The notes under the pieces: generated by a model | Databases searched by the model: none | The model's input: only the letters and a program-made list of their open reading frames with translations | What the model was told of the DNA's origin: nothing | Part shown: in pieces, positions 1-64,000 of the stretch | Position numbering within the stretch: position 1 is the stretch's first letter | Layout of the letters: each line of letters starts with the position of its first letter | NCBI GenBank assembly: GCA_024275575.1 | Contig: JAJRYV010000130.1 | Coordinates: forward strand, 60,565 to 124,564 | Direction of reading: 5' to 3' | Length of the DNA stretch: 64,000 nucleotides | DNA from: a bacterium | Lineage (GTDB): Bacteria > Zhuqueibacterota > Zhuqueibacteria > Zhuqueibacterales > Geothermadaptataceae | Translations under genes and position numbers: made by a program

Positions 1-372
1 GTTCACGGCCAAAGTCATGAAGAATTGCACCGGCGTTTTGAAGAGTTATCAGGGCCGGAGGCAGAGATCTGGGTCGAGGTCGATGCGCCGGCTGTAGCGA
101 GCGACCCGAGCAACCCGTGGGTGCAAAAAACATTACAGTATTTTGAACGGCGATGGCAGAAAAAAATCGCCGCTGCGACTGCTCCTTACTTTACTGATGC
201 CGGTGCGTTAGTCCCTGCGATGGGATTTCCTCAGACTTTGATAATCGGACCCGGCGAACTGGAACAGGCGCATGTCACCGATGAGTTCTGCTATGTTGCC
301 AAATTGATTGAAGCCGCCGAGATTTATACCGGCATCGCACTTGACTGGCTTACGGCAGATTCGGTAATTTAA
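1..372 (+). CDS. M20-family metallopeptidase (ArgE/DapE-like), C-terminal fragment; the 5' end lies outside the window
   Basis: Frame 1 is open from nt 1 to the stop at 370-372; the track lists only the part from the first Met at 25. The tail 'PYFTDAGALV...LIIGPGELEQAHVTDEF' resembles the conserved C-terminal segment of acetylornithine deacetylase / succinyl-DAP desuccinylase type M20 enzymes. Confidence 0.6.
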   Translation, partial: VHGQSHEELHRRFEELSGPEAEIWVEVDAPAVASDPSNPWVQKTLQYFERRWQKKIAAATAPYFTDAGALVPAMGFPQTLIIGPGELEQAHVTDEFCYVAKLIEAAEIYTGIALDWLTADSVI

Positions 373-508
373 TGGATAAGAGCCGAATTTTATTATAAAA
401 TGCGTTGTTTTGATAAATAAATTTTTCTGAAATGCGCCCGGCAGGCCTCAACTTCTGGTGAAAAAATGTCGTTCTATGTACTAACTTTATCAATGTTTAG
501 GTCAGCAA

Positions 509-3500
509 ATGAAGCGAAATTTGAAGAGTCTCTATTTTCTTGTTTTAATTGCCGTTAATTGCGCATTGGGACAGAATTATGATATTCGAACATTTAATGT
601 TTTTGAAGGACTTTGTCAATCTCAGGTGCAAACAGTGCTGCAGGATGACTTTGGTTACCTGTGGATTGGTACGGTAGACGGCTTATCCTCATTCGACGGC
701 ATTGAATTTACAAATTATTCTCTCGATGATGGCCTTGGTGACGATGATGTGCTCACAAGTTTGCATGATCGAAATGGTAATTTCTGGCTGGGGCACAGAA
801 ACGGACAAATTACCAAATTTGATAGAGGAAGCCGCAAATTTATCAAGCAGGATCCGCCATCCATTAGATCTCGCGAAATGATTCTCAGCATCATTGAGAC
901 AGACCGGCAATTGATTGTTGCCGCCACATCTCAGGGACATCTTTTATTGCTGCAGGATAAATGCTGGATACAACTGCCCGAACTTAAGGGAGTGGAGAAA
1001 TCTGCGATTTATGTTGTGCTTTGGGACTCTGCCGGTTTTTTTTGGCTCGGAACCAGGCGTGGTCTGTTCCAATTATATCTGACCGGCAATAATCAAATCC
1101 GAAATTTAATTACCCGTGATTTACCCGGAGTCGAAACACCGGAAATTCGATCTCTGGTACGAGATCACAACGGCAGCTTGTGGATCGGCACCAATCGGGC
1201 CGGTCTGTTTCGATTAACAAACGGAAAGTCGACCCGCATCGAGGGGTTCAATGCATATACGATCCAGTGCCTTTATGAAATACGCTCCGGCAGCTTGCTC
1301 GGCGGCACCCAGACGTCCGGATATTTTGAAATTTCCCCAATGGATGGCAGTGTCAATTGGGTCTCGAGTCAAAACGGACTCAGCGATGACAATATCCGAA
1401 CGATTTTCGAAGATCGTGAGAGCAGCTTATGGATCGCTACCTGGGGGGGAGGACTCAATCAGATTTACAGCAAGTTTTTTGTGAATTTCGGCAAGAGCGC
1501 CGGGACGATGAGCAATAATATTTGGTCTTTTCTCGAAGATGAGAATGGCGATTTCTGGATTGGCACGGAAAAAGGCATTACTCAATTCCCCGGCTTTTTT
1601 ACGAAAGGCAAGAAAAAACCTTACCGACAGTTTACCACAAAAGACGGCCTGCCCACCGGAACAGCCTTACTGGCGATGCAATTCGATATCAACCACGATT
1701 TATGGGTCGGATCGTTTAATGCCGGCCTCTATAAATGGAATGGTAAAAGATTCGAAAAAACCATTTTACTGGATTCATTGAAAGGAAACCTCAACCGTTC
1801 GATCACGAAAATAATCAACGATCGTCAGGGTAATTTGTGGATAACGACATTCCGCAACGGCATAACCCGCTATCATCCCCGAACCGGTGAAATCAAACAT
1901 TTTACTGCGGAAGACGGTTTGCTCAGTAACGAAATTTACGATATATTTCCCGATAAAAAGGAGGTGTTCTGGATTGCCACAAAGAATAATATCATCAAAT
2001 TGGAAAATGGAGAATTTGAACCCATACTTTCTGCTGAAGATAAAAACATCAACGCGTTTTTTAATATTGCCAAAGATATTTACGGCAATCTCTGGTTTGG
2101 TACTTCGGGAAATGGCGTCTATCGATATGACGGCCAAAATATAGAAAATATCACCTCAAAAGACGGCCTGAGCCGCAATATCATTTTTCAGACGCTGGCC
2201 GATTCCTCCGGTAATGTCTGGTTCGGCACCAGCACCGGGCTCGATCGCTATCAGGTGAGAACACGAACGTTTAAACATTTTAGTGTGGCTGACGGCTTCA
2301 GTGGCGGCGAAACCTCTCTGAATGCCATTTATTCTGATTCGCAGGGAAGCTTGTGGTTCGGCACGATTAACGGTGCCATACGGTATAATGCTTCATTTGA
2401 TAACATCAATAAAATTAAACCTGTTACGACAATCACTCGTATGCGCCTGTTTTATGAAGACCTTCCCGTTAATCATAAAACAGTGTTCAACCATCAGCAA
2501 AATCATCTCACTTTTTATTTTAAAGCGGTTAGCCTGCTTTTTCCTGAACATGTGCGTTACCAGTACAAATTGGAAGGCTTTGATCGTGAATGGTCACCTT
2601 ATCTGAAGGAGGAATCTGCAACTTACTCCAACTTGCCCTGCGGTAGAGATTATCGTTTCATGGTGCGGGCGATCAATGGCGATGGTTTCGGTAGGGAACA
2701 GGCTGCTGTATACGCTTTTTCGATCAAACCTCCGGTTTGGAGAACAGGCTGGTTCGTTCTGCTGACGACGTTTTTAACGATTTCTTTTGTTTGGTTGGGT
2801 TATAAAAATCACACCCGCAAAATCGCAACGGAAAAACACCGTTTGGAAAAAGCGGTTGAAGAGCGTACTCGCGACCTGTTATCAGAGAAACAAAAGGTTG
2901 AGAAAGCCAATGTCGAGTTGGCCTATTCCCGAAAAATAGCTGAGCAGGCGAACCTGGCGAAAAGCGAGTTTTTGGCGAATATGAGTCATGAAATCCGCAC
3001 ACCGATGAACGGTGTTATCGGCATGACCGAACTGGCGTTGGAAACCGACCTCGATATTGAGCAACGTCAGTATATCGAAACGGTAGCGAGTTCGGCGGAA
3101 AGTTTGATGATTATCATCAACGATATTCTCGATTTTTCGAAAATTGAAGCCGGCAAACTGATCATTGAAAAGATCAATCTGAGTTTGCGTGATATCGTCA
3201 ATGAGCTGATGAAATTGCTCGCTGTAAAAGCACATGAAAAAGGTCTGGAACTGGTCTATTTTGTCGCGCCTAATATCCCTGACCGCCTGATCGGTGATCC
3301 GGTGCGTATCCGGCAAATTATCGCCAACCTGGTGAGCAATGCAATTAAATTTACCGAGCAGGGCGAAGTCGTGCTCAAAATTCATAATGAAAAGCAGGAT
3401 GAAGACCGGATTCGCCTTTTGTTTTCTATCCGTGATTCCGGTATCGGCATCCCTGAAGAGCGGCAGGACAAAATTTTTTCGGCATTCGAACAGGTCGATG

Positions 3501-4558
3501 GCACGACGACTCGAAAATTCGGCGGCACCGGCCTGGGCTTGTCGATTTCAGCCAAACTCGTTCGCTTGCTCGGTGGAGAAATCTGGCTGGAAAGTCCGGT
3601 TCATAAAGAACCCGGCGCGCAATTCCCCGGCACGATTTTTTATTTTACCAGCCCATTTGGGCTGCAAAAACAACCTGTATTCCATAGGCCGTTGCACGAC
3701 GCTTTGCTCGAGCAGAAAAAAGCGCTCATCATCGATGATAATGAGACAAATTGCCTGATTTTGAAAAAAATGCTCGCCCATTGGGGCATGGATTCGACCA
3801 CGGTATTTGCGGCAAAAGATGCGCTGCGTATGCTCGAAGCAGGCACTCAACCGCATTTTGATATTATTTTACTTGACTATCAAATGCCGGAAATGAACGG
3901 TTATGAATTTATTGAAAACTATCAAAAACTGGCGCAAAAACGTCGCCTTCCTATCATCATGTTGACCTCTTCCGGCATGCGCGAAAGCAGCGAACGCGCC
4001 CGGGAAATGGGTGTCAGCCGCTTTATAACAAAACCGATAAAATCGGATGATTTGAAAGAAGCCGTAAAAAACTTGCTGTGCTATCCTGCAGGGGCTGTCG
4101 CAGGTAAAACGTCGCCTGTCGTGAAACCAAAGCAGGAAGGCGGGGTTATCGGTAAACGGGATGTAAAAATTCTGCTCGTCGAAGATAATAAGGTCAATCA
4201 AAAAGTCGCACAAAAAATTCTCGAGCAACGCGGTTTTGAAACGATCATTGCCGAAAATGGCAAGGAAGCCGTCGAGAAGTTTATCAGCGATTCTTTTGAT
4301 ATCATTTTAATGGATATTCAAATGCCGGTGATGGATGGTTATCAGGCAACATGCGCTATCCGTGAAAGAGAAAAAGAAAAGGATAACCCGATACCTATTA
4401 TTGCTTTAACAGCCAATGCCATGAAAGGTGACGCCGAAAAATGCCTCAGCGCCGGAATGGATGCCTACGCTTCAAAACCGATCAACCGCACAAAACTCAT
4501 CGCACTTATCGAACAAATGCTCAATTTAAACACAAGCGATGCAGCCATTGGCCCTTAG
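509..4558 (+). CDS. Hybrid sensor histidine kinase: signal/TM, periplasmic two-component-regulator propeller repeats plus Y_Y_Y domain, TM, HisKA-HATPase, two receiver domains
   Basis: 1349-aa ORF. It has many 'W.GT..GL' propeller repeats and a Y_Y_Y module ('[16 protein letters not shown]...[12 protein letters not shown]'). A TM segment '[18 protein letters not shown]' follows. The H-box is '[18 protein letters not shown]' and the G-boxes are 'DSGIGIP' and 'GGTGLGLSI'. There are two REC domains ('LIIDDNETN...[11 protein letters not shown]...TKPIK' and '[10 protein letters not shown]...[11 protein letters not shown]...ASKPI'). Confidence 0.9.
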
Positions 4559-4620
4559 ATGCATGAGTTTAGCGCCACTAAAATTGAAACGGTGATTAAA
4601 GGTAGAAGGATGGATGCAAT

Positions 4621-4649
4621 CCGGGAATCGTGATGATTCCGCTTCCCGG
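4621..4649. terminator. Possible bidirectional terminator hairpin between the convergent kinase and glnA genes
   Basis: Inverted repeat ccgggaa (4621-4627) / ttcccgg (4643-4649), with an alternative inner stem ggaatc/gattcc. It lies in the 105-bp gap between two convergent stops. The U-tract is weak (gtttg). Confidence 0.3.
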
Positions 4650-4663
4650 GTTTGAAAGTGAGT

Positions 4664-6040
4664 TTATAAATCGAAATACAATGAATACTCGATGGGGCTG
4701 GGCCAGTTTGAAATATGATTGAATTCATCGTTTTTTATCTTGATCCAGTGGGTGACGAGCGTTTCGCTGAATATGGAATCGCGCAACAGGAAAGCATAAT
4801 CTTTTTCCAGCGCCAGCAAGGCCCGGGTGATGCTGAAGGGCAGATATTTGATTTCGATTGAGGGATCAAAATTATCAGCTTCGTAAGGGCCAAAGCCTTC
4901 TTTGCGTGGATCGATTTTATTGATGACGCCATCGAGCCCGGCCATCATAATGGCGCTTAACGCAATGTAAGGATTTGCCGTTGCATCCGGCGGACGGTAC
5001 TCAAATCGCGTCAATTGCGGGTCTTTGATATAGCGCGGAATGCGGACGCAGGAGGCCCGGTTGGCCTGGCCGAAGTTGATCGCGGTGGGCGCTTCAACGC
5101 CGGGCACTAGCCGTTTGTAGGAATTGGTGGAAGGATTGGTAAATGCGCAAAGCGCGGCCGCGTGTTTCAATACACCGCCGATATAGCAGAGCGCAGTATC
5201 ATTGAGATTGGCATATCCACCCTGCTCAAAAAAGGCATTTCTGCCATTTCCAGCACAGAGATAATGGTGCAGGTGCAGTCCTGAACCTGCTTGCTGGTAA
5301 ACGGGTTTGGGCATAAAGGTTAAAAACAGGCCATGTTCCCGCGCCAGATTGTGCAAAATATATTTGCCCATGCTGATATTGTCTGCTGTTTGCAGCAGCG
5401 GGTTAAAAACCAGTTCGATCTCTTGCTGCCCAAGATTGCCGACTTCATGATGGTGATACTTGACTTCGATCCCGGACTTTTGCAGGATTTTTGTTGCTTC
5501 ATCACGAAAATCATCGTGGCTATCAAAGGGGTTGGCAATATGGTAGCCATTGCCCATGGATTCTTCGCTGGATTCGATGGTGAAAAATGAATTTTGCGCG
5601 TCCGAGCTATATCTGGCATTGTTGAAAATATAAAACTCAAACTCCGGCCCCCACATCGATGATGCAGCGATGCCGTATTGGGGCAGTAGTTTTTCCGTCG
5701 ATTCCGCCATTTTTCGCAAATCGAACTGATAGGGTGTGTTGGCGGCGTCCGTATTGAAAATGCGTGTCAGGAAACTGAGTGTTGGCGCTTTCCGGAATGG
5801 GTCGATCAATGCTGTCGCCAAATCCGGTTTCATGATCATATCGCTGTTTTCAACTTTTTTGAAACCGTAACTTGAGCCGTCGAAACCGACGCCGTCTTGC
5901 AATAAAGTTTTTAGGGTTTTATCGCTGTAAGGCAGGGTCAGATGATGCATGCGGCCGTTTAAATCTGTCACTTTCAGATCGATAAACTCGATCTCCGTCC
6001 CCTCCGGATAATTTTTTATTTCAAATTTTTGTTGTTCCAC
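4664..6040 (-). CDS. glnA: Glutamine synthetase (type I-like)
   Basis: 458 aa with the GS signatures 'GPEFEFYIF', 'GSGLHLHHYL' and 'NPSTNSYKRLVPGVEAP', plus an N-terminal beta-grasp segment 'EFIDLKVTDLNGRMHHLTLP'. Confidence 0.85.
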   Translation of the reverse strand: MEQQKFEIKNYPEGTEIEFIDLKVTDLNGRMHHLTLPYSDKTLKTLLQDGVGFDGSSYGFKKVENSDMIMKPDLATALIDPFRKAPTLSFLTRIFNTDAANTPYQFDLRKMAESTEKLLPQYGIAASSMWGPEFEFYIFNNARYSSDAQNSFFTIESSEESMGNGYHIANPFDSHDDFRDEATKILQKSGIEVKYHHHEVGNLGQQEIELVFNPLLQTADNISMGKYILHNLAREHGLFLTFMPKPVYQQAGSGLHLHHYLCAGNGRNAFFEQGGYANLNDTALCYIGGVLKHAAALCAFTNPSTNSYKRLVPGVEAPTAINFGQANRASCVRIPRYIKDPQLTRFEYRPPDATANPYIALSAIMMAGLDGVINKIDPRKEGFGPYEADNFDPSIEIKYLPFSITRALLALEKDYAFLLRDSIFSETLVTHWIKIKNDEFNHISNWPSPIEYSLYFDL

Positions 6041-6536
6041 ACAAAACTCCTGAAATAGGAAAAGCTATAAGATGTGTCTTTTGTGAAAATCAGCCGTTGC
6101 AATTTTAAGCAAAATATTTCTAAAAACCAGCTTAATTTTCAGATTGGTCTTATAACTATTCTAAACACCCAGAACCCGGGTGAATGTCCCGAATGTGTAA
6201 AATACAATATAATTGACTCTTGATGTGGTATATAATGCTGTCGAACATGGCAATGCTTTTTTCGTCAATTTCTGCGGTTATCTTATTTTGCACCAGAGCG
6301 AAATTTTTAATCAAATTGATAAATATATTCTGCACAGCTCAGGCTTGAGCGGTAAATTAATAAAAAAATGTTAAGCAACCAATATTTCAGTTTGAACCAT
6401 TAGGATATGAATTGATCAGTCGAACTGGAGTCAGGCCGGAGCTCAGGTTGCCGTGATTTGTGTTGGGATTTTTACTGAGATTGAAATTATTTTCTAATTA
6501 AGTGGCTGAATCAATTATTTTCTGAAAGAGGAAACA

Positions 6537-7520
6537 ATGCCGGAAGTAACAAATTTTGAATCGGTTATCGATTTCAAAAGAGCAGGTGTGGGAACGCTCT
6601 GCGGCCGCGACGACGCTCTTCGGCGCTTTCAGACACAATTCTCGATCGATAACCAGGGTCAGATCAGCATTAACAACGCACGCTTGCGTCGGCCGATGGA
6701 TGCCAAATCCACCCGACGCTTGAAGTTTGCCGGGAAATACCTGATTTCCCCAACGTTTCTTTTCACCAGCCTGGGTGTGATCTTGTTTTTTCCGGATACC
6801 CTGATTCGCAAGGTGATGGCGCCTTTTTCAAACTTGCAGTTATGGGAGAAGGCCGGGAAGCGGCTCTTCGATCTTTTTGGTGCGATACTCGGTTTTATCG
6901 TGCTGTCGATCTTTTTTATCATGATTCCGTTTCTGATCATTTTTGACAGCCGCGGTCCGATTATTTACAAGCAAAAACGCATCGGGTTGAATCACCGGTT
7001 TGGCGACAGGCGGGGGGTAAACCTCGCAGTAAAACACGATCGTCGCAGATGGCAGCGCCGCAGGAAAGATTTATATGGTCGGCCGTTTTGGGTTTTTAAG
7101 TTTCGCACCATGCGCCAGGATGCCGAAAAAACCAGTGGTGCGATGTGGGCCCAGGAAAACGACCCGCGGATTACGCCTTTTGGCCGGGTACTGCGCTTTA
7201 CGCACATCGACGAGATCCCCCAGTTTTTCAACGTGTTATGCGGCGAAATGTCGCTGGTGGGGCCGCGTCCGGAGCGTCCGGAACTGATGCCCGATATCGT
7301 TGAGAAAGTGCCGGATTTTCCCAACCGTTTGCAGGTCAAACCCGGCATGACGGGGCCGGCACAGATCGTTTGCGGCTATGATACGACGATCGAAGCTGTA
7401 AAAGAAAAGTTACATTATGATTTGATATATGTCCGGAAATCAGGGTTGAAGGAAGATATACTTCTGTTGTTCCAGACGTTTTGGGTTATTGTTCGAGGCA
7501 AGGAAGTCCTTGATTCGTAG
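6537..7520 (+). CDS. Polyprenyl-phosphate glycosyl-1-phosphate transferase (bacterial sugar transferase family, WbaP/EpsB-like priming enzyme)
   Basis: TM helix 'LFGAILGFIVLSIFFIMIPFLIIF' followed by 'FKFRTMRQDAE...DPRITPFGRVLRFTHIDEIPQFFNVLCGEMSLVGPRPERPE', the hallmark C-terminal domain of this family. An Arg-rich insert of about 30 aa precedes KFRTM. RBS 'agagga' lies upstream of the ATG. Confidence 0.85.
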   Translation: MPEVTNFESVIDFKRAGVGTLCGRDDALRRFQTQFSIDNQGQISINNARLRRPMDAKSTRRLKFAGKYLISPTFLFTSLGVILFFPDTLIRKVMAPFSNLQLWEKAGKRLFDLFGAILGFIVLSIFFIMIPFLIIFDSRGPIIYKQKRIGLNHRFGDRRGVNLAVKHDRRRWQRRRKDLYGRPFWVFKFRTMRQDAEKTSGAMWAQENDPRITPFGRVLRFTHIDEIPQFFNVLCGEMSLVGPRPERPELMPDIVEKVPDFPNRLQVKPGMTGPAQIVCGYDTTIEAVKEKLHYDLIYVRKSGLKEDILLLFQTFWVIVRGKEVLDS

Positions 7521-7548
7521 AACCACCAGGTATGGAGGTCTTTTAATA

Positions 7549-8277
7549 ATGATTTTAGTGAGATGGGCTAAGTTAGCCGCAGCAGCAGTATTTCTTGTTA
7601 TCACTCATCCTTTGTCTGCGCAAACAAGACCGGAAGGGAATGTTAAGATTATTTCCAATCCGAACGCGTCGATTGTTACGCTGAGTGGTGAGTATACCCT
7701 GAGGGGGCAAACTCCTTATATTGCTGTTCATGCATTAAAGGGGTACTACAAGCTTGAAGCACGAAAACGCGGGTATGAGGATTTCAATTCTTCTTACTTT
7801 TTTAAACCCGATGTGCGTAAAAAGTTAGCCATTCGTTTAACCCGTAAATCAAGACCGCGATCATTTTTTCGTTCGATGTTCATGCCTGGTTGGGGGCAAG
7901 CATATACCGATCAGCGTTGGAAGGGATTGCTCTTTGCCGGCGTCCAACTCGGTGCGGCCGGTTATTTTGTCATCACTCATAAAGAATATCTCGACGCCAA
8001 AGATGCATACAACAAAGCCTTCGACGCCTTTGCTCAATCCGGCGCACAGGATGCCAAAATCTACCAGGATGTGGAGGCCAAATACAAGCTTTTAATCGAT
8101 AAATATGATAACCGGGAAAGAGTGCTGATTTTGAACATGAGTGTTTATTTGTACAATCTTTTCGATACCCTCTTTTTCTATCCGAAATACCATTACCCTA
8201 AATTACGCGCCTCAGTCGAGCTTAACCGGCAAGGTTCCCAGCCTACGCTGGCGTTTGGTGTGCGCGCCAGTTTTTGA
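7549..8277 (+). CDS. Secreted/membrane protein with a PEGA-like beta-sandwich and a DUF5683-like C-terminal membrane segment
   Basis: The track ORF starts at 7489, overlapping the previous gene. The ATG at 7549 has a GGAGG at 7534-7538 and gives a signal peptide 'MILVRWAKLAAAAVFLVITHPLSAQ'. A PEGA-like stretch is 'VKIISNPNASIVTLSGEY...YKLEARKRGYEDF', followed by 'MPGWGQAYTDQRWKGLLFAGVQLGAAGYF'. Confidence 0.5.
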   Translation: MILVRWAKLAAAAVFLVITHPLSAQTRPEGNVKIISNPNASIVTLSGEYTLRGQTPYIAVHALKGYYKLEARKRGYEDFNSSYFFKPDVRKKLAIRLTRKSRPRSFFRSMFMPGWGQAYTDQRWKGLLFAGVQLGAAGYFVITHKEYLDAKDAYNKAFDAFAQSGAQDAKIYQDVEAKYKLLIDKYDNRERVLILNMSVYLYNLFDTLFFYPKYHYPKLRASVELNRQGSQPTLAFGVRASF

Positions 8278-8328
8278 TGATGGTTTTCGTTATTCACTTT
8301 AAAGATATGATATATATTCACGGAGTTC

Positions 8329-10209
8329 ATGCAAATGAAAAAACGGATTGAATGGATTCAATATGTTTTTACCGGCGGTTTATTAATGACGCTATTGCTC
8401 GTTTCCGCCTGTGTAAAAAAACCAACAGGACCCGAAGAACTCGTTAAAGGCGGGGATACTTTTCCCGGCAAACCTTTCGACATTCACATCTCAATTGGTG
8501 ATGGTCTCGTCCGGCTCGACTGGACAGTCAACAACCGCGCAACGATCGATCGCTTCATCATCACACGGCGCAATGTAACGGAAACACAGAGTGTAGAGTT
8601 TACCAGCACGGATACTGTTTTCGTCGATCAGAAACTCGTCAATGGCCAGGAATATATTTACACCATCAAAGCGATTCGCATTATCGATGGTAGTGAATTT
8701 TCCGGACTGCCTTCCGAAAAAATATCGGCGACGCCCAATGTCTATGCGATTTTGTTGGAGAACGGCTCCGATTTTACCTCGCGCCGTTCCGTCAGTATCG
8801 GTGTGACGGCGCCATCGACAACCAGTATCGTGGAATTGAGCAATAGTCCGGATTTTGCGAATTCTTCCTCATTGCAATTTCAAGCGACGGTTCAATGGGC
8901 GCTTTCGCCCGGCGATGGCCGCAAAGGCGTTTGGGCCCGCTTTCAGGATAAAGAAGGTCAGACGACCAATGCTGCGGTTTCCGACAGTATTTTTCTCGAT
9001 ACGCGGGCAACGATTCTCTCCGTTGAAGAAAATACCAATGGCCAGACAAAAGTCGCTGCCGACAGCATTTATTTCTCCATGTACACCGGTGAACCTTTTG
9101 GCCGGCTGGCTTCGATTTCAATCGAAGACGGCCCCCGGGATGTGCAGCTCCACGATCTCGGTACGGGCTATTACGACGCCTGGTACGTCATTCCAAAAGA
9201 TGCGGATGTTTTTCAGGCGAAAATAACCGGATTTTTTACCGACCGCGCCGGCAATAAGGCAACGCCGATTTTTGCTGAATCACGGGTGACGATTTTGCGC
9301 GCCCCGGCGCCTGTGACGCTTTTTAAACCGGTAATCGCCGGTGATGGCCGCACCTCACTCAAACTTTCCTGGAGTTTGACCGAAGATGAACATGATTTTC
9401 AAACCTACGAGATTTATCGTGCGTTGTTGGGAAGCAATGAATTTACCCTGGTTGCCATCATTGCGCTGTCCACCGAAACCTCGTTTACCGATACCAACCT
9501 GCAGCCAAATACAACCTATGTTTATAAAGTCGTCGTGCGTGATAAATCCGGTTTGACCGGTGAAAGCAACGAAGAATCACAGACGACACGGCCCGATGAA
9601 ATTGCCAATCCGGTAATCATGTATGACCCCTTGTTTTCCTCCAGTGGTCAGACTGATATTATCGAACTGAACTGGACACAGAGTGCCGAGGATAATTTCA
9701 ACAGCTATCATGTTTACCGCGATACCGCGCCGAACGTCACGACCAACTCAAAGCTGGTGAGCATCATTTCACTGGTGGATAACACCACATATAGCGACAC
9801 GAATTTCGAAGAAAATCTGACTTATTATTACAGTGTTTTTGTCTACGATGAGCATGGACAGGTTGCTTCGATCAGCAATGAAGTGTCCGTGACGGTGTCC
9901 AATACCGTGCCGGATCCGGTTTATATGGCTCAACCGATCATCGTTGACACGACGGGATTCCAGTTATCATGGTCGCAAAGCCTCGATCCGGATTTTGCCA
10001 ATTACCGCATTTTCCGTTCACGCGGCAGTACGGTCATCATCACTGATGAACCGATAGCAATTCTCAGCGGCGATCGGCTGAAAACAACTTATGAGGACAG
10101 AAGCTTAACCAATGGGGTGACCTACAGTTACCGCGTCTTTGTTTATGATACAAATGGTGATTTTGCAGGAAGCAATACCGTAACAGAGGTAACAGGAGGT
10201 ACGAATTAA
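8329..10209 (+). CDS. Lipoprotein with multiple fibronectin-type-III-like repeats and a central Ig-like module
   Basis: Lipobox 'LLVSAC'. A recurring module appears as 'L(D/S/N)W(T/S)....D.F..Y.I(Y/F)R......Y.D..L..n..Y.Y.V...D..G' ('LDWTVNNRATIDRFIITRR', 'LSWSLTEDEHDFQTYEIYR', 'LNWTQSAEDNFNSYHVYR', 'LSWSQSLDPDFANYRIFR'). The central segment 'GDGRKGVWARFQDKEGQTTNA' is typical of surface Ig-like domains. Confidence 0.7.
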   Translation: MQMKKRIEWIQYVFTGGLLMTLLLVSACVKKPTGPEELVKGGDTFPGKPFDIHISIGDGLVRLDWTVNNRATIDRFIITRRNVTETQSVEFTSTDTVFVDQKLVNGQEYIYTIKAIRIIDGSEFSGLPSEKISATPNVYAILLENGSDFTSRRSVSIGVTAPSTTSIVELSNSPDFANSSSLQFQATVQWALSPGDGRKGVWARFQDKEGQTTNAAVSDSIFLDTRATILSVEENTNGQTKVAADSIYFSMYTGEPFGRLASISIEDGPRDVQLHDLGTGYYDAWYVIPKDADVFQAKITGFFTDRAGNKATPIFAESRVTILRAPAPVTLFKPVIAGDGRTSLKLSWSLTEDEHDFQTYEIYRALLGSNEFTLVAIIALSTETSFTDTNLQPNTTYVYKVVVRDKSGLTGESNEESQTTRPDEIANPVIMYDPLFSSSGQTDIIELNWTQSAEDNFNSYHVYRDTAPNVTTNSKLVSIISLVDNTTYSDTNFEENLTYYYSVFVYDEHGQVASISNEVSVTVSNTVPDPVYMAQPIIVDTTGFQLSWSQSLDPDFANYRIFRSRGSTVIITDEPIAILSGDRLKTTYEDRSLTNGVTYSYRVFVYDTNGDFAGSNTVTEVTGGTN

Positions 10210-10265
10210 CGGTGGATGGTGTATCGAACCTGGATGGACTTCATTTTTTTGCGGGGAAGCGAATC

Positions 10266-11312
10266 ATGTTTAAACGAAAGTTTTTTGGATTTTTACTTTT
10301 AGGGGCGCTGTTACAGTGTTGCTTTTTGCGCCAGGTTTCCGCTCAGGAATATATGCTCGAGCCGAACGATCGGATCTCGATATCTTTTTGGCAACAGCCG
10401 GATTTGAATGCGGAAGTTAAAATTGACACTGACGGTCGCATCGAGATACCGGTAGCCGGGCGCATTACGGCAGCCGGACTCACCGTTTCCCAGCTTGGGA
10501 TCAAGATCGTCGAAAAAGTGAGTATTTACAATCGCAATGTCACCCAGGCGGTGGTCACGGTTCTCGAATACGGCAGTAAAAAGATATTTGTGACCGGAGC
10601 GGTACAGATGCCCGGGCCTTATACATTTGAATATATGCCTAATGTCTGGGAAGCTATTCTGCAAGCTGGTGGTCCGCTGGAAACCGCAAAGCTGGACCAG
10701 GTAACAATCGTCCGCGGCGGTAATACCAATGGCCAGCTCATCTCCGTCGATCTCAAAGCCTATTTCAATACATCGGATTTATCACGACTGCCCGAGCTGC
10801 GCCCTGGTGACAATATCAATGTTCCGGGTGCTGTCGGCGGTGTGGCCGGCGCTGGCGGTGCTGCGGGTGCCGGCGCTGGTGGCGGTGGCGGCAGCCTTTT
10901 TACAAAAAGCAGTGTTGTCTATATTTACGGTCAGGTCGTTGCACCCGGGGTCTACGAATTTGAAGAAGGCGCCGATGTGCTCGAAGCAATCGTGCGTGCC
11001 GGCGGGCCATTGCTCACCGTTCGTGCCAACGGCAACGGGCCAACTGTAGAACCCGACCTGGAGCATGTCAAATTGATCACCAGAGGCAGGGAAGGTACCG
11101 TTGTTTATGAAATCAATCTTGATAATTATTCCAATGAAGGCGTGCCGCACCCTCTGCCGATTAAAGCCGGAGACACTATCTATGTCCCGTTTAAGGAATC
11201 CTACAAGAAATTTACGATATCAACAGCCCTGGCCGCAGCGATTAATGGTTCGGTCTCCATTCTCATTACTTATTTTCTCTTGGAGAAAATCCTGAAAACG
11301 AACAATAACTAA
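10266..11312 (+). CDS. Outer-membrane polysaccharide export protein (OPX, Wza-like: Poly_export plus SLBB domains)
   Basis: The ATG at 10266 gives a signal peptide 'MFKRKFFGFLLLGALLQCCFLRQVSAQ'. The Poly_export motif is 'LEPNDRISISFWQQPDLNAEVKIDTDGRIEIPVAGRITAAGLTVSQL'. Two SLBB-like repeats are present ('IFVTGAVQMPGPYTF', 'VYIYGQVVAPGVYEF'), plus a C-terminal hydrophobic helix. Confidence 0.8.
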   Translation: MFKRKFFGFLLLGALLQCCFLRQVSAQEYMLEPNDRISISFWQQPDLNAEVKIDTDGRIEIPVAGRITAAGLTVSQLGIKIVEKVSIYNRNVTQAVVTVLEYGSKKIFVTGAVQMPGPYTFEYMPNVWEAILQAGGPLETAKLDQVTIVRGGNTNGQLISVDLKAYFNTSDLSRLPELRPGDNINVPGAVGGVAGAGGAAGAGAGGGGGSLFTKSSVVYIYGQVVAPGVYEFEEGADVLEAIVRAGGPLLTVRANGNGPTVEPDLEHVKLITRGREGTVVYEINLDNYSNEGVPHPLPIKAGDTIYVPFKESYKKFTISTALAAAINGSVSILITYFLLEKILKTNNN

Positions 11313-11378
11313 TCTTTTGAGAGCAGTTATCATTAACGGCAATTTTAACAATTGAATCTAAACAGCACAGGATAGATC

Positions 11379-12896
11379 ATGCAACAAGGCCCATCATTTG
11401 ATATTCGAACCATCTTTCAAATTGTACAGCGGAGAAAATGGTTTCTGATAGTTCCGATAGTTCTGGCAACGATTGTCTGTGTCGTGATCATCAAGATTAC
11501 CGTACCGGTTTATCACTCAACGGCAACCATTAAAATGGACAGGTTTCTCACGCTCACCGGCCGAATGAACCAGCTTGTGCCAGGGGTTACCGCACAAAAC
11601 CGGGTGCGCATGCGGGATAATAAAGAAGCGATCTTTAAGCAATTATCGAATCAGCAAACAATAGGCAAAATCATCGATCGCGTGGGTATGAAACCAAAGC
11701 AAGGTCAAATCGAGAAGGCCAATGAAATAGTCAAATCCAATCCGGCCCTGAGCAAGGAAGAAGCCTTGCGCTCGATCATGATTTCCCAGTTGACACAGAA
11801 GCTTACGCTGGAATTCGCTCAGCGCAGCGAATATTTTATTCTTGGAAGTAAATCCAGCCAACCTAAAAATGCCTATCTGATCACCAAGACGCTGGCTGAT
11901 TTATTTATCGAAGAAAACTTGATGACCGAGCTATCCCGACTTAAAGGCACCGCCGAATTCGCTACCGTACAGATGGAACACTATCGCGTGCAACTGCAAG
12001 ATGCGGAAGACGCCCTGCGCGCCTATCGTCGCTCGATGGCGCAGACTTCGACACAAAATTTGTCCGTCAACTCAGATAATCTGCCCCATGTGAACAGCCT
12101 CATTCAATCTTATGAAGCGGAAAAACTAAAACGCATCGATGAACTCAACAATGTAGAAACCCGTCTCGGCGATTTAAATTCTGATATCGTTATGTTTCAA
12201 TCCAACGAAGCGACACAATTAAAGGCGCAGCTCATCGAAAAAATTTCAAAGCAGGCAGAGCTGCTCATCAGTTTTCCATGGAATAACGGCGACGTTTTGC
12301 GCATCAGCAAGGAAATAGCCAACTTGAAAGACCGGCTGCGTAATGAAATCCGCCGCACCGGCCCACGCGATATGCAGAGCAAATACGGCCGCTCCGTCAT
12401 CTTATTAGCGATTAAACGCGAAACGATTGAAACTGAAATTTCCCTGCTCAACAAGCAGGTTAACACGCTGAACCGGTTGATCGATTTGTTCAACCGGGCT
12501 CGAACAACTATTCCGGTGCAAGAGTTGACGTTGAATAATTTGCAGGCGAAAGTTGAGAAAAACCGTCAACTTTATCAGACGTTTGTTGACCAGGCCAACA
12601 GCGCCCGCATTCGGGAAGCGTTGCAGCTGACGGAAATGAAAGTGCGCTACCGTGTTATCGATCCAGCACAAATTCCGGTTGAACCGATCAATACTGATTA
12701 TATGCAAATCATTCTCATCGCGACTTTAGCCGGTCTTGGTCTGGGTGTCGGACTCGTCTATTTGCTGGAACTGCTGGACAATTCTTATAAAGGTATCGAA
12801 GAAATCGAAACAGCTCTCGGTATCTCGGTACTGGGAATTGTCCCTAAAATGAACCTCGGCCCCGGCGCGGGTAAAAAGAAATCTCTGCCATTTTAA
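11379..12896 (+). CDS. Polysaccharide co-polymerase / chain-length determinant (Wzz/GumC-like PCP) without a kinase domain
   Basis: N-terminal Wzz motif with TM ('IFQIVQRRKWFLIVPIVLATIVCVVII'), a long coiled-coil periplasmic region, and a second TM near the C-terminus ('IILIATLAGLGLGVGLVYLLELL'). Confidence 0.8.
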   Translation: MQQGPSFDIRTIFQIVQRRKWFLIVPIVLATIVCVVIIKITVPVYHSTATIKMDRFLTLTGRMNQLVPGVTAQNRVRMRDNKEAIFKQLSNQQTIGKIIDRVGMKPKQGQIEKANEIVKSNPALSKEEALRSIMISQLTQKLTLEFAQRSEYFILGSKSSQPKNAYLITKTLADLFIEENLMTELSRLKGTAEFATVQMEHYRVQLQDAEDALRAYRRSMAQTSTQNLSVNSDNLPHVNSLIQSYEAEKLKRIDELNNVETRLGDLNSDIVMFQSNEATQLKAQLIEKISKQAELLISFPWNNGDVLRISKEIANLKDRLRNEIRRTGPRDMQSKYGRSVILLAIKRETIETEISLLNKQVNTLNRLIDLFNRARTTIPVQELTLNNLQAKVEKNRQLYQTFVDQANSARIREALQLTEMKVRYRVIDPAQIPVEPINTDYMQIILIATLAGLGLGVGLVYLLELLDNSYKGIEEIETALGISVLGIVPKMNLGPGAGKKKSLPF

Positions 12897-12976
12897 TAAC
12901 GGCAGGTATAAAATTAATGAAAAAGTGGCATTACAGGTTTTAACGTAATCCATTTTGATAGTGGCAAACAGTTAGC

Positions 12977-14134
12977 TTGAGAGGTAATGTTTTGAGTGAA
13001 GTGAATCGCTTAGTGTATTCGGTCGAGGTTACCGAAGATAAAATCCACATCATTCACCTCAAAGATGTCTTCGATCCCTCGACCGTGGAAGAGTTTGAAC
13101 ACGTGCTGGAATACTTGCTCAACAACGATCACTACAAAGTTGTGGTCAATCTGGCGCGAGTCGAATTTGTGAGTTCTGCCGGCTGGGGAACCTGCACTAG
13201 CGTGCTGAACCAGTGCCGCAACCATGGCGGCGATATCGTTCTCGTCGGCATGCAACCGGAGGTTTTTGACGTATTCATGCTGCTGGAGCTGGATACGTTT
13301 ATCGAAGCATTTCCCTGTGTTGATAACGGGTTGAAACATTTCCGTGCGAAATCTTTTGTTGTCAAACGCGCTAATGAAATCGTTGAAACCGAAAAGGTGC
13401 GTGGGAAAAAAGTCAAAAATGGCGCGGTGACAAGAGAACGGTTTCAACTGCCTGCCGATGATGAATTTGATGATGATGTTGATGAACCTTCACCCGATCA
13501 GGGGCAGGATGCCGGGAAAGCAAATCCCGAGACGAATTCGGAAATCTCGGGAAATAAAACAGAGCGGATTGATGATGCCCCCAAAAATGAACAAAGGCAA
13601 AATCTGACGCCGGAAGCGCCGACGGGTTTTGTCGGAGGTGGAATACAGCCACCCGATTCACAACAATTGCAAAATCCGGGTGCAAGGACGAGTGGAATCG
13701 ATTCAGGTTTGACAAATACACCACCAGCGGAAAACCCTGAAACCCCGATGCAGAAAAAAACACAACCGGGTGATCAGGCGAAAAAGTTTTTTGATACTGA
13801 TTTTTATTTCGGCCGACCGCTGGCGCCATCGAGCGGTCAGTTCGGAAACAGGCCCAAAAGCACCGATACACCGTTGCAAAACAAAACACAACATCGTTCA
13901 AATCAGTTTGGCACGCCGACGATTAACACGAGAGGCGATCAGCTGCTGGAACGTATCATTAATATTATTATCTCGAACCCGACTTACGGCCCGAGTACGA
14001 TCCGCCTGGCGCTCATCCGCAACGGTTATGCTGACCATTCTTTAACACGGTCGATGATTTTTAAAAAGTTGAGTGACGTCAATTTGAGCACACGCAATAA
14101 ACGTATCGAATTTTCACAGGCACACCGGCGTTGA
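12977..14134 (+). CDS. STAS-domain (anti-sigma-factor-antagonist-like) protein with a long disordered linker and a small C-terminal domain
   Basis: The N-terminal ~125 aa form a STAS fold: 'VVVNLARVEFVSSAGWGTCTSVLNQCRNHGGDIVLVGMQPEVFDVFMLLELDTFIEAF'. Residues ~130-320 are P/Q/N/T/D-rich low complexity. The last ~65 aa look globular. The start is uncertain (TTG 12977, or TTG 12992 after 'gagagg'). Confidence 0.75.
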   Translation: MRGNVLSEVNRLVYSVEVTEDKIHIIHLKDVFDPSTVEEFEHVLEYLLNNDHYKVVVNLARVEFVSSAGWGTCTSVLNQCRNHGGDIVLVGMQPEVFDVFMLLELDTFIEAFPCVDNGLKHFRAKSFVVKRANEIVETEKVRGKKVKNGAVTRERFQLPADDEFDDDVDEPSPDQGQDAGKANPETNSEISGNKTERIDDAPKNEQRQNLTPEAPTGFVGGGIQPPDSQQLQNPGARTSGIDSGLTNTPPAENPETPMQKKTQPGDQAKKFFDTDFYFGRPLAPSSGQFGNRPKSTDTPLQNKTQHRSNQFGTPTINTRGDQLLERIINIIISNPTYGPSTIRLALIRNGYADHSLTRSMIFKKLSDVNLSTRNKRIEFSQAHRR

Positions 14135-14214
14135 CCGGATGATGGTATCCTGATTTTAGCACGCAGGGAAAACAGTTTTTCAAGTAAACAGCAAGGTATG
14201 ACAACAGGTTAAAA

Positions 14215-15348
14215 ATGGGTAAAAACATGGGTGATTTTATATTCAACGATATTATTCGCGCCAATCAAAATAGCGAATACTTTCTCAAAACAGCAAACAG
14301 CGAATATGAGAACCGTATCGTATCATCGTTTTTTCGCAATGGTGAACTGATCGATACGCAGTTTAAGGATTATGATGAAAACGTCAAAGGCGAACGGCTC
14401 TTGCAGGAAACGCGCACATTTCACGATGAAAAACGGGCGGAGGTGCAGTCGTTGTTGAGCCTTTCCGAGAAAATGCGTGATACCGATCAGGTGGAAACCA
14501 AAAACCTGCTGGGTTTGGCATTTTTGCGTCGCGGCATGTATGAAGAAGCAGTGCAGGAGTTTGAAGAAGCGGCTGTTCTCGACAAGGATAATGCATTGAT
14601 TTATAATAACCTGGGGCGTTCATACCTGGGCGTCGATAAAATCACTGAAGCGACTAAAGTATTGCGTATGGCAATTAAATTACGTTCGCAATTTGCCGAC
14701 GTGCACAATAATCTTGGCCTCGCTTATTTGAAAAAAAATCAGTGCAAAAAAGCTGTCGATTGTTTTGACAAGGCTGTGGAAATTAATCAATATTACGCTG
14801 AGGCATTTTATAATCTTGGGCTGGCATATGTTTTAAATGCCTACAAACGGGAAGATTTCAACCTGTCAGTCAATTGTTATGTCAAGGTGATGGAATGCAT
14901 GGAGAAAGCCATCAAAATCAATCCGGCCTATCGCAACGAACATTTTGATCGGGCGGAAGCGATGTTGCGCAATAAAGAATTTGAGCAGGCTTATTCTGAA
15001 TTTGACAAAGGCAGACGCTATGTTGCACCGACCACCGATTTCCCGTTTATTCTCGATTTTTACCTGCGGGTTTTGCACGCTGAAAATAAACTGAAAAGCG
15101 GCATGGTTTTGCGCCACATCAAACAGCTTGAAAAGAATTTAAAAAAACACCCGAGTTATGCGGATTTATACAATCATCTCGGAGTGGCTTATGTTATTTT
15201 AAGCAAAATCATCAACAATAAAGCTTCACAACAATTCCACAAGGCGCTGGAAATCAACCCTGATTTTATTCGTGCCAAACGAAATCAGCGGCTTGCTGAA
15301 TATGATCAGAAGGGCATCCAATTGCTCTTCGACGCTATTTTGAAATAA
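14215..15348 (+). CDS. Tetratricopeptide-repeat protein
   Basis: Successive TPR units, e.g. 'LGLAFLRRGMYEEAVQEFEEAAVLDKDNALIYNNLGRSYL', 'HNNLGLAYLKKNQCKKAVDCFDKAVEINQYYAEAFYNLGLAY', 'YNHLGVAY...FHKALEINPDF'. Confidence 0.75.
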   Translation: MGKNMGDFIFNDIIRANQNSEYFLKTANSEYENRIVSSFFRNGELIDTQFKDYDENVKGERLLQETRTFHDEKRAEVQSLLSLSEKMRDTDQVETKNLLGLAFLRRGMYEEAVQEFEEAAVLDKDNALIYNNLGRSYLGVDKITEATKVLRMAIKLRSQFADVHNNLGLAYLKKNQCKKAVDCFDKAVEINQYYAEAFYNLGLAYVLNAYKREDFNLSVNCYVKVMECMEKAIKINPAYRNEHFDRAEAMLRNKEFEQAYSEFDKGRRYVAPTTDFPFILDFYLRVLHAENKLKSGMVLRHIKQLEKNLKKHPSYADLYNHLGVAYVILSKIINNKASQQFHKALEINPDFIRAKRNQRLAEYDQKGIQLLFDAILK

Positions 15349-15433
15349 TCTGTGTGGTTTTTGAAGGGATTCATAAACCCACAGGCTTTGCCGGTTGAAA
15401 CCGGCCTGAATAAACTTGCGTAGGGAAAATTTT

Positions 15434-16147
15434 ATGGAATTTGGTAGCACTATTCTCGATTATTTCAGGGACGAATCTGCTGAAGCAACAGAATTTCGGC
15501 GGTTGCACTCGAAAATGCTCAACCTGCACGGCGGCCAGGAATTCAAAAATGTTTTGATCACCAGCGCGACGATTAGCGAAGGAAAAAGCACCGCAGCGGC
15601 ATTGCTCGCTTGCACTGTCGCCCGCTATCGCGATACCAAAACAATCATCGTCGATTGCGATTTGCGCCGCCCGCGGGTGCACACGCTTTTCGGACTGCCG
15701 AAAGATGACGGTGTCGCCGATGTGCTCAGCGGTAAACGCAGCCTTGATGCCTGTTTCAAACCCAGTCCTATCGATAATCTGCAGGTGCTCACATCCGGCG
15801 GAGTGATCGATAATCCGACGGAATTGTTTAATTCACCGCGCATGAAAGACCTGTTTTCAGAAATTAAATTTTATTTTGACGCTGTCATCGTCGATACGCC
15901 ACCGATCATTCCGGTGACCGATTCACTGATTTTGAGCACGGAAATGGATGGCGCAATCATGGTTTTGAAAGCCGGCGAGACTAAAAAACAAATCGTCAAT
16001 CGCGCTGTGGAGTTAATGCGAAATTCGGGCTTGAATATATTAGGAGTAATCGTTAATAATATGAAAGGCGTTTTGCCCTATTATTACGATCACAGATATT
16101 ACGGTTATGACTACACCCCTGGTTCGACTGAAGAGAAGTTTTTCTGA
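15434..16147 (+). CDS. BY-kinase (CpsD/CapB-type tyrosine autokinase ATPase domain), stand-alone
   Basis: Walker A 'SATISEGKST', Walker A' 'IIVDCDLRRP', Walker B 'VIVDTPP', and a C-terminal tyrosine cluster 'LPYYYDHRYYGYDY'. The ATG at 15434 is preferred over the TTG at 15416. Confidence 0.85.
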   Translation: MEFGSTILDYFRDESAEATEFRRLHSKMLNLHGGQEFKNVLITSATISEGKSTAAALLACTVARYRDTKTIIVDCDLRRPRVHTLFGLPKDDGVADVLSGKRSLDACFKPSPIDNLQVLTSGGVIDNPTELFNSPRMKDLFSEIKFYFDAVIVDTPPIIPVTDSLILSTEMDGAIMVLKAGETKKQIVNRAVELMRNSGLNILGVIVNNMKGVLPYYYDHRYYGYDYTPGSTEEKFF

Positions 16148-16200
16148 TCGCAATTGTGTGACGTGGAGAGAATAGATCATTTTTAACGGGAGATTGTCGA

Positions 16201-17163
16201 ATGGCAATTTATTTAGTCACCGGAGGTGCCGGTTTTATTGGTTCAAATATTACACACAAAATTTTACAAAACGGGGATAGTGTCCGTGTGCTCGATAATC
16301 TGAGCACCGGCAGGGTAGAAAATATCGAAGATGCAAAAGGTGATATCGAATTTATCGAAGGCGATATTTGCAATGCCGAAACCGTCAATAAAGCTGCCAC
16401 TGGCGTAGATTATATTCTGCATCAGGCTGCTTTGCCCTCGGTTCAGCGCTCGGTAGAGAATCCCGCTGCCTCGAACTTTGTCAATGTTTCCGGCACGATG
16501 AATGTGCTGATTGCTGCACGGGATCAGAAAGTTAAGCGTTTCGTTATGGCCTCGAGCTCCTCGGTTTATGGCAATACCGCCACGCTCCCCAAAATCGAAC
16601 ATATGGCGCCATTGCCGATTTCGCCCTACGCGGTTTCGAAACTCGCTGCAGAAAAATATGCTATGAGTTTTCACTCTATTTATGGGGTGCCGACGGTCGC
16701 CTTCCGTTACTTTAATGTTTTCGGGCCGCGGCAGGACCCGAAATCACATTACGCAGCAGTCATTCCGCTTTTCATCAACGCGCTGCTAAAACGGGAGAGC
16801 CCCACCGTGCATGGCGATGGTGAACAGTCACGCGATTTTACCTTCATCGAAAATGTTGTTCATGGCAATTTGCTGGCCTGCGAAAGCGATACCGCTTCCG
16901 GTAATGCGATGAATCTCGCATGTGGTGACCGTATTTCCCTGAACGGCCTGCTGCAAAAGCTGGAAATTATTCTCGGCGTTAAAGCTAACGCCCAACATAT
17001 CGAAAGCCGCACCGGCGATGTCAAACATTCACAAGCAGACATCGGTCTGGCGAGAAAGCTGCTTCATTACGAGCCGCTGGTCACATTCGACGAAGGATTG
17101 GCAAAAACGGTCGCATACTACAGGAGTTTGTTGCAGCCTTCTGTCATTTCAGCGGTTGCATAA
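16201..17163 (+). CDS. NAD-dependent nucleotide-sugar epimerase (extended SDR, UDP-GlcNAc/UDP-Glc 4-epimerase-like)
   Basis: Rossmann motif 'VTGGAGFIGSN', catalytic 'YAVSKLAAE', and 'RYFNVFGPRQDP'. Confidence 0.85.
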   Translation: MAIYLVTGGAGFIGSNITHKILQNGDSVRVLDNLSTGRVENIEDAKGDIEFIEGDICNAETVNKAATGVDYILHQAALPSVQRSVENPAASNFVNVSGTMNVLIAARDQKVKRFVMASSSSVYGNTATLPKIEHMAPLPISPYAVSKLAAEKYAMSFHSIYGVPTVAFRYFNVFGPRQDPKSHYAAVIPLFINALLKRESPTVHGDGEQSRDFTFIENVVHGNLLACESDTASGNAMNLACGDRISLNGLLQKLEIILGVKANAQHIESRTGDVKHSQADIGLARKLLHYEPLVTFDEGLAKTVAYYRSLLQPSVISAVA

Positions 17164-17193
17164 AGTTTTCGGTATCTCGTTTAGGCCAATTCC

Positions 17194-17223
17194 GCCACAG
17201 GCTGAAGCCTGTGGCTGCTTTTT
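17194..17223 (+). terminator. Rho-independent terminator after the epimerase gene
   Basis: Stem gccacaggc (17194-17202) / gcctgtggc (17207-17215) with loop tgaa, followed by tgcttttt. A second perfect hairpin, gccggctgaaatttcagccggc, follows at 17241-17262. Confidence 0.55.
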
Positions 17224-17405
17224 AAAAACCTGCCTGTGAAGCCGGCTGAAATTTCAGCCGGCTCTATCAGAGGTGAATTGCGTTAGCCTGCCGGTTTAAC
17301 GGCTGGTTAAATAGTCACAGTTTTCGCGGTGCCTTGTCACGGATGACAAAATAAATTTCGCACGGATGTCACTTCTTCTCACATCACCGAACAGAATGAG
17401 CATCA

Positions 17406-18305
17406 ATGAGAGTTCGCAACGCAATAACGGTGGATGTTGAAGACTGGTTTCATGTCTCACTTTTCCGTCATCACATCCGACATTCTGATTGGGAAAAAAT
17501 GGAAAGCACGGTTGTTGAAAATACTGTGCGCATCATTAATTTATTTTCCCGCTATGATGTAAAAGCAACATTTTTCGTCCTCGGCTGGGTTGCCGAACGC
17601 TACCCGGAGCTGGTTATCGCGATGCAGGAAAAAGGCCATGAAGTCGCGAGCCATGGTTATGGCCATCAAATGGTTTTTGAGCAGACGCCGGATCAGTTTC
17701 AGGATGATGTGGGGCGCTCAATCGACCTCCTTGAAGGCATCACCGGCGAAAAAGTGCATGGCTACCGGGCGCCGAGTTATACCATCACGCGCGATACACT
17801 TTGGGCGCTGGAAAAATTGATCGAGCTGGGAATCGACTACGATTCCAGTATTTTCCCCGTCCGGCATGATGTTTACGGTGTCGCCGATGCGCCGCGTTTT
17901 CCTTTTAAAATCGAAATCACTGCCAAAGGCAGCATCGTCGAGTTTCCCATTTCGACGACGAAAATTCTCGGCAAAAATGTACCCATCGCCGGGGGGGGCT
18001 ATCTACGGCTCTGGCCGTACTGGTTTTTCAAACAGGGGATTCGCAAAGTCAACAGTGCCGGGGAACCGACGATCATCTATTTTCATCCCTGGGAAATCGA
18101 TCCGCTGATTCCACGCATCGATGTGGGCAATATGAAGCATCTTCGCCATTACGGCAACCTCGCTCTCATGGAAGAACGCATCATTTCTCTCCTGAAAAAT
18201 TTTCGTTTCACAACTGTTTGGCAGGTTTTGCAGGAAAGGAGAGAATTCCAGCAATGGCCGCAAACCAAACCCGAGTGGAATTCATACGCAAAAATGTTGC
18301 AATGA
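17406..18305 (+). CDS. Polysaccharide deacetylase (NodB fold) of the type found in PEP-CTERM/exosortase EPS loci (DUF3473-containing)
   Basis: N-terminus 'NAITVDVEDWFHV', 'KATFFVLGWVAERYPELV', 'GHEVASHGYGH', 'YRAPSY'. The C-terminal extension 'GGGYLRLWPYWF...IYFHPWEID' is typical of this subfamily (from memory of TIGR03006-type proteins). Confidence 0.8.
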   Translation: MRVRNAITVDVEDWFHVSLFRHHIRHSDWEKMESTVVENTVRIINLFSRYDVKATFFVLGWVAERYPELVIAMQEKGHEVASHGYGHQMVFEQTPDQFQDDVGRSIDLLEGITGEKVHGYRAPSYTITRDTLWALEKLIELGIDYDSSIFPVRHDVYGVADAPRFPFKIEITAKGSIVEFPISTTKILGKNVPIAGGGYLRLWPYWFFKQGIRKVNSAGEPTIIYFHPWEIDPLIPRIDVGNMKHLRHYGNLALMEERIISLLKNFRFTTVWQVLQERREFQQWPQTKPEWNSYAKMLQ

Positions 18306-18350
18306 GCCTATTACCTCAAAAATTATCACGTATTCACAAAAATTATTTCC

Positions 18351-19376
18351 ATGAAAATTGAACAGGCGAGCGTTTCGCAGAGCGCTGCGGCAGAATTTAT
18401 CCGCTCCACGACTGATGGGAAATTATACCATCTACCGAAAATTCAAACGCTTATCCGTAATACATTTGGCCACGAGACGATCTATTTGCAAGCGCGCGAT
18501 GCCGGTGAAGTTTGTGGTGTTTTACCGCTGGTTCATATGAAAAATCCGCTTTTCGGAAATTTCATCATCTCCGTGCCTTTTTTTAATTACGGTGGTATCT
18601 GCGCACAAAATGAGACAATCGCCGCATCCCTGCTCGAGCATGCTATCGCCGTAACAAAAAAACGTGAAGCCGGTTATCTCGAGCTGCGTCACATCGGTCG
18701 ACGCTTTGCGGATTTGCCGGGGAAAAGCCATAAAGTGGCGATGATTCTTGATTTGCCACAAACTTCCGAAGCGCTTTTTACCAGTTTTAAATCAAAGCTG
18801 CGCAGCCAAATCCGCAAACCCGAAAAAGAAGGCCTGACCGTGCGCATCGGCAAAATGGAGCTGCTCGCCGATTATTATACCGTTTTTAGTGTGAATATGC
18901 GCGACCTGGGAACGCCGGTTTATCCGTTGAAGTTATTCGTCAACATGCTGAAGTTTTTCCCGGAAGATAGCTGGATCATCACAGTTTACAAACAGGCTGT
19001 TCCGATAGCGGCGGGGTTCGTCGTCGGCTTTGGTGATACGATGGAAATCCCCTGGGCATCTTCCCTGCGTCAGTACAACCGTTTGGCCGGAAACATGCTC
19101 ATGTACTGGCATGCCCTGAAGCTGGCGATCGAACAAGGTTTTGACAAATTCGATTTCGGCCGTAGCACGCCGGACGAAGGAACTTATAAATTCAAAGCGC
19201 AATGGGGCGCACAACCGCTGCAACTGAACTGGGAATACTGGCTCGCAAATGGCGGCGAGTTGCCGGATTTGAGCCCGAAAAATGCTAAATATCAGGCTGC
19301 GATTAAAATTTGGCAAAAACTGCCGCTGCCGCTGACGAAAATTATTGGCCCGGCGATTGTAAAAAATATACCGTAA
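18351..19376 (+). CDS. FemAB-like / GNAT-fold acyl- or aminoacyl-transferase (the family associated with PEP-CTERM EPS loci)
   Basis: 341 aa. 'LRSQIRKPEKEGLTVRIG' and 'YNRLAGNMLMYWHALKLAIEQGFDKFDFGRS...GTYKFKAQWGAQP' match the FemAB/Acetyltransf_6-type duplicated GNAT fold. It lies directly after the DUF3473 deacetylase, as in those loci. Confidence 0.7.
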   Translation: MKIEQASVSQSAAAEFIRSTTDGKLYHLPKIQTLIRNTFGHETIYLQARDAGEVCGVLPLVHMKNPLFGNFIISVPFFNYGGICAQNETIAASLLEHAIAVTKKREAGYLELRHIGRRFADLPGKSHKVAMILDLPQTSEALFTSFKSKLRSQIRKPEKEGLTVRIGKMELLADYYTVFSVNMRDLGTPVYPLKLFVNMLKFFPEDSWIITVYKQAVPIAAGFVVGFGDTMEIPWASSLRQYNRLAGNMLMYWHALKLAIEQGFDKFDFGRSTPDEGTYKFKAQWGAQPLQLNWEYWLANGGELPDLSPKNAKYQAAIKIWQKLPLPLTKIIGPAIVKNIP

Positions 19377-19422
19377 GTTTCGATAAATTTTACATTTCGC
19401 AAGGGAACGAAGGATCGCTACT

Positions 19423-20565
19423 GTGGAATTCTTTTTATTTTTGAATATAACGCTGATCGTTTATGTTTATGCCGGCTATCCGTTGTTGCTGCTTTTCATG
19501 CAGAAACTTGGATTCGTTAAACCGGTGGCTAAGAAAACATATTTACCCAAAGTGGCGCTGGTGATTTCTGCGTATAACGAGGAAGAAGTCATCGCGGCAA
19601 AACTGGAGAACTCCTGCCGCCTCGATTACCCTGCTAAAAAGTTGGATATCGTCGTCATTTCAGATTGCTCTGAAGACCGCACCGATGAGATCGTTTCCGG
19701 CTTTGCTGTGGAAAATGTGCGTCTGGTTCGCCTTGCCGAACGGAGCGGCAAAACCACCGGTCTCAATCAGGTCGTACCGTTGCTCAATGCGGATATCGTG
19801 ATTTTTTCCGATGCCAACGCCATTTACGATAGAAATGTGGTGAAAAATGTAGTACGAAATTTCGCCGACCCTACAGTCGGTGTCGTTACCGGCGAATCAC
19901 GCTATACTATCGATGAAAACGATCATTCCACGGAGAATGAAAATCTTTATTGGCGCTACGAACTGGCGATCAAGAAAATGGAGAGCAATATCGGTTCCCT
20001 CGTCGGTGGCGATGGCGCCATTTACGCGATCCGCCGTTTGCTTTACCAGCCGATGCAGGCATCCGATTTATCCGATTTTGTTAATCCACTGCAGATCGTC
20101 TGTTTGGGCTATCGTAATGTTTACGAAGCAGAAGCCTTTTCCTACGAAAAGGGCGGTGAAAGTTTTGATAGGGAATTCCGCCGAAAAGTGCGCATTGTCA
20201 ACCGGGCGTGGCGCGGCATGATGACCATGCGCCGTGCGCTCAATCCTTTCAAATTCGGTTTTTTTGCCGTGCAGGCCATCTCTCATAAATTATTACGCTG
20301 GCTGGTGCCGGTTTTCATGATTTTCACTTTTATCAGCAATTTTTTTCTGCTTGAGAATAACCCGGTTTTTAAAAGTCTGTTTGCTGCGCAGGTATTATTT
20401 TACTTGCTTGCCGGCCTTGGCCGCTTATACCGGAGGCGTGAGAAAACCCCAGCTGTTTTTTATATTCCGTATTATTTTTCGCTGGTCAATTTTGCCAGCC
20501 TGCAAGGCATTATTGAAAACTATCGCGGTCATACTTACACCGTCTGGAATACCGTGCGCGAGTAA
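19423..20565 (+). CDS. Membrane-embedded family-2 glycosyltransferase (possible synthase type)
   Basis: N-terminal TM, then GT2 motifs 'VALVISAYNEEEVI', 'VVISDCSEDRTDEI', 'IFSDANA', 'GGDGAIYAIRR'. Three or four C-terminal TM helices ('FFAVQAISHKLLRWLVPVFMIFTFISNFFLL', 'LFAAQVLFYLLAGLGRLY', 'VFYIPYYFSLVNFASL'). GTG start. Confidence 0.85.
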   Translation: MEFFLFLNITLIVYVYAGYPLLLLFMQKLGFVKPVAKKTYLPKVALVISAYNEEEVIAAKLENSCRLDYPAKKLDIVVISDCSEDRTDEIVSGFAVENVRLVRLAERSGKTTGLNQVVPLLNADIVIFSDANAIYDRNVVKNVVRNFADPTVGVVTGESRYTIDENDHSTENENLYWRYELAIKKMESNIGSLVGGDGAIYAIRRLLYQPMQASDLSDFVNPLQIVCLGYRNVYEAEAFSYEKGGESFDREFRRKVRIVNRAWRGMMTMRRALNPFKFGFFAVQAISHKLLRWLVPVFMIFTFISNFFLLENNPVFKSLFAAQVLFYLLAGLGRLYRRREKTPAVFYIPYYFSLVNFASLQGIIENYRGHTYTVWNTVRE

Positions 20566-20607
20566 CCCGTTTAACCTGAAACTTTAAATTTGTAACCAGT
20601 AATCTTC

Positions 20608-21624
20608 ATGATCATCCTGCGCTTTATCAAAATGCAAATTTCCCGATTGGTCAAAATCATCCTGTTTTATTCAGGCTTTTTTGCCCTGTTGCGACGTTTG
20701 AAACCAAACCGGAAAATCGCCATTTTACGTTACCACGCCGTTGTCGAACGACGCAAAAACGATTACACCAGCCCGTCAATTTCCATCTCGCCGCGGCAAT
20801 TTGAGAAACACGTTCGCTATTTCAGCAGAAACTACAACATCATTTCGTTAGATAGGGCAGTAGAACTGCTGCGCGGGAACAAACCGGCGCCGGAAAATGC
20901 CGTCGTTTTTACTTTTGATGACGGCTATGCCGATAATTATCGCGCCGGGAAAATTTTAAAAAAATATCAGGCAAACGGAACGGTTTATCTCACGGCCCAC
21001 GCTGTCGATCGCCGCGAATATTTTTGGCTATCGGAGGTGACAACACTGATATTGAAATCGGTGAAAAAGGAATTCTCCATCGGACACCAGGGTGAAAAAA
21101 CGACGTATAGCCTGAAGAATATCGTGCAGCGCTGGCGTGCTGTTCGTGCCATGATTAAGCTGATCAAAAGCAACAATCTGCAAACGCGTGAAGCAGTGCG
21201 GGTGCAATTACGCAAACAATTGGCAACAGATCAATTTCACCATAAAATGCAAAATCTGATGCTGGACTGGCAGCAGATCAGGGAAATGCAGACAAGCGGC
21301 ATGACTTTTGGCGCCCATACACTGACGCACCTCAACCTGCCGAATGCAGATTACGAAGATGCGCTGCAGGAAATTGCTGAAAGTAAAGTTTTTATCGAAG
21401 AGAAAACCAGTGTGCCCGTGCGGCATTTTTCCTATCCCAACAGCGGCCCGTATGCGTATTTTACACCAGCTGTGCGCAACATGGTGGAGAATAGCGGTTA
21501 TGCTTCGGCTGTGACCAGCGCTGCCGGTTTCGCCGCTGCCGGTGATGATTTGTTTGCCATAAAACGAGTACGTACTGTGCCCTCGCTGGTGGAAACCGTC
21601 GCTGGAATTGCGCTCTCAAAATGA
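20608..21624 (+). CDS. Polysaccharide deacetylase (NodB homology domain), membrane-anchored
   Basis: N-terminal TM 'LVKIILFYSGFFALL', NodB motif 1 'VVFTFDDGYADNY', His motif 'GAHTLTHLNLP'. Confidence 0.8.
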   Translation: MIILRFIKMQISRLVKIILFYSGFFALLRRLKPNRKIAILRYHAVVERRKNDYTSPSISISPRQFEKHVRYFSRNYNIISLDRAVELLRGNKPAPENAVVFTFDDGYADNYRAGKILKKYQANGTVYLTAHAVDRREYFWLSEVTTLILKSVKKEFSIGHQGEKTTYSLKNIVQRWRAVRAMIKLIKSNNLQTREAVRVQLRKQLATDQFHHKMQNLMLDWQQIREMQTSGMTFGAHTLTHLNLPNADYEDALQEIAESKVFIEEKTSVPVRHFSYPNSGPYAYFTPAVRNMVENSGYASAVTSAAGFAAAGDDLFAIKRVRTVPSLVETVAGIALSK

Positions 21625-21688
21625 GAAGAGCATAAAAAAATATTGAGTCGAGCTGAAGATAGCAGCCACAGGAGTTTTTAGAAAAAGA

Positions 21689-23101
21689 ATGGAACGCAAA
21701 AACAAGTTATTAGCCATCGCTTTTATCTATCCGCCGATGGCGCGCGCTGGTGTGCACCGCAGTGTACGATTCGTGCGCTATCTTAAAGAATTGGGTTGGG
21801 ACATCACTATTTTGACCGCTGCTGAAAAATACTACCCACCGCAGACACCGGTCGATCACGGATTAAACAGCAAAATTCCGGCCGGGGTGAATTTGGCCCG
21901 TACAGCAGTTTTTCAGGGTATGTATAAATTATTTAATCTCAAGGTGCGGCGGGCTAAAAACAAAATTGGCGGTGTAAAAGATAAACGCGATGCGCCACAA
22001 ACAACACCCATTCCGCACGCCGAATTGACCTCGGTCGCCGGTAAAATCAAATCGCCAAAAAGCAATGCCGGAAAATCGAAAAAACAGCATGTTAAAGATT
22101 TTATTTTCGATCTTTTCACCCTGCCGGACAAGGAAGTTTTTTGGCTACCTTATGCGGTAGCGCGCGGCTGGCGCCTGCATCGGCAAAATAAATACGATAT
22201 CATTTATTCCACCGCACCGCCGTTTACCGGTCATTTGATCGCCCTGTTTTTGAAAAAGAGTTCCGGCAAACCGTGGATCGCCGATTTTCGTGACCCCTGG
22301 GCGCGCGCTCCGATGAAAAAGAAAGAGCTCGCAGGCACATTCCGCGGTCGTGCAGTACATTTTTTTGAGCGCAAATTTATTGAAAATGCCGACAAGGTCA
22401 TCCTCAACACTGATTGGGCACGGCGGGAATTCCGCCAGTTTTACAAAGGCAAACTCGGGGAGAAATTTGTCGTCATCAACAATGGTTTTGACCCGGAAGA
22501 TTTCGAAAATCTGCAATCGGCAAATTCGCCGGCACCGGCGAAATTCCGCATCACTCACACCGGCGCACTCTACCGCATGCGCGATCCCGGCAATTTTTTT
22601 CGCGCCGTCGATGCGGTGATCGATGCGGGCATCATTGCGAAAAATGAGATCGAAGTCAATTTTATCGGTATTATCGCACGCGAGATTTACAAGTCATTTT
22701 CAAATTTATCCCACCTTGAAGATGTGGTAAAAGTCTATCCGCCGGTGAGCCATGATGAGGCGCTGCGCTTTCAATCGCAGGCTGATGTGTTGCTGGCTTT
22801 GCAGCCAGGCACAAATCTCAGTATCCCCGGGAAAATCTTCGAATATATCGCGCTGAAAAAATACATTTTGGCGGTGACCATCCCCGGCGCCACGGCTGAT
22901 CTGGTGTGTAATTATCATCTCGGTAGCGTCGTCGATCCCAACGATTTTGAGGCGATGAAAAGGGAATTGATCCAGCTCGTTGAAAAGTGGCGACATGATA
23001 AACTACAGCTCAATTTAAACGGGGCATATGAAAAATTCAACGGACGCAATCTGACGCTTGAATTGCATCACCTGTTGACCGAACTTTCAGGTGGCCGATG
23101 A
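21689..23101 (+). CDS. GT-B fold glycosyltransferase (family 4/1-like)
   Basis: 'FIYPPMARAGVHRSVRFVRYL', 'IIYSTAPPFTGHLIA', 'ENADKVILNTDWARREF', and the C-terminal nucleotide-sugar motif 'IPGKIFEYIALKKYILAV'. Confidence 0.7.
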   Translation: MERKNKLLAIAFIYPPMARAGVHRSVRFVRYLKELGWDITILTAAEKYYPPQTPVDHGLNSKIPAGVNLARTAVFQGMYKLFNLKVRRAKNKIGGVKDKRDAPQTTPIPHAELTSVAGKIKSPKSNAGKSKKQHVKDFIFDLFTLPDKEVFWLPYAVARGWRLHRQNKYDIIYSTAPPFTGHLIALFLKKSSGKPWIADFRDPWARAPMKKKELAGTFRGRAVHFFERKFIENADKVILNTDWARREFRQFYKGKLGEKFVVINNGFDPEDFENLQSANSPAPAKFRITHTGALYRMRDPGNFFRAVDAVIDAGIIAKNEIEVNFIGIIAREIYKSFSNLSHLEDVVKVYPPVSHDEALRFQSQADVLLALQPGTNLSIPGKIFEYIALKKYILAVTIPGATADLVCNYHLGSVVDPNDFEAMKRELIQLVEKWRHDKLQLNLNGAYEKFNGRNLTLELHHLLTELSGGR

Positions 23102-24138
23102 AAATTGTTGTCGAAGATGTTCTAACGGCAATTTCGCAAGACCGTGATGTGTATTTCCCCACCGGACTCACCACTCCCCTGAAGATTTCAAAAAAAATAT
23201 GGCGGCCCTACAGCCGTGTTTTCCGCATTGAAGCGAGAACCGGAGACGGTGTCCGTTATTTTTGGGTGAAATTGTTTAAAGTACCGAAGAATTTTCAGGA
23301 AATGGCGGACAAATATCTCGCCAGACTGCAAACCGAGTTCGATATTGCAACGCAGTTGCAACAGGCTTTTGAGAATATGCCCGGGGTGCAGGTTGTGGCA
23401 CCTCTCGCGGTTTTTCCGCAGTTCGGTGCTGTCGCAACCTGGGAAAGCCGGGGCAAACCGTTCAGCGACCTGATCGATCAATACGGCCGCCGCTGGTCGA
23501 AAAAAAATCACGATCAATCGTTGCTGGATTATGCATTTAAAAGTGGCCGGGCTTTGGCGCGTTTACAGGAGTTCACGCTGACCGATCAGGTTTTTCAGCC
23601 GCAGGAACTCATCGAATATATCGATATCCGTCTGCAACGCCTGGTAAAAAACAATCGCGCGCCATTTTCCGGAAAAGAGCGGAAAATGGTGCGCGATTAT
23701 CTCGATCGGCAAATTCCGGCTGTCCCTGCGGCTGAATGCCGTATCAGTGGCGTACACAGTGACTTTGGCGCTTTTAATGTGCTCGCTGAAGACGGCTGCA
23801 TTACCCTGAGCGATTTTACCTCTTATAAGCTTGGCTCGACCTACGTCGATTTGACCTATTTTCATCATCGGCTCGGCGGTTTTCTGCACAAACCGGTTTT
23901 CCGGGAAGAATTGATCCGGCAATTGCAACAGCAGTTCCTTGCCGGATATGGGGGGGCCGGGGTCGAGCGCCATCACATGTTTACTCTTTCGCTATTGCGC
24001 CACACCATCAATAATTTCAGCTCTCTCGCGCGCAACCGCCGTGGCGGGCTTGGCAGAATTCCATTGCCGCATGTCCGGCTTTTCAATCGCCGCATTTTCA
24101 AAATTTATAGAAAATGGCTGCATGATATCTGCAAATGA
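23098..24138 (+). CDS. Protein-kinase-like fold phosphotransferase (APH/choline-kinase-like), function unknown
   Basis: Catalytic-loop-like 'GVHSDFGAFNVL' (H.D....N) followed by a DFG-like 'ITLSDFTS'. The start ATG overlaps the GT4 stop (ATGA at 23098-23101). Confidence 0.5.
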   Translation: MKIVVEDVLTAISQDRDVYFPTGLTTPLKISKKIWRPYSRVFRIEARTGDGVRYFWVKLFKVPKNFQEMADKYLARLQTEFDIATQLQQAFENMPGVQVVAPLAVFPQFGAVATWESRGKPFSDLIDQYGRRWSKKNHDQSLLDYAFKSGRALARLQEFTLTDQVFQPQELIEYIDIRLQRLVKNNRAPFSGKERKMVRDYLDRQIPAVPAAECRISGVHSDFGAFNVLAEDGCITLSDFTSYKLGSTYVDLTYFHHRLGGFLHKPVFREELIRQLQQQFLAGYGGAGVERHHMFTLSLLRHTINNFSSLARNRRGGLGRIPLPHVRLFNRRIFKIYRKWLHDICK

Positions 24139-24369
24139 ATGTTACCTGTGAGTTTTAACTAAATTTCTTTGCTGGATATCACGACAAACATGCGCAGAAA
24201 TTTCGCACTGAATGTACTTTTTAACTAAGGCAAACAAGCGCTGCGGAATTGTCTGTCCCGTTGTGGGCGAGCAGAATTATAAATTTGGGCAGCCTGAAGA
24301 ATAAATATTTCCATAGCTCAATAAGGAATCCGCAGGGGTTCCTTTTATATATCGATTTTTGAGGTAGAA

Positions 24370-26955
24370 ATGCAAAACAGACACCCGCATGAAATTTATA
24401 AAGAACCGCGGTCGCGCCGCGTTAAATATCTCGTAGTCGCTTTTTTATTGATGATGGCTAATGCGGGCTATCTCTTTACTTTCAGCGAAGTCAGCACCTT
24501 TTATTTTCTTAACGTACTGTTTCATATCTCTGTTGGGTTGCTTCTCATCATTCCCTTTGTGACCTACACTTTTCGCTACTTGCAGCAGGATGTTTGCTTT
24601 GGCAAAAGCTTTGGCCGCAGCATGGGCAATCTCGGTTTTGCCGCGCTGACAATTGGTTTTATCTGCGGGCTGGCCATTCTGTTTCGCGGGAAAATGTCAC
24701 GCGAGAGCTGGCTTTTTTATTCTCACATCGCGTTTTGCGTTTTCGGCTCTCTGGCGATTATCAGCTCCATTCGCCGCGCCGGTTATCAGATCAGTGTGGA
24801 TAATGTCTATACCAACGCCGGTCGCTGGGGGCTGGTTGTTTTCGTCATTTCCGGCATGCTGCCGGTTCTGGGATTCGGTGTGCGCTGGGTCTTTCCGGCA
24901 CTCAATCATTTTATTCACAATAATGACGTCGCAAAAAATTTGATGCACGATCTCACCGATGAACAGGTTTTCAACAGTTTTTATGCCAGCCCGGCCTCCA
25001 GTTCGTCAGGTGAGGTGATCGATACCGATTTTATCAACGATTCAGCGACTTGCGGGCAGAGCGGCTGCCACACAGGGATTTATGAACAATGGAAAAAATC
25101 GTCACACCGCGCTGCAGCGCTGGAAAATGAATGGTTCCGCAGTTCTATCGAAAAATTGCAGGAAAAAGGTGAGCAGGCAACGGTTAATTACTGTACTGGC
25201 TGTCATGCGCCGGGTTTGCTCTTGTCCAATGAAGCGAAACTGCCGGTGGAAACGCTGGTGCAGCAACATGCTGACAAATCACGCATCGGCTGCAACGCTT
25301 GTCATGCAACCAAGCGGGTGAACAATACACTCGGTAACGGTGATTATGTTTTGCAACGGCCGCGGTCTTATGCGCACATGGCATCGGAAGTTAAAGCAGT
25401 GCGTCATTTATTTGCTTTTAAACTGCATGTGGACCCGGAGCCACATAATGAATTTTTTCTCAAACCCTTTATGACGCGGCAGAATGCCGAATTCTGTTCC
25501 AGTTGTCACAAACTTAACAGCGCAATTCACCATACTGAAGACCTGGCGATCGGTGCGATGGATATCTATGATTCCTGGCAAAAGGGGCCGTTTGCCGGTG
25601 AACGTATCGATTCATTTTTCCCGGTGCGTGAGCATGATTGTGCCGATTGCCACATGCCGCGCATAAAAATGGATGATCCGGCTGCTTCAATCGGCACGGT
25701 GCATGATCATTCTTTCACCTATCATGTGCGGGAAGTGGCAGATGCCGATTCGAACTCCATCGTCGATTCACGCTATACCATCAGTCCGCTCAAGATGGAA
25801 ATTGTCGCGCTGCGAACGCAGAATGACAACGAAACAGCACAGAATTTTGCGGCCTTCGATAATGAAGAAGTCAACCTCGCTGCGGGTATGATGGTGGAGA
25901 TGGAAGTGCTCATTCAGTCGACCGAAGTGGGGCACGATTTTCCCGGCCGCTACAGCGAATCAATAGACACATGGCTTGAATTTATCGTCGAGGACAATCT
26001 TGGGCGCCGTGTTTTTCATTCCGGCGCCATCGATGATTTTGACCGTATCGATCCACAGGCGGAGTTTTGGGGAACGATTTATGAAGATCAGAACGACAAA
26101 CGCATCGAATGGCCACATGGATTTTCCGCCCAAAAAATTCGCCATGACCGGCGCATTGCGCCTCACACTTCCGAGCTCGTACGCTACAGGTTTCTCATCC
26201 CGGAAAATTGCGGCCCCGAACTGCGGGTTTTCGCACGCTTAAAACAACGCCGCCGACGCCGGGCTAATACACAACAGTTGACGATGAAGGGACAGAACGG
26301 CATGAGCTCGCATGCCGGCACAAATGACAAAACCGACGGACTCAAGCTCGTTGCCGAGACCGCAGCTTATTTTTCCCTGAAAGCCAAAAAATGGCTGCAG
26401 CCTGCCGGCAATGGACCAACAGCTGCAGGGAAATTCCTCACCTGGGCAAATTATGGTGTCGCCCTTTTTCTGCAAAAACAATGGCCTCAAGCCGAACGGG
26501 CCTTTCTGCAAGCTGCAAAAATCAACAGTGATACTGTCGATATCTGGATTAACTTATCGCGCACAACACTCGCCAGCGGTGATTTGGCAACGACGGCGAT
26601 TTATCTCGACCGTGCCCGTATTCTCGATCCGGAATCGGAAAAGATCAAGTTTTATCAGGCGCTGCTTTTGGCGGCGCAAGGTGATTTTGACCGCGCCCAC
26701 GTTATTCTACGCGATATTCGAAAAAACTTCTATTCCGATCGGGTTTTTCTGTTTAAATTAGCCGAAATCCAGATGAAGCGTAAATATTATAACAAGGCGA
26801 GCAAATGGTACAAAAAAATTCTCGATATCGCTCCTGATGATATCGAGGCGCACCGTGGTTTGCGCGCAGTCTACAAAATGCTCGGCAAGGATGATGCGTT
26901 TGAAAACGAGGAAAGAATTATACATGCGCTGGAAGAAGCGTTGTCGCACCGATGA
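24370..26955 (+). CDS. Membrane-anchored multihaem c-type cytochrome fused to C-terminal TPR repeats
   Basis: About five N-terminal TM helices. Haem sites: CGQSGCH (CX4CH, 25051-25071), CTGCH (25192-25206), CNACH (25291-25305), CSSCH (25495-25509), CADCH (25639-25653). The C-terminal TPRs include 'WANYGVALFLQKQWPQAERAFLQAAKINSD' and 'ASKWYKKILDIAPDDIEAHRGL'. Confidence 0.8.
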   Translation: MQNRHPHEIYKEPRSRRVKYLVVAFLLMMANAGYLFTFSEVSTFYFLNVLFHISVGLLLIIPFVTYTFRYLQQDVCFGKSFGRSMGNLGFAALTIGFICGLAILFRGKMSRESWLFYSHIAFCVFGSLAIISSIRRAGYQISVDNVYTNAGRWGLVVFVISGMLPVLGFGVRWVFPALNHFIHNNDVAKNLMHDLTDEQVFNSFYASPASSSSGEVIDTDFINDSATCGQSGCHTGIYEQWKKSSHRAAALENEWFRSSIEKLQEKGEQATVNYCTGCHAPGLLLSNEAKLPVETLVQQHADKSRIGCNACHATKRVNNTLGNGDYVLQRPRSYAHMASEVKAVRHLFAFKLHVDPEPHNEFFLKPFMTRQNAEFCSSCHKLNSAIHHTEDLAIGAMDIYDSWQKGPFAGERIDSFFPVREHDCADCHMPRIKMDDPAASIGTVHDHSFTYHVREVADADSNSIVDSRYTISPLKMEIVALRTQNDNETAQNFAAFDNEEVNLAAGMMVEMEVLIQSTEVGHDFPGRYSESIDTWLEFIVEDNLGRRVFHSGAIDDFDRIDPQAEFWGTIYEDQNDKRIEWPHGFSAQKIRHDRRIAPHTSELVRYRFLIPENCGPELRVFARLKQRRRRRANTQQLTMKGQNGMSSHAGTNDKTDGLKLVAETAAYFSLKAKKWLQPAGNGPTAAGKFLTWANYGVALFLQKQWPQAERAFLQAAKINSDTVDIWINLSRTTLASGDLATTAIYLDRARILDPESEKIKFYQALLLAAQGDFDRAHVILRDIRKNFYSDRVFLFKLAEIQMKRKYYNKASKWYKKILDIAPDDIEAHRGLRAVYKMLGKDDAFENEERIIHALEEALSHR

Positions 26956-27177
26956 ATGAACCGGCATCTCCTTGCTGAATGAAATCACAGAATTAACGCT
27001 TGCGTTTGTCCTCATTTTTTTATTCTTTTAGCGAATTCTTTCTGAAAAATTAAAGCAGTCATAATTCCAAAACCTTTCGATAAAAAGCACGGTTATTTTC
27101 CCGCTTTTATTTCTTCCAAACCTTTAACGAATTCCGAATACCTGTCTCATTTCACAATACCGGAGCATTTACTTTCA

Positions 27178-28233
27178 ATGACGGCAAAACTCATTCTCGA
27201 AGATGGCACAATTCTTTTCGGCACTTCTTTCGGCGCAATGGAATCTTCAGTCGGTGAGGTCGTTTTTAATACCGGCATGGTCGGTTACCCGGAAACACTT
27301 ACAGACCCCTCATACACCGGCCAAATTCTGGTTTTAACTTATCCTCTCGTGGGCAATTACGGTGTCTCCGAACGCCTCATCCAGGATAATTTACAGCGCT
27401 ATTTTGAATCCGATAAAATACATCTGCGCGGGCTTGTCATCTCTGAATTGTCCAAATCCTACAGCCACTGGAATGCGGTGCAGAGCCTTGATTCCTGGTT
27501 ACAGGAACAAAAAATTCCGGGTATTTACGGAATTGATACGCGCATGCTGACTCAAAAATTGCGCACCCGCGGTTCGATGCTCGGCAAGCTGATCAAACGT
27601 GAGGAATATCTTGATTTTCATGATCCCAACGGTGAAAATCTCGTCGCCCGCGCGAGCCGGAAAACACCGCAGATTTTCGGCGCCGGAAAAAAACGTGTGC
27701 TCGTGCTCGATTGCGGTTGCAAAAACAACATTATCCGCTCCCTGGTTTGCCGCGGCGTCGAAGTGTATGTCGTGCCCTGGAACTGGCCTGCTGAAAAGGA
27801 GCAATTCGATGCTGTGTTGATCTCCAACGGCCCCGGCGATCCGGTGCAAGCCATGAAAACCGTGGAAACGGTACGCAAACTGTTGGCCCTCGGCAAACCC
27901 ATTCTCGGCATTTGCATGGGTAACCAGATTCTTTCTCTTGCAGCCGGAGCGCGCACTTATAAACTGAAATACGGCCATCACAGCCAGAATCAACCCTGTG
28001 TGCAGGTCGGCAGCAAGCGTTGTTTTATCACCTCACAAAATCATGGTTACGCCGTCGATGAAAATACCCTGCCGGAAGGTTGGTTGCCGTGGTTTTTTAA
28101 TGCCAACGACGGAACAAACGAGGGGATTCGTCACAAGTTGCAACCATTCATGAGTGTGCAATTCCATCCCGAAGCCACACCGGGGCCGGTAGAAACGAAT
28201 TTCATTTTTGATGAGTTTATCGAAATGGTTTAA
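27178..28233 (+). CDS. carA: Carbamoyl-phosphate synthase small (glutaminase) subunit
   Basis: N-terminus 'LILEDGTILFGTSFGA...GEVVFNTGMVGYPETLTDPSY', GATase triad region 'PILGICMGNQIL' and 'SVQFHPEA'. It lies directly upstream of carB. Confidence 0.95.
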   Translation: MTAKLILEDGTILFGTSFGAMESSVGEVVFNTGMVGYPETLTDPSYTGQILVLTYPLVGNYGVSERLIQDNLQRYFESDKIHLRGLVISELSKSYSHWNAVQSLDSWLQEQKIPGIYGIDTRMLTQKLRTRGSMLGKLIKREEYLDFHDPNGENLVARASRKTPQIFGAGKKRVLVLDCGCKNNIIRSLVCRGVEVYVVPWNWPAEKEQFDAVLISNGPGDPVQAMKTVETVRKLLALGKPILGICMGNQILSLAAGARTYKLKYGHHSQNQPCVQVGSKRCFITSQNHGYAVDENTLPEGWLPWFFNANDGTNEGIRHKLQPFMSVQFHPEATPGPVETNFIFDEFIEMV

Positions 28234-28271
28234 GTGTTAGAACAATTTCGTGTAAGGGAAATTATTGAGAA

Positions 28272-31200
28272 GTGGAGATGATAAATATAAAAAAAGTAGT
28301 GATCCTCGGTAGTTCGGCTTTAAAAATTGGTGAGGCGGGGGAGTTCGATTATTCCGGAAGTCAGGCGATCAAGGCCTTGAAAGAGGAGGGTATCGCCACC
28401 GTGCTCATCAATCCCAACATTGCCACGATTCAGACCTCCGAGCATTTGGCAGACAAAGTCTATTTCCTGCCGGTTACGGCCCATTTTGTTGAAAAAGTGA
28501 TTGAAAAAGAAAAACCGGACAGCATTTTGTTGGGTTTTGGCGGCCAGACCGCACTCAATTGCGGCCTCGAGCTGGCGAAGAAAAACATCTTTGGAAAATA
28601 CAATATTGCTGTTTTGGGCACCCAGGTTTCTGTCATTCAGGAAACGGAAGACCGCCGGCTTTTTACCGCTAAACTGGCCGAGATCGAGGTGAAAACACCC
28701 CGCAGCGTCGCTGTTGAAAGCGTTGAAGAAGCCGTTCGGGAAGCCGCGAAAATCGGCTATCCGGTGATGCTGCGCATCGCTTATGCACTCGGTGGGTTGG
28801 GTTCAGGTTTGTGTGAGAATGAGCAGGAAGTGCGAGAACTGGCGTCGAAAGGTTTTGCCTACACCAGCCAGATTCTGGTGGAAGAATATCTGCACGGCTG
28901 GAAAGAAGTCGAATATGAAGTCATGCGCGACAGCAGTGATAATTGCATCACCGTATGCAACATGGAAAACTTTGATCCCATGGGCATTCACACTGGTGAA
29001 AGCATCGTGGTGGCGCCGAGCCAGACGCTTTCCAACCATGAATATCATAAATTGCGTGAAATCGCCATTCGTGTCATCCGGCATCTCGGTATCGTCGGAG
29101 AATGCAATATCCAGTATGCTCTCGATGCCAAATCAGACGATTACCGCGTTATCGAAGTCAATGCGCGTTTGTCGCGTAGCTCGGCGCTGGCTTCAAAAGC
29201 GACGGGATATCCACTGGCGTTCATCGCAGCAAAACTGGCGCTGGGGCACAGTCTTGTCGATTTAAAAAACGCGGTGACGCAAACGACGATGGCCTGTTTC
29301 GAACCGGCGCTCGATTATATCGTCGTCAAAATACCACGCTGGGATTTGAAAAAATTTCGCATGGTTTCCAAGCAGATTGGTTCCAGCATGAAATCTGTTG
29401 GCGAAGTCATGGCCATCGGGCGTAATTTTGAAGAAACCCTGCAAAAAGCCCTGCGCATGCTGGAAATCGGCGTCGATGGTCTGATCGGCAATGCGCATAT
29501 CGTTTTTGATGATCTGGAATCGGAACTTAAAAATCCGACAGACGAGCGCGTTTTCGCCATTCCGGCGGCATTTCAAAAGGGCATGACCATCGATGAAATC
29601 CATGCCCTGACACAGATCGACTGCTGGTTTCTCTACAAGATTAAAAACATGTTCGATACGGCTGAAAAATTGCGCGTTTATGCCAAAGGCATCTGTCCCA
29701 AAAGTGCCCTGCTGGCCTCGAAACAGGTGGGTTTTTCCGATATCCAGATTGCCGAAATGCTGCAAGTGGGATCGCGGGAAATTGCCGCAATGCGCCGGAA
29801 TTACGGCATCGCACCGGTGGTCAAACAAATCGACACCCTGGCTGCGGAATATCCCGCCCGCACAAATTTTCTTTATTTGACCTATAACGGCAGCGAAAAC
29901 GATATCGCTGACAGCCATAAAAAAACGGTCATCGTACTGGGCTCCGGCGTCTACCGCATCGGCTCATCGGTAGAGTTCGACTGGTGCTGCGTCAATGCTG
30001 TGATGACGCTGAAAAAGCTCGGCTACAACACGGTGATGATCAACTATAATCCCGAAACCGTGAGCACCGACTACGATGAATGTGATCGTTTGTACTTTGA
30101 AGAATTGACTTTCGAAACGGTCGCGGATATTTATCAAAAAGAAAATCCCATCGGCATTCTCATCGCTATGGGTGGGCAGACGCCCAATAATCTGGCGCTC
30201 AAATTCCATGAAGCGAAGATGACGGTTCTCGGCACCAGTCCGATGAAAATCGACCAGGCGGAAGATCGGCATAAATTTTCCTCGTTGCTCGATGAACTTG
30301 CTGTTGACCAACCCCAATGGAGTGAGTTGAGCTCAATCGCAGAAGCTAAAAGTTTTGCCGCAAAAGTGGAATATCCGGTGCTTATCCGGCCGTCCTATGT
30401 TTTAAGCGGTTCGGCGATGGCGGTGGCTTCCAACGACCGCGAGCTGGAAAAGTTTCTCGGCAAAGCCGCAGATATTTCCAAAGAACATCCGGTCGTGATC
30501 AGCAAATTTATCGAAAACGCTAAAGAAATCGAATTCGACGGCGTTGCTAAAAATGGCGAGCTGGTGTGCCACGCCATCTCTGAACACGTTGAAAATGCCG
30601 GTGTACATTCCGGTGATGCGACCCTGGTTTTGCCGCCGCAGCGCACGTTCATCGAAACACTGCGGCAGATTCGCGTCAGCGCCCGGAAAATTGCTAAAGC
30701 GCTGCAGATCACCGGTCCGTTCAATATGCAGTTCATCGCCCGCGATAACAAAGTGAAAGTCATCGAATGCAATCTGCGGGCGTCGCGCAGTTTTCCATTT
30801 GTCTCAAAAGTCTACAATCTCAATTTTATCGATATCGCCACGCGGGTGATTCTCGGCGAAAATGTCGAAGTGGTGGAACGCTCGTACATGGATATGGAAT
30901 ACGTCGGAGTGAAAGCGCCGCACTTTTCCTTCACTCGCCTGCTCGGCGCTGATCCGACGCTGGGTGTGGAGATGAGCTCAACCGGCGAGGTCGCCTGTCT
31001 CGGCGATGATTTTCAGGAGGCGTTTTTAAAAGCTATGCTGTCGGTAGGATTTAAACATCAGATCAAATCGGTGCTGCTCTCTGCGGGACCGTTAGAGAAA
31101 AAACCGGATTTTGTTGCTGTTGCACGTCAACTCAACAAACGCGGGATAAAACTTTATGCCACCGGCGGTACGGTGCAGTTCCTGCGTCAATACGGCATCG

Positions 31201-31469
31201 AAGCAGAGATGCTTTTCTGGCCGCTGGAAAAGAAAAAACCCAACGCAGCCGATTATCTCGGCGAAGGCAAAATCGACCTGGTGATCAATATCCCGAAAAA
31301 TTTCCAGGAAGAGGAACTCACCAACGACTACATCATCCGCCGTAAAGCTGTCGATTACGCTATCCCGCTGATCACTGAAGGCCGCCTCGCCCGCCGTTTT
31401 CTCGAAGCCGTACTCAGCAAAAGTGATGACGATCTGCACATCAAAAGCTGGGATGAATATCGGGAGTAA
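28272..31469 (+). CDS. carB: Carbamoyl-phosphate synthase large subunit
   Basis: 1065 aa with two ATP-grasp halves ('VVILGSSALKIGEAGEFDYSGSQA...', 'VIVLGSGVYRIGSSVEFDWCCV...') and a C-terminal MGS-like domain. The start is GTG 28272 or ATG 28278. Confidence 0.95.
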   Translation: MEMINIKKVVILGSSALKIGEAGEFDYSGSQAIKALKEEGIATVLINPNIATIQTSEHLADKVYFLPVTAHFVEKVIEKEKPDSILLGFGGQTALNCGLELAKKNIFGKYNIAVLGTQVSVIQETEDRRLFTAKLAEIEVKTPRSVAVESVEEAVREAAKIGYPVMLRIAYALGGLGSGLCENEQEVRELASKGFAYTSQILVEEYLHGWKEVEYEVMRDSSDNCITVCNMENFDPMGIHTGESIVVAPSQTLSNHEYHKLREIAIRVIRHLGIVGECNIQYALDAKSDDYRVIEVNARLSRSSALASKATGYPLAFIAAKLALGHSLVDLKNAVTQTTMACFEPALDYIVVKIPRWDLKKFRMVSKQIGSSMKSVGEVMAIGRNFEETLQKALRMLEIGVDGLIGNAHIVFDDLESELKNPTDERVFAIPAAFQKGMTIDEIHALTQIDCWFLYKIKNMFDTAEKLRVYAKGICPKSALLASKQVGFSDIQIAEMLQVGSREIAAMRRNYGIAPVVKQIDTLAAEYPARTNFLYLTYNGSENDIADSHKKTVIVLGSGVYRIGSSVEFDWCCVNAVMTLKKLGYNTVMINYNPETVSTDYDECDRLYFEELTFETVADIYQKENPIGILIAMGGQTPNNLALKFHEAKMTVLGTSPMKIDQAEDRHKFSSLLDELAVDQPQWSELSSIAEAKSFAAKVEYPVLIRPSYVLSGSAMAVASNDRELEKFLGKAADISKEHPVVISKFIENAKEIEFDGVAKNGELVCHAISEHVENAGVHSGDATLVLPPQRTFIETLRQIRVSARKIAKALQITGPFNMQFIARDNKVKVIECNLRASRSFPFVSKVYNLNFIDIATRVILGENVEVVERSYMDMEYVGVKAPHFSFTRLLGADPTLGVEMSSTGEVACLGDDFQEAFLKAMLSVGFKHQIKSVLLSAGPLEKKPDFVAVARQLNKRGIKLYATGGTVQFLRQYGIEAEMLFWPLEKKKPNAADYLGEGKIDLVINIPKNFQEEELTNDYIIRRKAVDYAIPLITEGRLARRFLEAVLSKSDDDLHIKSWDEYRE

Positions 31470-31911
31470 CCACTCTGATGACAGCGGAATGGATTGCCGG
31501 GCATTTTTCTTGCGTATGCCACTCGTCAAGTCTCCGGTCGATGTTGTCGGGGTTTGATGGGCGAATGCATGGGTTTAAATCCGCCAACGAACATGCGGGA
31601 CTAAAAAGTTACTCACAATTCACGATAATAACAAACCGCACGGATACCACCCACTGCGCCGAATTCAACCACATCACTTTCCGCTACCGGTGGGATACGC
31701 ACACTCAAAGATTGCACAACTGTTAAATGATTGCCCGGTTAAAAAATGGCACCTGTTTTGCATTTGATCGCGTGGTTATTGACAAGGACAAGTTTTTTTG
31801 CAGGATGCAGAAAGAGGAGCTTTAAAACACGTTAGGTTGACTAATCAATAACTAAAAAAAGATCTTCTGGCATTGACATCAAGGCAAGGACTACAAGGAG
31901 ATCGTATAAAC

Positions 31912-31960
31912 GGGACTGACAGACTTCGTGCACAACACCCTGGGTCAGTCCCATTTTTTT
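31912..31960. terminator. Hairpin plus T7 tract at the convergent end of the carB-side gap and hisIE
   Basis: gggactgac (31912-31920) pairs with gtcagtccc (31944-31952), followed by T7 (31954-31960) that overlaps the hisIE stop codon. The 23-nt loop is long for a canonical terminator. Confidence 0.35.
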
Positions 31961-32609
31961 ATCTGATACGTTCGAGCAGGGCTTTGCCCACTTCTTCAAA
32001 GCTGATTTGTCGCTGTTCAAACATGACAGATAGGTTGTAGATCAGGTCCGCTGTTTCACTCACCAGCCGTTCATCGCTTTCGCTGACTGCTGCAAGCGCT
32101 ACTTCCACCCCCTCCTCCCCAAATTTTTTAGCGATTTGGCCAATGCCCTTTTCGAAAAGTTTAGTGGTGTAGCTGCCTTCTGGCCGCTCGTGATTGCGCT
32201 GGTGAACGATCTTCTGCAGATGTTCCAGCGCGGCGTAAAGCGTTGGCGATGTTTTACTTTCGTCTGTCGCCTTTGGCCTATTTTCAAAACAACTCACCCT
32301 ACCCGTATGGCAGGTCGGGCCTTCGGGCAAAACTTCAAGCAGTAGCGCGTCGGCGTCACAATCAAAAGTGATGCTGACAATTTTTTGGTAATGACCGGAG
32401 CTTTCGCCTTTTTCCCACAAACGCCGCCGACTGCGGCTGTAAAACCAGCAATGACCGCTGGCGATGGATTGCGCCAGACTTTCACGGTTCATATAACCAA
32501 GCATGAGCACCTGTCGTGTATGGGCATGTTGCAGAACGGCCGGGATTAAACCATTTTTATCAAACTGAAGTTTATCCGGTTCAAGCAGGAATGCGTATGG
32601 GGATGCCAT
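31959..32609 (-). CDS. hisI: Bifunctional phosphoribosyl-AMP cyclohydrolase / phosphoribosyl-ATP pyrophosphatase
   Basis: PRA-CH part '[26 protein letters not shown]...[20 protein letters not shown]...DCDADALL'. PRA-PH part '[28 protein letters not shown]'. It is the last gene of the his operon. Confidence 0.9.
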
Positions 32610-33342
32610 TTTTTAAAAATTCTTTCTTGATTTCTTCGATGGTTAATTTGCGAAAGTGGAACAGCGAAGCTGCGAGCACAGCATCGGCTTTGCCTGTTTC
32701 CACTGCATCGATAAAATGCTGCACGGTGCCGGCGCCACCGGAGGCGATGACCGGAACAGAGGTTTCCTCCGATATGCGTGCCAGCAAATTATTGTCAAAT
32801 CCGCTCTGCGTCCCGTCGCAATCCATCGAGGTGATCAGTAATTCTCCCGCGCCGAGTTCGACTGCTTTTTTTGCCCACTCAATGGCGTCCATGTCTGCTG
32901 ACCGACGGCCACCGTGGGTGTACGTATCCCAACTTTTATCTTTTCGTTTCGCGTCGATCGCCACGACCACACACTGGCTGCCGAAAGCTTTTGCCCCAGC
33001 ACTGATCAAAGTTGGATTTTCGACCGCCGCAGTATTAATGGATATTTTATCCGCGCCGGAGCGCAAGAGTTGACGCATATCTTCAACAGAGCGAATGCCG
33101 CCACCGACGGTAAATGGAAGATGAATTCTTTCCGCCACCCGCCGCACCATGTCGACGAGAATTTCGCGGCCGTCGGAACTGGCGGTGATATCGAGAAAAA
33201 CCAGTTCGTCAGCGCCTTCTTCGTCATAAAATTGAGCCTGTTCTACCGGATCGCCGGCATCGATTAAATCGATGAAATTTACACCTTTAACAACACGGCC
33301 GCCAGTGACATCGAGGCAGGGGATTATTCTTTTAGCCAGCAT
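32581..33342 (-). CDS. hisF: Imidazole glycerol phosphate synthase, cyclase subunit
   Basis: '[23 protein letters not shown]...[13 protein letters not shown]...[10 protein letters not shown]...[12 protein letters not shown]', the canonical HisF. Confidence 0.95.
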
Positions 33343-34072
33343 GATTTTCTTTGATACAAGTTAAGGCATCCCGCAATTGGATGCGGCCTTCGTAAAGTGA
33401 TTTGCCGAGAATAGCGCCGTTTAACCCCCCGGCATCGAGGGCACATAGTTTTTTGATATCGCGCAGATCGCGGACGCCACCGGAAGCGATAATTTGCATC
33501 TCTGTATTTTCAAGAAAGAGTTTGAGTGCATTGATATTGACACCGGTGAGCATGCCATCGCGGGCGATGTCGGTAAAAATAGCCAGTTTTATGCCGATAT
33601 TTTGCATGCGTTTGGCAAAAGCCAGCGCATCGATCTGACTGGTGCGCTCCCAGCCATCTACCGCAACGCGGCCGTCGCGGGCATCGATGGCCAGGGCGAT
33701 TTTATCGCTGCCGAATTCTTTGATAGCATTCTGTACCAGCGCCGGACGTCGCACGGCAATCGTGCCCAAAATCACCCGTTCGATGCCGGTTTCCAACAGC
33801 CGGCCAATGTCACTGAGCGTACGCAGTCCGCCACCGGTTTGCACTTTAATTTTAACTTCAGCTACAATCTTTTCAATAAGAGCCGTATTGCTGGTTTCCT
33901 CATCAAAAGCGCGGTCGAGATCGACGATATGCAGCCACGTTGCCCCGTGCTTCCTGAATGCCTGTGCTGCGGCCAGCGGATCGCCGTTATAAACTTTCTC
34001 ACGTGTTTTTTCACCCTGCTGCAGGCGCACACATTTGCCGCCGCGCAGGTCGATTGCCGGATAAATAATCAT
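33332..34072 (-). CDS. hisA: ProFAR isomerase
   Basis: '[20 protein letters not shown]...[10 protein letters not shown]...VQTGGGLRT...[11 protein letters not shown]'. Confidence 0.9.
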
Positions 34073-34665
34073 AGGTCAATAAAATTTCTCAAAATTTGCA
34101 TTCCAGTTTTTTGGCTTTTTTCCGGGTGAAATTGAACGCCGAAAATGTTCCTGTCATTAACGATTGCTGTAAATCTATTTGTATGCTCACAATGAGCGAT
34201 TTCAAAATCCAGATCATCAGCCGGAACATAAAATGAATGAGCGAAATAAACATATTCGCCACTTTTAATTGATTTCAACAGGGCATTCCGGCGGCAAATT
34301 TCCAATGTATTCCAACCCATATGGGGAATTTTTCCACCCGGTGAAAAGCGGCGAACTTTATTTTCGAAAAATGAGAGTCCGGCAACAGCGGCTGACTCCT
34401 CACTGCGTTCAAACAAAATCTGCGCACCGGCACAGACGCCGAGTATTTTCACGCCATCCGCCGCTACCTTGTGAATAAAATCCTGGAAGTGGCGTTCGTT
34501 TAACGCCCGCATCGCATCTCCGAACTCGCCGACACCGGGAATGACGATTTTGCCACCGTCGTAATCCTTGGGCTGAGTGATGATTCGCGGTTCCGCCCCG
34601 AGAAACTCAAATGCCTTGACAACGCTGAATAGATTTCCACCTTCGTAATCGACGATACTGATCAC
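34069..34665 (-). CDS. hisH: Imidazole glycerol phosphate synthase, glutaminase subunit
   Basis: 'ISIVDYEGGNLFSV...IVIPGVGEFG...LGVCAGAQIL...GVQFHPEKS'. 4-nt overlaps with both neighbours. Confidence 0.9.
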   Translation of the reverse strand: MISIVDYEGGNLFSVVKAFEFLGAEPRIITQPKDYDGGKIVIPGVGEFGDAMRALNERHFQDFIHKVAADGVKILGVCAGAQILFERSEESAAVAGLSFFENKVRRFSPGGKIPHMGWNTLEICRRNALLKSIKSGEYVYFAHSFYVPADDLDFEIAHCEHTNRFTAIVNDRNIFGVQFHPEKSQKTGMQILRNFIDL

Positions 34666-35249
34666 AGCACACCTTTCGAAGAGGGCACACCGCTTCTTCT
34701 GTCATCATAGTGCACAGCCCGGCGTATAGCCTGCCCCAGCGATTTGAACACAACTTCAATCATGTGATGTACGTTGCGGCCTTTCAGAATATCACAGTGC
34801 AATGTCAGGCGGGCATTATTGGCCAGCGCCAGCAGAAAATCCTGTACCAGTTCTCCCGGAAAATCACCGGCGAATTTGCCGTCCAGCGCATGAGTAAAAT
34901 CGAGAAAAGGGCGGTCGCAGAAATCGACGACACATCGCGCCAGCGCCTCATCCAGCGGCACGATGGCGTTGCCATAGCGAAATATCCCATTTTTGTCGCC
35001 AATAGATTTTTGCAGCGCCTGGCCCAGAGCGATGCCCAGATCTTCAACTGTGTGGTGAAAATCGACGTGTAAATCACCATCGGCTTTTATTTTTAAATCG
35101 ATCAATGAATGCACCGCGAACAAATGCAGCATGTGATCAAAAAAGCCGATACCAGTGCTGATTTCAGCTTTGCCGCTGCCATCGAGATCGAGGGCAAGCT
35201 GCACTTCCGTCTCGCCGGTTTTGCGCACGATTGTCGCAGTTCGTTTCAT
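34662..35249 (-). CDS. hisB: Imidazoleglycerol-phosphate dehydratase
   Basis: 'RKTGETEVQLALDLDG...GIGFFDHMLHLFAVHS...DFHHTVEDLGIALG...NVHHMIEVVFKSLG'. Confidence 0.9.
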   Translation of the reverse strand: MKRTATIVRKTGETEVQLALDLDGSGKAEISTGIGFFDHMLHLFAVHSLIDLKIKADGDLHVDFHHTVEDLGIALGQALQKSIGDKNGIFRYGNAIVPLDEALARCVVDFCDRPFLDFTHALDGKFAGDFPGELVQDFLLALANNARLTLHCDILKGRNVHHMIEVVFKSLGQAIRRAVHYDDRRSGVPSSKGVL

Positions 35250-36315
35250 TATATCTTATCCAGTTTTTTAAAACTTTTAATCACTTTTTTGTTATCAGCC
35301 GGGGTGCCGACATTAAATCGCAGGCAGTTCGCCAGTCCCGGGTAACCACTGACATCACGCACCAGTATCCCGTCATCAAGAAAATGCCGGAAGGCTTTGT
35401 GACCGTTTGCAGTTCGTACCAAAAAAAGTTGGCATTGGAGGGGTAGACTTTTAATCGGGTCAAATTCTGTAATTCCTGCCAGAGCAATTCCCTTTCACCA
35501 ACGATCGCTTTTATCTGCTCTTCGATGAGTTCAGGGTAATTCAGAATTTCCGAAACTGCTATTTGAGCCGCCATATTGACGTTATATGGAACGCAAGTTT
35601 TGCGAATCTCGGCTATGAGCGTTTTATGGGCGATGAGATAACCAACGCGAAAGCCTGCCATGGAAAGTGCTTTTGAAAAGGTTCTTAAAATAACAAGATT
35701 TTCGTATTTTGGCAAGAGGGATATTAAATTATCTTGATGAAACTCCTGATAAGCCTCATCGATGAGCACAAGCCCGTTCACTGCTGCCAGAATTTTTTCA
35801 ATTTCTGCGCATGAAAAAGCATTCCCCGTCGGATTGTTAGGACTACATAAAATCATCATTTTTATGCCCTCACTTGCATAAGCGGCAAGAATCTCGGCAA
35901 CCGGCAGGGAAAAATCATCTGTATTTAATGTCACGGTTTTGATTTCCGCACTGAGAACCTGATTGAAAACCTGATACAAGGAAAACGACGGCGCAGTGAG
36001 CATGACTTTATCACCAGCGGAAACCGCCGCTAAAAGAGCGGTCAAAATCAACGAATTGGAACCGTGTCCGACCAAAACCTGCTCATGCCGCACCCCGGCA
36101 AAAGCGGCAATTTTTTGCGTCAACTCAGCCGAACTGTAATCCGGATACTGCCCCCATTTCACCGTTTTTATTTTTTGCAGAATACTGTCTTTAATTGCTT
36201 CCGGTAAATCGAAAGGGTTTTCATTCTGGTCCAGCTTGACGTCGCAGAATTGTTTTTCAAGGTGGTAACCTTTCATCTGCTGCACGTTTGGCCGGATATA
36301 TTTTGTCACGTCCAT
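35249..36315 (-). CDS. hisC: Histidinol-phosphate aminotransferase, interrupted by a 1-nt frameshift in an A7/T7 homopolymer (35421-35427)
   Basis: The track ORF is 35281..36315. After '...VYPSNANFF' it runs 46 aa in a non-homologous frame. The adjacent frame reads 'LVRTANGHKAFRHFLDDGILVRDVSGYPGLANCLRFNVGTPADNKKVIKSFKKLDKI' and ends in a TAA at 35249-35251 that shares one base with the hisB ATG (TAATG). The upstream body includes the PLP-lysine region 'ILRTFSKALSMAGFRVGY'. Confidence 0.85.
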
Positions 36316-36492
36316 CGGATACTATTTCCTATAAGATCATAAATTATCAGAAATCCGGCCAAAAAATCTGCATTGATGGCCGGAATACTGGCCTGAAAGC
36401 CCCCTTCGCGCTATTGATCGCGAGTGAGGGTAAACAGATACTTCTATTTCAACATAAACACAGGTACTCACGGGCAATGTTACCCAATATCA

Positions 36493-37785
36493 CTATTGCT
36501 TCAACCGCGCCAAAGCCGCCAAAGCATGGTTGGGCAATTGTTCCGCCCGCGCCAGGCGGTCGACGAATTCAGCTTCCCGCTGCCAGCTTTCTTTTGTGTA
36601 TTCGATGATGTCCTGATGGCGCACGAAATCGTAGACACCCAGTGCTGAAGCGAAACGCGACGTGCTCATGGTCGGTAACGTATGGTTTGGCCCGGCGATA
36701 TAATCACCCATGGGCACCGGTGAATATTGCCCGAGAAAAATGGCGCCGGCATGTTTGATCCGCGGCAGGATGGCGCGCGGATTTGCCGTCATAATTTGTA
36801 AATGCTCGGGCGCAAAATGGTTGATAATTTCGAGGGCATGGGCAGGTTTTTTTGCAAAACAGACGCAGGCGCCGCTCTGCCAGGCCTGCTGTAAAATCTC
36901 GCTGCGCGCTGCATTTTTCAGTTCAGATTCCGTCAATTGTATAATATCCTGCGCTTTGCTTTCATCTAACGACACGACGAGACAGCGGGCCAGGGGATCG
37001 TGCTCCATTTGGGCAAAGAGATCGCGCACTACCCATTCGCTCACCGTGTGCTCATCCACCAAAATCGCCACTTCCGAAGGCCCGGCGATGAGATCGATGC
37101 CCACCGTACCGAAAAGCTGGCGTTTGGCTTCTGCCACCCAGGCATTGCCCGGCCCGACGATTTTATCGACTGCGGGCATCGTTTTCGTGCCGTAGGCCAA
37201 AGCCGCTACAGCCTGGGCGCCGCCGCATTTAAAAATGCGATCCACTCCGGCCAGTTTTGCCGCCAAAAGCAATAGCGCATCGATGGTGCCGCTTTGCCTG
37301 TCCGGCGGTGATACCATGATGATTTCCTCAACCCCGGCGATTTTCGCCGGAATCGCCGTCATCAGAACCGTCGAGGGATATTTCGCCCGGCCGCCGGGAA
37401 TGTAGACGCCGACCTGTTCAATCGACAAAACGCGTTGTCCTAAAATAACGCCATCGCGGTTGATTTCCCAGCTTGCCTGTTTTTGTTGCCGGTGGAAAAT
37501 GCCGATGTTTTTCGTAGCGGCTTCCAATGCCGCCCTGAGTCCGGCATCAACCGAGGCAGCGGCTTCATTCCACTCATCGGCGCTGATTTCCTGTTTTTCC
37601 GGGTTTAATTCGACGCCGTCGAATTTCGCCGTCAATGCAACACAGGCGGCGTCCCCCCGATCTTTTACCTGCTGCAAAATATTACGCACGGCAGCGGAGA
37701 CCGAATCGTGCCGGTTTTCATCCTGTTTAAAAAATGTCGCTACACGCGAAATATCATCGCGGGTTTTAATTTGAAAATATTTCAT
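36493..37785 (-). CDS. hisD: Histidinol dehydrogenase
   Basis: 430 aa. 'VGVYIPGGRAKYPSTVLMTAIPAKIAGV', 'GPGNAWVAEAKRQLFGTVGIDLIAGPSEV', 'APEHLQI', 'GAIFLGQYSPVPMGDYIAGPNHTLPT'. Confidence 0.95.
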   Translation of the reverse strand: MKYFQIKTRDDISRVATFFKQDENRHDSVSAAVRNILQQVKDRGDAACVALTAKFDGVELNPEKQEISADEWNEAAASVDAGLRAALEAATKNIGIFHRQQKQASWEINRDGVILGQRVLSIEQVGVYIPGGRAKYPSTVLMTAIPAKIAGVEEIIMVSPPDRQSGTIDALLLLAAKLAGVDRIFKCGGAQAVAALAYGTKTMPAVDKIVGPGNAWVAEAKRQLFGTVGIDLIAGPSEVAILVDEHTVSEWVVRDLFAQMEHDPLARCLVVSLDESKAQDIIQLTESELKNAARSEILQQAWQSGACVCFAKKPAHALEIINHFAPEHLQIMTANPRAILPRIKHAGAIFLGQYSPVPMGDYIAGPNHTLPTMSTSRFASALGVYDFVRHQDIIEYTKESWQREAEFVDRLARAEQLPNHALAALARLKQ

Positions 37786-37997
37786 TGGTTTCTCGATGAA
37801 AAATGATTGCGGTTATTAAGATTTCACATCTCGCCTGGCGGGATTTTCTTCCTGCTTGTCAACCGCAGGATTCCGGCTAAATTTATTGTTACAATACTTG
37901 CAGTAGAATGAATCCCTCAGCTCTTTCAAAAAGAACCCACCTGAAGGCGGCTCAATTATCAAGCGATCGATCCAATAATCCATCCATAACCCAGCCT

Positions 37998-38651
37998 TCA
38001 CTCTGCTCGCAGCGCCGAAACCACCGCGTCCAACTGCCTTAATTTGAGTTTGTGGCTGGCTTTGTTGATGATAAATGTTGCCGTCACCGGCAGGATGTCT
38101 TCAAAAATCACGAGTCCGTTTTCTTTCAAAGTTGTGCCGGTTTCAACGATATCGACGATGATGTCGGCCAATTGTGCCAGCACACCCAGCTCGACAGAGC
38201 CGTTTAGCGCAATAATTTCCGCCTGCACGCCAAGTTTATCGAAATGCCAGCGCGTAATTCCCGGATATTTCGTCGCTACACGCACCGAAGAACGCAGGCG
38301 CCAGTTGCGGTTGCGGTCACCGGGAAAACCGGCGATCGCCAGCTTGCACCGACCGAAATCGAGCTCCAGCGGTTGAAATACATCGACGCCGCTTTCCAGC
38401 AGCGAATCTTTGCCGACGATGCCGAAATCAGCGATACCGTGCTCGACATAGATCGGCACATCACTGGGTTTGACAAACAGCGCCTGCACGGTATGGCTTT
38501 TGTCTTCGATGATGAGTTTGCGGCTTTTTTTATCGGCCTCGGAAAAGATAAAGCCGGCCAATTTCAATTTTTCGAAAGCCGGTTGCAGCAGCTTGCCTTT
38601 TGGCAAAGCGGCAATGAGTCTGTCGGTGCGATTAATATTTACAGTTTTCAT
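37998..38651 (-). CDS. hisG: ATP phosphoribosyltransferase, short (HisZ-dependent) form
   Basis: 217 aa with no C-terminal regulatory domain. 'LIAALPKGKLLQPA', 'DVPIYVEHGIADFGIVGKD', 'VATKYPGITRWHF', 'DIIVDIVETGTTLKENGL'. Confidence 0.9.
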   Translation of the reverse strand: MKTVNINRTDRLIAALPKGKLLQPAFEKLKLAGFIFSEADKKSRKLIIEDKSHTVQALFVKPSDVPIYVEHGIADFGIVGKDSLLESGVDVFQPLELDFGRCKLAIAGFPGDRNRNWRLRSSVRVATKYPGITRWHFDKLGVQAEIIALNGSVELGVLAQLADIIVDIVETGTTLKENGLVIFEDILPVTATFIINKASHKLKLRQLDAVVSALRAE

Positions 38652-38826
38652 GTTTTTTATTCAAGCATCCATTTTTAGGCTGGTTTAATATGAATGATTT
38701 TGCTGTTTATCGTGACCGATTCTTCCTGGTCTTCCGTAACAATCGATCCTGTTTTGAGATCAAACCGCTGCATTGCTTCCACAAACCCGTTGATTCAATT
38801 AAGCCGCTCACAATAGACAATTAATT

Positions 38827-38857
38827 AAAAATAAGCCTTTTATATAAGGCTTATTTT
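38827..38857 (-). terminator. Palindromic AT-flanked hairpin between hisZ and hisG
   Basis: aaaataagcc (38827-38837) ... ggcttatttt (38848-38857), an 8-11 bp stem with a 10-nt loop. The A-run/T-run flanks make it symmetric on both strands. It lies 57 nt downstream of the hisZ stop. Confidence 0.35.
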
Positions 38858-38913
38858 AACGCGTCTCGTTATTCAGAGACCTGTTGGAAAAAAACCAATA
38901 AAACCTGCTGGGT

Positions 38914-39927
38914 TCAGGGCAGTATTCGCCTAGCCTGAGTCAGCAATCCCACGTCAAAAGAAAAGCCGATAGCCGGCATTTCTGCGCCGAAAACAGCGGT
39001 GAGCTGATCGTAGCGCCCGCCGCTGCCGATCTCTGAGCCGACGCCGGGTGCGAAAGCTTTCAACATAACGCCGGTGTAATACCCCATGCCCTCCACTTCG
39101 CTGAGATCAAAAAAGACATGTGCCGCCAGCGGGTGCGAAGAAATAAACGTCCATAATTTTTGCAGCTTTTCCACCGCCTGTAACGATTTCTCATTCCCGG
39201 TGCAGGATTTCGCTTTTTCCAGCACCACCGCCTCACCGTGCAAATCCGGTAAACGTTGCAGAATTTTCTTCACCTCGTTGCTGATACCGGTTTGCTCCAG
39301 GTGCCGGGAGATGCCGGCCATATCTTTGCGCTCGACGAGATATTTCAGAGTGTGCCGTTTCTCGCCGGTCAGGCCGCTTTCTTTGATCAAACCATGAAAA
39401 TAACCGATGTGACCGATCGCAACGCGGAAGTTTTTTAAGCCAAAACTATCGAGGGCTTCAAGGATATTGATGACGGCCTCCGCATCAGCTTCGACAGACG
39501 CCTGGTTAAAAATCTCAAAACCCACCTGCCATTTTTCCCGGCTGCGGCCCTCATGGTGTGGTTCGGCGCGGAAAACTTTGCCGGTGTAAAATATCTTTAA
39601 AATCTGCTCCATTTCAGCAAAACGGCCGGCGGCGATGCGGGCGATCTGGGCGGTAAAATCAGCTCGCAAGGCCAGCAAATTGGCGTCGCGATCGAGGAAG
39701 CGGTATACTTTTTTGTCTAACCCGTTGCGAATCATGCCGGCTTTGGTGGCAATTTCGAAAATTTCGCCGTACTCAAAAGTCGGTGTGATGATTTCGCGGT
39801 AGCCCCGCTGCTGCAGCAAATCAGTCAAGCCGCGCTCCACCACCCGGTGTTCTTCCGCTTCAGCAAAAATAAAATCTTTTATTCCCGCCGGCAAACGCAG
39901 CGGATTTTTATTCGCTTGATCAACCAT
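38914..39927 (-). CDS. hisZ: ATP phosphoribosyltransferase regulatory subunit (HisRS paralogue without an anticodon-binding domain)
   Basis: 337 aa with a class-II aaRS catalytic core ('LPAGIKDFIF...GYREIITPTFEY', 'KVYRFLDRDANLLALRADFT', 'IFYTGKVFR', 'GGRYDQL') but no C-terminal anticodon domain. It is encoded next to a short-form hisG. Confidence 0.85.
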   Translation of the reverse strand: MVDQANKNPLRLPAGIKDFIFAEAEEHRVVERGLTDLLQQRGYREIITPTFEYGEIFEIATKAGMIRNGLDKKVYRFLDRDANLLALRADFTAQIARIAAGRFAEMEQILKIFYTGKVFRAEPHHEGRSREKWQVGFEIFNQASVEADAEAVINILEALDSFGLKNFRVAIGHIGYFHGLIKESGLTGEKRHTLKYLVERKDMAGISRHLEQTGISNEVKKILQRLPDLHGEAVVLEKAKSCTGNEKSLQAVEKLQKLWTFISSHPLAAHVFFDLSEVEGMGYYTGVMLKAFAPGVGSEIGSGGRYDQLTAVFGAEMPAIGFSFDVGLLTQARRILP

Positions 39928-40032
39928 GGTATCATCTTATTTATTAAAAATTTATTTGATTAGGCTCTTGGTTGCGCAAAACTAAAAATGGCCGTGAAAA
40001 CTGGCATGAAAAATTCGGGCGTTTATAACGCT

Positions 40033-40153
40033 GGTTTCCAGGTTCCAGCCTGGAAACCCACACCTCGCAGGCTCTGCCTGCAATTGTATAACCGGCTTTC
40101 CGTCACTGGCGGCAGAGCCGCACTCCCTGCATTCCCAGTCCGGAGACTGGGAA
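40033..40153. repeat. Three-hairpin intergenic element (REP/MITE-like)
   Basis: Hairpin 1 is ggtttccagg/cctggaaacc (40033-40058). Hairpin 2 is ggctctgcc (40070-40078)/ggcagagcc (40111-40119). Hairpin 3 is ttcccagt (40132-40139)/actgggaa (40146-40153). The track ORF 39988..40203 is simply its translation. Confidence 0.5.
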
Positions 40154-40235
40154 CGAGTTTAATTCGGGTTTTTATTTTAAACCACGGAGATTCACAGATT
40201 TAAAATATCCGTGTTCGACCTGTGTCAATCCGTGG

Positions 40236-42467
40236 CTAAACAATCTCTGACATGCAGTTTTCGATGGTCTGATGGAATGGCGCGCTCAATTCATCGACAT
40301 GCAGATCGATAAAAGAATCGATCACCAGTCTCTCTCCGCCGACTTCACCGAGGCGGTGGCAATGAATATCGTGGGAGTCACAAATTTCATCAAGCGCAGG
40401 CAACTTCGATTGGGGAAGCGACAGGAGAATACGGGACTGGCTCTCACCGAACAAAACCGCATCAATACGCTGAAAAGCAGGCAAGGTGATGCGGGCGCCG
40501 AGTTTTTTTTCGTCGTTCATCATACAGCATTCGGCCAGGGCGACCGCGAGTCCGCCGTCGGCGATATCATGGGCGGAATTGACAAAACCGCTGCGGATGG
40601 TGGCGAGACAGGTATCCTGCACCACTTTTTCCTGCTGTAAATCGAGCTGCGGGCAATCACCGGAGATTTTTCCGTGGATGGCGGCGAGATAGTCGCTGCC
40701 GCCGATTTCTTCCTGATCATCCCCTAACAAAACGATGGCGTCGCCCGCGTTTTTAAACCAGGCCGTGGTGGCGTGTTGCACATCTTGCAGCACGCCAAGC
40801 ATACCGATGGTTGGCGTCGGGTAAACAGCGCCGCGGGGGTTTTCATTGTAGAAGCTGACATTACCGCCGGTCACCGGCGTATTGAAAATCCGGCAGGCCT
40901 CGCCCATGCCGGCGATGGCTTCTTTGAACTGCCAGTAAATTTCCGGCTTGTACGGGTTGCCGAAATTGAGACAATTGGTCACGCCAACCGGTTTGCCGCC
41001 GGAGCACACTACATTGCGCGCCGCCTCGGCCACCGCAATACTGGTTCCGCGCCGCGGATTGAGATAAACATAGCGGCCGTTGCAATCGGTAGACATCGCC
41101 AGGGCTTTTTGTGTGCCTTTGATGCGCACCACAGCCGCATCCGCGCCCGGCGCGACGACGGTGTTGGTGCGAACTGTGTGATCGTATTGCCGGTAAACCC
41201 ACGCTTTGCCGGCGATGTTGGGCGTGGCTAATAATTTTAAAAGAACAGCGTTCAAATCTTGCGGAACGGGCAAAGAATCAAATTTTTCGGCTTGTACTTT
41301 ATCGATATAAGCCGGTTTCTCAGTATCACGAACATACTGCGGGGCGCCACCGCCGAGCACCAGGGTTTCAGCAGGAATCTCCGCATAAATTTTATTATCT
41401 TTGCGCACGATTAATTTATCGTGTTTCGTCGTGACGAAACCCACTTTTGCAGCGTTCAGATCCCACTTCGCACAGATGGCCACCACATCCGCTTCGCGGC
41501 CCGGTTGCACCACCAGCAGCATGCGCTCCTGTGATTCCGACAGCATGATTTCGTAAGGCGTCATGCCTGCCTCGCGCAACGGCACTTTATTGAGATCGAT
41601 TTCCATGCCGGTGCCGCCGGCGCCCGCCATTTCGCTGCTGGAACAGGTGATGCCTGCCGCACCCATATCCTGAATGCCGTGCACACAACCGGCTTTGATC
41701 ATCTCCAAAGTGGCTTCCAAAAGTAATTTTTCGGTGAAGGGGTCGCCGACCTGCACATTGGAGCGTCGCTCTTCCGATTCCTGGCTTAAATCTTCACTGG
41801 CGAACGTGGCGCCGTGGATGCCGTCACGACCGGTGGAAGCGCCGATAATCATCACCGTAGCGCCATCGATTTTGGCCTGCGCCCGCGCCACCTGATCGTA
41901 TTTTACCACCCCCACCGCCATGGTGTTGACCAGCGGATTGCCGCTGTAGCTTTCATCAAAATAAACCTCGCCGCCGACGGTGGGCACACCGAAACAGTTG
42001 CCGTAATCGCCGATACCTTTGACCACACCGCGGAAAAGAAAACGCACCCGGGCATCATCCAGCGAGCCGAAGCGCAGACTGTTGAGCGCCGCGATGGGAC
42101 GGGCGCCCATGGTGAAAATATCGCGCAGAATACCGCCGACGCCGGTGGCCGCGCCCTGGTAGGGTTCCACCGCTGAAGGATGGTTGTGGCTCTCAATTTT
42201 AAACGCCACCGCCAATCCGTCGCCGATATCCACCAGCCCGGCATTTTCCTCGCCGGCAGCCGCCAGCAGGTGTTCGCCTTCCCGCGGCAGGGTTTTGAGC
42301 TGCAAAATACTGTTTTTATAACTGCAATGCTCCGACCACATCACCGAATAAATACCCAACTCGGTGAAAGTGGGTGTGCGGCTGAGGATTTCACATATCT
42401 TTTGATATTCTTCTTCGGAAAGCCCGTGCTCTAAAACGAGATCAGGGGTGACGGCAGGTTCCTGCAT
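40236..42467 (-). CDS. purL: Phosphoribosylformylglycinamidine synthase subunit II
   Basis: 743 aa. '[12 protein letters not shown]', 'MWSEHCSYK', '[27 protein letters not shown]', and duplicated AIR-synthase-like domains. Confidence 0.95.
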
Positions 42468-42637
42468 GGAGGTTTCTCTTTATATAGAATATAGAAAAAA
42501 TGAGCGGTCATGTTTAAATAATCAGAAAAGAAACGTAAAATTCATTTAACCGGCAAGTTTATTTTTTGGTTTTTTCACGAGGTAGCAGGAAATTAAATGG
42601 GTTATTAATCTGGTTTAGGATGGGGTAAAATCGTCTC

Positions 42638-43162
42638 TTAAAACAAAAAACCTGGGAGGCGGCCGACCAGAATGCGCTTGGAAAAGATTTCTCTCTCTCT
42701 CGCGGATGCTGTATAAACCGGACAGGCAAAAATAGAACAGTTACACAAAACTAACAACACCGCCGTCGAGGACATGCAAAACAACATTCTGTTTAATTCG
42801 ACGAAGACATTAGAATGGATATTGAGCTGGAGTAACACTATTTTTTTCTTTTTTTGATCATCCTGTGTGTTTGCTGTTGTGTGCAAATCCTGATCGACGC
42901 CTTTAAAAAAATCCACCCATACCCGGGGATCCTCATTGTAGCGATCAACCATCGTTTGCAAATCCTGCATTGTGATTTTACGTGTCAAAAGCAGGGAATC
43001 GATCTTTGCGTATCGTTTGCTGCTGTCCGTTTGTGCATAAATTAAACAGGCATCTGCATAAATCGCGCGAAATTCTTCATCGGTGATCGGTTTTTCCTGC
43101 GCTGTTTTTTTGCATGCTGCACAGCTGCAGGCGATTAAAAAATAAAAGATGACAAGTCGCAT
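42638..43162 (-). CDS. Small lipoprotein (DUF4296-like N-terminal ~105 aa); the C-terminal ~65 aa are suspect
   Basis: Lipoprotein signal 'MRLVIFYFLIACSCAAC'. The helical body is 'ITDEEFRAIYADACLIYAQ...MQDLQTMVDRYNEDPRVW'. The reading frame passes through an A7-G-A7 run (42841-42855, plus-strand T7CT7) into an odd Cys-rich hydrophobic tail. Confidence 0.5.
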   Translation of the reverse strand: MRLVIFYFLIACSCAACKKTAQEKPITDEEFRAIYADACLIYAQTDSSKRYAKIDSLLLTRKITMQDLQTMVDRYNEDPRVWVDFFKGVDQDLHTTANTQDDQKKKKIVLLQLNIHSNVFVELNRMLFCMSSTAVLLVLCNCSIFACPVYTASAREREIFSKRILVGRLPGFLF

Positions 43163-43289
43163 TTAATCCTCTTTATCGAATTTCCCGCTCAAACATCAAT
43201 TGACTGAATATCACAAATGGCGAGATGAAATTCAAGCAAGAAATCGCCAGCCTGGGGTTTCAATAATAATTCTCCACAAAGGATTTGTT

Positions 43290-43400
43290 TCATTGACTTA
43301 TCTCGGCGGCGCCACGGCAATCGCCATTTTTATGGAACTCGGTCCGGGGCTCACGGCGCTGGTGCTCGCCGGTCGCATCGGCGCTTCCATCGCCGCCGAA
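43290..43400 (+). pseudogene. Orphan remnant (~37 codons) of an MlaE/ABC-permease gene
   Basis: 'SLTYLGGATAIAIFMELGPGLTALVLAGRIGASIAAE' matches the most conserved MlaE segment (ELGPvLtAlvvAGRvGaaiaAE). There is no homologous sequence before or after it, and it abuts a hairpin repeat. Confidence 0.55.
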
Positions 43401-43435
43401 CCTGACGTGCGATGCATGCTTGACGACAAACCTTT

Positions 43436-43527
43436 TCACGCGAAGACGCTAAGCCGCAAAGGGATCGCAAAGAAAAAATCAAAAAAACCTTTGCGTATTC
43501 TCTGCGTCTCGGCGACTTTGCGTGCGC
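43436..43527. repeat. Hairpin-rich intergenic repeat element
   Basis: Inverted segments cgcgaagacgc...cgcaaag (43439-43460) versus ctttgcg...gcgtctc...ctttgcgtgcg (43489-43526), around an A-rich centre. It translates to the junk-like 'AKTLSRKG...LCVSATLRA'. Confidence 0.45.
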
Positions 43528-43618
43528 TTTTAATTTTCTTTTTCAGGTTCCGGTTTATCCGGGTTAGGAATTTTAACATCATAATGTGCAAAACGAACGG
43601 CTGCAATCAATAAAAAGT

Positions 43619-44597
43619 TCAATCCATATGGGTTAATGCTTCTGCAAAGCGCTCCGCCTGCTTCTGCCAGGTATTTTTCCGGGCGATTTCGACCAGCTTT
43701 TCACGGTCGATTTGATCGGATTTTTCGATGTTCGCGAGAAAGTCAGCGTGAGTAGGGCTGATCAGTACCTCGGCATCGCGGGAGGCGAGGTTGTCCAGGC
43801 TGCTAACGACTGGCAGACCGAGGGCATAAAACTGGTAGATTTTTGAGTTGTTGATATCGAAGGTGAGTTCGTTTAGCAAAAAAGGGATAATACCGACATC
43901 ATTTTGCGCGATGGCTTTCGGCACTTTGCTGATGGGTAATTTGCCGAGGTAGTTAACTTTCGGGGGCAGGGTGATTCGTTTTTCCCCGGCCATTGCCACC
44001 TGATGGATTTCGCAGAGCTTCTCTACCAGCTCGATGTCCATCCAGTCAAATATCGCGCCGATGTAGATTAAACGCTTCAAAATCCACTCCATTTCCTATG
44101 TAAACAGCATCCTGCCGGTAGCGCTGCCACTCTTTTGATGATACGATGACTTTGTCGGCTAACTTGACTGTTTCGTTAAAATTATCTTCCACCCAATCAG
44201 GCACGCCAAAACCAACGGGAATATCGTTGATATCCACGACCAGTCTAAGTGCAAATTTCCGGAAGACCCGAGGAGTGAAAATGCCGTAGTTGCTGACAAG
44301 AGCGATATCGGCACACCCTGCAAAGGGTCGAAGAATGAGAAACTTAATAAAAAGATAATTAACTGCAGCAATGAGACGGCGAGCCAGGACAAAATTAAAT
44401 AGCTTGTCCAGTCCTTTTTTATAACAAAAGATTGTGCGTACTTTAACATTTTCATCCTTATACCATGACCATTTGCTGCCGAGCCGGAAAGGCTCGACGT
44501 AGATTATTTGCCAATTTTTCGGCAAGCGGCTCAAAATGCCGCGTTTGCGGTGGTGCATATAATTCCATTGCACTTCGGCGAAGAAAATTATTTTCAT
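43619..44597 (-). pseudogene. GT-B glycosyltransferase (TuaH-like) split by a frameshift at about 44046-44092
   Basis: ORF 44046..44597 encodes the N-half ('MKIIFFAEVQWNYMHHRKRGILSRL...VYIGNGVDFEAF'). ORF 43619..44092 encodes the C-half in another frame ('KRLIYIGAIFDWMD...VGIIPFLLNELT...SKIYQFYALGLPVVSS'). The total length of 979 nt is not divisible by 3. Confidence 0.65.
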
Positions 44598-45176
44598 TTA
44601 TCTTTCGGAAACCCTGTCAGGGCTGGCTTTTTCAAGTAAATAAAAATGATAGTGGTGAAAAAACAACCGGTAAAGCGGTCGCACGCCGGTGAAATGCCAC
44701 CACCACGGAAACGCGTGCCCCACCTGATATTTTACCGTTTGAAATCCGGCTTCAGCGAATAAAAAATATAGCGAACGTTTGGTGTATTCGGTAAAGTGCA
44801 CCTTTTCTACGGCTGGTTTGCGTGTCGGGGTGCTCAGTGCGAGCATACCGTCATCTGCAAGCAAATTATGCAGCTCATGCATGAAAGTCAACGGGTTCAT
44901 CAAATGTTCAATCACTTCGAAACAAAAGATGGTTTTATAGCTTTTCTGCGGTGCGGTGACGCTGAAATTGAAATCGGTTTCACCGGTGGAATCGATCTGC
45001 TCACCGAATTTTTGCGCTAAAATATCCGTTGCCTGGCTCCATGTGCCGATGTCGAGAAATGGGCCTTGCAGGTTTTCGTTGTTTAAAAATTTCAGGGTTG
45101 CCCGCATGCGCCAGGCAATCTGTTTGCCGATCTGTGGTTGTACGGTCAGAAAATTGTCGGGCTTTTCAATGCTCAT
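44598..45176 (-). CDS. Class I SAM-dependent methyltransferase-like protein (degenerate motif I)
   Basis: 'FLDIGTWSQ' sits where motif I (LDiGcGtG) should be. A conserved post-I region follows: 'IFCFEVIEHLMNPLTFMHELHNLLADDGMLALSTP'. The stop TAA (44598-44600) directly abuts the ATG of the downstream glycosyltransferase. The ATG at 45176 is preferred to the track start at 45239. Confidence 0.6.
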   Translation of the reverse strand: MSIEKPDNFLTVQPQIGKQIAWRMRATLKFLNNENLQGPFLDIGTWSQATDILAQKFGEQIDSTGETDFNFSVTAPQKSYKTIFCFEVIEHLMNPLTFMHELHNLLADDGMLALSTPTRKPAVEKVHFTEYTKRSLYFLFAEAGFQTVKYQVGHAFPWWWHFTGVRPLYRLFFHHYHFYLLEKASPDRVSER

Positions 45177-45775
45177 TATCAATTCGCGCCGCTGGTTTGT
45201 CCTCGATGAAATAAAGAGTAATTTAGCATATCTGCTCAATTTACCAATAAAATTTTGTGCCTGTTCAATTGCCGTTGTTTGAGGGGATTTCCTTCCGGTT
45301 TGTCATCTGTAAAGCGATGTCGATCTATTTGTGATTTAACCGAGTCGTCCTGCTGCGAGCAACAAATTTTCAACATGTTAATTCTCATTCACCAGCTTTA
45401 GTTCCTCAGCTCAAAGCCGATTCAAAAGTGGTGGAGACAGGTAACAACCGTTTAGCCCACGAATGCTTGCCGGGGATTTAAGCCCCCGTGTTCGCTTATC
45501 CGGGAATCCCCCAATGGAAAAAATGGTGGGATTATGCGAACGACAAGCAAGAAGAAAACCGCACCAGACGGAAAGAGGCTGAACTATTATGCTTTCCCCT
45601 ATGCCGTTTTCCTTGCGGTTTAAAAGCAAGGGTGTGTTGAGTTCAAACCAACGGGTTTCGGCTCTGCTAAATTGCCCGGTTTGAAATGTATGGAATTTCA
45701 GGTCTATATCATCGTGCTCGCAGGCCTGGTGATATTCACATTTAGAAATTGGTTTATTTTTATGGTGGGAATTGA

Positions 45776-47662
45776 ATGAAAACCGGTACTTTTGAGAGAA
45801 TCTACACTGATTTCGTCGAAAACGTTCGAACTCAGTTTATCAATAGTGATGTGTTGATTCAGAATGTGCAGTCGCAAACTGCGGGAGTTTATGAAAACCT
45901 TGCGGACAAGCTGCCGCGCATCATCGAACAAATCGATTCCAGCAGTAATGAAGCACGAGCGCTGGTGAATTATTTTATCACGGCGGATGATAAGCAATAC
46001 GGTGTGAGTATTGTGGGGAAAGAGCTGGAGCAGGCGCGCAACAAACTGCGTGAGGCCTCAAAGTCAATTCATGAAATGCGCAGTGTCGATTTGACTCTTT
46101 TCCGGCGCATTCAGGAACAGGTTAATCAAATAGAAACCATTCATGGATCGATAACTTCGATTTCGAAAATTTCTGATGATATCGAATTGCTCTCTTATAA
46201 TTCCGGGTTTGTCGCCAGCCGGGCAGGGGTAAGCGGAGCGGCCTTCACCTATATCGCGGCGGAAATTAAAAAGTTATCCAATCGCACGAAGAAACTGGTC
46301 AACCGTATGCGCACCAGCACTGACGGCCTTATCAATAGCTACCGGGAATTTAATCAGGCAATTGAAAAAATTAATGATGAAACCGATTCAAAACTCGATG
46401 GTATTGATGAAAATCTGGCGACTATTTTTGAGCGTTATCATGATAGCTTAAAAAATATTGCCTCATTGCTCGAGCAAAGTCTCAGGCGTTCTGAAGATGC
46501 TAAAAAAAGCGTCTTTTCGGTGATGACTGCATTGCAGGATCAGGATATTATTCGCCAGTCGCTGGAGCAGGTCACCAGCTTAAATAATCGGTTCAGCAAG
46601 GAAACAGAGCTGGCCTATCAGAGCATGGCGCTCGATTCTATCCCTGAAGTACACAGGTTGGAGATTGCCGAGCAGGCGACGGCAAAACTGATTTTGATGA
46701 CGCAGATTGCTGATCCGATGATCAAGGGCATTATTGAGAATCTCGAGAATTCTCTGAAAAAACTGGTGAGTTTCCTCAACATATTCCATGCCGAAGTGCA
46801 GGATATTGAGAATGATCGCGGCGCCCTGGTGGATTTTTTTGCTAACGCACAGAGCGATCTGGGCGACCGCAGCAGTATTGATCTGATTTTTGATGAATCC
46901 GGCAATGTTATGCAGGAACTGATTTATTTTATCAAGCAGTCGATCAGCAAGAAACGTGACGCCAGCGATCTGGGGAATTGCCTGATACAATTTATGAATA
47001 CGACGGAGAGCTGTTTCGAGGAGATGCAGGATATTGTCAAAGCCTTTTCACTGATCAAAGTGGCTTCCAAAATGGAAATAGCCCGGGAACAGGAATTATC
47101 GAAAAATATCACGACTTCATCGGAAATGTTTGAAGAGCTGACCAATAAAATGGAAGAGATGATCGTGCAATTGCGGCGGCAGCTTGTTGCGGCCAACCAG
47201 AGCATTCACGAAAGCCTGCAGACGCTCAATGATAACCTGACATTGCAGGAAGAAAATGTCGAGCAAGTGAGTGCAAAAATTGAGGTTTCGAGCCAGAATT
47301 TGGAAAACATGCGTATCAATCTCAACCAGGCTGTGCGTTCAGTGGGCAAAGAATCCACTGCGCTTTTCAAGCTCATCGATGATTCTCTCGATGGCGCCGG
47401 GAAATTACAGAAGATGGCTGAAACTTCCGGCCAGTTATCTTCTAATTATGAATCGGTGCGTAATTTGGCGGAAACAGTGCGCCGGCATGGGGCCCAGTTC
47501 TATCCCGTCATTTTCAACAAAACGCCGTCTTTTGACCGCTTCGACGATATTAAAAAAGTAGTCGAAAAATTTGCGGTTTACTCCGATAAATATATAGCGA
47601 AACAGACGATGGAGCTGGAAATGGAGGAAGGCAGCGCTGGTGGTGATCTGACGCTGTTTTGA
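45776..47662 (+). CDS. Soluble coiled-coil protein with a divergent MCP signalling-tip-like segment (atypical chemoreceptor-like protein)
   Basis: No TM segment. 'DIELLSYNSGFVASRAGVSGAAFTYIAAEIKKLSNRT' aligns with the canonical tip of the in-window MCP, '[37 protein letters not shown]'. The rest is heptad-rich. It is the first gene of the che operon. Confidence 0.55.
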   Translation: MKTGTFERIYTDFVENVRTQFINSDVLIQNVQSQTAGVYENLADKLPRIIEQIDSSSNEARALVNYFITADDKQYGVSIVGKELEQARNKLREASKSIHEMRSVDLTLFRRIQEQVNQIETIHGSITSISKISDDIELLSYNSGFVASRAGVSGAAFTYIAAEIKKLSNRTKKLVNRMRTSTDGLINSYREFNQAIEKINDETDSKLDGIDENLATIFERYHDSLKNIASLLEQSLRRSEDAKKSVFSVMTALQDQDIIRQSLEQVTSLNNRFSKETELAYQSMALDSIPEVHRLEIAEQATAKLILMTQIADPMIKGIIENLENSLKKLVSFLNIFHAEVQDIENDRGALVDFFANAQSDLGDRSSIDLIFDESGNVMQELIYFIKQSISKKRDASDLGNCLIQFMNTTESCFEEMQDIVKAFSLIKVASKMEIAREQELSKNITTSSEMFEELTNKMEEMIVQLRRQLVAANQSIHESLQTLNDNLTLQEENVEQVSAKIEVSSQNLENMRINLNQAVRSVGKESTALFKLIDDSLDGAGKLQKMAETSGQLSSNYESVRNLAETVRRHGAQFYPVIFNKTPSFDRFDDIKKVVEKFAVYSDKYIAKQTMELEMEEGSAGGDLTLF

Positions 47663-47713
47663 TATCTCCCTTGTCTGGAAAAACATGAAATATCATAATT
47701 AATAAAAGGAACG

Positions 47714-48031
47714 ATGATGGATATTGAAATTAGCACAAATGGCAATTCCATTAATGCAAAAGTCGTCGGGACCATGACCGAGGCCGATTCGGATGCAATC
47801 AAAAAAGGCTTTAATAAATTGCGCGATGCCAACGCCTCGAAAGTTGTCATTGATCTATCCCATGTGCCGACGATCTCCAGTTCGGGGATCGGCAAATTGA
47901 TTGCACTGTATCGCCGCGTGAAAGAGCAAAATCGCCAATTTGAGATCGATGGTATCCATGAGAATTTGTATGCCTTGTTCACCTCGATCCATCTGAATAA
48001 ATTGTTCACAATTAAACAAACTGGCGACTGA
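47714..48031 (+). CDS. STAS-domain anti-sigma-factor-antagonist-like protein (SpoIIAA/RsbV type)
   Basis: 105 aa. 'KVVIDLSHVPTISSSGIGKLIALYRRVKEQNRQFEIDGIHENLYALF' has the D-L-S..(x)..SSG phosphorylatable-serine context. Confidence 0.8.
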   Translation: MMDIEISTNGNSINAKVVGTMTEADSDAIKKGFNKLRDANASKVVIDLSHVPTISSSGIGKLIALYRRVKEQNRQFEIDGIHENLYALFTSIHLNKLFTIKQTGD

Positions 48032-48065
48032 ATTTTATTTATAATTGAGAATTGGTACCTTTGTA

Positions 48066-48443
48066 ATGGCAAAAAAAATATTAGTCGTCGATGATTCGGC
48101 GACGACACGATCATCGGTGCAATACATTTTAGCACAGGCCGGTTATTCCGTTGCACTGGCAAACGATGGCTCTGACGGTTTGCGAAAAATCGAGGAAGTG
48201 ACCCGCGCCGGAGACACGTTATCGATGATCATTACGGATATTAACATGCCGGTGATGGATGGCATCAGATTTACGCGCGAGGTGAAAAGTGGACCGCACC
48301 GTGGAACGCCGGTGCTCGTTCTGACAACGGAATCACAGCAATCCAAAAAACAGCAGGGTAGGGAAGCGGGCGCTGCGGGCTGGCTGGTCAAACCATTCCA
48401 GCCGGATCAACTTGTAACCGTTGTGCGCAAACTGGCAGGATAG
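48066..48443 (+). CDS. cheY: CheY-like single-domain response regulator
   Basis: 'KKILVVDDSATTR...MIITDINMPVMDG...VLVLTTES...WLVKPF' has all canonical receiver residues (DD, D, T, K). The ATG at 48066 is preferred to the TTG at 48045. Confidence 0.85.
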   Translation: MAKKILVVDDSATTRSSVQYILAQAGYSVALANDGSDGLRKIEEVTRAGDTLSMIITDINMPVMDGIRFTREVKSGPHRGTPVLVLTTESQQSKKQQGREAGAAGWLVKPFQPDQLVTVVRKLAG

Positions 48444-48472
48444 GACAGATAGCTATTTGACAGGAGACAGGA

Positions 48473-51184
48473 ATGGGGAAACCCGAAGAATTAATGCAAA
48501 TTTTTCTCGATGAGAGCCGGGAATTAATTGAAAGTCTGGATCAGAATATCGTCGCTTTCGAGGATGATCCGCAAAACAAACCGCTGTTAGATGATATCTT
48601 TCGCGCCTTTCATACGCTGAAGGGCAATGCCGGGCTCGTCGGTCTGAAAAAATTTGAAAAGATCGCCCACATCACCGAAGAGATATTATCGGATATTCGC
48701 GACGGCCGCGTCGAGATTACTGCCGAATTGATTTCATTTATGCTCGAAGCGCTCGATCGCCTGAAAATATTGCATGAAGCGGTGGAAAAAACCAATTCCG
48801 ATGATGTGGAAATTGAGATGGACAGTCTGTCCAAACCGACAGGCGACGAAACGCAAAATGATCAATCTGTGACGCCGGAATCATCAGATTCTGTCCAGGC
48901 TGAAGAGACCGCTATCGAAAATGAAGTCGTCTCTGAGGACGGCTCCTGGGGGCTTTTCCCTGAAAATATTGAAGATAGACCCATGGAAACCGGCGATAGC
49001 CGCGAGGAACTGATCGAGCAAGCTGATGAGTTCGAAACCGCGGCTGAATTGAGTTCGAATGCGGCAAAAGCTGCCGGTGAGGCAGCAACGAAAAAAACGG
49101 ACGTGCCCGAGAGCTGGAATAAACCTGAAACCGCGATCCGTGTTGATGTCGGGTTACTCGACAGGATGATGAATCTTGTTGGCGAGCTGGTACTGTCACG
49201 TAATCAGATTTTGCAATTCGTACCGCAATTTGAAAATTCTAATTTTGCCTCGACTTGCCAGCGGCTTAACCTGGTGACGAGTGAATTACAGGAAAGCGTG
49301 ATGAAAACGCGCATGCAGCCAATCGGCAATATTTTTAATCGTTTTCGCCGTGTAGTGCGGGATGTCGCGAAGGATACCGGCAAACTGGTCAATCTGAAAA
49401 TTGAAGGACAGGAAACCGAGCTCGATAAAACGATTATCGAAGGCATTCGGGACCCGTTGACGCATCTGGTGCGCAATGCGATCGATCATGGCATTGAAAA
49501 CGAAAAAAAACGCAAAACCCAGGGCAAACCTCCCTGCGGCACATTAGTTTTGCGGGCATATCACGAAGGCGGCCAGGTCAATATCGAGATCATCGATGAC
49601 GGTGCCGGAATGGATGTGCGAAAAATCAAGAATAAAGCCATCGAGAGGCAACTCATCACGCCGGAGCAGGCGCAGAAAATGGCGGATAAAGACGCCCTGG
49701 GGCTCATTTTTCAGCCGGGATTTTCCACTGCCGCCAAAATTACAAATATTTCCGGCCGTGGCGTCGGTATGGATGTCGTGCGTACCAATATCGAAAAAAT
49801 CGGTGGTTCGGTTGAACTCAACAGCATCCACGGGCAGGGTTCGACAATTAAAATAAAGATTCCCCTGACTTTGGCGATTATTCCGGCGCTTGTTTTAAAA
49901 TGTAATGACCAGCGTTTTGCCATTCCACAGGTGAGTTTGCTCGAACTCGTTCTGCTTGAAGGCGATAATATACGACAGATCGAAAAAGTAGGCGATGCGG
50001 AAATTTACCGTTTGCGCGGCAAGCTGTTGCCGATAATCCGTCTCAGCGAGATGTTGAAATTACCGGCCAGGGCGCCATTACCAGAGGAGGCGGTCAGTAT
50101 TATCGTGCTTTCGGCCGATAATACCGAATTTGGTCTCATCGTCGATGAAATCCTCGATACGGAGGAAATCGTCGTCAAACCTCTGAGCAAACATTTGAAA
50201 AATATCCGTGCTTTTGCCGGGGCAACGGTGATGGGGGATGGTAAAGTTGCCCTTATTCTCGATGTCGTCGGGCTGGTGGAAAGAGCGGCTTTGCAACTGG
50301 ATAAAGGCGCGCGAGAATTGCATAGCACTGAGGCGCAAAAGAAAGCCGAGACCGGAACCTTGCATACTCTACTACTTTTTACCCTTGCTGAAAATGAATA
50401 TTTCGCCGTGCCATTATCGCTGGTTGCACGCCTGGAAACTTTCCCGGCAAACGCGGTCGAACAGGCCGGCAGTAGCCCGGTTATGCAATATCGCGGCAAT
50501 ATCATGCCACTGATTCGCCTTGATTCAGTGCTGCCGGTTAATCCGATGCCGGAAAATGAGAATATTTCCGTGCTCACTTTCAAAGTCGACAATAATGACG
50601 TCGGGCTGGTGGTCAATGAGATTATCGATGTCATTGAAACGCGCGACAAACTGGATAGTGAGGCGCTGAATGAATCCGGTATTTTGGGCTCGGTGGTGTT
50701 AAACGGCAAAGTGACCGTTCTCGTCGACGCCTTTGAAATCATCAAAGGGGAATTCCCGCACTGGTTCGATAAAAAAGGGCTGGGGCCGGAGATCGAATAC
50801 GAAAATCAGCGGGTACTCATCGTCGATGATTCGACGTTCATTCGCTCCACTTATCGCACCTATCTCGAACCCGAAGGTTTTACGATTGTCGAAGCTGAGA
50901 ATGGTGAAGAAGCGCTGGAAATCATTTCCGCTGACAGCTTTGATTATATCATTACAGATATCGAAATGCCGCAAATGGACGGGCTTGAGCTGACAAAAAA
51001 TATTCGTGCCAACAAAAAGCTGCGTGATTTGCCGATCATCGTTTCTTCCAGTCTGGCGAACGAGGACGATATACGGCGCGGCAAGGAAGCGGGTGCCGAT
51101 GCTTATCTGAAGAAAATTGATCGCGTTAGTTTGCTCAACGCCCTGGAAATGGCCTCGACAGAAAATGAAAACGGGGAGAACTAA
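48473..51184 (+). CDS. cheA: Hybrid CheA histidine kinase: Hpt - acidic linker - dimerisation - HATPase - CheW-like x2 - receiver
   Basis: Hpt 'FRAFHTLKGNAGLVGL'. P3/P4: 'IRVDVGLLDRMMNLVGELVLSRNQ', 'DPLTHLVRNAIDHGIE', 'DDGAGMD', 'GRGVGMDVV'. First CheW-like domain: 'QRFAIPQVSLLELV...FGLIVDEILDTEEIVVKPL'. Second: 'EYFAVPLSLVARLE...VGLVVNEIIDVIE'. REC: 'VLIVDDSTFIR...IITDIEMPQMDG...YLKKI'. Confidence 0.9.
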   Translation: MGKPEELMQIFLDESRELIESLDQNIVAFEDDPQNKPLLDDIFRAFHTLKGNAGLVGLKKFEKIAHITEEILSDIRDGRVEITAELISFMLEALDRLKILHEAVEKTNSDDVEIEMDSLSKPTGDETQNDQSVTPESSDSVQAEETAIENEVVSEDGSWGLFPENIEDRPMETGDSREELIEQADEFETAAELSSNAAKAAGEAATKKTDVPESWNKPETAIRVDVGLLDRMMNLVGELVLSRNQILQFVPQFENSNFASTCQRLNLVTSELQESVMKTRMQPIGNIFNRFRRVVRDVAKDTGKLVNLKIEGQETELDKTIIEGIRDPLTHLVRNAIDHGIENEKKRKTQGKPPCGTLVLRAYHEGGQVNIEIIDDGAGMDVRKIKNKAIERQLITPEQAQKMADKDALGLIFQPGFSTAAKITNISGRGVGMDVVRTNIEKIGGSVELNSIHGQGSTIKIKIPLTLAIIPALVLKCNDQRFAIPQVSLLELVLLEGDNIRQIEKVGDAEIYRLRGKLLPIIRLSEMLKLPARAPLPEEAVSIIVLSADNTEFGLIVDEILDTEEIVVKPLSKHLKNIRAFAGATVMGDGKVALILDVVGLVERAALQLDKGARELHSTEAQKKAETGTLHTLLLFTLAENEYFAVPLSLVARLETFPANAVEQAGSSPVMQYRGNIMPLIRLDSVLPVNPMPENENISVLTFKVDNNDVGLVVNEIIDVIETRDKLDSEALNESGILGSVVLNGKVTVLVDAFEIIKGEFPHWFDKKGLGPEIEYENQRVLIVDDSTFIRSTYRTYLEPEGFTIVEAENGEEALEIISADSFDYIITDIEMPQMDGLELTKNIRANKKLRDLPIIVSSSLANEDDIRRGKEAGADAYLKKIDRVSLLNALEMASTENENGEN

Positions 51185-51666
51185 TGGATAATTATTATGA
51201 AATGAGCGCCGCAACCAACACGGCCACTTGCCAATATGCAACTTTTTATCTCGACGGTGAGTTTTTCGGCATCGACGTCATGCGTGTCCAGGAAATTTTA
51301 CGGCAACAATCGATGACGCCGATTCCCCTGGCGCCGGAATATATCTGCGGTCTGATCAATTTGCGCGGACAAATCGTAACGGCGATGGATTTGGGTAAAA
51401 AATTGACCAATCGCCCTGGTGAGTGTAAAACAGATGGTATGAATATCGTCGTGGCAACGCAGGAGAATTCCCTCAGCCTGGTTGTCGATGAAATTGGCGA
51501 CGTGCTCGATATCGATGATGAAGCGATTGAACCCGTTCCTGCGACGCTGAATAAGATTAAAGCGAAGTTTCTCAAAGGAGTTTATAAACTAAACAACGAT
51601 TTATTGCTTTTACTGGATGTGCATAACATCGTGGAAGACGTCGATATTCGTATTGGAGCTGCTTAG
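51184..51666 (+). CDS. cheW: CheW coupling protein
   Basis: 'YATFYLDGEFFGIDVMRVQEIL...APEYICGLINLRGQIVTAMDL...LSLVVDEIGDVLDI'. The start overlaps the cheA stop (TAATG, 51182-51186). Confidence 0.9.
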   Translation: MDNYYEMSAATNTATCQYATFYLDGEFFGIDVMRVQEILRQQSMTPIPLAPEYICGLINLRGQIVTAMDLGKKLTNRPGECKTDGMNIVVATQENSLSLVVDEIGDVLDIDDEAIEPVPATLNKIKAKFLKGVYKLNNDLLLLLDVHNIVEDVDIRIGAA

Positions 51667-51744
51667 CGGCAGAACGGTTTACATAAATAAAAGTGGCCAC
51701 ATCGAAGGATTTATAAAAATAGCAAGATAAAAAGGAAAACGAAA

Positions 51745-53412
51745 ATGGCGACCCTTGACAAAACAAGAGATGAAGCAAATGAGGTAAAAATCGTTGAACA
51801 GGCAAAAATCAAATCGATTGAATCCCTGCATCCCGATGCAGTTATCCCGGTTGATGAACATGCAGACAGCGATATCCTTGGTATTTCAAAAACTGCACTG
51901 GACTGCCTGCAAACAAATGTATTTATCGGCACGACTGATTTCCGGCTGGTTTATGCCAATAAAAAAGCGATTGAGACAATTCGTTATTTAGAACCTGAAA
52001 TTAAACGTGTGTTCAATGTTGGCCTCGATGACATTCTCGGCGGCTCGATTCACCGTTTCCATCGCGATCCTGCGGCAGTAGAGAAGATTCTCACCAACCC
52101 GGCTGCTTTGCCGCACCAAAAAGCTTTCGCTTTCGGCAATGTCGTTCTCTCGACGAATATCAATGCGATTAAAGACCCAAAGGGTGAAATTCTCGGCTAT
52201 GTTGTCAACTGGGAAGATGTCAGTGAATCGGTACGGCAAGCGAAAGAGACGGCCCGATTGCATTCGGCCATTGACGGAACCTCCACTGCGATGATGATGA
52301 TCGACCGGGATTTTGTTATCACCTATGTCAACCCGGCGACGACAAAACTGTTTCAGAAACATGAAACGACTTTCCAGAACTCTTTTCCCGGATTCGACGC
52401 GAACAGCCTGCTTGGCTCCTGCATCGACAAGTTTCATGCAAATCCTGAACGCCAGCGGACATTATTGAGCAATCCGGCAAATTTGCCTTACAGTACTAAT
52501 ATTACCATCGGTGATTTGCATTTTACTCTCAATATAACGGCGATGATTGATGAGAAAGGTGATTTTATCGGAAATACGATGGAATGGTATGATATCACCG
52601 ACAAATTTCAGGTAAAAGACGGCACAGCGAGTTCGGTGCAGGAGTTGGCCAAAGCTGCGTCAAATCTGCTGGATATCAGCAACCAAATCGCAAGCAATGC
52701 GGAAGAAACCTCTATGCAATCCAATAATGTTTCTGATGCCAGTAGCCAGGTGAGTATGAATATCGATAATGTTGCCGCCGCAATCGAGGAGATGAATACC
52801 GCAATCAAGGAAATTGCCAACCGTGCCGGTGAGGCTTCTAACATCACCGATAATGCCGTCACCATTGCCTCGGGTGCCAACGAGACGATTTCCAGTCTCG
52901 GCGACAGTTCGAAGGAAATCAGCAAAGTGATCAAAGTCATCACTTCAATCGCCCAGCAAACAAACCTTTTGGCGCTCAATGCAACTATTGAAGCGGCGAG
53001 AGCCGGAGAAGCGGGAAAAGGGTTTGCTGTTGTCGCCAATGAAGTGAAAGAACTGGCAAAAGAAACAGCTTCGGCTACGGAAGATATCACGCAGATTATC
53101 GAGAAAATTCAGAAGGATACCGAAGGTTCGGTTGATTCTGTAAAACAGATTGTCAGTATTATTAAAAATATCAACGATATCTCCAACACCATTGCCGCTG
53201 CTGTTGAAGAACAATCGGTAACAGCCGCTGATGTCGCAAATAATGTTGCGCAGGCATCGACGAGCGCTGCAACGATCGTTGATAATATTGGTCAGGTGAC
53301 CCAGGCCGCAGCAGAAACTTCTGCGGGCGCGGAACAAATGCGGAATCATTCGCAGGAATTATCCGAGCTTTCCAGGCTTCTGGAATCCCAGGTGAGTAAA
53401 CTTGAACTTTAA
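51745..53412 (+). CDS. Soluble methyl-accepting chemotaxis protein with two N-terminal PAS-like domains
   Basis: No TM segment. PAS-like 'DFRLVYANKKAIETIRYL' and 'DRDFVITYVNPATTKLF'. The canonical MCP tip is 'IAQQTNLLALNATIEAARAGEAGKGFAVVANEVKELAKETASAT'. Confidence 0.9.
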   Translation: MATLDKTRDEANEVKIVEQAKIKSIESLHPDAVIPVDEHADSDILGISKTALDCLQTNVFIGTTDFRLVYANKKAIETIRYLEPEIKRVFNVGLDDILGGSIHRFHRDPAAVEKILTNPAALPHQKAFAFGNVVLSTNINAIKDPKGEILGYVVNWEDVSESVRQAKETARLHSAIDGTSTAMMMIDRDFVITYVNPATTKLFQKHETTFQNSFPGFDANSLLGSCIDKFHANPERQRTLLSNPANLPYSTNITIGDLHFTLNITAMIDEKGDFIGNTMEWYDITDKFQVKDGTASSVQELAKAASNLLDISNQIASNAEETSMQSNNVSDASSQVSMNIDNVAAAIEEMNTAIKEIANRAGEASNITDNAVTIASGANETISSLGDSSKEISKVIKVITSIAQQTNLLALNATIEAARAGEAGKGFAVVANEVKELAKETASATEDITQIIEKIQKDTEGSVDSVKQIVSIIKNINDISNTIAAAVEEQSVTAADVANNVAQASTSAATIVDNIGQVTQAAAETSAGAEQMRNHSQELSELSRLLESQVSKLEL

Positions 53413-53570
53413 GCTGGCGGCTGTTTTTGCTGTTGCAGTACCATTTCATCTGCAGCCGATAAAGCGGGCGGGATTTAAGAATGTGATTTTCGCTTGTTCC
53501 ATTACCGGCTGCCGGCCATAGGAATGATGGAAATAAGCAGAGAAATGATATTTAAACTGTCAGGGCAAAA

Positions 53571-53936
53571 ATGAAGGCACTTACAGTAGATGATTCACAA
53601 ACTGTCCGTGTGATGGTGCGCAATATTCTCGAAGATAATGAGATTGAAGTTTTGGAAGCGACCAACGGACGGGAAGCATTGCAAATCGTACAGGAAAACG
53701 AGGGTATCGACGTCATCCTGCTCGATTGGGAAATGCCCTTGATGAACGGCTATGAATTCCTCACAGAAGTACGCCGGCATAAACTCGCTGAGAATACGCG
53801 TATTATTATGCTGACGACTTTAAAAAAGATGAGCAATATATTGCAGGCCATCGATGCCGGCGCTGATGAGTACATCATGAAACCGTTCACCCCGGAAATG
53901 GTCATTGAAAAAATTGAGAGTGTTTTACACAATTAA
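53571..53936 (+). CDS. cheY: CheY-like single-domain response regulator
   Basis: 'ALTVDDSQTVR...VILLDWEMPLMNG...IIMLTT...YIMKPF', a canonical receiver. Confidence 0.85.
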   Translation: MKALTVDDSQTVRVMVRNILEDNEIEVLEATNGREALQIVQENEGIDVILLDWEMPLMNGYEFLTEVRRHKLAENTRIIMLTTLKKMSNILQAIDAGADEYIMKPFTPEMVIEKIESVLHN

Positions 53937-53946
53937 TAAAGTTTAA

Positions 53947-55020
53947 ATGATGTTGCGAATATTAGTAGTCGACGATTCAGCACTTTACCGCAAGACCATC
54001 AGCGATATTCTTAACGCTGATCCGGCAATCGAAGTTGTCGGGACGGCACATAATGGACGAATGGCACTGGAAAAAATACCGCGTTTATCTCCAGATGTGA
54101 TCACGCTCGACATGGAAATGCCAGAGATGGACGGCCTGGCAACACTGAAAATACTACGCCGTGATTTCAATAATGTGAAAACGGTTGTTTTCAGCGCCCA
54201 TACCGAGCGCGGCGCAGAATTGACTATCGAGGCACTCAACCTGGGTGCAGTCGATTTCGTCACAAAACCGGGCCGCAATCAAAAAATGGATGCCAGTCTT
54301 GAGCAGATGAAGCAGGAGCTTCTGCCCAAAATTCTGGCCTTTGCCCAGCGCAATCGAACCCGATCTTCGCTTGCTCGTGATAACAAGCAGCAACAAAAGA
54401 CAGGAATCGTTGCCGTACCGGTGCGCTCTTTTCCCCGCCCGGTTGTGAAAAAACGACAGGTCATCGCCATTGGTGTCAGCACCGGTGGCCCGAAAAGCCT
54501 GGAAGTCTTCTTTCACAGCTTGCCCGCATCTCTGAATCCGGCGATTCTGATCGTGCAGCACATGCCGCCGATTTTCACCCGCAAGCTCGCAGAACAACTG
54601 GGTCGGGATGGGAAAATCCCGGTCTGTGAAGCACAGGATGGCGAAGTTATTAAAAGCGGCCACGCTTACATTGCACCCGGTGGCCAACATATGACGGTTA
54701 GAAATGGTGGTGCAGAAATAATTGTCAGTCTGAATGCCGATCCGCCGGAAAATTTTTGCCGCCCGTCGGTCGATGTGCTGTTCCGTTCCGTTGCTGAAGC
54801 CTACGGCCAACGAGCTATCGGAGTTATCATGACCGGCATGGGGGATGATGGCTGCGCGGGCAGCCGGGTGATGAAAGAAACCGGCATCCCCATCATTGCA
54901 CAAGATGAAGAAACCAGCGTCGTCTGGGGTATGCCCGGTGCAGTTGTCAAAAATGGCCTGGCTGATAGAATTTCGCCGTTGAAAAAGATTTATGCAACGA
55001 TTTGTGATTACAGCCTATGA
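53947..55020 (+). CDS. cheB: Chemotaxis response regulator protein-glutamate methylesterase
   Basis: REC 'ILVVDDSALYR...VITLDMEMPEMDG...FVTKP' plus an esterase domain with the catalytic contexts 'GVSTGGPKSL', 'IVQHMPP', 'TGMGDDGCAG'. Confidence 0.9.
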   Translation: MMLRILVVDDSALYRKTISDILNADPAIEVVGTAHNGRMALEKIPRLSPDVITLDMEMPEMDGLATLKILRRDFNNVKTVVFSAHTERGAELTIEALNLGAVDFVTKPGRNQKMDASLEQMKQELLPKILAFAQRNRTRSSLARDNKQQQKTGIVAVPVRSFPRPVVKKRQVIAIGVSTGGPKSLEVFFHSLPASLNPAILIVQHMPPIFTRKLAEQLGRDGKIPVCEAQDGEVIKSGHAYIAPGGQHMTVRNGGAEIIVSLNADPPENFCRPSVDVLFRSVAEAYGQRAIGVIMTGMGDDGCAGSRVMKETGIPIIAQDEETSVVWGMPGAVVKNGLADRISPLKKIYATICDYSL

Positions 55021-55090
55021 AAAATAAGTCAAAGTTTTACCTTTTGCAATTTTGCACTGTTTTCCTTGAAATAATATAACTTTTTTAGTC

Positions 55091-55210
55091 TCTGTTCAGC
55101 ACACAATGCGGACGCTGAGCCTGCCGAAGCTGGAGCATCCTCTCATCTTGTCCGAAACGCGCCTTCCTTCGCAAGCTCAGGGAGCGCTTCTTGCGCGCAC
55201 GCTAAACAGA
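55091..55210. repeat. ~120-bp nested-hairpin element in the cheB-cheR spacer
   Basis: The outer inverted repeat is tctgttcagc (55091-55100) / gctaaacaga (55201-55210). The inner long stem is ctgagcctgccgaag (55115-55129) / ccttcgcaagctcag (55166-55180). Confidence 0.45.
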
Positions 55211-55292
55211 TGCCCTTTTTAAAAATTTGTCAATAATGCAGGATAAAATTTCGAATATTTGAATTCGATTCATTTTCAAAGCAGACTTGCGA

Positions 55293-56171
55293 ATGATAGA
55301 AGTACAAACACAATCAGTAACCGATGACATCAGCCCATCACAAATCGATTTTATTTCCGATTTTATCTACAGAAAAACCGGCATCGTTTTAGGGCAGAGC
55401 AAGAAATATCTCATCACCAGCCGGCTCTATAGCGTGGCGCGTATCTTGGGCAAGGATTCCTTACTCGCTGTCATCGAAGAGTTGCGGCTGCGCCCGACGC
55501 GTCAATTGGAAACGCTGGTGATCGATGCATTAACAACTAACGAAACTTTGTGGTTCCGTGATAAAAAACCGTTCGATGCATTGACTTCGAAGATCTTGCC
55601 GTTTTTGCATACAGTAAAAAAGGAAAAGGAACTGAGCATCTGGTCTGCAGCCTGCTCCAGCGGTCAGGAGGCTTATTCAATCGCCATGCTGCTGCATACC
55701 TGTGATTTATTTACAGACTGGAAAATCAATATATGGGCGACCGATATTTCTTCGCAGATATTGGAACGGGCAAAAAAGGCAACATATACGCAAATGGAAA
55801 TCAGTCGTGGCTTGCCTGTGCAATATCTGTTGAAATACTTCACAGAAAGCGATGATGATAATTGGACTTTGAATGAAGTCATTAAAAAGCTCGTCACATT
55901 TGAGCATTTTAATCTCCAGACAGAGCAGGCGCCGCCGTCGAAGTTCGATCTGGTGTTTTGCCGCAATGTGCTGATCTATTTTGACCGTGAAACAAAAAAT
56001 AAAATTCTCGATAATATCCTGAAAGTATTGCTGCCGCACGGCCTGCTTCTCGTTGGCGGGGCCGAGTCGACGTTGGGTATTCACAAACAATTCCAGCCGC
56101 TGCGCTTTGATTCAGCGATTTTTTACGGCGCTGAAACCAGTGGCGCATTTTGGGCGGAAATAGCGGGTTGA
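55293..56171 (+). CDS. cheR: Chemotaxis protein methyltransferase
   Basis: CheR_N helices are followed by the SAM domain 'IWSAACSSGQEAYSIAMLL', 'IWATDISSQILERAKKATY', 'FDLVFCRNVLIYFD'. The ATG at 55293 is preferred to the TTG at 55287. Confidence 0.9.
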   Translation: MIEVQTQSVTDDISPSQIDFISDFIYRKTGIVLGQSKKYLITSRLYSVARILGKDSLLAVIEELRLRPTRQLETLVIDALTTNETLWFRDKKPFDALTSKILPFLHTVKKEKELSIWSAACSSGQEAYSIAMLLHTCDLFTDWKINIWATDISSQILERAKKATYTQMEISRGLPVQYLLKYFTESDDDNWTLNEVIKKLVTFEHFNLQTEQAPPSKFDLVFCRNVLIYFDRETKNKILDNILKVLLPHGLLLVGGAESTLGIHKQFQPLRFDSAIFYGAETSGAFWAEIAG

Positions 56172-56210
56172 TAAGAAAACAGTTAGTCGGTTGGGACAGG
56201 CAGTGAAATT

Positions 56211-57131
56211 ATGATGAATCAAATCTTGTTAATCGAAAGCAAAAGCGAAATTACCAACCTGTTCATAGCTTTTTTTAAGGGAAAAAATTTCCTTTTCCGC
56301 GCTGTTACCGATGCAGTTGAGGCCTTGCGGCTAATCGACAAAGATAAAAGCATCGAACTGGTCTTTATCAACTGTGAAAATGCCGGTATGGACGGCCTGG
56401 AATTTTTACGTATATGCAGTGTCAATCACCCGGATTTACTCGTTGTGTTGTTCTCTGATCAGATGGATACAGCAAAATTAGGCTTCGCATTGCGCTACCG
56501 GGCATTTGATTTTCTCACTTTGCCTGTTGAGCATGAGCAGATCGGGAATGTCGTCAAGCGGGCTGCTTTAACATTTAACCGCCAGGACCGGCATTGGCGG
56601 GCAGCACGATTTGTTCATGATGTCGACTTTGCCCTCACCTCGAAAGCTGCTGATTTATCTATCGAATTTATCCGTGATGCGGTGAAAAAAATGCTTTTTC
56701 GCTATACACCGATCAATAGCAATGCCGTCGAAAATATTCTCCTGGCCCTGTGTGAAGCTATCCAGAATGCCCTGGATCACGGTAGCCTCGAACTCGATTC
56801 AACCCTCAAAGACCAGCCCGGGGAAAATGATTATGAATCGATGTTTGATGTGGTGAAGCGGCAGCGCCTGGAACAGGTCGAATATGGTGGCCGTAAAATT
56901 GCCGTGCGCATGCGCATCGAAACGGAAAAATTACAGATTTCCGTTGCCGATGAAGGTGCCGGGTTCAAAGCTGAAATCAGGGATGAAGCAAGCGGCAATG
57001 TTTATGGAATGGGATTGATGCTCATCCGAAATATCGTCGACCGGGTCTATTTTAATGAAAAAGGGAACAAGATTACTTTCGAAAAAAATGTCGAATTACC
57101 AGATAATTTCGCCGAACCCGCTCCTCTCTGA
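56211..57131 (+). CDS. Pseudo-receiver fused to an RsbW/SpoIIAB-like GHKL serine-kinase (anti-sigma-factor-type) domain
   Basis: The N-terminal REC fold has substituted key residues (see findings). C-terminal N-box 'LCEAIQNALDHGSLEL', G1 'ISVADEGAGF', G2 'VYGMGLMLIRNIVDRVYFNEKGNKITFEK'. There is no HisKA/H-box. Confidence 0.7.
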   Translation: MMNQILLIESKSEITNLFIAFFKGKNFLFRAVTDAVEALRLIDKDKSIELVFINCENAGMDGLEFLRICSVNHPDLLVVLFSDQMDTAKLGFALRYRAFDFLTLPVEHEQIGNVVKRAALTFNRQDRHWRAARFVHDVDFALTSKAADLSIEFIRDAVKKMLFRYTPINSNAVENILLALCEAIQNALDHGSLELDSTLKDQPGENDYESMFDVVKRQRLEQVEYGGRKIAVRMRIETEKLQISVADEGAGFKAEIRDEASGNVYGMGLMLIRNIVDRVYFNEKGNKITFEKNVELPDNFAEPAPL

Positions 57132-57310
57132 CCAGCTGTTTCCGTGTCTGAAATCTGTCTCCGCACCGATATCTGAAATTTTTATTTCTCCTTGCATGTT
57201 TTGTTATTTGTGCTAACTCAGACAGTGAAAATCAGTAGTTATTCCTGTTTAACCACTCTTGAGCCGTCATTTTCAAACCGGAGTTGATCATTTTATTCTC
57301 CAGGTGAGGT

Positions 57311-58210
57311 ATGTTCGAAAATATTCTTTTTTTAGAAAAAGATCAGCAATTACGAAAAACAGTATTTGAGATTTTGCAGAATAACGGGTACAATGTCATT
57401 TGTACCGAACGCATCAAACCGGCATGTGAAATCATTCGTGAAAGTAACGCCGATCTGGTGATCGCCGATATCAGGGGTGAACGTCAATCAGGATTTGAAA
57501 TCCTGCGCTGTCTGAATGAAATGCACCCGCCAATTCCCAGTATTCTGATTGTCAGAAAACATTATGATGAAACCGTTCTGCGTGCAATCAGGCTCGGCGT
57601 CTTTGATTTGCTCGTCGAGCCTCTGCGGCAAGATGACCTGTTGCAAACGATTAAAAGGGCGGAATATCTTTTCTATGCAACACGGCTTAAATCCGGTTTC
57701 CCCAATTTGGTAAAAAATATGACTATAAATTTGGAGTTTAGCTCAAAAGATTTTCAGCTTGATGAAATTCAGAAAGTTTTTCAGGATACCTTGCTTGATT
57801 ATTCAAAATTTTCGCCGGATGATTTTCTGACCATCTGGCTTGGTGTCGAAGAGGCTTTGCTCAACGCCCTGGAGCATGGTAATCTTGAATTGAAATCGAG
57901 CTGGAAAGATGAGCTTTTGGGCGGCGTTGAATTCTCGAAGTTTGAAGAAGTGCGCAAGGAACGACTGGCTGATCCATTCTTTGGCGAACGCAAAATCAAA
58001 ATGGAAATTGAGATGAAAAATGGACAATTGCAAATTACAATTGAAGATGAGGGGCCGGGGTTTGAGAATCGTGGACCCGGGTTAGACGCATCGCACGATG
58101 TCTACGGCCGTGGGCTGTCGATCATCGATAATATTATGGATTCGATGGAGTTTAATGAAAAGGGTAACCGCATCGTCATGCGCAAGGCTTTTGGATGGAA
58201 TAAAAAATGA
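57311..58210 (+). CDS. Degenerate receiver fused to an RsbW/SpoIIAB-like GHKL serine-kinase domain (paralogue of 56211..57131)
   Basis: Same architecture. 'GVEEALLNALEHGNLEL', 'ITIEDEGPGF', 'VYGRGLSIIDNIMDSMEFNEKGNRIVMRK' are colinear with the upstream paralogue. Confidence 0.7.
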   Translation: MFENILFLEKDQQLRKTVFEILQNNGYNVICTERIKPACEIIRESNADLVIADIRGERQSGFEILRCLNEMHPPIPSILIVRKHYDETVLRAIRLGVFDLLVEPLRQDDLLQTIKRAEYLFYATRLKSGFPNLVKNMTINLEFSSKDFQLDEIQKVFQDTLLDYSKFSPDDFLTIWLGVEEALLNALEHGNLELKSSWKDELLGGVEFSKFEEVRKERLADPFFGERKIKMEIEMKNGQLQITIEDEGPGFENRGPGLDASHDVYGRGLSIIDNIMDSMEFNEKGNRIVMRKAFGWNKK

Positions 58211-58262
58211 GATGTGGCGGCCACAGCAGGCCTGGATGGTGCAGCCGGTCTCTCGCAAAGGT

Positions 58263-59945
58263 TTACTTTGCCGTCAAATAGGATTGTCGTAAAGCCTGCA
58301 ATTCAGCTTTTTTCAGTGCTTCATCCCAGCCCAGTTCCGCAGCCATAATTTCAGCACATTTTTCTGCTGCCGCATCCCCCGGATAACCGCCGGAACCGAG
58401 TTCGGTACGCCGCTTGACGACATCGACGAGACGCTGTGCCATTTCACGGCGTATGCCGTGAATGATCTCTGCCTGTAATACTTTCGAAGCCGCATCAACA
58501 GGCGCTTTCCAGTCTTCATTTTCATCGATGAGTTGCAGTACCTCCGGATAAGCTGTGCCGAAATTGAGAATGAGATGCTCAACAAAATCTGCACTCAGTC
58601 CCCAGGGCCTTTTCTTGCATTCTGTCTGCAGATAGGCCTTGAAATTTTCGATCTCGCCACCGCTGATTTTTGTGGTCTCTGTTTTTGAACGGTTATGTTT
58701 TTTAAGTTTTTTTGCCAGCAGATTCACGGCTTTTGCCGCTACGTCGCGGGCGGTTGTGTATTTTACTCCCAGCACGCTGAGGAGCCCTTCAAGCCCGTTT
58801 TCCGCCTGATGATCGAGCAGCTTGTAATGCTTGGTCAATTTGACATCATGCTCGGACAGCACTTCGCCCTCGTTATCCATGGGCAGCAAGCCGCCATAAT
58901 GATAAACCACCTCCTCGCGTTTTATAGCCATCGCCGGGTAGGCCTGGTTGAACTCATCGAGAAAAGTCGTGACATCGGTTTCGGAAATGGCAAAATCATC
59001 GGTCTCGCCGCTATACGGCACGTGTGTCGTGCCGATGAGTGTGTAGTTTCGCCAAGGAGTAAAAAACAGCAGGCGTGAGCCTTTGCTGATCACTGCATCT
59101 GCATCTTTAAATTCAAATTTGCTTGGAATGCCGGCGGCAAATGTATCGGTGAGACGCCGGTTGACGACGAGATTCATCGCTTTGGAAAGGCGGAATTGCT
59201 CAGCCGGCTGGTGACCGTTGAGCTGGCCGAGCACGTTATTGATCCACGGGCCGGAGGTATTCAAAACAATTTTGCTGCGAACTTCATATGGCTCACCACT
59301 AAAAATATCGTGAATTTTCACGCCGCGGATTTTATTTCCTGCAGTGATAAACCCGCTCACCCGGGTATAGTTGGCGGCTTCGGCGCCCAGCTCAACCGCC
59401 GATTTGATCACCGAAATGAGCATGCGTTCCGAGTTGTAAACCTGACAATCGTACCAGACCGCCCCGCCGGTGAGATTGGTTTCGTCCAGACCGGGCAGAA
59501 TTTCCAGCAATTCTTTTTTAGAAATCGCCTTGCCGCTGGGCAATATTTTTTGCGCGTCGCAGCCGCGATTTCGATCGAAACCGATGATATCATTCATCAG
59601 CATGGCGATACGCATGATTTCCCTGCCTTTGACGCCGTGGCCGTAAGTCGGCATGACGCAGGGCAGAGGATGCACAAACTGCGGCGCGATACGCATCAAC
59701 ACTTTGCGTTCGTGGATCGATTCGCGCATGCGTTTGATATCGAGATGCTGCAGATAGCGCAAGCCGCCGTGAATGATTTTCAGACTATTGGATGAAGTCG
59801 CGCCACCGAAATCATTTTGCTCGATCAATACTGCAGAAAGGCCACGCAGCGTGGCATCCCAAAGCGCCCAGGCGCCGTAAATGCCGCCACCGATGATAGC
59901 GACATCATATTCGCCGGAGGTAAGTTTCTTTAAATCTCTGATCAT
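58263..59945 (-). CDS. glpD: FAD-dependent glycerol-3-phosphate dehydrogenase/oxidase (GlpD-like)
   Basis: 'YDVAIIGGGIYGAWALWDATLRGLSAVLIEQNDFGGATSSNSLKIIHGGLRYL' plus a C-terminal helical domain; 560 aa. Confidence 0.8.
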   Translation of the reverse strand: MIRDLKKLTSGEYDVAIIGGGIYGAWALWDATLRGLSAVLIEQNDFGGATSSNSLKIIHGGLRYLQHLDIKRMRESIHERKVLMRIAPQFVHPLPCVMPTYGHGVKGREIMRIAMLMNDIIGFDRNRGCDAQKILPSGKAISKKELLEILPGLDETNLTGGAVWYDCQVYNSERMLISVIKSAVELGAEAANYTRVSGFITAGNKIRGVKIHDIFSGEPYEVRSKIVLNTSGPWINNVLGQLNGHQPAEQFRLSKAMNLVVNRRLTDTFAAGIPSKFEFKDADAVISKGSRLLFFTPWRNYTLIGTTHVPYSGETDDFAISETDVTTFLDEFNQAYPAMAIKREEVVYHYGGLLPMDNEGEVLSEHDVKLTKHYKLLDHQAENGLEGLLSVLGVKYTTARDVAAKAVNLLAKKLKKHNRSKTETTKISGGEIENFKAYLQTECKKRPWGLSADFVEHLILNFGTAYPEVLQLIDENEDWKAPVDAASKVLQAEIIHGIRREMAQRLVDVVKRRTELGSGGYPGDAAAEKCAEIMAAELGWDEALKKAELQALRQSYLTAK

Positions 59946-59965
59946 TTTTTTTGCAGGTTTGATTA

Positions 59966-60802
59966 TTAAGGATTTTTAGTCGAAAAAGCCATGATGTGCC
60001 AGCCCAGCGGTTTGACGAGAAATGTGGGAAGAATTTTGAACGCAGGCACGAACAAGCCATTGAACAGCGCGCCTTTCCAGCCTTTGTGCAACCGGCTTTT
60101 CACCGGAAAACGTTCAGGTACGATTTTCGTGGCCTCGAAGGGCTGCAGAATGTCGCGCAGCTCGTTGATGGTGTATTTTTCCAGCACCGGTGCGTCTTCG
60201 TGTTCGAGATCGACTTTCATGATTTTTGACAGTGCGTTGAGCCAGGAAATACGATTATAGACCATGGAAATCGCCTCACCGCCCGGTTTGAGTACACGGT
60301 ACATTTCTTTGGCCATCTCGTGCGGATCGGTGGTGTATTGCAGCACGCCGTGCACGTAGACCACATCGAATGAATCTGTCGGGAAATCGAGATTTTCGCC
60401 GTTCATCAGCAGGAAATTGCCTTCGAGATTACGGGCTGCGAAGTTTTTCCGCGCCAGATCAATAGCGGTTTCGGAGAGATCGACACCGGTGACCTGCGCC
60501 TCGCCGGCAGCGAAACGCGCCAGATCGATGCCGACGCCGCAGCCGATTTCGAGGATGCTCCTGTTTTTGTAACCATTATTAAAATCGATGAGTTTGGGCA
60601 GGTAATTCAATTTGTCGAAGCGATATTCATCGAGATCGTCAAAAAAACCGAGGGTGCCCACCGGGTGTTTTGCGAGCTCGAGATCGTGGATGTGCTTATT
60701 CCAGTAAAGCCGGACTTCTTCGAGTTTGCCGCTAAGACGCAGAGGCGTTGTTTTGACTGTTCCGTTGGTTGCGGTTTTTTCGGGTGCAATTGCCGTTTTC
60801 AA
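59966..60802 (-). CDS. Class I SAM-dependent methyltransferase
   Basis: Motif I 'ILEIGCGVGIDLA', 'VTGVDLSETAIDLARKNF', 'FDVVYVHGVLQY', 'LKPGGEAI'. TTG start with AGGAG 8 nt upstream. Confidence 0.75.
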   Translation of the reverse strand: MKTAIAPEKTATNGTVKTTPLRLSGKLEEVRLYWNKHIHDLELAKHPVGTLGFFDDLDEYRFDKLNYLPKLIDFNNGYKNRSILEIGCGVGIDLARFAAGEAQVTGVDLSETAIDLARKNFAARNLEGNFLLMNGENLDFPTDSFDVVYVHGVLQYTTDPHEMAKEMYRVLKPGGEAISMVYNRISWLNALSKIMKVDLEHEDAPVLEKYTINELRDILQPFEATKIVPERFPVKSRLHKGWKGALFNGLFVPAFKILPTFLVKPLGWHIMAFSTKNP

Positions 60803-61270
60803 GGGGTGCTCCTGTTTTTGTCAGATCGTGTAGTGCTCTGTTGATATTCAAATTATCGGTTAAAATTTCAAACTGTACAGCCGTAGTCGGTGATAGGGCA
60901 GGTGGGCTCCCCACCCACTGCCAAAGGGAAAATCGGACGCGTGCAATCGATCATGACAGGGAACCAAAGTTTGAACCCGAGAGAAACGAAGAAATAAACA
61001 AAATAACGCAGATTCGAAAATGCAGTCAAAGATGACTTCTTTGTTTTTTCATGCTGGTTCACTGGCGGGAATGTACCATGAATTAGCATTGACTGCGGAA
61101 GAAATTTTTAATCGTGAAAAGGTTGTAAGAAAAGGACTCGCTTATTGGGTTTTTGCGACCCAATACTCCACTTTTCGCATAGAGTGGAGATGTCCCGCCG
61201 AATGTTACGCTTGATATATTTCCGGGGGAATTGTGATTTTCCGGTCAGATTCCCGGGATATCCACCAGCT

Positions 61271-61480
61271 TCAACGCTTCGACAGCCGCACATTCACAGC
61301 CCGGTCGCCGCGCATCTCACGCTTGACGTCAAAACCGACGCGTTGGCCCTCACGCAGGCGCTTACCCGGCACCGTGGGTTCGATATCACCGGGCTGCACA
61401 AAATAATCCATGTCATCGTCTCCTTCGATAAAACCAAAATTTTTTACGCTGTCCCACATTTTAACAACGCCGTACTGCAT
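61271..61480 (-). CDS. Cold-shock-domain protein
   Basis: 69 aa. 'GVVKMWDSVKNFGFIEGDDDMDYFV' carries the RNP1-like (NFGFI) and RNP2-like (YFV) motifs of the CspA family. Confidence 0.8.
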   Translation of the reverse strand: MQYGVVKMWDSVKNFGFIEGDDDMDYFVQPGDIEPTVPGKRLREGQRVGFDVKREMRGDRAVNVRLSKR

Positions 61481-61504
61481 TTCTTCTCCTTTTGAAATTG
61501 GTTG

Positions 61505-61897
61505 TTAGATTTCCAGATCATCCTGTGGCAGGGTGAATGTGTCGCGCATGATGACGAGGATAGCCGACTGCGGCAGGATGAGGTATCTTTTTTGCTCCCA
61601 CTGGATTTCGACTGCAGACTTTTTGAGAAAAAGTGCGTAGTCACCATTTTCGACTTGCATAGGTAGATATTTTGGAGCGTTTTGCGAGTTTTGCCAGGGT
61701 TCATCACCATCGCTGCCGGGGTCGGCAAGTGGAATGCCCGGACCCACATCTGCGACCCAGCCGCCCTGTACCTGCTCTTTTTCGGTAACGCTTTGCGGCA
61801 AGTAAAGTCCCACCTGCGTGCGCTGTTCTTTATCGTCGGGTTCGATTAAAACCCGGTCTCCGATGACGATGAGTTTTTTATGTTGCGGTGATTGCAT
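61505..61897 (-). CDS. GroES/Cpn10-fold protein with an inserted loop, not linked to groEL
   Basis: 'LIVIGDRVLIEPDDKEQRTQVGLYLPQSVTEKEQVQGGWVADVGPG...VENGDYALFLK...YLILPQSAILVIM' is colinear with GroES. A ~20-aa insert 'ADPGSDGDEPWQNSQNAPKY' brings it to 130 aa, against ~95 for GroES. Confidence 0.6.
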   Translation of the reverse strand: MQSPQHKKLIVIGDRVLIEPDDKEQRTQVGLYLPQSVTEKEQVQGGWVADVGPGIPLADPGSDGDEPWQNSQNAPKYLPMQVENGDYALFLKKSAVEIQWEQKRYLILPQSAILVIMRDTFTLPQDDLEI

Positions 61898-62164
61898 GTA
61901 TTCTCCAACAGGAATTAGTCGAATAATTTAAACCACAAAATGTACGATAAATTCTATTGATTTGCAATTTTTTTAAATAGAGAATTTTTATTCGATGGTT
62001 ATCTGAAAAAAATGATACCATCATAACAATTCTTCAACATGTTCAAGAAAGCCGTGTTTTATCCGAATTCAACCATAGCTATTTACCTGTTCCAGGCCAA
62101 TCTCTGCTGACCTAAAAGGTTGTCAACCCACCCACCGTCAGTCTAAAACTCAAGGAGAACAAGC

Positions 62165-64000
62165 ATGCGTTTGCGACGACTTTTTTTTATCCCTTTTCTT
62201 TTGATATTATTACCGCAAATGACTTTTTCCCAAACAACCTACCCCGATCACTGGTGGACGACCATGCCGACAAACGATGGCGGTTCGCGCCTTGCCGTAC
62301 CATGCGGTGTGCTCGATCCGCAGCTCGAAAAACTGACGCAACCCGGGCCCTCGCCGATCCGGGCGGCGACTTTGGCTGAGCAAAAAAAGCAGCTTATCCC
62401 CATCATCTGGCACATTGTCACAGACCGCGAGGGTTACGGCATGCTTAGCCGGGCGCAGTTACAGGAGCAGGTCAATATGTTCAACGCGGCTTTTGCCGAA
62501 ACAGGCTTGGTTTTTTTCATCCGCGATGTGCGGGTAGCGAAAAATGATGCCTGGTTCCGTGATCCCATGGGTTATCAGGTGGCGATGAAAAATGCGCTGG
62601 CTGTCGACCCAGCGTTTAATCTCAATATTTATACCGCGGGTTTTTTCGATGGCGGCAGCAATGGCCCGGTGGGTTTTGCCATCATCCCGTGGGCTGAAGA
62701 TGAAGCCGACCCGATTCACGGCATCATGCTCAGCTTTCAAACCTTGCCTGCCGTTCCCGCCTTTGGGCAAAAACTGGGCAGCGTCGGTATACACGAAGTC
62801 GGCCACTATTTCGGTTTGCTGCACACTTTTGAAGAAGGCTGCATCAACGGCCCCGATGTCGGCGACCTGGTGCAGGACACACCCGCACAGGAGGACGGCT
62901 TCAATATCTATCTTTGCGACGATTCGCTCGATTCCTGCCCGGACGATCCAGGCTTTGATCCGGTACACAATTATATGAATTACACCGGTGAAGACTGCCG
63001 CGACGAGTTCACTCTCGGACAGATAACCCGTATGCAATGGGCTTTACAAAAATATCGCCCCAGCCTCGGCATTCCGGTGAACAGCGGTGTGACCGCATTG
63101 GCCGATCTGCATGCAATGGATAGCAATGGCGACTATGTGCACGCCGATACTGCCTTTACGGTGCAAGCTGTGGTCAATGGTTTCGACCGAACCAGGGGCC
63201 TGGTTTTTCTGCAGGATTCTACCGCCGGTATCGCGATTTCAGACAGTACAGCATTAGCCGACTGGCAAACCGGTGATTTCGTCAGGTTCTCCGGTGTGTT
63301 GACAGCAAAACATGGGCTCGCTACCCTCACCGGCATTGCCAGCGTCGAAAAAATCGGCGATGGTTTTTCTCCGCTATTCACCAACGCCTCGATAGATATG
63401 CTGACCAACGGTCTGCTTGCCGAAGCGTTTGAATCCCGCTTGCTCAAACTCAAAAATGTGAGCATCACCGACCCGCAAAACTGGCATGGTGACGGTTCAC
63501 GTTTTCAGGTGCAGGTCACGGACGGTTTCTCGTTTTTTCCCGTGCTCATCGATGCGGGCACAGCGCTTTCGGCCAGCGCCCTGCCGGCCGGCGACACTTT
63601 CGATATCTTCGGCGTCATTACGCAGGAGGATACGACTGCGCCGTTTCTTGAAAATTTCCAACTCTTGCCGCAAACAGCCGGTGATTTTATCGGCAAATTC
63701 CTGCTCTCCGGCACGGTTACGGATGAAAGCAGCGGCCTTGGCCTCAGCTTCGCCTCGGTGCAAATCGCCGGCGGTACTACTTACACCGATGCAGACGGCA
63801 ACTACTCCATCGCCTTGCCGAACGGCAATTACACCGTTACCTTTAGCAGTTTTCAGTATCAGGACGCTGAATTTCATGTTGCCATCGATGGCGCCGGCGC
63901 CACACTCGACGGCCAGTTGCTGCCGCTCACTGCCGGCACGGCTTACAGCACCAGTTTCGAAACCGGCCAGGACAGCGGTCACGTGCGGCTCGGTTTCCCC
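62165..64000 (+). CDS. Secreted zinc metalloprotease of the pappalysin/M43 type with C-terminal beta-sandwich (CarboxypepD_reg-like) domains; the 3' end lies outside the window
   Basis: This ORF is not in the supplied track because it has no stop in the window. The ATG at 62165 has AGGAG at 62153-62157, and 612 codons are open to nt 64000. Signal peptide 'MRLRRLFFIPFLLILLPQMTFSQ'. Zinc motif 'HEVGHYFGLLHTF' starts at 62792. A Cys-rich region 'YLCDDSLDSCPDDPGFDPVHNYMNYTGEDC' follows. Near the end, 'LSGTVTDESSGLGLSFASVQIAGGTTYTDADGNYSIALPNGNYTVTF'. Confidence 0.8.
   Translation, partial: MRLRRLFFIPFLLILLPQMTFSQTTYPDHWWTTMPTNDGGSRLAVPCGVLDPQLEKLTQPGPSPIRAATLAEQKKQLIPIIWHIVTDREGYGMLSRAQLQEQVNMFNAAFAETGLVFFIRDVRVAKNDAWFRDPMGYQVAMKNALAVDPAFNLNIYTAGFFDGGSNGPVGFAIIPWAEDEADPIHGIMLSFQTLPAVPAFGQKLGSVGIHEVGHYFGLLHTFEEGCINGPDVGDLVQDTPAQEDGFNIYLCDDSLDSCPDDPGFDPVHNYMNYTGEDCRDEFTLGQITRMQWALQKYRPSLGIPVNSGVTALADLHAMDSNGDYVHADTAFTVQAVVNGFDRTRGLVFLQDSTAGIAISDSTALADWQTGDFVRFSGVLTAKHGLATLTGIASVEKIGDGFSPLFTNASIDMLTNGLLAEAFESRLLKLKNVSITDPQNWHGDGSRFQVQVTDGFSFFPVLIDAGTALSASALPAGDTFDIFGVITQEDTTAPFLENFQLLPQTAGDFIGKFLLSGTVTDESSGLGLSFASVQIAGGTTYTDADGNYSIALPNGNYTVTFSSFQYQDAEFHVAIDGAGATLDGQLLPLTAGTAYSTSFETGQDSGHVRLGFP

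Follow-up and report, generated by a model that had tools for sequence, protein, structure and literature searches.

The window, which is the whole stretch of 64,000 nucleotides that was analysed, encodes on its forward strand an exopolysaccharide (EPS) locus of a diderm host with a Wza-type exporter. The gene of the polysaccharide co-polymerase (PCP, 11379..12896) is separated from that of a stand-alone cytoplasmic BY-kinase (15416..16147) by two genes, as had been read from the gene order in the initial annotation. The first of the two (12977..14134) encodes a STAS domain, a disordered linker, and a C-terminal domain (CTD), and the second (14215..15348) a cytoplasmic protein of 377 residues that matches Pfam TPR families.

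The PCP was assigned from Pfam GNVR/Wzz matches and a hydropathy scan, and contains two transmembrane segments (residues ~22–45 and 441–466), a GNVR motif region, and a 39-residue cytosolic C-terminal tail (residues 467–505) with the sequence ...IEEIETALGISVLGIVPKM... The BY-kinase scores 158.6 bits against the TIGR01007 cut-off of 108, and contains the Walker A (ATISEGKS), A' (IIVDCDLR), and B (VIVDTPP) motifs and a tail with seven tyrosines that include the cluster YYYDHRYYGYDY. The hydropathy scan found no transmembrane segments in the STAS, TPR, and BY-kinase proteins, and the STAS-linker-CTD protein is cytoplasmic. Downstream of the cassette start, a strong intrinsic-terminator-like hairpin is first encountered on the + strand at 17194..17215 (9-bp stem with seven GC pairs, followed by a T run). 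This hairpin, identified by its match to the consensus only, suggests that 6537–17163 is a single transcription unit.

Anatomy of the STAS-linker-CTD protein

The open reading frame 12977..14134 is intact and encodes 385 residues from the TTG at 12977. The true start is probably the TTG at 12992 (380 residues), because it is preceded by a Shine-Dalgarno-like GAGAGG motif 7 nt upstream and because the database copy of the protein (P0001) begins there. In an alignment, the equivalent of 12992 is the first codon in all homologues. Residue numbers given here refer to the 385-residue form.

The STAS domain (Pfam PF01740, 13034..13324, residues 20–116) was matched with 44.9 bits against a cut-off of 22.6, and its fold spans approximately residues 8–128. 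A profile search of the PDB retrieved SpoIIAA structures with an E-value of 2.4e-10, and Foldseek aligned the AlphaFold2 (AF2) model of the domain, which has a pLDDT of 70–83, to SpoIIAA and RsbV structures with an E-value of 1.5e-6 and TM-scores of 0.74–0.79. The NCBIfam model of anti-sigma factor antagonists, TIGR00377, gave 52.5 bits against a cut-off of 53.45, with a multi-domain protein as the query. The codons of the domain differ from those of the related locus L013 by 56 synonymous and five non-synonymous changes, and on this comparison the domain is under strong purifying selection. The stretch EFVSSAGWG (residues 63–71) contains the candidate phospho-acceptor S67 (codon 13175..13177, in VEFVSSAGWG). 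S67 aligns with the phospho-acceptor S58 in the DSSGLG motif of SpoIIAA, at the start of helix 2, and the corresponding position is an alanine in the mutant structure 1TID. Within the STAS-linker-CTD family, this serine and its SSAGWG context hardly vary. The Pfam, Foldseek, and SpoIIAA comparisons thus agree with the initial annotation, in which the domain and its serine context had been recognised.

No gene for an RsbW/SpoIIAB-type kinase or PP2C phosphatase was found within or adjoining the cassette at any locus examined; SpoIIE had no match among the scanned open reading frames of the window, and no sigma or anti-sigma factor gene is located near the STAS-linker-CTD gene. The only RsbW-like genes of the window encode two REC-HATPase_c_2 proteins (Pfam; 56211..57131 and 57311..58210, + strand), whose homologues occurred only in metagenome-assembled genomes (MAGs) labelled Calditrichota, KSB1, or Bacteroidota. 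Two RsbW-like kinases had been named as potential partners of the STAS protein. They exist, but lie 42 kb from its gene, as the last members of a Che-like cluster that includes a small STAS gene of its own (47714–48028, 105 residues). The two proteins are possible, unproven candidate kinases for S67, and the small STAS protein is a nearer candidate for their substrate.

The linker (13361..13912, residues 129–312) was modelled by AF2 with pLDDT below 50 and without secondary structure. It comprises 184 residues, is acidic (pI 5.0), and consists of 49% P, Q, N, T, S, and G, so that the disordered P/Q/N/T-rich stretch of ~190 residues noticed previously is real. Across the family, the length of the linker varies 25-fold, from 34 to ~870 residues, while its acidic character is retained in almost all members together with one conserved motif, FETQDIRDPWILEEIDTLPEEYEM / NPFDIAEIDDPWLG. 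Clades other than that of the window have DPW motifs in the linker. The linker from the window contains two conserved islands. Island 1, RFQLPADDEF (13439..13468, residues 155–164), is conserved in the clade of the window and could correspond to the ...TLPEEYEM half of the motif shared by the whole family. Island 2, KKFFDTDFYFGRPL (13781..13822, residues 269–282), shows little or no change among the window, L001/L013, L012, and P0004. A variable acidic linker with one conserved motif fits a tether carrying a binding peptide.

The low-complexity composition of the linker, and the presence of long open reading frames on the opposite strand of the same region, could be taken as signs of a frame artefact or a decaying gene, in which a small STAS gene would have been run together with an unrelated short reading frame by mis-assembly or a frameshift. 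However, all five indels that distinguish the gene from that of L013 are multiples of three, and third codon positions have the most substitutions in the linker (106, compared with 66 and 55 at the other two). The same three-part architecture is present in 37 representative protein clusters and at all loci examined, and the STAS domain and the conserved CTD share one frame without exception, despite the very unequal lengths of the linkers. The artefact, which had been put forward as a possible refutation, is therefore ruled out, and the linker is truly coding.

The CTD (13928..14131, residues 318–385) is a basic domain (pI 11.2). When modelled alone, it folds into four helices with a pLDDT of 94.7, and residues 320–385 retain a pLDDT of ~88 in the full-length AF2 model, which bears out the small globular domain described in the initial annotation. 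Its invariant residues are I327, P335, G338-P339-S340, I342, R343, L346, T357-R358-S359, L365, L370, T372-R373, and R376, and helices 3 and 4 bear invariant Arg, Thr, and Ser at their N-termini. The match of the domain itself to Pfam HTH_21 (E-value 0.14, 12.9 bits) is below the gathering cut-off of 28.1, and a comparison of its sequence profile with PDB chains produced a single, chance-level match to an epimerase (E-value 0.12). A profile search of 1.84 billion proteins retrieved 74 representative proteins. The CTD profile (A2) matched P0028, P0046, P0069, P0070, and P0080 with E-values of 1e-9 to 1e-3, and the matched regions of these proteins, with 82 bits for P0028 and 52 bits for P0069, pass the Pfam cut-offs of HTH_21, HTH_32, or HTH_Tnp_Tc3_2. 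The alignment with P0076 by hhalign reached a probability of 94.9%. Because these intermediates pass the Pfam cut-offs, the CTD is no orphan fold but by profile homology a divergent transposase-type HTH domain (HTH_21/HTH_32). The best Foldseek matches in the PDB were all HTH domains (Pax paired, FapR, AhrC, and Fur), with TM-scores of 0.55–0.65 and non-significant E-values of 1.9–10. Many of the proteins retrieved with the CTD profile (P0031, P0032, P0052, P0055, and P0072) contain a tandem of HTH_Tnp_1/HTH_28 and an HTH_21-like domain. The CTD-type domain is also fused to GspC-like proteins of type II secretion systems, a 2293-residue GT2/BNR protein, and membrane-type RsbW-HAMP-PP2C proteins. 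The STAS-linker-CTD protein does not contain a transposase catalytic domain.

A conserved four-gene core

KSB1/Calditrichota-type MAGs, such as GCA_008501765.1 and the JACKDF01/JACKDE01 assemblies, have the genes in the order PCP, STAS-linker-CTD, TPR, and BY-kinase, which recurs in over 25 independent loci. The survey covered seven metagenomic or NCBI contigs, reached via protein identity, and about 20 GTDB species representatives; the scan of genomes for relatives used an alignment of the STAS domain only. The order is kept in every locus with enough flanking sequence, including those of distant members of the family such as L010, which encodes a 754-residue protein, members with coiled-coil or other linkers, and the differently ordered cassettes L036–L038. 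The gene calls of the PCP and the STAS protein overlap by 13 nt in L037 and by 4 nt in L038, which suggests translational coupling of the two genes. The initial annotation had singled out the recurrence of such a gene between the wzz-like and BY-kinase genes as the point to be checked in relatives, and had named a lack of conservation as grounds for rejection; the gene does recur. The description of the STAS gene as inserted is misleading, since the four-gene core is ancestral to the whole family of cassettes.

Wherever the sequence of a locus extends far enough, the STAS gene is followed by the TPR gene, and the length of the TPR protein is strongly conserved within its family, at 372–377 residues. 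The pair of STAS-linker-CTD and TPR genes is also present outside EPS loci (L030 and L031); the pair in L030 has neither a PCP nor a BY-kinase gene within 8 kb. Distant members of the TPR family, 382 residues long, are encoded between GGDEF and GAF-HD-GYP genes and not beside STAS genes, so the TPR family is broader than the STAS/TPR module. RsbW-HAMP-PP2C proteins, as in P0075/L011, themselves include both an HTH-like domain and TPR repeats, and are encoded beside a short STAS-HTH protein. The TPR protein from the window has only generic TPR similarity to the TPR part of such RsbW-PP2C-HTH-TPR proteins, with 22% sequence identity.

Co-evolution of the STAS domain with the other cassette proteins was assessed by a mirror-tree analysis with partial Mantel tests on 16 taxa, in which neither the BY-kinase nor the PCP or TPR protein stood out as a partner. 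The BY-kinase had the highest raw correlation (r = 0.92) and a partial correlation of 0.54, but the values of the epimerase (0.52) and the PEGA protein (0.49) were as high, and therefore the test does not discriminate among the partners. Upstream of the cassette, a search of 19 loci with k-mers allowing one mismatch, which is a weak test, identified no conserved palindromic operator. Apart from AT-rich words, it returned only a single non-palindromic motif, AACACTGTCTCAnnnTGAnGCG, which eight of the 19 loci have and the clade of the window lacks. The window and its two closest relatives share one conserved block ~180–240 nt upstream of the cassette, with no obvious palindrome.

Possible functions of the module

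To judge from the position of the gene, a regulatory role in polysaccharide assembly or kinase control, as was suggested initially, is the most plausible. We tentatively propose, with a probability of roughly 45%, that the gene product is a phospho-switchable cytoplasmic adaptor, which together with its TPR partner gates the assembly dependent on the PCP and BY-kinase. The STAS-linker-CTD and TPR proteins would form a two-gene regulatory module inside an F-type split PCP/BY-kinase polysaccharide system. The unphosphorylated STAS domain may bind a component of the PCP/BY-kinase/TPR complex and thereby license the assembly and export of the polymer. A RsbW-type serine kinase encoded elsewhere would phosphorylate S67 and turn the switch off, and a PP2C phosphatase would reverse the modification; this direction of the effect is modelled on SypA from Vibrio and All4160 from Anabaena. 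The acidic disordered linker may function as a flexible tether bearing conserved short linear motifs, and the basic HTH-like CTD as a second docking point. The TPR protein would be the likeliest reader of the linker motifs, the CTD, or both. Kinase activation in split systems depends on a non-covalent contact of the kinase with the PCP tail, and this contact would be the natural point of control.

The adaptor function is supported by the conserved four-gene order, the overlaps of the PCP and STAS genes, the purifying selection on the STAS domain, and the retention of the phospho-acceptor serine. The STAS, TPR, and BY-kinase proteins are all free of transmembrane segments, and the PCP has a tail typical of split-kinase activators. 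Further support is provided by the variable acidic linker with its conserved motif, by the pairing of the STAS-CTD and TPR genes outside EPS loci, by the HTH-TPR fusions of the P0075/L011 type, and by the precedents of SypA and All4160. The proposal is weakened by the lack of kinase and phosphatase genes in the cassettes, with the RsbW-like genes of the window distant and accompanied by their own STAS gene. The pair in L030 shows that the module is not strictly tied to the PCP and BY-kinase, a basic HTH-related CTD is no less compatible with a transcription factor than with a docking function, and the mirror-tree test singled out no partner.

The same cassettes without kinase or phosphatase genes would also be expected if the protein were a constitutive scaffold with no phospho-switch, in which the STAS domain only binds a protein or nucleotide and the linker is a spacer determining how far apart, or in what ratio, the PCP, TPR protein, and BY-kinase are kept. 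The gene order and overlaps suggest co-assembly, and the fold matches include STAS domains that serve for interaction without being phosphorylated, for example in SLC26 transporters and MlaB. However, the phospho-acceptor serine and the SSAGWG motif are nearly invariant, which in known STAS proteins is a signature of RsbW-type phosphorylation, and the 25-fold range of linker lengths argues against a ruler. We consider a plain scaffold distinctly improbable.

The HTH character of the CTD introduces DNA binding, an alternative that was not considered in the initial annotation. The main rival to the adaptor is a STAS-controlled transcription factor, whose basic HTH domain would bind DNA such as the EPS operon promoter, with the STAS domain as its phospho-regulated input. 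The acidic linker might auto-inhibit the HTH domain by DNA mimicry, and the TPR protein might be a co-regulator that binds the HTH domain or the linker motif; TPR proteins of the Rap/RRNPP type bind HTH partners. The passing of the HTH_21, HTH_32, and HTH_Tnp_Tc3_2 cut-offs by matches of the CTD profile, the many relatives of the CTD that are tandem-HTH proteins resembling pure DNA binders, the pI of ~11, the invariant residues at the N-termini of helices 3 and 4, the DNA-binding HTH domains at the top of the Foldseek list, and the STAS/TPR pair of L030 away from EPS genes are all in line with such a factor. Nevertheless, the Foldseek matches are non-significant (E-values of at least 1.9), the CTD from the window reaches just 12.9 bits on HTH_21, and domains of the CTD type are fused to proteins in which DNA binding is not expected (GspC-like, GT2/BNR, and RsbW-HAMP-PP2C). 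Acidic linkers of up to ~870 residues, strict placement between the PCP and BY-kinase, and overlapping genes would be unusual for a plain repressor or activator. The lack of an operator-like or palindromic motif upstream of the 19 loci points the same way, but the search was too weak to be counted against DNA binding. On balance, a transcription factor is unlikely, yet less so than a scaffold.

The two functions could also be combined in a tethered transcription factor, which we regard as even less probable than the scaffold. The STAS domain and TPR protein would dock on the PCP/BY-kinase, depending on the phosphorylation of S67, the oligomeric or phospho-tyrosine state of the kinase, or both, and the acidic linker would let the HTH domain reach DNA or withhold it. 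If this were the case, the status of polysaccharide assembly would feed back directly on gene expression, and one partner-switching module would join serine phosphorylation, tyrosine-kinase-controlled assembly, and transcription.

Irrespective of which of these functions applies, an entire group of uncultured bacteria has a STAS switch and a TPR protein, its putative adaptor, fixed between the two parts of a split BY-kinase. The cassette points to a putative, previously undescribed layer of control over slime production in KSB1/Calditrichota-type bacteria. The wiring of BY-kinase-dependent polysaccharide assembly to cellular signalling is unsettled, and the target of the SypA type of regulator has been elusive for more than 10 years (PMC4517449). 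The cassette names the PCP tail, the kinase, and the TPR protein as concrete candidate partners.

Comparison with known systems

The window protein has in common with SpoIIAA and RsbV the fold, the position of the phospho-serine, and the Pfam STAS model. Unlike them, it is a multi-domain protein without an adjacent RsbW/SpoIIAB-type kinase or sigma factor. The initial annotation knew of no STAS protein as a standard component of Wza/Wzc-type EPS loci, but STAS regulators of polysaccharide loci have precedents in SypA (PMC4517449), All4160, and XssP (bioRxiv 10.64898/2026.04.08.717354; PMC13555669). SypA is encoded by the first gene of the syp locus of Vibrio fischeri and is turned off when SypE phosphorylates S56; biofilms formed by the syp polysaccharide require unphosphorylated SypA, and for its still unknown target a partner protein is considered likelier than a sigma factor (PMC4517449). 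Both proteins belong to Wzx/Wzy-type polysaccharide loci and have a conserved phospho-acceptor serine, and, with SypE a REC-containing RsbW-like kinase, the window also encodes REC-RsbW-like kinases. In contrast to the window protein, SypA is a single STAS domain of ~100 residues and comes first in its locus. It lacks the 184-residue disordered linker and HTH-like CTD of the window protein, which is always located between the PCP and BY-kinase and always accompanied by the TPR partner. The cassette from the window, unlike the syp locus, does not contain a SypE-like gene.

STAS domains fused to glycosyltransferases are known from All4160 and XssP, and phosphorylation of the STAS domain of All4160 negatively regulates the polysaccharide glycosyltransferase (bioRxiv 10.64898/2026.04.08.717354; PMC13555669 for the fusions). 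In All4160/HenR/Alr3423 from Anabaena PCC 7120 and XssP from Synechocystis, a phosphorylatable STAS domain acts directly on the machinery of polysaccharide biosynthesis and not on a sigma factor. Phosphorylation of proteins of this type is inhibitory, and their kinase and phosphatase are encoded elsewhere (bioRxiv 10.64898/2026.04.08.717354; PMC13555669). Whereas their STAS domain is fused to the enzyme that it controls, that of the window protein is joined through a disordered linker to a small HTH-like domain, and its presumed targets (PCP, BY-kinase, and TPR protein) are separate proteins. The CTD is linked through profile searches to the HTH_21/HTH_32 domains of IS3-family transposases. 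RRNPP regulators and RapF-ComA bring TPR proteins together with HTH domains and short peptide motifs. The window module resembles this combination as a functional analogy, which is a lead only; the matches of its TPR protein were to generic TPR families, and no relation to the Rap/RRNPP families was found.

The locus was also compared with the XrtA/PEP-CTERM EPS clusters. Its deacetylase (374 bits, TIGR03006) and FemAB-like protein (364 bits, TIGR03019) pass the equivalog cut-offs. For the PCP, exporter, kinase, and sugar transferase, XrtA-locus families (TIGR03007, TIGR03018, TIGR03027, and TIGR03013) are the best or near-best matches, but all four proteins score below the cut-offs; the top NCBIfam match of the PCP, the XrtA chain-length determinant TIGR03007, reaches 168 bits against 279. 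No exosortase family was matched among the open reading frames scanned over the 64-kb window, although one may be encoded elsewhere in the genome. To our knowledge, the chain-length determinant and kinase genes are adjacent in canonical XrtA loci, and a STAS gene is not part of the set.

As in the window, the F-type split BY-kinases CapA/CapB and CpsC/CpsD are made up of two proteins, an activator in the membrane whose C-terminal tail is cytosolic, and a cytoplasmic kinase with Walker A/A'/B motifs and a Tyr cluster. However, F-type kinase and activator genes flank each other (PMC9800525), while in the window and related loci two genes always lie between them. A strict flanking-gene rule would score kinases of the window type as orphan catalytic domains. 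Calditrichota are listed with seven orphan BY-kinase domains and no F-type kinases, and such domains may have their cognate activator two genes upstream (PMC9800525, Table 1). No description of a STAS domain joined to an HTH_21-like domain by an acidic disordered linker that bears a conserved motif was found in the searchable literature. Since STAS regulators of polysaccharide loci are already known, the window protein appears to be a new form of an established type.

Architecture of the STAS-linker-CTD protein

The open reading frame at 12977-14134 (+) is intact and encodes 385 residues from a TTG codon. Judging by the sequence, the true start is probably the TTG at 12992, giving 380 residues, because GAGAGG lies just 5' of it, the public copy (P0001) begins there and all homologues begin at the corresponding residue; residues are numbered here in the 385-residue version of the initial annotation. 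The proposed layout of a STAS domain, a disordered tail and a small C-terminal globular domain (CTD) was confirmed by Pfam, by the AF2 model and by the separately folded CTD. The STAS domain occupies residues 20-116 (Pfam, 44.9 bits against a cut-off of 22.6) and differs from that of L013, a close relative of the window, by 56 synonymous and 5 non-synonymous codons. A profile built from STAS domains of the family matched SpoIIAA structures (E 2.4e-10), and SpoIIAA/RsbV can be superposed on the AF2 model of the domain (Foldseek E 1.5e-6, TM 0.74-0.79). HMMER alignments pair 'VEFVSSAGWG' of the STAS domain with 'LSFMDSSGLG' of SpoIIAA, which places S67 at the phospho-acceptor position. The equivalent of S67 is the residue turned into alanine in PDB 1TID.

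The linker (residues 129-312) has a pLDDT below 50 and no secondary structure in the AF2 model, compared with a pLDDT of 70-83 for the STAS domain. Nearly all members have an acidic linker, whose net charge goes from -5 in the window to -177 elsewhere, and a single acidic-aromatic motif, FETQDIRDPWILEEIDTLPEEYEM or NPFDIAEIDDPWLG, is conserved in most of the family. The linkers of the window clade lack 'DPW' and have in its place two conserved islands, 'RFQLPADDEF' (residues 155-164) and KKFFDTDFYFGRPL (residues 269-282). Conserved motifs of this kind are typically read by TPR domains, from which we infer a link to the TPR protein. The concern that the low-complexity region could be a frame artefact was dispelled by the layout of the homologues, the indel lengths and the codon-position pattern. 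Thirteen homologues from a set of 5.8 billion proteins share the three-part layout with very unequal linker lengths, all five indels relative to L013 are divisible by three, and linker substitutions are in excess at third codon positions (106, against 66 and 55 at the other two).

The CTD has a pLDDT of about 88 over residues 320-385 of the full-length AF2 model, and the last 68 residues modelled separately form four helices with a pLDDT of 94.7. The domain is basic (pI 11.2). Pfam gave a sub-threshold hint of HTH_21 (E 0.14), and PDB sequences contained no match. The Foldseek search of the PDB with the CTD model returned no significant match, and its top matches, none of them significant, were all DNA-binding HTH domains (Pax paired, FapR, AhrC and Fur; TM 0.55-0.65). 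The CTD profile matched 74 of 1.84 billion representative proteins; 37 of them have an N-terminal STAS domain (total lengths 212-1053 residues), and many of the rest are C-terminal fragments. Among the other architectures are tandem HTH_Tnp_1/HTH_28 plus HTH_21/HTH_32, five HTH_21 repeats in one protein (82 bits), and HATPase_c_2-HAMP-SpoIIE-HTH(-TPR) fusions of an RsbW kinase and a PP2C phosphatase, one of which hhalign linked to the window CTD family with a probability of 94.9%. The group of P0070, P0080 and P0078 comprises GspC-like T2SS proteins (T2SSC + PDZ) with N-terminal HTH_32/HTH_21 and a 2293-residue GT2/DUF2341/BNR protein with N-terminal HTH domains. We conclude that the CTD is a divergent transposase-type HTH.

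The GspC-like and GT2/BNR proteins belong to envelope or secretion machinery, where DNA binding would be unexpected. An RsbW-like kinase, HAMP, PP2C and an HTH-like domain are fused in P0060, P0075 and P0076 (L011 8003-11242), two of which also have TPR repeats. In L011 the fusion gene is followed by a 213-residue STAS gene (11318-11959), whose reading frame ends in a CTD-like sequence. Both sides of this partner-switching pair bear the HTH-like domain.

Gene order of the EPS cassette

The genes of the PCP (11379-12896) and BY-kinase (15416-16147) are separated in the window, as initially described, by the STAS gene and a TPR gene (14215-15348). The same arrangement is found in its relatives. 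The PCP has two TM segments and a 39-residue cytosolic tail ending in IEEIETALGISVLGIVPKM, the TPR protein lacks TM segments, and the 243-residue BY-kinase carries Walker A, A' and B motifs and an YYYDHRYYGYDY tail. Look-up by homologue identity led to seven independent contigs with the cassette. All seven encode Bac_transf, PEGA/DUF5683, FN3, a Wza-like exporter, the PCP, the STAS protein, a 372-377-residue TPR protein, the BY-kinase, an epimerase, a DUF3473 deacetylase, a FemAB-like protein and a GT2. With the STAS alignment as query, a scan of GTDB species, each represented by one genome, yielded 24 loci, labelled mostly candidate division KSB1, Calditrichaeota, 'Candidatus Zhuqueibacter' and similar; according to a tblastn map, about 20 of these have the cassette in full. 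All matches of the scan were metagenome-assembled genomes, with none in cultured organisms.

The core is kept by distant members, including a 754-residue protein (L010) and proteins with coiled-coil or other linkers (P0030, P0057 and P0065). Their STAS genes have the PCP gene directly 5', with the calls overlapping by 13 nt and 4 nt in two loci, and a gene for a TPR protein of ~372-377 residues 3'; the BY-kinase gene follows wherever the contig extends that far (L037 stops at the STAS gene). The order is thus strongly conserved, where the initial annotation had allowed for its absence from every relative, and the STAS and TPR genes belong ancestrally to a core of four genes and are not the local insertion that had been suggested. 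In the window, the earliest strong plus-strand terminator-like hairpin past the cassette start is at 17194, 3' of the epimerase gene.

Everywhere, the TPR gene comes 3' of the STAS gene. The two are likewise paired in L031, a short contig, and in L030, where EPS genes are absent. The neighbours of the pair in L030 are ABC transporter and amidohydrolase genes, and its STAS protein retains the CTD at the end. The TPR family is large, and its sole annotation is 'tetratricopeptide repeat protein'. Relatives of 382 residues and 28% identity are encoded between GGDEF diguanylate cyclase and GAF-HD-GYP genes (L039 9001-10149 and L040 2039-3187). These neighbours fit a cytoplasmic signalling adaptor and suggest that the wider family is tied to signalling proteins.

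The second cassette gene in all relatives, for a PEGA + DUF5683 membrane protein, is at 7489-8277 (+); its TTG start at 7489 would overlap the end of the sugar-transferase gene (7520). The cassette ends in the window with an APH-type kinase-like gene and an 861-residue cytochrome c554-like/TPR protein (23098-26955, +); both genes are found again in L008, and L003 has the TPR/cytochrome gene. Most relatives (L001, L003, L005, L008 and L009) have ftsQ-ftsA-ftsZ directly 5' of the cassette. The window instead has a minus-strand 458-residue reading frame (4664-6040) and a 1349-residue hybrid histidine kinase with Reg_prop/Y_Y_Y domains (509-4558), so the upstream junction was rearranged in this genome. 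A non-palindromic motif, AACACTGTCTCAnnnTGAnGCG, is conserved 258-333 nt 5' of the first cassette gene (sugar transferase) in eight loci (L003, L005, L008, L009, L014, L017, L024 and L025) and was not found in the window or its two closest relatives.

Candidate kinases and proposed mechanism

Genes for RsbW-type kinases and for PP2C are absent from all cassettes examined. The two RsbW-like kinases of the initial annotation do exist, as REC-HATPase_c_2 proteins (56211-57131 and 57311-58210, both +), but these paralogues end a complete Che-like cluster (45776-58210, +) with its own STAS gene. The cluster encodes MCP-like, STAS, REC, CheA-CheW-REC hybrid, CheW, PAS-MCP, CheY, CheB and CheR proteins. 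Two genes that had gone unmentioned, a single-domain STAS gene (47714-48028, +; 105 residues, Pfam STAS 49 bits, 'TISSSGIG') and a CheY-like REC gene (48045-48443, +), lie between the MCP-like gene and cheA. Combined with the kinases, these two genes suggest a chemosensory pathway whose output is partner switching. Homologues of the kinases were found only in MAGs labelled Calditrichota, KSB1 or Bacteroidota. The 105-residue STAS protein would be their more parsimonious substrate. They could possibly cross-phosphorylate the EPS STAS protein. In Anabaena, a single STAS domain is targeted by two kinases in vitro (bioRxiv 10.64898/2026.04.08.717354).

We propose, with a probability of roughly 0.45, that the STAS-linker-CTD protein is a cytoplasmic phospho-switchable adaptor that gates the PCP/BY-kinase machine with its TPR partner. 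The control point would plausibly be the non-covalent interface of PCP tail and kinase, which split systems need. The analysis establishes the anatomy, conserved serine, disordered linker, conserved core, pairing with the TPR gene and cytoplasmic location; that S67 is phosphorylated, which contacts the protein makes and in which direction it acts are what we infer. Two precedents guide the proposal. SypA is active when unphosphorylated and is switched off after SypE phosphorylates S56, and its target is not known (PMC4517449). In the All4160 system, a polysaccharide glycosyltransferase is inhibited by STAS phosphorylation (bioRxiv 10.64898/2026.04.08.717354; PMC13555669).

The CTD may be either a DNA binder or a re-used protein docking module. 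In the main alternative, which is rather unlikely, the protein would be a DNA-binding regulator under STAS control, auto-inhibited by its acidic linker, with the TPR protein as co-regulator; this alternative can be combined with the adaptor. A constitutive scaffold without a phospho-switch appears less probable still.

Relation to known polysaccharide systems

The gene represents a genuine and conserved variant, not described before, among the STAS-type regulators of polysaccharide synthesis; its mechanism is a proposal. The literature searched contained no description of STAS, BY-kinase and exopolysaccharide together, nor of the STAS/TPR module. The hosts are uncultured, and the unusual architecture and fixed genomic position name the protein's likely partners. 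The finding is relevant to the BY-kinase, EPS and partner-switching fields and overturns nothing established. The premise that STAS proteins are not known in such EPS loci was incorrect, since SypA and STAS-GT fusions exist.

XrtA/PEP-CTERM EPS clusters are relatives of this locus. Its deacetylase (TIGR03006) and FemAB-like protein (TIGR03019), encoded at 17406-19376 (+), score above the XrtA/PEP-CTERM NCBIfam equivalog cut-offs; the PCP, kinase, exporter and transferase score under those of their XrtA-type families, and the 64-kb window yielded no exosortase gene. A review of BY-kinases agrees with the initial premise that in split systems the PCP and kinase genes normally lie side by side; it assigned Calditrichota zero F-type kinases and 7 'orphan' catalytic domains (PMC9800525). 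Cassettes such as this one suggest that some of these 'orphan' kinases have their activator two genes upstream.

Follow-up and report, generated by a model that had tools for sequence, protein, structure and literature searches.

The question raised by this locus is whether a chemosensory-type operon in a bacterium of the Calditrichota/KSB1 group is joined to the parts of a stress switch and, if so, how a signal would pass from one to the other. The window, i.e., the whole stretch of 64,000 nucleotides that was analyzed, contains eleven co-directional ORFs on the forward strand between positions 45776 and 58210, in the order MCP-like protein, STAS, CheY1, CheA, CheW, Aer2-like MCP, CheY2, CheB, CheR, RK10 and RK11 (Table 1). 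The operon is real. The ORF check of the window and the Pfam domains agree with the gene set and the domain calls of an earlier note on this DNA, and the TAATG at 51182-51186, said there to be common to the cheA stop and the cheW start, was read directly at the junction. The description of the genes as tightly packed holds for part of the junctions and fails for the others; the intergenic gaps are, in gene order, 51, 34, 29, -1, 78, 158, 10, 266 (upstream of cheR), 39 and 179 bp.

Table 1. Genes of the chemosensory operon, with positions in the window
Product	Position	Strand	Evidence
Divergent soluble MCP-like protein, 628 aa, first gene of the operon	45776..47662	+	Pfam MCPsignal E 1.9e-10
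Single-domain STAS, anti-sigma antagonist type, predicted phospho-Ser S56	47714..48031	+	Pfam STAS E 4e-13
CheY1, canonical single-domain receiver	48066..48443	+	Pfam REC E 1e-25
CheA hybrid kinase, Hpt (His47)-acidic linker-P3-P4-P5-P5-REC	48473..51184	+	Pfam Hpt, H-kinase_dim, HATPase_c, CheW x2, REC
CheW	51184..51666	+	Pfam CheW E 7e-33; start overlaps cheA stop
Soluble Aer2-like receptor, PAS1-PAS2-MCP signalling domain	51745..53412	+	Pfam PAS-PAS-MCPsignal; MCPsignal E 8.5e-36
CheY2, canonical single-domain receiver	53571..53936	+	Pfam REC E 1e-29; catalytic residues intact
CheB methylesterase with canonical REC	53947..55020	+	Pfam CheB_methylest E 4e-65 and REC
CheR methyltransferase	55287..56171	+	Pfam CheR E 4e-60 and CheR_N
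RK10, pseudo-receiver + RsbW-type GHKL	56211..57131	+	Pfam HATPase_c_2 E 7e-16, REC E 4e-9
RK11, pseudo-receiver + RsbW-type GHKL	57311..58210	+	Pfam HATPase_c_2 E 1e-15, REC E 5e-14

The Pfam and NCBIfam scan of the window covered about 47 larger ORFs and left out five short ones of 115-194 aa. Among the scanned ORFs no PP2C/SpoIIE, sigma-factor, flagellar or pilus gene and no cheZ, cheC or cheD was found, as had been claimed, and phmmer with one PP2C query found no match in the window. With neither a sigma factor nor a PP2C phosphatase in the window, two of the four canonical components of a partner switch are missing here, a point against the coupling proposed below.

Judged by its domains and motifs, the Che core is complete, with intact catalytic residues, and would form a cytoplasmic, adaptation-capable pathway. 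The start of CheY1 was placed at ATG 48066 (125 aa) rather than at TTG 48045 because the orthologues have 125 aa; it has the full set of DD, D, T and K residues, and its identity to the orthologue in the related operon L005 (90%) is above that of the flanking housekeeping genes. CheA is 71-72% identical to that of L005, and its nearest named relatives beyond the clade belong to Planctomycetota, Nitrospinota and Acidobacteriota (42-50% identity). It matches NCBIfam CheA models with E 2e-128 and 5e-115, scores that lie under their equivalog cut-offs. CheB is above the NCBIfam cut-off (419 bits vs. 293), and CheR matches its model with E 7.5e-46.

Neither receptor has a transmembrane segment, as the earlier note had stated (maximum Kyte-Doolittle 19-residue means of 1.05 and 1.08). 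The Aer2-like receptor, which also lacks a HAMP domain, matches the NCBIfam Vibrio Aer2 model over residues 49-289 (E 2e-98), and its PAS2 matches 6CEQ (E 2e-25), which was deposited under the name "methyl-accepting chemotaxis protein". When the two PAS domains are aligned with the PAS domain of P. aeruginosa Aer2 (3VOL, 4HI4), the FH and W positions are kept in both; the His that is the heme ligand in Aer2 and the Trp that stabilises O2 there correspond to His106/Trp156 in PAS1 and His231/Trp281 in PAS2. Both domains would thus be expected to bind heme, and the receptor is probably a sensor of O2, NO or CO, or of redox state. A globin-coupled MCP stands at the position of this receptor in a related operon (L088), and a protoglobin-MCP is found in a more distant one (L089), which suggests gas sensing as the conserved input. 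The MCP-like protein is more difficult to place. It has a weak Pfam MCPsignal match (41.3 bits vs. a cut-off of 34.6, residues 89-255) and a weak NCBIfam match to the BB0569 family. Its AF2 model (pLDDT 82) consists of long helices throughout, with hairpins near residues 148-152 and 437-442, and Foldseek returned generic coiled coils and MCP cytoplasmic domains at low significance. The family numbers only about 20 members in 5.8 billion proteins, the full-length ones with 625-641 aa and the named ones from Calditrichota/KSB1; the C-terminus is conserved (GELTLF in the family consensus, GDLTLF in the window copy). The gene is likewise the first of the operon in L005, L012, L014 and L088.

The STAS protein matches TIGR00377 (E 2e-10) and is 19% identical to SpoIIAA; all che-linked STAS orthologues have Ser at the position of SpoIIAA Ser58. 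Identities of 34-38% to the STAS proteins adjoining REC-RsbW genes in two non-che triads assign it to the same subfamily as these; one of the triads is the classical STAS-RK-GAF/PP2C (L007) and the other has its PP2C gene upstream (L022). The C-terminal domains of RK10 and RK11 are, as claimed, of the RsbW/SpoIIAB type and not of the ordinary histidine-kinase type. Beside the HATPase_c_2 matches, the ordinary Pfam HATPase_c gives merely 2.6e-4 for RK10 and no match for RK11, and Pfam HisKA is absent from both; RK10 also matches NCBIfam RsbW and SpoIIAB weakly. RK11 matches Leptospira LvrC (PDB 9QIH) over its full length (E 4.7e-19), 9QIH is the best Foldseek match of its AF2 model (pLDDT 79.6; E 1e-20), and the C-terminal domain of the model matches the SpoIIAB entries 1TIL, 1TH8 and 1L0O. 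The two kinases are 28% identical over their full length. Both keep the E/N/H, DxGxG and GxG motifs, and the N-box, G1 and G2 residues of RK10 are invariant in the kinase-family alignment.

The receivers of the two kinases are degenerate, as the earlier note had proposed. RK10 has no acceptor Asp (Asn54 in its place) and has Leu104 at the Lys109-equivalent position; RK11 has kept Asp53 and lost the rest of the pocket (Asp13 to Lys10, Thr87 to Val81, Lys109 to Glu103). The obvious wire from CheA is thereby taken away, which counts against the coupling proposed below.

Related loci show how the operon varies. A survey of gene neighborhoods for REC-RsbW genes beside che genes found the linkage kept over evolutionary time: che-linked loci make up 10 of the 80 best loci with REC-RsbW relatives, all ten from Calditrichota/KSB1-type MAGs. 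The 11-gene order is identical in L005, has small changes in L088 and is partly present in L009, and this recurrence in KSB1 MAGs argues that the operon is not a chance arrangement. Sister operons end in an RK gene and a REC-PP2C gene, followed by a single-domain Hpt gene; both receivers are canonical in L012 and L014, but the RK ORF of L087 lacks most of its receiver. The receivers thus form a series. Both partners are canonical in this sister form (variant A), RK10 has retained a canonical receiver beside an RK11 pseudo-receiver in L009, L010 and L088, and in the window and L005 the receivers of both kinases have degenerated. Since the full che operon is kept between the window and L005, the system is maintained although neither kinase has a receiver that can be phosphorylated. 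Decay of the Che part is seen in L001, the nearest relative: CheA has lost P4 and the first P5 and carries Arg in place of the Hpt His, and there is no cheW, MCP, cheB or cheR. What persists is STAS, CheY1 and the two kinases, so the switch parts can exist without a working CheA, which also counts against the coupling.

These comparisons bear on the possibility that the two halves are uncoupled. The operon would then serve ordinary aerotaxis or energy taxis through CheY to flagella encoded elsewhere, and the REC-RsbW genes would be leftovers, heading for loss or now working independently of Che. The degeneration of both receivers fits with this, as do the disappearance here of the PP2C gene of the sister operons, the natural decay of the locus in L001, and the presence in L089, a more distant CheA relative, of a heme-sensor MCP together with CheX but without switch genes. 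Identity between the RK10 copies of the window, L001 and L005 is only 41-44%, vs. 75-86% for flanking genes, which could reflect relaxed constraint. Nevertheless, uncoupling is considered rather unlikely. In all lineages examined (the window, L001, L005, L009/L088 and L010) the two kinase ORFs are intact, 33 members of the family show no variation in the ATP-binding and catalytic motifs, and RK11 is 63-71% conserved. The pocket losses of RK11 are common to all its orthologues, so the pseudo-receiver has long been kept and is not newly broken; nor was a motility gene found in the window.

The wiring could also run in reverse, with the partner-switch parts acting as regulators of the chemosensory array and not as its output. 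In one of its phosphorylation states the STAS protein would bind the receptor, CheA or CheY1 and tune the kinase or array assembly, RK10 and RK11 would set this state by the ATP/ADP ratio or another cue, and the true output would be CheY~P acting elsewhere, e.g., on a motor. Such wiring would suit receivers that cannot accept phosphate from CheA and a STAS gene at the 5' end directly ahead of cheY-cheA, here and in the "stage 1" F7 clusters discussed below; moreover, HsbA shows that a STAS protein can have several partners other than kinases. It is judged slightly less probable still than uncoupling, as RK (L012, L014) and PP2C (L012, L014, L087) with canonical receivers are encoded at the 3' end of the sister che operons, where Che outputs usually lie and in the form they usually take, and the switch genes outlive the array genes in L001, which would be odd if their sole role were array regulation.

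The reading preferred here, at even chances of being correct, is that protein contacts, and not phosphotransfer, couple a gas-sensing Che array to a STAS/RsbW partner switch. Input would come from the Aer2-like receptor, and the MCP-like protein, which is specific to the lineage, may be a second receptor. Control of CheA would run via CheW and the two P5 domains of CheA, CheA~P would serve four canonical receivers (CheY1, CheY2, CheB and the C-terminal REC of CheA itself), and CheB and CheR would provide adaptation. Direct phosphotransfer from CheA~P to the kinase receivers is unlikely, given that both lack the phosphorylation pocket, and for the same reason contact is proposed, most likely of CheY1~P with a pseudo-receiver or with STAS, alternatively by docking of CheA. 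As output, RK10 and RK11 would act as serine kinases or binding proteins of the RsbW/SpoIIAB/LvrC type on Ser56 of STAS; they may heterodimerize, since kinases of this type work as dimers and the paralogues always co-occur. Reset would require either a PP2C encoded elsewhere in the genome that dephosphorylates STAS~P, or protein turnover.

A second target of the kinases would be encoded beyond the window, the simplest candidate being an alternative sigma factor, by analogy with CrsR and RpoS. A variant of the preferred reading, rather than a full alternative to it, replaces the sigma factor with an enzyme or a second STAS protein. The candidate is a 385-aa STAS-domain protein with a Ser motif (12977-14134) in an exopolysaccharide (EPS) locus of the XrtA/PEP-CTERM type, 32 kb upstream of the che operon; it would act like SypE/SypA of Vibrio fischeri or the Anabaena HenR module. 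Control of polysaccharide synthesis and of diguanylate cyclases by modules of the STAS/RsbW type is described in the literature (PMC3610818, PMC10120452, PMC13555669; HsbA-HsbD). The sole link here is co-occurrence in the same 64-kb window, and this target is considered improbable.

Che clusters that combine STAS with a REC-PP2C-RsbW regulator have already been published, among them the "stage 1/2" F7 clusters and Shewanella Che1. The "stage 1" F7 cluster of Ortega et al. 2020 has the order STAS-cheY-cheA-cheW-cheW-aer2-cheR-cheD-cheB-mcpA-STAS-serine phosphatase (PMC7184735), and the five genes that follow the MCP-like gene here have nearly this order. In Shewanella, CrsR/CrsA lies in the Che1 cluster, as the earlier note stated (PMC9855816), and controls RpoS. 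The RK and REC-PP2C genes of the sister operons correspond to the parts of CrsR/HsbR split into separate genes, and their single-domain Hpt gene has its like in hptB-hsbR-hsbA. The two-domain REC+RsbW architecture is also known: the structure of LvrC, named in Leptospira in 2026, was solved as that of a REC-regulated anti-sigma-type protein (PMC13269768; PDB 9QIH). The suggestion that the layout is undescribed therefore fails for the kind of system and stands for the form that lacks PP2C and has two kinases with pseudo-receivers, of which no description, and none of its occurrence outside Proteobacteria, was found in the literature searched. What appears to be new is a derived layout with no PP2C gene and a duplicated kinase. 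The link from Che to a stress switch is already known in Vibrio and Shewanella; the version described here does without the usual phosphatase and has two kinases.

The operon under study, 45776-58210 on the forward strand, had been described in the earlier note as a Che operon wired to a STAS protein and two RsbW-like kinases, and all of its eleven ORFs are present as described. Searches against Pfam and NCBIfam identified a Che core that is complete with adaptation: CheA (Hpt, P3, P4 and P5), CheW, MCP, CheY, CheB and CheR. The phosphorylated histidine of the CheA Hpt domain is His47, in the motif FHTLKG, and canonical receivers are found in CheY1, CheY2, CheA and CheB. Ser56 of the STAS protein, a single-domain antagonist, aligns with Ser58 of SpoIIAA and is invariant among the orthologues. 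Neither receptor contains a hydrophobic segment, in line with the reported lack of TM segments, and the cheA/cheW overlap (TAATG) is found as claimed. The genes are co-directional but less tightly packed than had been stated; the successive gaps measure 51, 34, 29, -1, 78, 158, 10, 266, 39 and 179 bp. The features of the window and of the related loci are listed in the table below.

Coordinates and properties of the operon genes, of other features of the window and of related loci in other MAGs (L numbers)
Feature	Coordinates	Strand	Properties
Gene 1, MCP-like protein	45776-47662	+	628 aa; MCPsignal match weak but above threshold (Pfam/NCBIfam)
Gene 2, STAS protein	47714-48031	+	105 aa; STAS E 4e-13
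Gene 3, CheY1		+	Pfam/NCBIfam; start at 48066 going by orthologues
Gene 4, CheA		+	903 aa; Hpt, dimerisation domain, HATPase_c, two CheW-like domains, C-terminal REC
Gene 5, CheW		+	Pfam/NCBIfam
Gene 6, PAS-PAS-MCP receptor		+	555 aa; Pfam/NCBIfam
Genes 7-9, CheY2, CheB, CheR		+	Pfam/NCBIfam
Gap before cheR	55021-55286
Gene 10, RK10 (REC-RsbW protein)	56211-57131	+	about 300 aa; REC plus HATPase_c_2
Gap between RK10 and RK11 genes	57132-57310
Gene 11, RK11 (REC-RsbW protein)	57311-58210	+	about 300 aa; REC plus HATPase_c_2
Hybrid histidine kinase	509-4558	+	1349 aa; Reg_prop/Y_Y_Y propeller repeats, HisKA, HATPase_c, two receiver domains
XrtA/PEP-CTERM-type exopolysaccharide locus	6537-24138	+
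Second STAS protein, in the exopolysaccharide locus	12977-14134		385 aa; N-terminal STAS domain, Ser motif kept
L088 (GCA_015491795.1), operon	6715-21557
L001 (GCA_008501765.1), decayed locus	6039-10909
L012, Hpt region of sister operon	16617-17857
L014, Hpt region of sister operon	12345-13895
L087, Hpt region of sister operon	11824-12180

The gaps of 266 bp before cheR and 179 bp between the two kinase genes are unusually long for the interior of an operon, and internal promoters are possible in both. A promoter scan was uninformative (32 promoter-like sites versus 19 expected), a terminator scan revealed none convincing within or after the operon, and an Rfam search of the window gave no match. 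The operon is flanked by a Methyltransf_23 gene upstream and, on the opposite strand downstream, by a DAO-family oxidoreductase and a methyltransferase; these neighbours are housekeeping or unrelated genes. PP2C/SpoIIE, flagellar, pilus, cheZ, cheC and cheD genes were found to be absent, as previously noted, from about 47 of the 52 larger non-overlapping ORFs of the window scanned with Pfam/NCBIfam, and no sigma factor that the switch could sequester as its target was detected among them. A phmmer search of the window with a PP2C query gave no match either.

The exopolysaccharide locus of the window encodes an XrtA-type deacetylase and a FemAB protein, both of which exceed their NCBIfam cut-offs, along with a sugar transferase, Poly_export, a chain-length determinant and a tyrosine autokinase. 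It is conceivable that the STAS-domain protein of this locus is an extra substrate of the RsbW-like kinases. The output of such a switch need not be a sigma factor; that of SypE/SypA is, according to published accounts, the Syp polysaccharide (PMC3610818, PMC10120452). A non-sigma target, for example the STAS-domain protein of the exopolysaccharide locus, is considered very improbable for the operon under study. The hybrid histidine kinase at the start of the window could feed other phosphorelays of this genome.

The C-terminal domains of RK10 and RK11 had been proposed to be of the RsbW type rather than ordinary histidine-kinase ATPases, and both match HATPase_c_2 with an E-value of about 1e-15. 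Ordinary histidine-kinase ATPase domains were rejected, as neither HisKA nor DHp is present and HATPase_c_2 far outscores HATPase_c. The two proteins are 28% identical over their full length. In an alignment of 33 members, both window proteins included, the N-box (E, N, H-G), the G1 box (DxGxG) and the G2 box (GxG) are invariant. Residues 4-293 of RK11 match PDB 9QIH, the structure of LvrC of Leptospira, with an E-value of 4.7e-19; the same entry is the first Foldseek match of the AF2 model of RK11 (pLDDT 79.6; E 1e-20), and the C-terminal domain of the model matches SpoIIAB (TM 0.67-0.71 on the target). The architecture is that of LvrC, with REC and an RsbW-like domain in a single protein of about 300 aa. 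The LvrC-type family comprises about 1,700 clusters (50% identity) at E <= 1e-10 and only 16 at E <= 1e-30; nearly all of the best-scoring 150 of the roughly 1,700 clusters are about 300 aa long and matched over their full length. No PP2C domain was found in RK10 or RK11 with Pfam, and strict membership in the CrsR/HsbR group (REC-PP2C-RsbW) was rejected on this ground.

The receivers of both kinase fusions are degenerate, as had been read from the sequence alone, when their residues are compared with positions Asp12/13, Asp57, Thr87 and Lys109 of E. coli CheY.

Receiver residues of REC-RsbW proteins (numbering of E. coli CheY)
Protein	Asp12/13	Asp57	Thr87	Lys109
Gene 10 (RK10), window	Glu-Ser	Asn54	Ser	Leu104
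Gene 10-type, L001 and L005	Glu-Lys / Glu-Asp	Ser / Thr	Ala / Ser	Ser / Leu
Gene 10-type, L009, L010, L088	Asp-Asp	Asp	Thr	Lys
Gene 11 (RK11), window	Glu-Lys	Asp53	Val81	Glu103
Gene 11-type, all other orthologues	Glu/His-Lys	Asp	Val/Ala	Glu/Arg

Canonical or near-canonical pockets, with acceptor Asp and Lys kept, are found in LvrC, in nearly all distant relatives examined and in the single REC-RsbW protein of the sister operons described below. RK10 and RK11 as canonical response regulators fed directly by CheA were rejected because their receiver pockets are lost. In a neighbour-joining tree the gene 10-type, gene 11-type and single REC-RsbW proteins form one che-linked clade. The operons form a graded series, from a REC-RsbW protein with a REC-PP2C protein, through a canonical REC-RsbW protein with a pseudo-receiver one, to two pseudo-receiver proteins (window and L005, from GCA_020431365.1).

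A scan of one genome per species, for which an alignment of 11 sequences was used because the 33-sequence alignment was too diverse, yielded 491 loci with REC-HATPase_c_2 relatives. The neighbourhood survey that the earlier note had called for was carried out as a phmmer map of the best 80 of these 491 loci. Ten of the 80 are che-linked, all in MAGs labelled as or resembling Calditrichota/KSB1; four have STAS or PP2C genes nearby without che genes, and 66 are stand-alone, mostly in Holophagaceae. The closest relatives of gene 11 come from a Calditrichota MAG (71% identity) and a KSB1 MAG (63%); an exact-sequence look-up of this gene gave no record. L005 has the identical order of 11 genes with the same flanking genes on either side, and its CheA is 71-72% identical to that of the window. 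L088 has the same order with two tandem STAS genes and with a globin-PAS-MCP receptor that follows two free-standing globin genes; the receiver of its first kinase is canonical and that of the second a pseudo-receiver. The kinase pair of L088 is 100% identical to that of L009, which covers the operon from cheA onwards, and L010 comprises cheB-cheR and two REC-RsbW genes. Chance juxtaposition of the genes is ruled out, as the operon is kept in several MAGs; the system is real and conserved.

Three sister operons (L012, L014 and L087) end in a REC-RsbW and a REC-PP2C gene. In L012 and L014 these two genes, both with canonical receivers, follow genes for an MCP-like protein, STAS, CheY, CheA, CheW, PAS-MCP, CheY, CheB and CheR. 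In L087, cheR, the REC-RsbW gene and the REC-PP2C gene adjoin a divergent cheA-cheW-MCP-MCP unit, and the REC-RsbW ORF is without most of its receiver. In L014 and L087 the PP2C gene is followed by a gene for a single-domain Hpt protein, and in L012 such a gene is located nearby, an arrangement that resembles hptB-hsbR-hsbA of Pseudomonas; L012 and L014 also encode extra receivers, and the Hpt gene of L012 is flanked by hybrid histidine kinases. This suggests a second phosphorelay input in the sister operons. Away from che genes, L007 encodes STAS-RK-GAF/PP2C (RK, REC-RsbW protein) and L022 encodes PP2C, then STAS-RK; the STAS protein of the window is 34-38% identical to those of L007 and L022 versus 19% to SpoIIAA. 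From the sister operons and these STAS/PP2C neighbourhoods it follows that the REC-RsbW family works in the company of STAS and PP2C proteins. Judged by domain content, the che-linked form with a PP2C gene consists of the parts of CrsR/HsbR split into two response regulators.

The closest Calditrichota MAG carries a syntenic, decayed version of the operon (L001). Its CheA remnant is without P4 and the first P5, and the Hpt histidine is replaced by Arg; cheW, MCP, cheY2, cheB, cheR and the MCP-like gene are missing. The STAS protein, CheY1 (Thr87 replaced by Ile) and both kinases are intact. The Che part of this locus is dead. CheY1 of the window is 90% identical to that of L005 and 59% to that of L001. 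In comparisons among the window, L001 and L005, RK11 is 63-71% identical and RK10 just 41-44% in all pairs, and the flanking housekeeping genes 75-86%; evolutionary rates are very uneven within one operon, as seen for RK10 versus RK11 versus CheY1. An explanation in which RK10 and RK11 are uncoupled from the Che proteins or are decaying is rather unlikely.

The PAS-PAS region of the receptor matches the NCBIfam model of Vibrio Aer2 (E 2e-98), and PAS2 matches 6CEQ (E 2e-25). PAS1 and PAS2 each align with the PAS domain of P. aeruginosa Aer2 (3VOL, 4HI4) and keep the His of the 'FH' motif and the Trp of the last strand (His106/Trp156 in PAS1, His231/Trp281 in PAS2). In Aer2 this His serves as the heme ligand and this Trp stabilises O2. 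Pfam detected no HAMP domain in the receptor. In alignments with PDB chains, the receptor shows one 7-residue gap per arm relative to Tsr (36H), and its domain length fits 36-38H. Globin- or protoglobin-coupled MCPs occupy the same position in the operons of relatives, and a heme-based gas or redox signal is for this reason likely to be the conserved input.

Among 5.8 billion sequences the MCP-like first gene has about 20 relatives; those of full length measure 625-641 aa, and the named members come from Calditrichota/KSB1. The AF2 model consists of long helices throughout, with hairpins near residues 148-152 and 437-442, the first of which is predicted to be a divergent MCP tip. A fold search gave mostly generic coiled coils, and no significant internal repeat was detected. 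A low-confidence tail precedes six conserved residues at the very end of the protein (consensus GELTLF, here GDLTLF; family alignment A4), which recall the C-terminal tethering peptides of some MCPs, though the usual Trp is absent. The nearest relatives of CheA with an organism name belong to KSB1, Planctomycetota, Nitrospinota and Acidobacteriota, many with a C-terminal REC; these neighbours did not settle the Che class.

The best-supported reading is that a cytoplasmic, adapting Che array would be coupled to a STAS/RsbW partner switch whose target is encoded elsewhere. Neither kinase receiver has a phosphorylation pocket, but a comparison of the window with L005 shows the entire operon to be maintained, and coupling of the array to RK10 and RK11 would for this reason most likely proceed by protein contact, with CheY1~P as the obvious candidate; direct phosphotransfer from CheA to the kinase receivers would be unlikely. 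The opposite direction, in which the partner switch regulates the array, is unlikely as well; such regulation has been proposed for Campylobacterota (PMC9239204). Returning to control of the switch by the array, RK10 and RK11 may act as a heterodimer, since the kinase domains of LvrC and CrsR/HsbR dimerise, as does SpoIIAB (PMC13269768, PMC6482189), and a gene 10-type and a gene 11-type protein co-occur in every locus of the two-kinase type. A more specific version, in which the pair is a heterodimeric, phosphorylation-independent adaptor that switches its kinase or sequestering activity when CheY~P or CheA binds, is quite unlikely. Were it to hold, Che outputs would include a new type, with diffusible CheY~P controlling a serine kinase/anti-sigma module, and the partner switch would run without a dedicated PP2C, the second kinase paralogue standing in the operon place of the phosphatase; the series of relatives would then document how protein-protein coupling took over from phosphotransfer step by step.

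The layout had been regarded as undescribed. This does not hold for the general idea, which is already known, because CrsR/CrsA in che1 and the F7 stage 1 clusters are published; REC-RsbW proteins are likewise published as LvrC. It stands for the form with two kinases and pseudo-receivers and without PP2C, of which the literature search found no description; nor did it find one of the split form with REC-RsbW and REC-PP2C, or of any such operon in Calditrichota/KSB1. The main value lies in comparative support for a partner-switch output of Aer2-type Che arrays and in the natural intermediates. The latter offer natural 'mutants' for tests of coupling: some of their kinases have a PP2C partner and others none, and some have phosphorylatable receivers and others do not.

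LvrC (PDB 9QIH, deposited as SenB) is a REC plus RsbW-like protein of the anti-sigma type, and the histidine kinase that phosphorylates it is LvrB; its sigma factor is not known (Nat Commun 2026, PMC13269768). RK10 and RK11 share with it the length of about 300 aa, the N-terminal REC, the C-terminal Bergerat/RsbW-like domain and the lack of DHp. LvrC has a canonical receiver (Asp53) and lies outside che operons, whereas RK10 has lost the acceptor Asp, RK11 the surrounding pocket, and the two paralogues end a che operon that also encodes STAS. The LvrC family is extended by pseudo-receiver members and by members in a che context. With CrsR/CrsA and HsbR/HsbA/HptB (PMC6482189) the operon shares an RsbW-type kinase/anti-sigma domain that is linked to a receiver and has STAS as its partner, and with CrsR/CrsA also the location in a che locus. 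CrsR and HsbR are single three-domain proteins in which PP2C resets STAS; no PP2C gene was found among the scanned ORFs of the window, and its kinase receivers are non-phosphorylatable. The sister operons hold the parts of CrsR/HsbR (REC-RsbW, REC-PP2C and an Hpt gene) as separate proteins.

SypE carries kinase, REC and PP2C within one chain, and RsbK-RsbY-RsbM of Bacillus cereus is a partner-switch pathway with a CheR-like methyltransferase joined to it. To our knowledge, neither the SypE/SypA nor the RsbK-RsbY-RsbM system includes a CheA/CheW/MCP core. As in SypE/SypA of Vibrio fischeri, a response-regulator-type protein would set the phosphorylation state of STAS (PMC3610818, PMC10120452).

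Likeness to the F7 class was judged by gene order and domains against the published description (PMC7184735). The stage 1 order is STAS-cheY-cheA-two cheW-aer2-cheR-cheD-cheB-mcpA-STAS-serine phosphatase (Ortega et al. 2020, PMC7184735); examples of stages 1/2 are V. cholerae cluster III, S. oneidensis Che1 with CrsR/CrsA, and P. aeruginosa Che2 (PMC7184735, PMC9855816). Shared with these are STAS directly 5' of cheY-cheA-cheW, followed by an aer2-like receptor that is soluble and predicted to be of the heme-PAS type, CheB and CheR, an extra MCP-like gene that is hard to classify, RsbW-type kinase/anti-sigma parts within the cluster, the absence of cheZ and motility genes from the cluster, and a proposed role in stress response (RpoS control) instead of motility. 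The divergent MCP-like protein, with detectable relatives confined to Calditrichota/KSB1, is a candidate for an mcpA-like second receptor. Unlike F7 stage 1/2, the operon is without cheD, has one cheW with a second P5 inside CheA and a C-terminal REC on CheA, and has a second CheY before cheB; Aer2-like receptors of F7, which are of heptad class 36H, are poly-HAMP, and no HAMP domain was found in the receptor here. Two separate degenerate REC-RsbW proteins without PP2C stand here against one REC-PP2C-RsbW and a second STAS in F7, and the host belongs to Calditrichota/KSB1, the nearest organism-named CheA relatives being non-proteobacterial, in contrast to gamma-proteobacterial F7. Ortega et al. 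2020 (PMC7184735) called it unclear which biological function the ancestral Aer2-type (F7 stage 1/2) systems have, and the only functional lead so far has been the neighbouring CrsR/CrsA switch of Shewanella, whose che1 locus includes these controllers of RpoS (Fortier et al. 2022, PMC9855816). The same link of a Che core, STAS and RsbW-type kinases with a gas receptor of the Aer2-like or globin type is now found in a distant phylum group, with the domains arranged differently and in several evolutionary states. This makes it more credible that Aer2-type arrays have partner switching as a recurrent, selected output and that the link is not a gamma-proteobacterial accident of gene order.

Follow-up and report, generated by a model that had tools for sequence, protein, structure and literature searches.

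The window analysed here, a stretch of 64,000 nucleotides (64 kb), contains a che-like operon that is cytoplasmic and non-flagellar-looking, and that encodes, in order, a soluble MCP, STAS, CheY, CheA-REC, CheW, PAS-MCP, CheY, CheB, CheR, and the two proteins under study, P1 and P2, which occupy the terminal, output position. The genes and their parts are as follows.

45776..47662, + strand: first gene of the operon, a soluble MCP-like protein of 628 aa (MCPsignal, 41 bits)
47714..48031, + strand: single-domain STAS protein of the anti-sigma-factor-antagonist type (Pfam STAS, 49.4 bits)
48045..48443, + strand: CheY1, a canonical single-domain receiver (DD/D/T/W/K)
48473..51184, + strand: CheA hybrid kinase with Hpt, dimerisation and HATPase_c domains, a pair of CheW-like stretches and, at the C-terminus, a canonical REC
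51184..51666, + strand: CheW (Pfam)
51745..53412, + strand: soluble PAS-PAS-MCP protein with an Aer2-like layout (Pfam)
53571..53936, + strand: CheY2, a canonical receiver
53947..55020, + strand: CheB, REC plus methylesterase (the Pfam CheB_methylest match is on the orthologue at locus L003)
55287..56171, + strand: CheR methyltransferase, directly upstream of P1 (Pfam)
56211..57131, + strand: P1 (gene g1), 306 aa, LvrC-family protein with a degenerate REC and an HATPase_c_2 domain (ORF, Pfam, AlphaFold, Foldseek)
56211-56564: pseudo-receiver of P1, about aa 1-118, followed by a long linker helix and first strand (aa 119-147) and the GHKL/Bergerat domain (aa 148-295)
57132..57310, + strand: g1-g2 intergenic spacer, 179 nt, 40% GC
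57311..58210, + strand: P2 (gene g2), 299 aa, LvrC-family protein with a degenerate REC and an HATPase_c_2 domain (ORF, Pfam, AlphaFold, Foldseek, HMMER alignment to LvrC)
57311-57664: degenerate receiver of P2, aa 1-118, followed by the GHKL domain at about aa 147-293

No hydrophobic segment was detected in the first MCP (maximum KD19 1.05), which is conserved in loci L003 and L017, and hydropathy revealed no transmembrane segment in the PAS-PAS-MCP protein. The Hpt domain of CheA carries the motif FHTLKG. The spacer between g1 and g2 measures 179-442 nt across all syntenic loci and may be a candidate site for an internal promoter; when these spacers were compared across loci, no ORF proved conserved and nothing in them could be aligned, and an Rfam search of the 44-62 kb region matched no family.

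As originally predicted, P1 and P2 are paralogous fusions of a receiver to an RsbW-like kinase domain without an H-box. The two proteins share 28% identity over their full length (E=1e-35, far beyond chance), and Pfam scores for Response_reg (37.0 bits for P1 and 52.8 bits for P2) and HATPase_c_2 (58.9 and 58.2 bits, respectively) exceed the gathering thresholds of 30.2 and 27.4 bits. Neither protein has a Pfam match to HisKA/DHp or a PP2C phosphatase domain between receiver and kinase, REC and HATPase_c_2 being the only domains found. AlphaFold models were obtained with a pLDDT of 91 for P1 (93-97 across the receiver domain) and 88 for P2, in both of which the 30-residue linker forms a single helix. 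In Foldseek searches the P1 receiver matched solved receivers with TMt values of 0.86-0.90, and the GHKL part of the two models matched SpoIIAB with values of 0.72-0.82 (0.82 for P1). The residues of the N-box (E182/N186), G1 (D247/G249/G251) and G2 (G266/G268; P1 numbering) are invariant in 96 family sequences including P1 and P2, bearing out the earlier observation that both proteins keep these three boxes, and the predicted nucleotide-binding motifs are intact in each. The insert that follows the N-box, HG(S/N)LEL..S..KD...RL, is also real, but it had been regarded as particular to these two proteins and is instead common to the whole REC-HATPase_c_2 family; residues H190, G191, L193, E194, R219 and R228 are invariant or nearly so in the same 96 sequences, and the insert was discarded as a hallmark of the pair.

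Both proteins belong to the family of LvrC (LIC11110) from Leptospira interrogans, a Rec-Bergerat protein described as a putative anti-sigma factor under the control of Rec (PDB 9qih; PMC13269768; Nat Commun 2026). The receiver of LvrC is canonical (D10/D11, D53, T81, F100, K103) and is phosphorylated by LvrB; the protein forms a homodimer in which Rec is docked in trans on the partner protomer, with ADP:Mg in the crystal (PMC13269768). Phosphotransfer and nucleotide binding by LvrC are the only biochemical activities known in the family, and the anti-sigma activity of LvrC is itself a proposal. Alignment to the 9qih sequence by phmmer covers residues 4-295 of P1 (E=2.9e-13) and 4-293 of P2 (E=4.7e-19), a profile of 96 homologues matches it over the full length (E=1.2e-49), and 9qih is the best Foldseek match of both models. 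The whole-chain TM-score to LvrC is low (~0.45, rmsd ~14 Å) because the inter-domain arrangement of the monomer models differs from that of the crystal, and the docked geometry is therefore not confirmed by the models. The chain name "SenB" in 9qih was rejected as a guide to identity, as the literature under this name concerns unrelated proteins (selenoneine SenB and a Shigella enterotoxin). Within the family, which has roughly 1,200 representatives at E<=1e-30, the receiver Asp is found in 119 of 126 sequences and the Lys in 112 of 126, and Asp or Lys is missing in 13 of 94 further representatives. Canonical receivers thus make up about 85-90% of members, and P1 and P2 lie outside that majority.

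The register of the two receivers was fixed by MAFFT alignment with E. coli CheY and four in-window receivers, by HMMER alignment with the LvrC crystal sequence and by the strand ends of the AlphaFold models, all of which concur. In P1 the acidic pair is E9/S10, the acceptor is N54, directly preceded by Ile, and S82, F101 and L104 occupy the Thr/Ser, aromatic and Lys positions; the corresponding residues of P2 are E9/K10, D53, V81, L100 and E103. The two pockets have thus degenerated differently, as had been proposed from a comparison with CheY2, whose canonical state (DD/D/T/Y/K) we confirm, and the register leaves no canonical DD/D/T/K constellation in either receiver. One assignment had to be corrected: the Thr/Ser position of P2 is V81, and the Arg formerly placed there is the next residue, R82, at the position of CheY A88. 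P1 keeps the receiver fold with the phospho-acceptor Asp absent and is aspartate-less in this sense; as P2 keeps its Asp, it is better described as a degenerate receiver. The Asn of P1 is not conserved, since the five orthologues carry N, N, S, S and T, which rules out Asn54 as a conserved, function-specific replacement. In P2 and most of its orthologues, a Lys at the position of CheY D13 together with a retained D57 is the natural state. CheY bearing D13K is constitutively active (bioRxiv 10.1101/781468), but this is an engineered single substitution in the single-domain E. coli protein, and as P2 also carries the equivalents of T87V and K109E, the analogy with an active-like CheY is at most suggestive.

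In six genomes of the FCB group, the tandem pair closes a cytoplasmic che-like operon that is syntenic among them; scanning genomes with the g2-lineage alignment recovered only 4 species genomes, and the sample is small, with 5-9 orthologues per lineage. In three genomes (group A), g1 is canonical (DD/D/T/K) and g2 is degenerate (H-(N/K)/D/A/R). In the group of the window (group B) both are degenerate, g1 reading E-x/(N,N,S,S,T)/(S,A,F)/(L,A,S) and g2 reading E-K/D/V/E. Degeneration was stepwise, affecting gene 2 first and gene 1 later. A neighbour-joining tree supports a clade of g1 plus g2 (bootstrap 87%) and the g2 lineage (100%), while the orthology of g1 between groups A and B rests on synteny, with a tree support of 47%. 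In g2, conservation of the receiver comes close to that of the GHKL domain (60-69% versus 68-75% identity), whereas in group-B g1 the receiver diverges much faster (29-36% versus 51-58%). The most conserved elements of the g2 receiver are alpha5 (0.94) and alpha4 (0.85), and the stretch LLQTIKRAEY (P2 aa 110-119) is invariant in 8 orthologues. Positions corresponding to the docking residues of LvrC are still hydrophobic in g2; the equivalent of LvrC I102 is Ile in canonical g1 but T, S, C, K or S in degenerate g1.

Further evidence came from Calditrichota. In the genome CLD2, neither the HATPase domain nor the His of the Hpt is left in the CheA homologue (CheA'), and a T-to-I substitution is found in CheY1; the CheA' deletion was confirmed in an independent assembly. 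The similarity of CLD2 g1 and g2 to the window proteins is at the level predicted by the flanking housekeeping genes, whereas STAS, CheY1 and CheA are accelerated relative to those genes. The two Calditrichota loci L001 and L002 are identical, and dN/dS gave no signal. In a reduced Calditrichota locus, five che genes are deleted and STAS, g1 and g2 are retained. The normal rate of both genes beside a CheA without its phospho-His and ATPase domain gives independent comparative backing to the original inference that canonical phosphorylation by CheA is unlikely for P1 and doubtful for P2.

We favour, with a probability of roughly 0.6, the interpretation that P1 and P2 are partner-switch-type output kinases or anti-sigma factors to which CheA has ceased to pass phosphate. 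The Bergerat domain of the LvrC family would bind ATP and, by analogy, sequester a sigma factor and/or phosphorylate a STAS-type antagonist. In the ancestral state, gene 1 would have encoded a real receiver, phosphorylatable by CheA, beside an already degenerate gene 2; in the lineage of the window, gene 1 would then have lost its acceptor Asp and its Lys, leaving neither protein a normal phospho-acceptor. The receiver of P2 would be a strongly constrained pseudo-receiver that keeps the alpha4-beta5-alpha5 surface, which in LvrC docks on the kinase domain of the partner protomer. This constraint, the kept docking face and the Lys at the CheY D13 position suggest that the domain is most likely fixed in a single signalling conformation and serves a structural or regulatory role. 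Loss of a key docking hydrophobic and fast evolution indicate that the P1 receiver is probably undocked or re-purposed. Any remaining che input to the pair would act through protein-protein contacts (with CheY~P, STAS or CheA) or through expression, and not through phosphotransfer. As judged from sequence conservation, a docking or decoy role of the receivers is plausible, above all for P2, in which the alpha4-beta5-alpha5 face is the best-conserved part.

A more specific and rather speculative version, which we consider improbable, is that the anti-sigma/serine-kinase is an obligate heterodimer of P1 and P2 in which the pseudo-receivers clamp each other's GHKL domain, as the Rec of LvrC does in trans, under che array control without phosphotransfer, for instance by binding of CheY~P or STAS to a pseudo-receiver. 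Such a complex would be the product of stepwise evolution, starting from a heterodimer in which one receiver was live and the other dead; that pairing is still present in group A genomes. If true, it would represent a phosphorylation-independent coupling of the che pathway to a partner switch.

The partner-switch hallmarks found in P1 and P2 are the above-threshold HATPase_c_2 domain, the N, G1 and G2 boxes and the absence of a DHp/H-box. The adjacent target sigma factor and PP2C phosphatase expected of RsbW/SpoIIAB kinases were not found in the 64-kb window, whose ORFs of at least 150 aa include no sigma factor (Sigma70) and no SpoIIE/PP2C. The STAS protein of the operon keeps the Ser equivalent to SpoIIAA-S58, the Ser and Gly being invariant in the alignment with SpoIIAA, and is a candidate partner or substrate of P1 and P2. 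Che clusters with a partner switch have precedents in Shewanella CrsR/CrsA and in the clusters of F7 "stage 1" (PMC7184735, PMC9855816). The F7 "stage 1" order is STAS-cheY-cheA-cheW(x2)-aer2-like MCP-cheR-cheD-cheB-MCP-STAS-Ser phosphatase (PMC7184735). The window matches its 5' part (STAS-cheY-cheA-cheW-PAS-MCP), but has no cheD, a cheB-cheR order, no second STAS and no phosphatase. In the literature searched, no paper brought together HATPase_c_2, a receiver, STAS and chemotaxis, none of the papers listed paired a pseudo-receiver with an anti-sigma factor or partner switching, and no description was found of a pseudo-receiver fused to an RsbW-type kinase.

An alternative, in our view possible but doubtful, is that P1 and P2 are anti-sigma factors or kinases with partners encoded elsewhere, that the operon STAS is part of the chemosensory module (as is the 5' antagonist in F7 stage 1) without being their substrate, and that the che linkage reflects mainly co-expression. 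The STAS gene lies directly upstream of cheY1-cheA in every case (L001, L003, L016, L017, L018), including contigs from more distant relatives, and in the Calditrichota genome with the dead CheA its rate rises along with those of CheY1 and CheA' and not with those of g1 and g2, which weakens its pairing with P1 and P2. Moreover, the kinase/phosphatase of F7 stage-1 clusters has its own second STAS gene adjoining it (PMC7184735), and canonical LvrC-family members are often orphans or adjoin hybrid HKs without a STAS gene. Against this stand the phosphorylatable Ser of the operon STAS, the joint retention of STAS, g1 and g2 in the reduced Calditrichota locus, and a Pirellulales locus in which a hybrid HK is followed by two REC-HATPase_c_2 genes and then by an adjoining STAS gene. 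Nor does the neighbourhood of P1 and P2 offer an alternative, as the only other STAS in the window (12977..14134) is 42 kb away, in an EPS cluster.

It appears unlikely that P2 still accepts phosphate (or, conceivably, P1 at a different residue), with Asp53 non-canonically phosphorylated by CheA, Glu9 supplying metal binding and the pair acting as a normal phosphorylation-controlled che output. Phosphate should be available, as the CheA, CheY1 and CheY2 of the window are fully canonical, and the retention of Asp53 (8 of 9 g2-lineage proteins) and of Glu at the position of CheY D12 (conserved in group B) makes non-canonical phosphorylation of P2 conceivable. In addition, the acceptor position is occupied by Ser or Thr in 3 of 5 orthologues of P1. 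However, of the five residues for catalysis or switching, three are replaced in P2 (D13 to K, T87 to V, K109 to E), His replaces the Asp in the orthologue P0014, and in P1 the acceptor is Asn preceded by Ile. The Lys at the D13 position is the substitution of the constitutively active CheY, and CheY D13K is reported as not phosphorylated. The normal rates of g1 and g2 beside a CheA without His and ATPase domain also argue against it. Finally, the idea that these genes, as a whole or in their degenerate receiver parts, are functionless relics in decay, as the fast group-B g1 receiver and the variable P1 acceptor might suggest, is scarcely credible and already largely refuted by ORFs that are intact in every genome down to ~30% identity, invariant GHKL motifs, the constraint on the g2 receiver with its 10-residue invariant stretch, receivers that score above the Pfam cut-off and are confidently folded by AlphaFold, and rates equal to those of housekeeping neighbours.

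The favoured reading, in which P1 and P2 are output kinases or anti-sigma factors released from CheA phosphotransfer, would show che pathways feeding partner-switch outputs in the FCB group as well, outside the proteobacterial CrsR/HsbR type. A single Leptospira protein served to define the LvrC family as recently as 2026, and the mechanism by which the family produces its output has so far only been proposed. The loci described here constitute a natural series within one syntenic operon (a live plus a dead receiver, then two that are dead, then two dead ones next to a dead CheA) that could reveal what a receiver does to the Bergerat domain once phosphorylation is gone, and whether heterodimers operate. 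The practical significance is modest, as the organisms have not been cultured, the theme of pseudo-receivers is familiar and current understanding is not overturned.

Pseudo-receiver or aspartate-less receiver (ALR) domains are exemplified by FrzS, CikA, KaiA, ChxR and HP1043. Like these, P1 and P2 keep the receiver fold, have lost phosphorylation-site residues and presumably act through protein-protein contacts, although the ALR examples carry output domains other than an RsbW-type kinase, and P2 is not strictly aspartate-less. With SpoIIAB and RsbW they share HATPase_c_2, the N, G1 and G2 boxes, a SpoIIAB-like fold and the lack of a His-containing dimerisation domain. SpoIIAB and RsbW, however, are single-domain proteins encoded beside a sigma factor and a STAS antagonist, whereas no sigma gene lies near P1 and P2, which have in addition a (pseudo)receiver at the N-terminus, a long linker helix and the ~30-residue insert after the N-box. 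Closer in context are CrsR/CrsA (Shewanella che1 locus), HsbR/HsbA (Pseudomonas) and the F7 "stage 1" genes, with a receiver-fused RsbW-like kinase/anti-sigma domain, STAS gene(s) and a cluster starting STAS-cheY-cheA; their output is partner switching and not motility, a feature that the window operon probably shares. In contrast to P1 and P2, CrsR and HsbR contain a PP2C domain between a canonical receiver and the kinase, and the window operon differs from their systems in having one STAS gene and two kinase genes. LvrC itself shares with P1 and P2 the two-domain layout of ~300 aa, similarity over the full length, the GHKL motifs, the insert after the N-box, the absence of a DHp/H-box and a position downstream of a phosphorelay kinase. 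It differs in its canonical receiver, as P1 is without the Asp and Lys and P2 without the second member of the acidic pair, the Thr and the Lys; in being a homodimer encoded by a single gene, where P1 and P2 are a conserved tandem pair of paralogues; and in the upstream kinase, a Rec-controlled HK in its case and CheA within a che operon in theirs. The pair is thus a lineage-specific variant of the recently described LvrC regulator family.

Both open reading frames of the original prediction were present at exactly the coordinates it had assigned to them:

56211..57131, + strand: g1, encoding P1, 306 aa
57311..58210, + strand: g2, encoding P2, 299 aa

Each protein matched Response_reg (Pfam; P1 37.0 bits and P2 52.8 bits, gathering cut-off 30.2) and HATPase_c_2, the RsbW/SpoIIAB-type GHKL domain (58.9 and 58.2 bits, gathering cut-off 27.4), and no Pfam match to HisKA/DHp was obtained in either. 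Their full-length alignment (28% identity, E=1e-35) indicates that the paralogy of P1 and P2 is no chance resemblance. Receivers were aligned by MAFFT with E. coli CheY and four canonical in-window receivers. The resulting register was the one proposed originally, HMMER alignments to the crystal sequence of the Leptospira protein LvrC agreed with it, and in the AlphaFold models (pLDDT 91 for P1 and 88 for P2) the site residues are predicted to sit at the C-terminal ends of beta1, beta3, beta4 and beta5.

Residues of P1 and P2 at the receiver site positions of E. coli CheY
D12/D13: P1 E9/S10; P2 E9/K10
D57: P1 N54; P2 D53
T87: P1 S82; P2 V81
Y106: P1 F101; P2 L100
K109: P1 L104; P2 E103

No shift of register to a canonical DD/D/T/K constellation was found, and the ATP-binding motifs were present, with N-box Glu and Asn, G1 DxGxG and G2 GxG invariant in a 96-sequence family alignment including P1 and P2. 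Two small corrections were required. The Thr/Ser site of P2 had been read as Arg but is V81, R82 being the next residue, and the insert following the N-box (HGxLEL...S..K...R), which does exist, had been noted as shared by the two proteins but is common to the whole family in the same alignment. With these changes, the observation of two pseudo-receiver/RsbW-like kinase fusions was confirmed; its interpretation, that phosphorylation by CheA was unlikely for P1 and doubtful for P2 and that the receivers may act in docking or as decoys, was largely right but incomplete.

A family profile matched PDB 9qih over its full length (E=1.2e-49), the only solved structure so matched, and Foldseek ranked 9qih first for both models, followed by receivers (TMt 0.8-0.9, N-terminal half) and SpoIIAB (TMt 0.72-0.82, C-terminal half). 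This structure is LvrC (LIC11110) from Leptospira interrogans, which serves the histidine kinase LvrB as cognate response regulator and is phosphorylated on D53; its crystals contain ADP:Mg, and in its homodimer the alpha4-beta5-alpha5 face of the Rec domain packs against the Bergerat (ATP-binding) domain of the other protomer, with I86, I90, L93, I102 and the Y-T-switch residue F100 named as docking residues (PMC13269768). Given the profile and Foldseek matches, P1 and P2 belong to the LvrC family by architecture and homology, but their receivers depart from the one that defines it. They are a lineage-specific variant of this newly described family in which the receivers are degenerate and the two genes lie in tandem at a che operon. 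Of the 126 homologues with a length of 250 aa or more, 119 retain the Asp and 112 the Lys, the non-canonical cases being mainly two small ortholog groups that hold P1 and P2. When 1.84 billion representatives were searched exhaustively with an HMM, 1,231 proteins reached E<=1e-30; Asp or Lys was missing in 13 of 94 (14%) additional family members of about 300 aa, and receiver degeneration therefore recurs sporadically in the family, as a minority. Pseudo-receivers are a familiar phenomenon, with some degeneration in about one in seven family members.

g1 and g2 close a co-directional che-like operon, which is followed by a convergent gene:

45776-47662, + strand: soluble MCP-like protein, 628 aa, first operon gene (weak MCPsignal match of 41 bits, N-terminal third only)
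from 47714: STAS
from 48045: CheY1
from 48473: CheA (Hpt, dimerisation, HATPase, two CheW-like stretches, REC)
from 51184: CheW
from 51745: PAS-PAS-MCP
from 53571: CheY2
from 53947: CheB
from 55287: CheR
58263..59945, convergent: FAD-dependent glycerol-3-phosphate-dehydrogenase-like gene (DAO), next after g2

Neither MCP of the operon has a hydrophobic segment, so the system is cytoplasmic. The MCP-like gene at 45776-47662 is conserved in place in loci of KSB1 and Calditrichota (L003, L017) and could encode an array receptor of an atypical, cytoplasmic kind. Divergently upstream of the operon (42638-45239, - strand) lie conserved small genes: ORFs of 157 and 183 aa without Pfam match and a Methyltransf_23 gene, each of them syntenic in L001 (Calditrichota). 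L017 likewise has the methyltransferase and an adjacent ORF without Pfam match, and a 174-aa ORF (42638-43162, - strand) has no Pfam match. The g1-g2 spacer (57132-57310) measures 179-442 nt across the window and loci L001, L003, L006, L008 and L010, long for an operon, and is AT-rich (35-40% GC) in group B, the set of loci with degenerate g1 receivers; no conserved ORF, alignable element or Rfam match was found in these spacers. An internal promoter may lie there and allow independent expression of g2. No sigma factor or PP2C gene was found among the ORFs of at least 150 aa in the 64-kb window.

The arrangement of che genes, g1 and g2, followed by convergent DAO, methyltransferase and Cpn10-like genes, was conserved in six FCB-group genomes or contigs (KSB1, Calditrichota and one 'Bacteroidetes' MAG).

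Receiver states (acidic pair/D57/T87/K109 positions) in syntenic loci
Group A (L006/L007, L008, L010): g1 DD/D/T/K, canonical; g2 H-(N/K)/D/A/R
Group B (window, L003, L001, and metagenomic proteins P0002 and P0003): g1 E-x/(N,N,S,S,T)/(S,A,F)/(L,A,S); g2 E-K/D/V/E

Neighbour joining of 131 sequences (100 bootstraps) grouped g1 with g2 at 87% and recovered the g2 lineage and each g1 subgroup at 100%; the two g1 subgroups were joined at only 47%, so their orthology rests on synteny. The simplest history would start with the duplication in tandem of an LvrC-type gene where the che operon ends; the g2 receiver would then have degenerated early, and g1 would have lost its acceptor Asp and its Lys later, in group B only. 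As the Asn is not conserved, its presence at the P1 acceptor site represents loss rather than a specific replacement. The Cpn10-like protein (61505-61897, - strand, 130 aa) matches the Cpn10 profile over residues 9-56 only; its gene is syntenic in L001, L003 and L010, and no adjacent GroEL gene was seen.

Identities of receiver and GHKL domains were taken over the same organism pairs.

Receiver and GHKL identities
g2: receiver 60-69%; GHKL 68-75%
Degenerate g1 (group B): receiver 29-36%; GHKL 51-58%
Canonical g1 (within group A): receiver 76%; GHKL 74%

The most conserved elements of the g2 receiver were alpha5 (0.94), which ends in the invariant ten-residue stretch LLQTIKRAEY, and alpha4 (0.85); the values for degenerate g1 were 0.49 and 0.56, respectively. 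When mapped by alignment, LvrC I90, L93 and I102 correspond to L, I and V in g2, and the I102 equivalent is Ile in canonical g1 and T/S/C/K/S in degenerate g1. From these sequence patterns we infer that the g2 pseudo-receiver probably still docks through its 4-5-5 face, whereas the degenerate g1 receiver probably does not. CheY with the D13K substitution is active without phosphorylation, and Lys occupies the D13 position in most g2 proteins. By analogy with this constitutively active CheY (bioRxiv 10.1101/781468), the g2 Lys suggests a receiver that may be locked in an active-like state.

In the Calditrichota bacterium CLD2 (L001/L009; QQUE01000007.1) the operon is reduced to STAS-CheY1-CheA'-g1-g2, without CheW, both MCPs, CheY2, CheB and CheR; this decayed cluster (L001 6783-8621) is identical in an independent assembly (L002 1747-3570). 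Its CheA' (612 aa) has no HATPase_c domain, the part that corresponds to residues ~314-588 of the window CheA being missing, and carries Arg in place of the phospho-His (FRTLKD versus FHTLKG) and a degenerate C-terminal REC; the Thr of CheY1 is replaced by Ile. Identities of the window to CLD2 were compared with those to a KSB1 genome with an intact system. The flanking housekeeping genes (DAO 78 against 75%, methyltransferase 85 against 82%, Cpn10-like 82 against 78%) place both genomes at equal distance from the window, and g1 (43 against 41%) and g2 (71 against 62%) follow the same pattern, whereas STAS (56 against 70%), CheY1 (58 against 90%) and CheA (41 against 72%) are strongly accelerated. 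Thus, g1 and g2 stayed under normal constraint after collapse of the phosphorelay of the cluster, which is the best available evidence, drawn from sequence comparison, that group B g1/g2 would function independently of phosphotransfer from this CheA. The joint acceleration also shows that the STAS gene behaves as part of the che module, and in other contigs too it always lies directly upstream of cheY1-cheA. Running from live receivers to dead ones and then to a dead CheA, the syntenic loci provide a useful natural experiment for the LvrC family and its proposed output mechanism.

Other candidate partners are encoded in the window. In a 385-aa protein (12977-14134, + strand), the Ser equivalent to SpoIIAA S58 is retained in the N-terminal STAS domain, which is followed by a long, low-complexity linker rich in Pro, Gln and Asn and by a short C-terminal part without Pfam match. 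Its gene lies within a polysaccharide export/biosynthesis cluster (Poly_export 10212, Wzz/GNVR 11379, TPR 14215, ParA-like ATPase 15416), an arrangement reminiscent of polysaccharide systems under STAS control (e.g. SypA/SypE), and the protein may be a second substrate of P1/P2. A 1,349-aa hybrid histidine kinase (509-4558, + strand; Reg_prop beta-propeller/Y_Y_Y sensor, HisKA, HATPase_c and two C-terminal receivers) is another possible phosphodonor, though 50 kb away.

On the best-supported reading, P1 and P2 would constitute the partner-switch-type output of a cytoplasmic che-like pathway and would have become phosphorylation-independent. For such an output we infer a putative kinase or anti-sigma activity, a target sigma factor, a role for the STAS protein of the operon and assembly into heteromers. 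In a Pirellulales MAG (JAFGRD010000039.1, L014 1866-8217) a CHASE-PAS hybrid histidine kinase is followed by two tandem REC-HATPase_c_2 genes, canonical, 53% identical and overlapping by 23 nt, and then by a STAS gene (131 aa). From this independent pair it follows that LvrC-family tandem pairs with a STAS gene recur downstream of phosphorelay kinases. Other canonical family members are orphans or directly follow a hybrid histidine kinase. Among known systems, F7 'stage 1' clusters start with STAS-cheY-cheA and have partner-switch genes at the opposite end (PMC7184735). The RpoS-controlling che1 locus of Shewanella, which includes CrsR/CrsA, is a cluster of the same kind (PMC9855816). In a more distant relative (L016 660-1682, a JGI metagenome contig), two tandem STAS genes precede a cheY1-like gene, echoing the two antagonists of F7 stage-1 clusters. 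The kinases of the F7 stage 1 and Shewanella clusters include a PP2C domain and are encoded next to a STAS gene of their own; P1 and P2 have neither.
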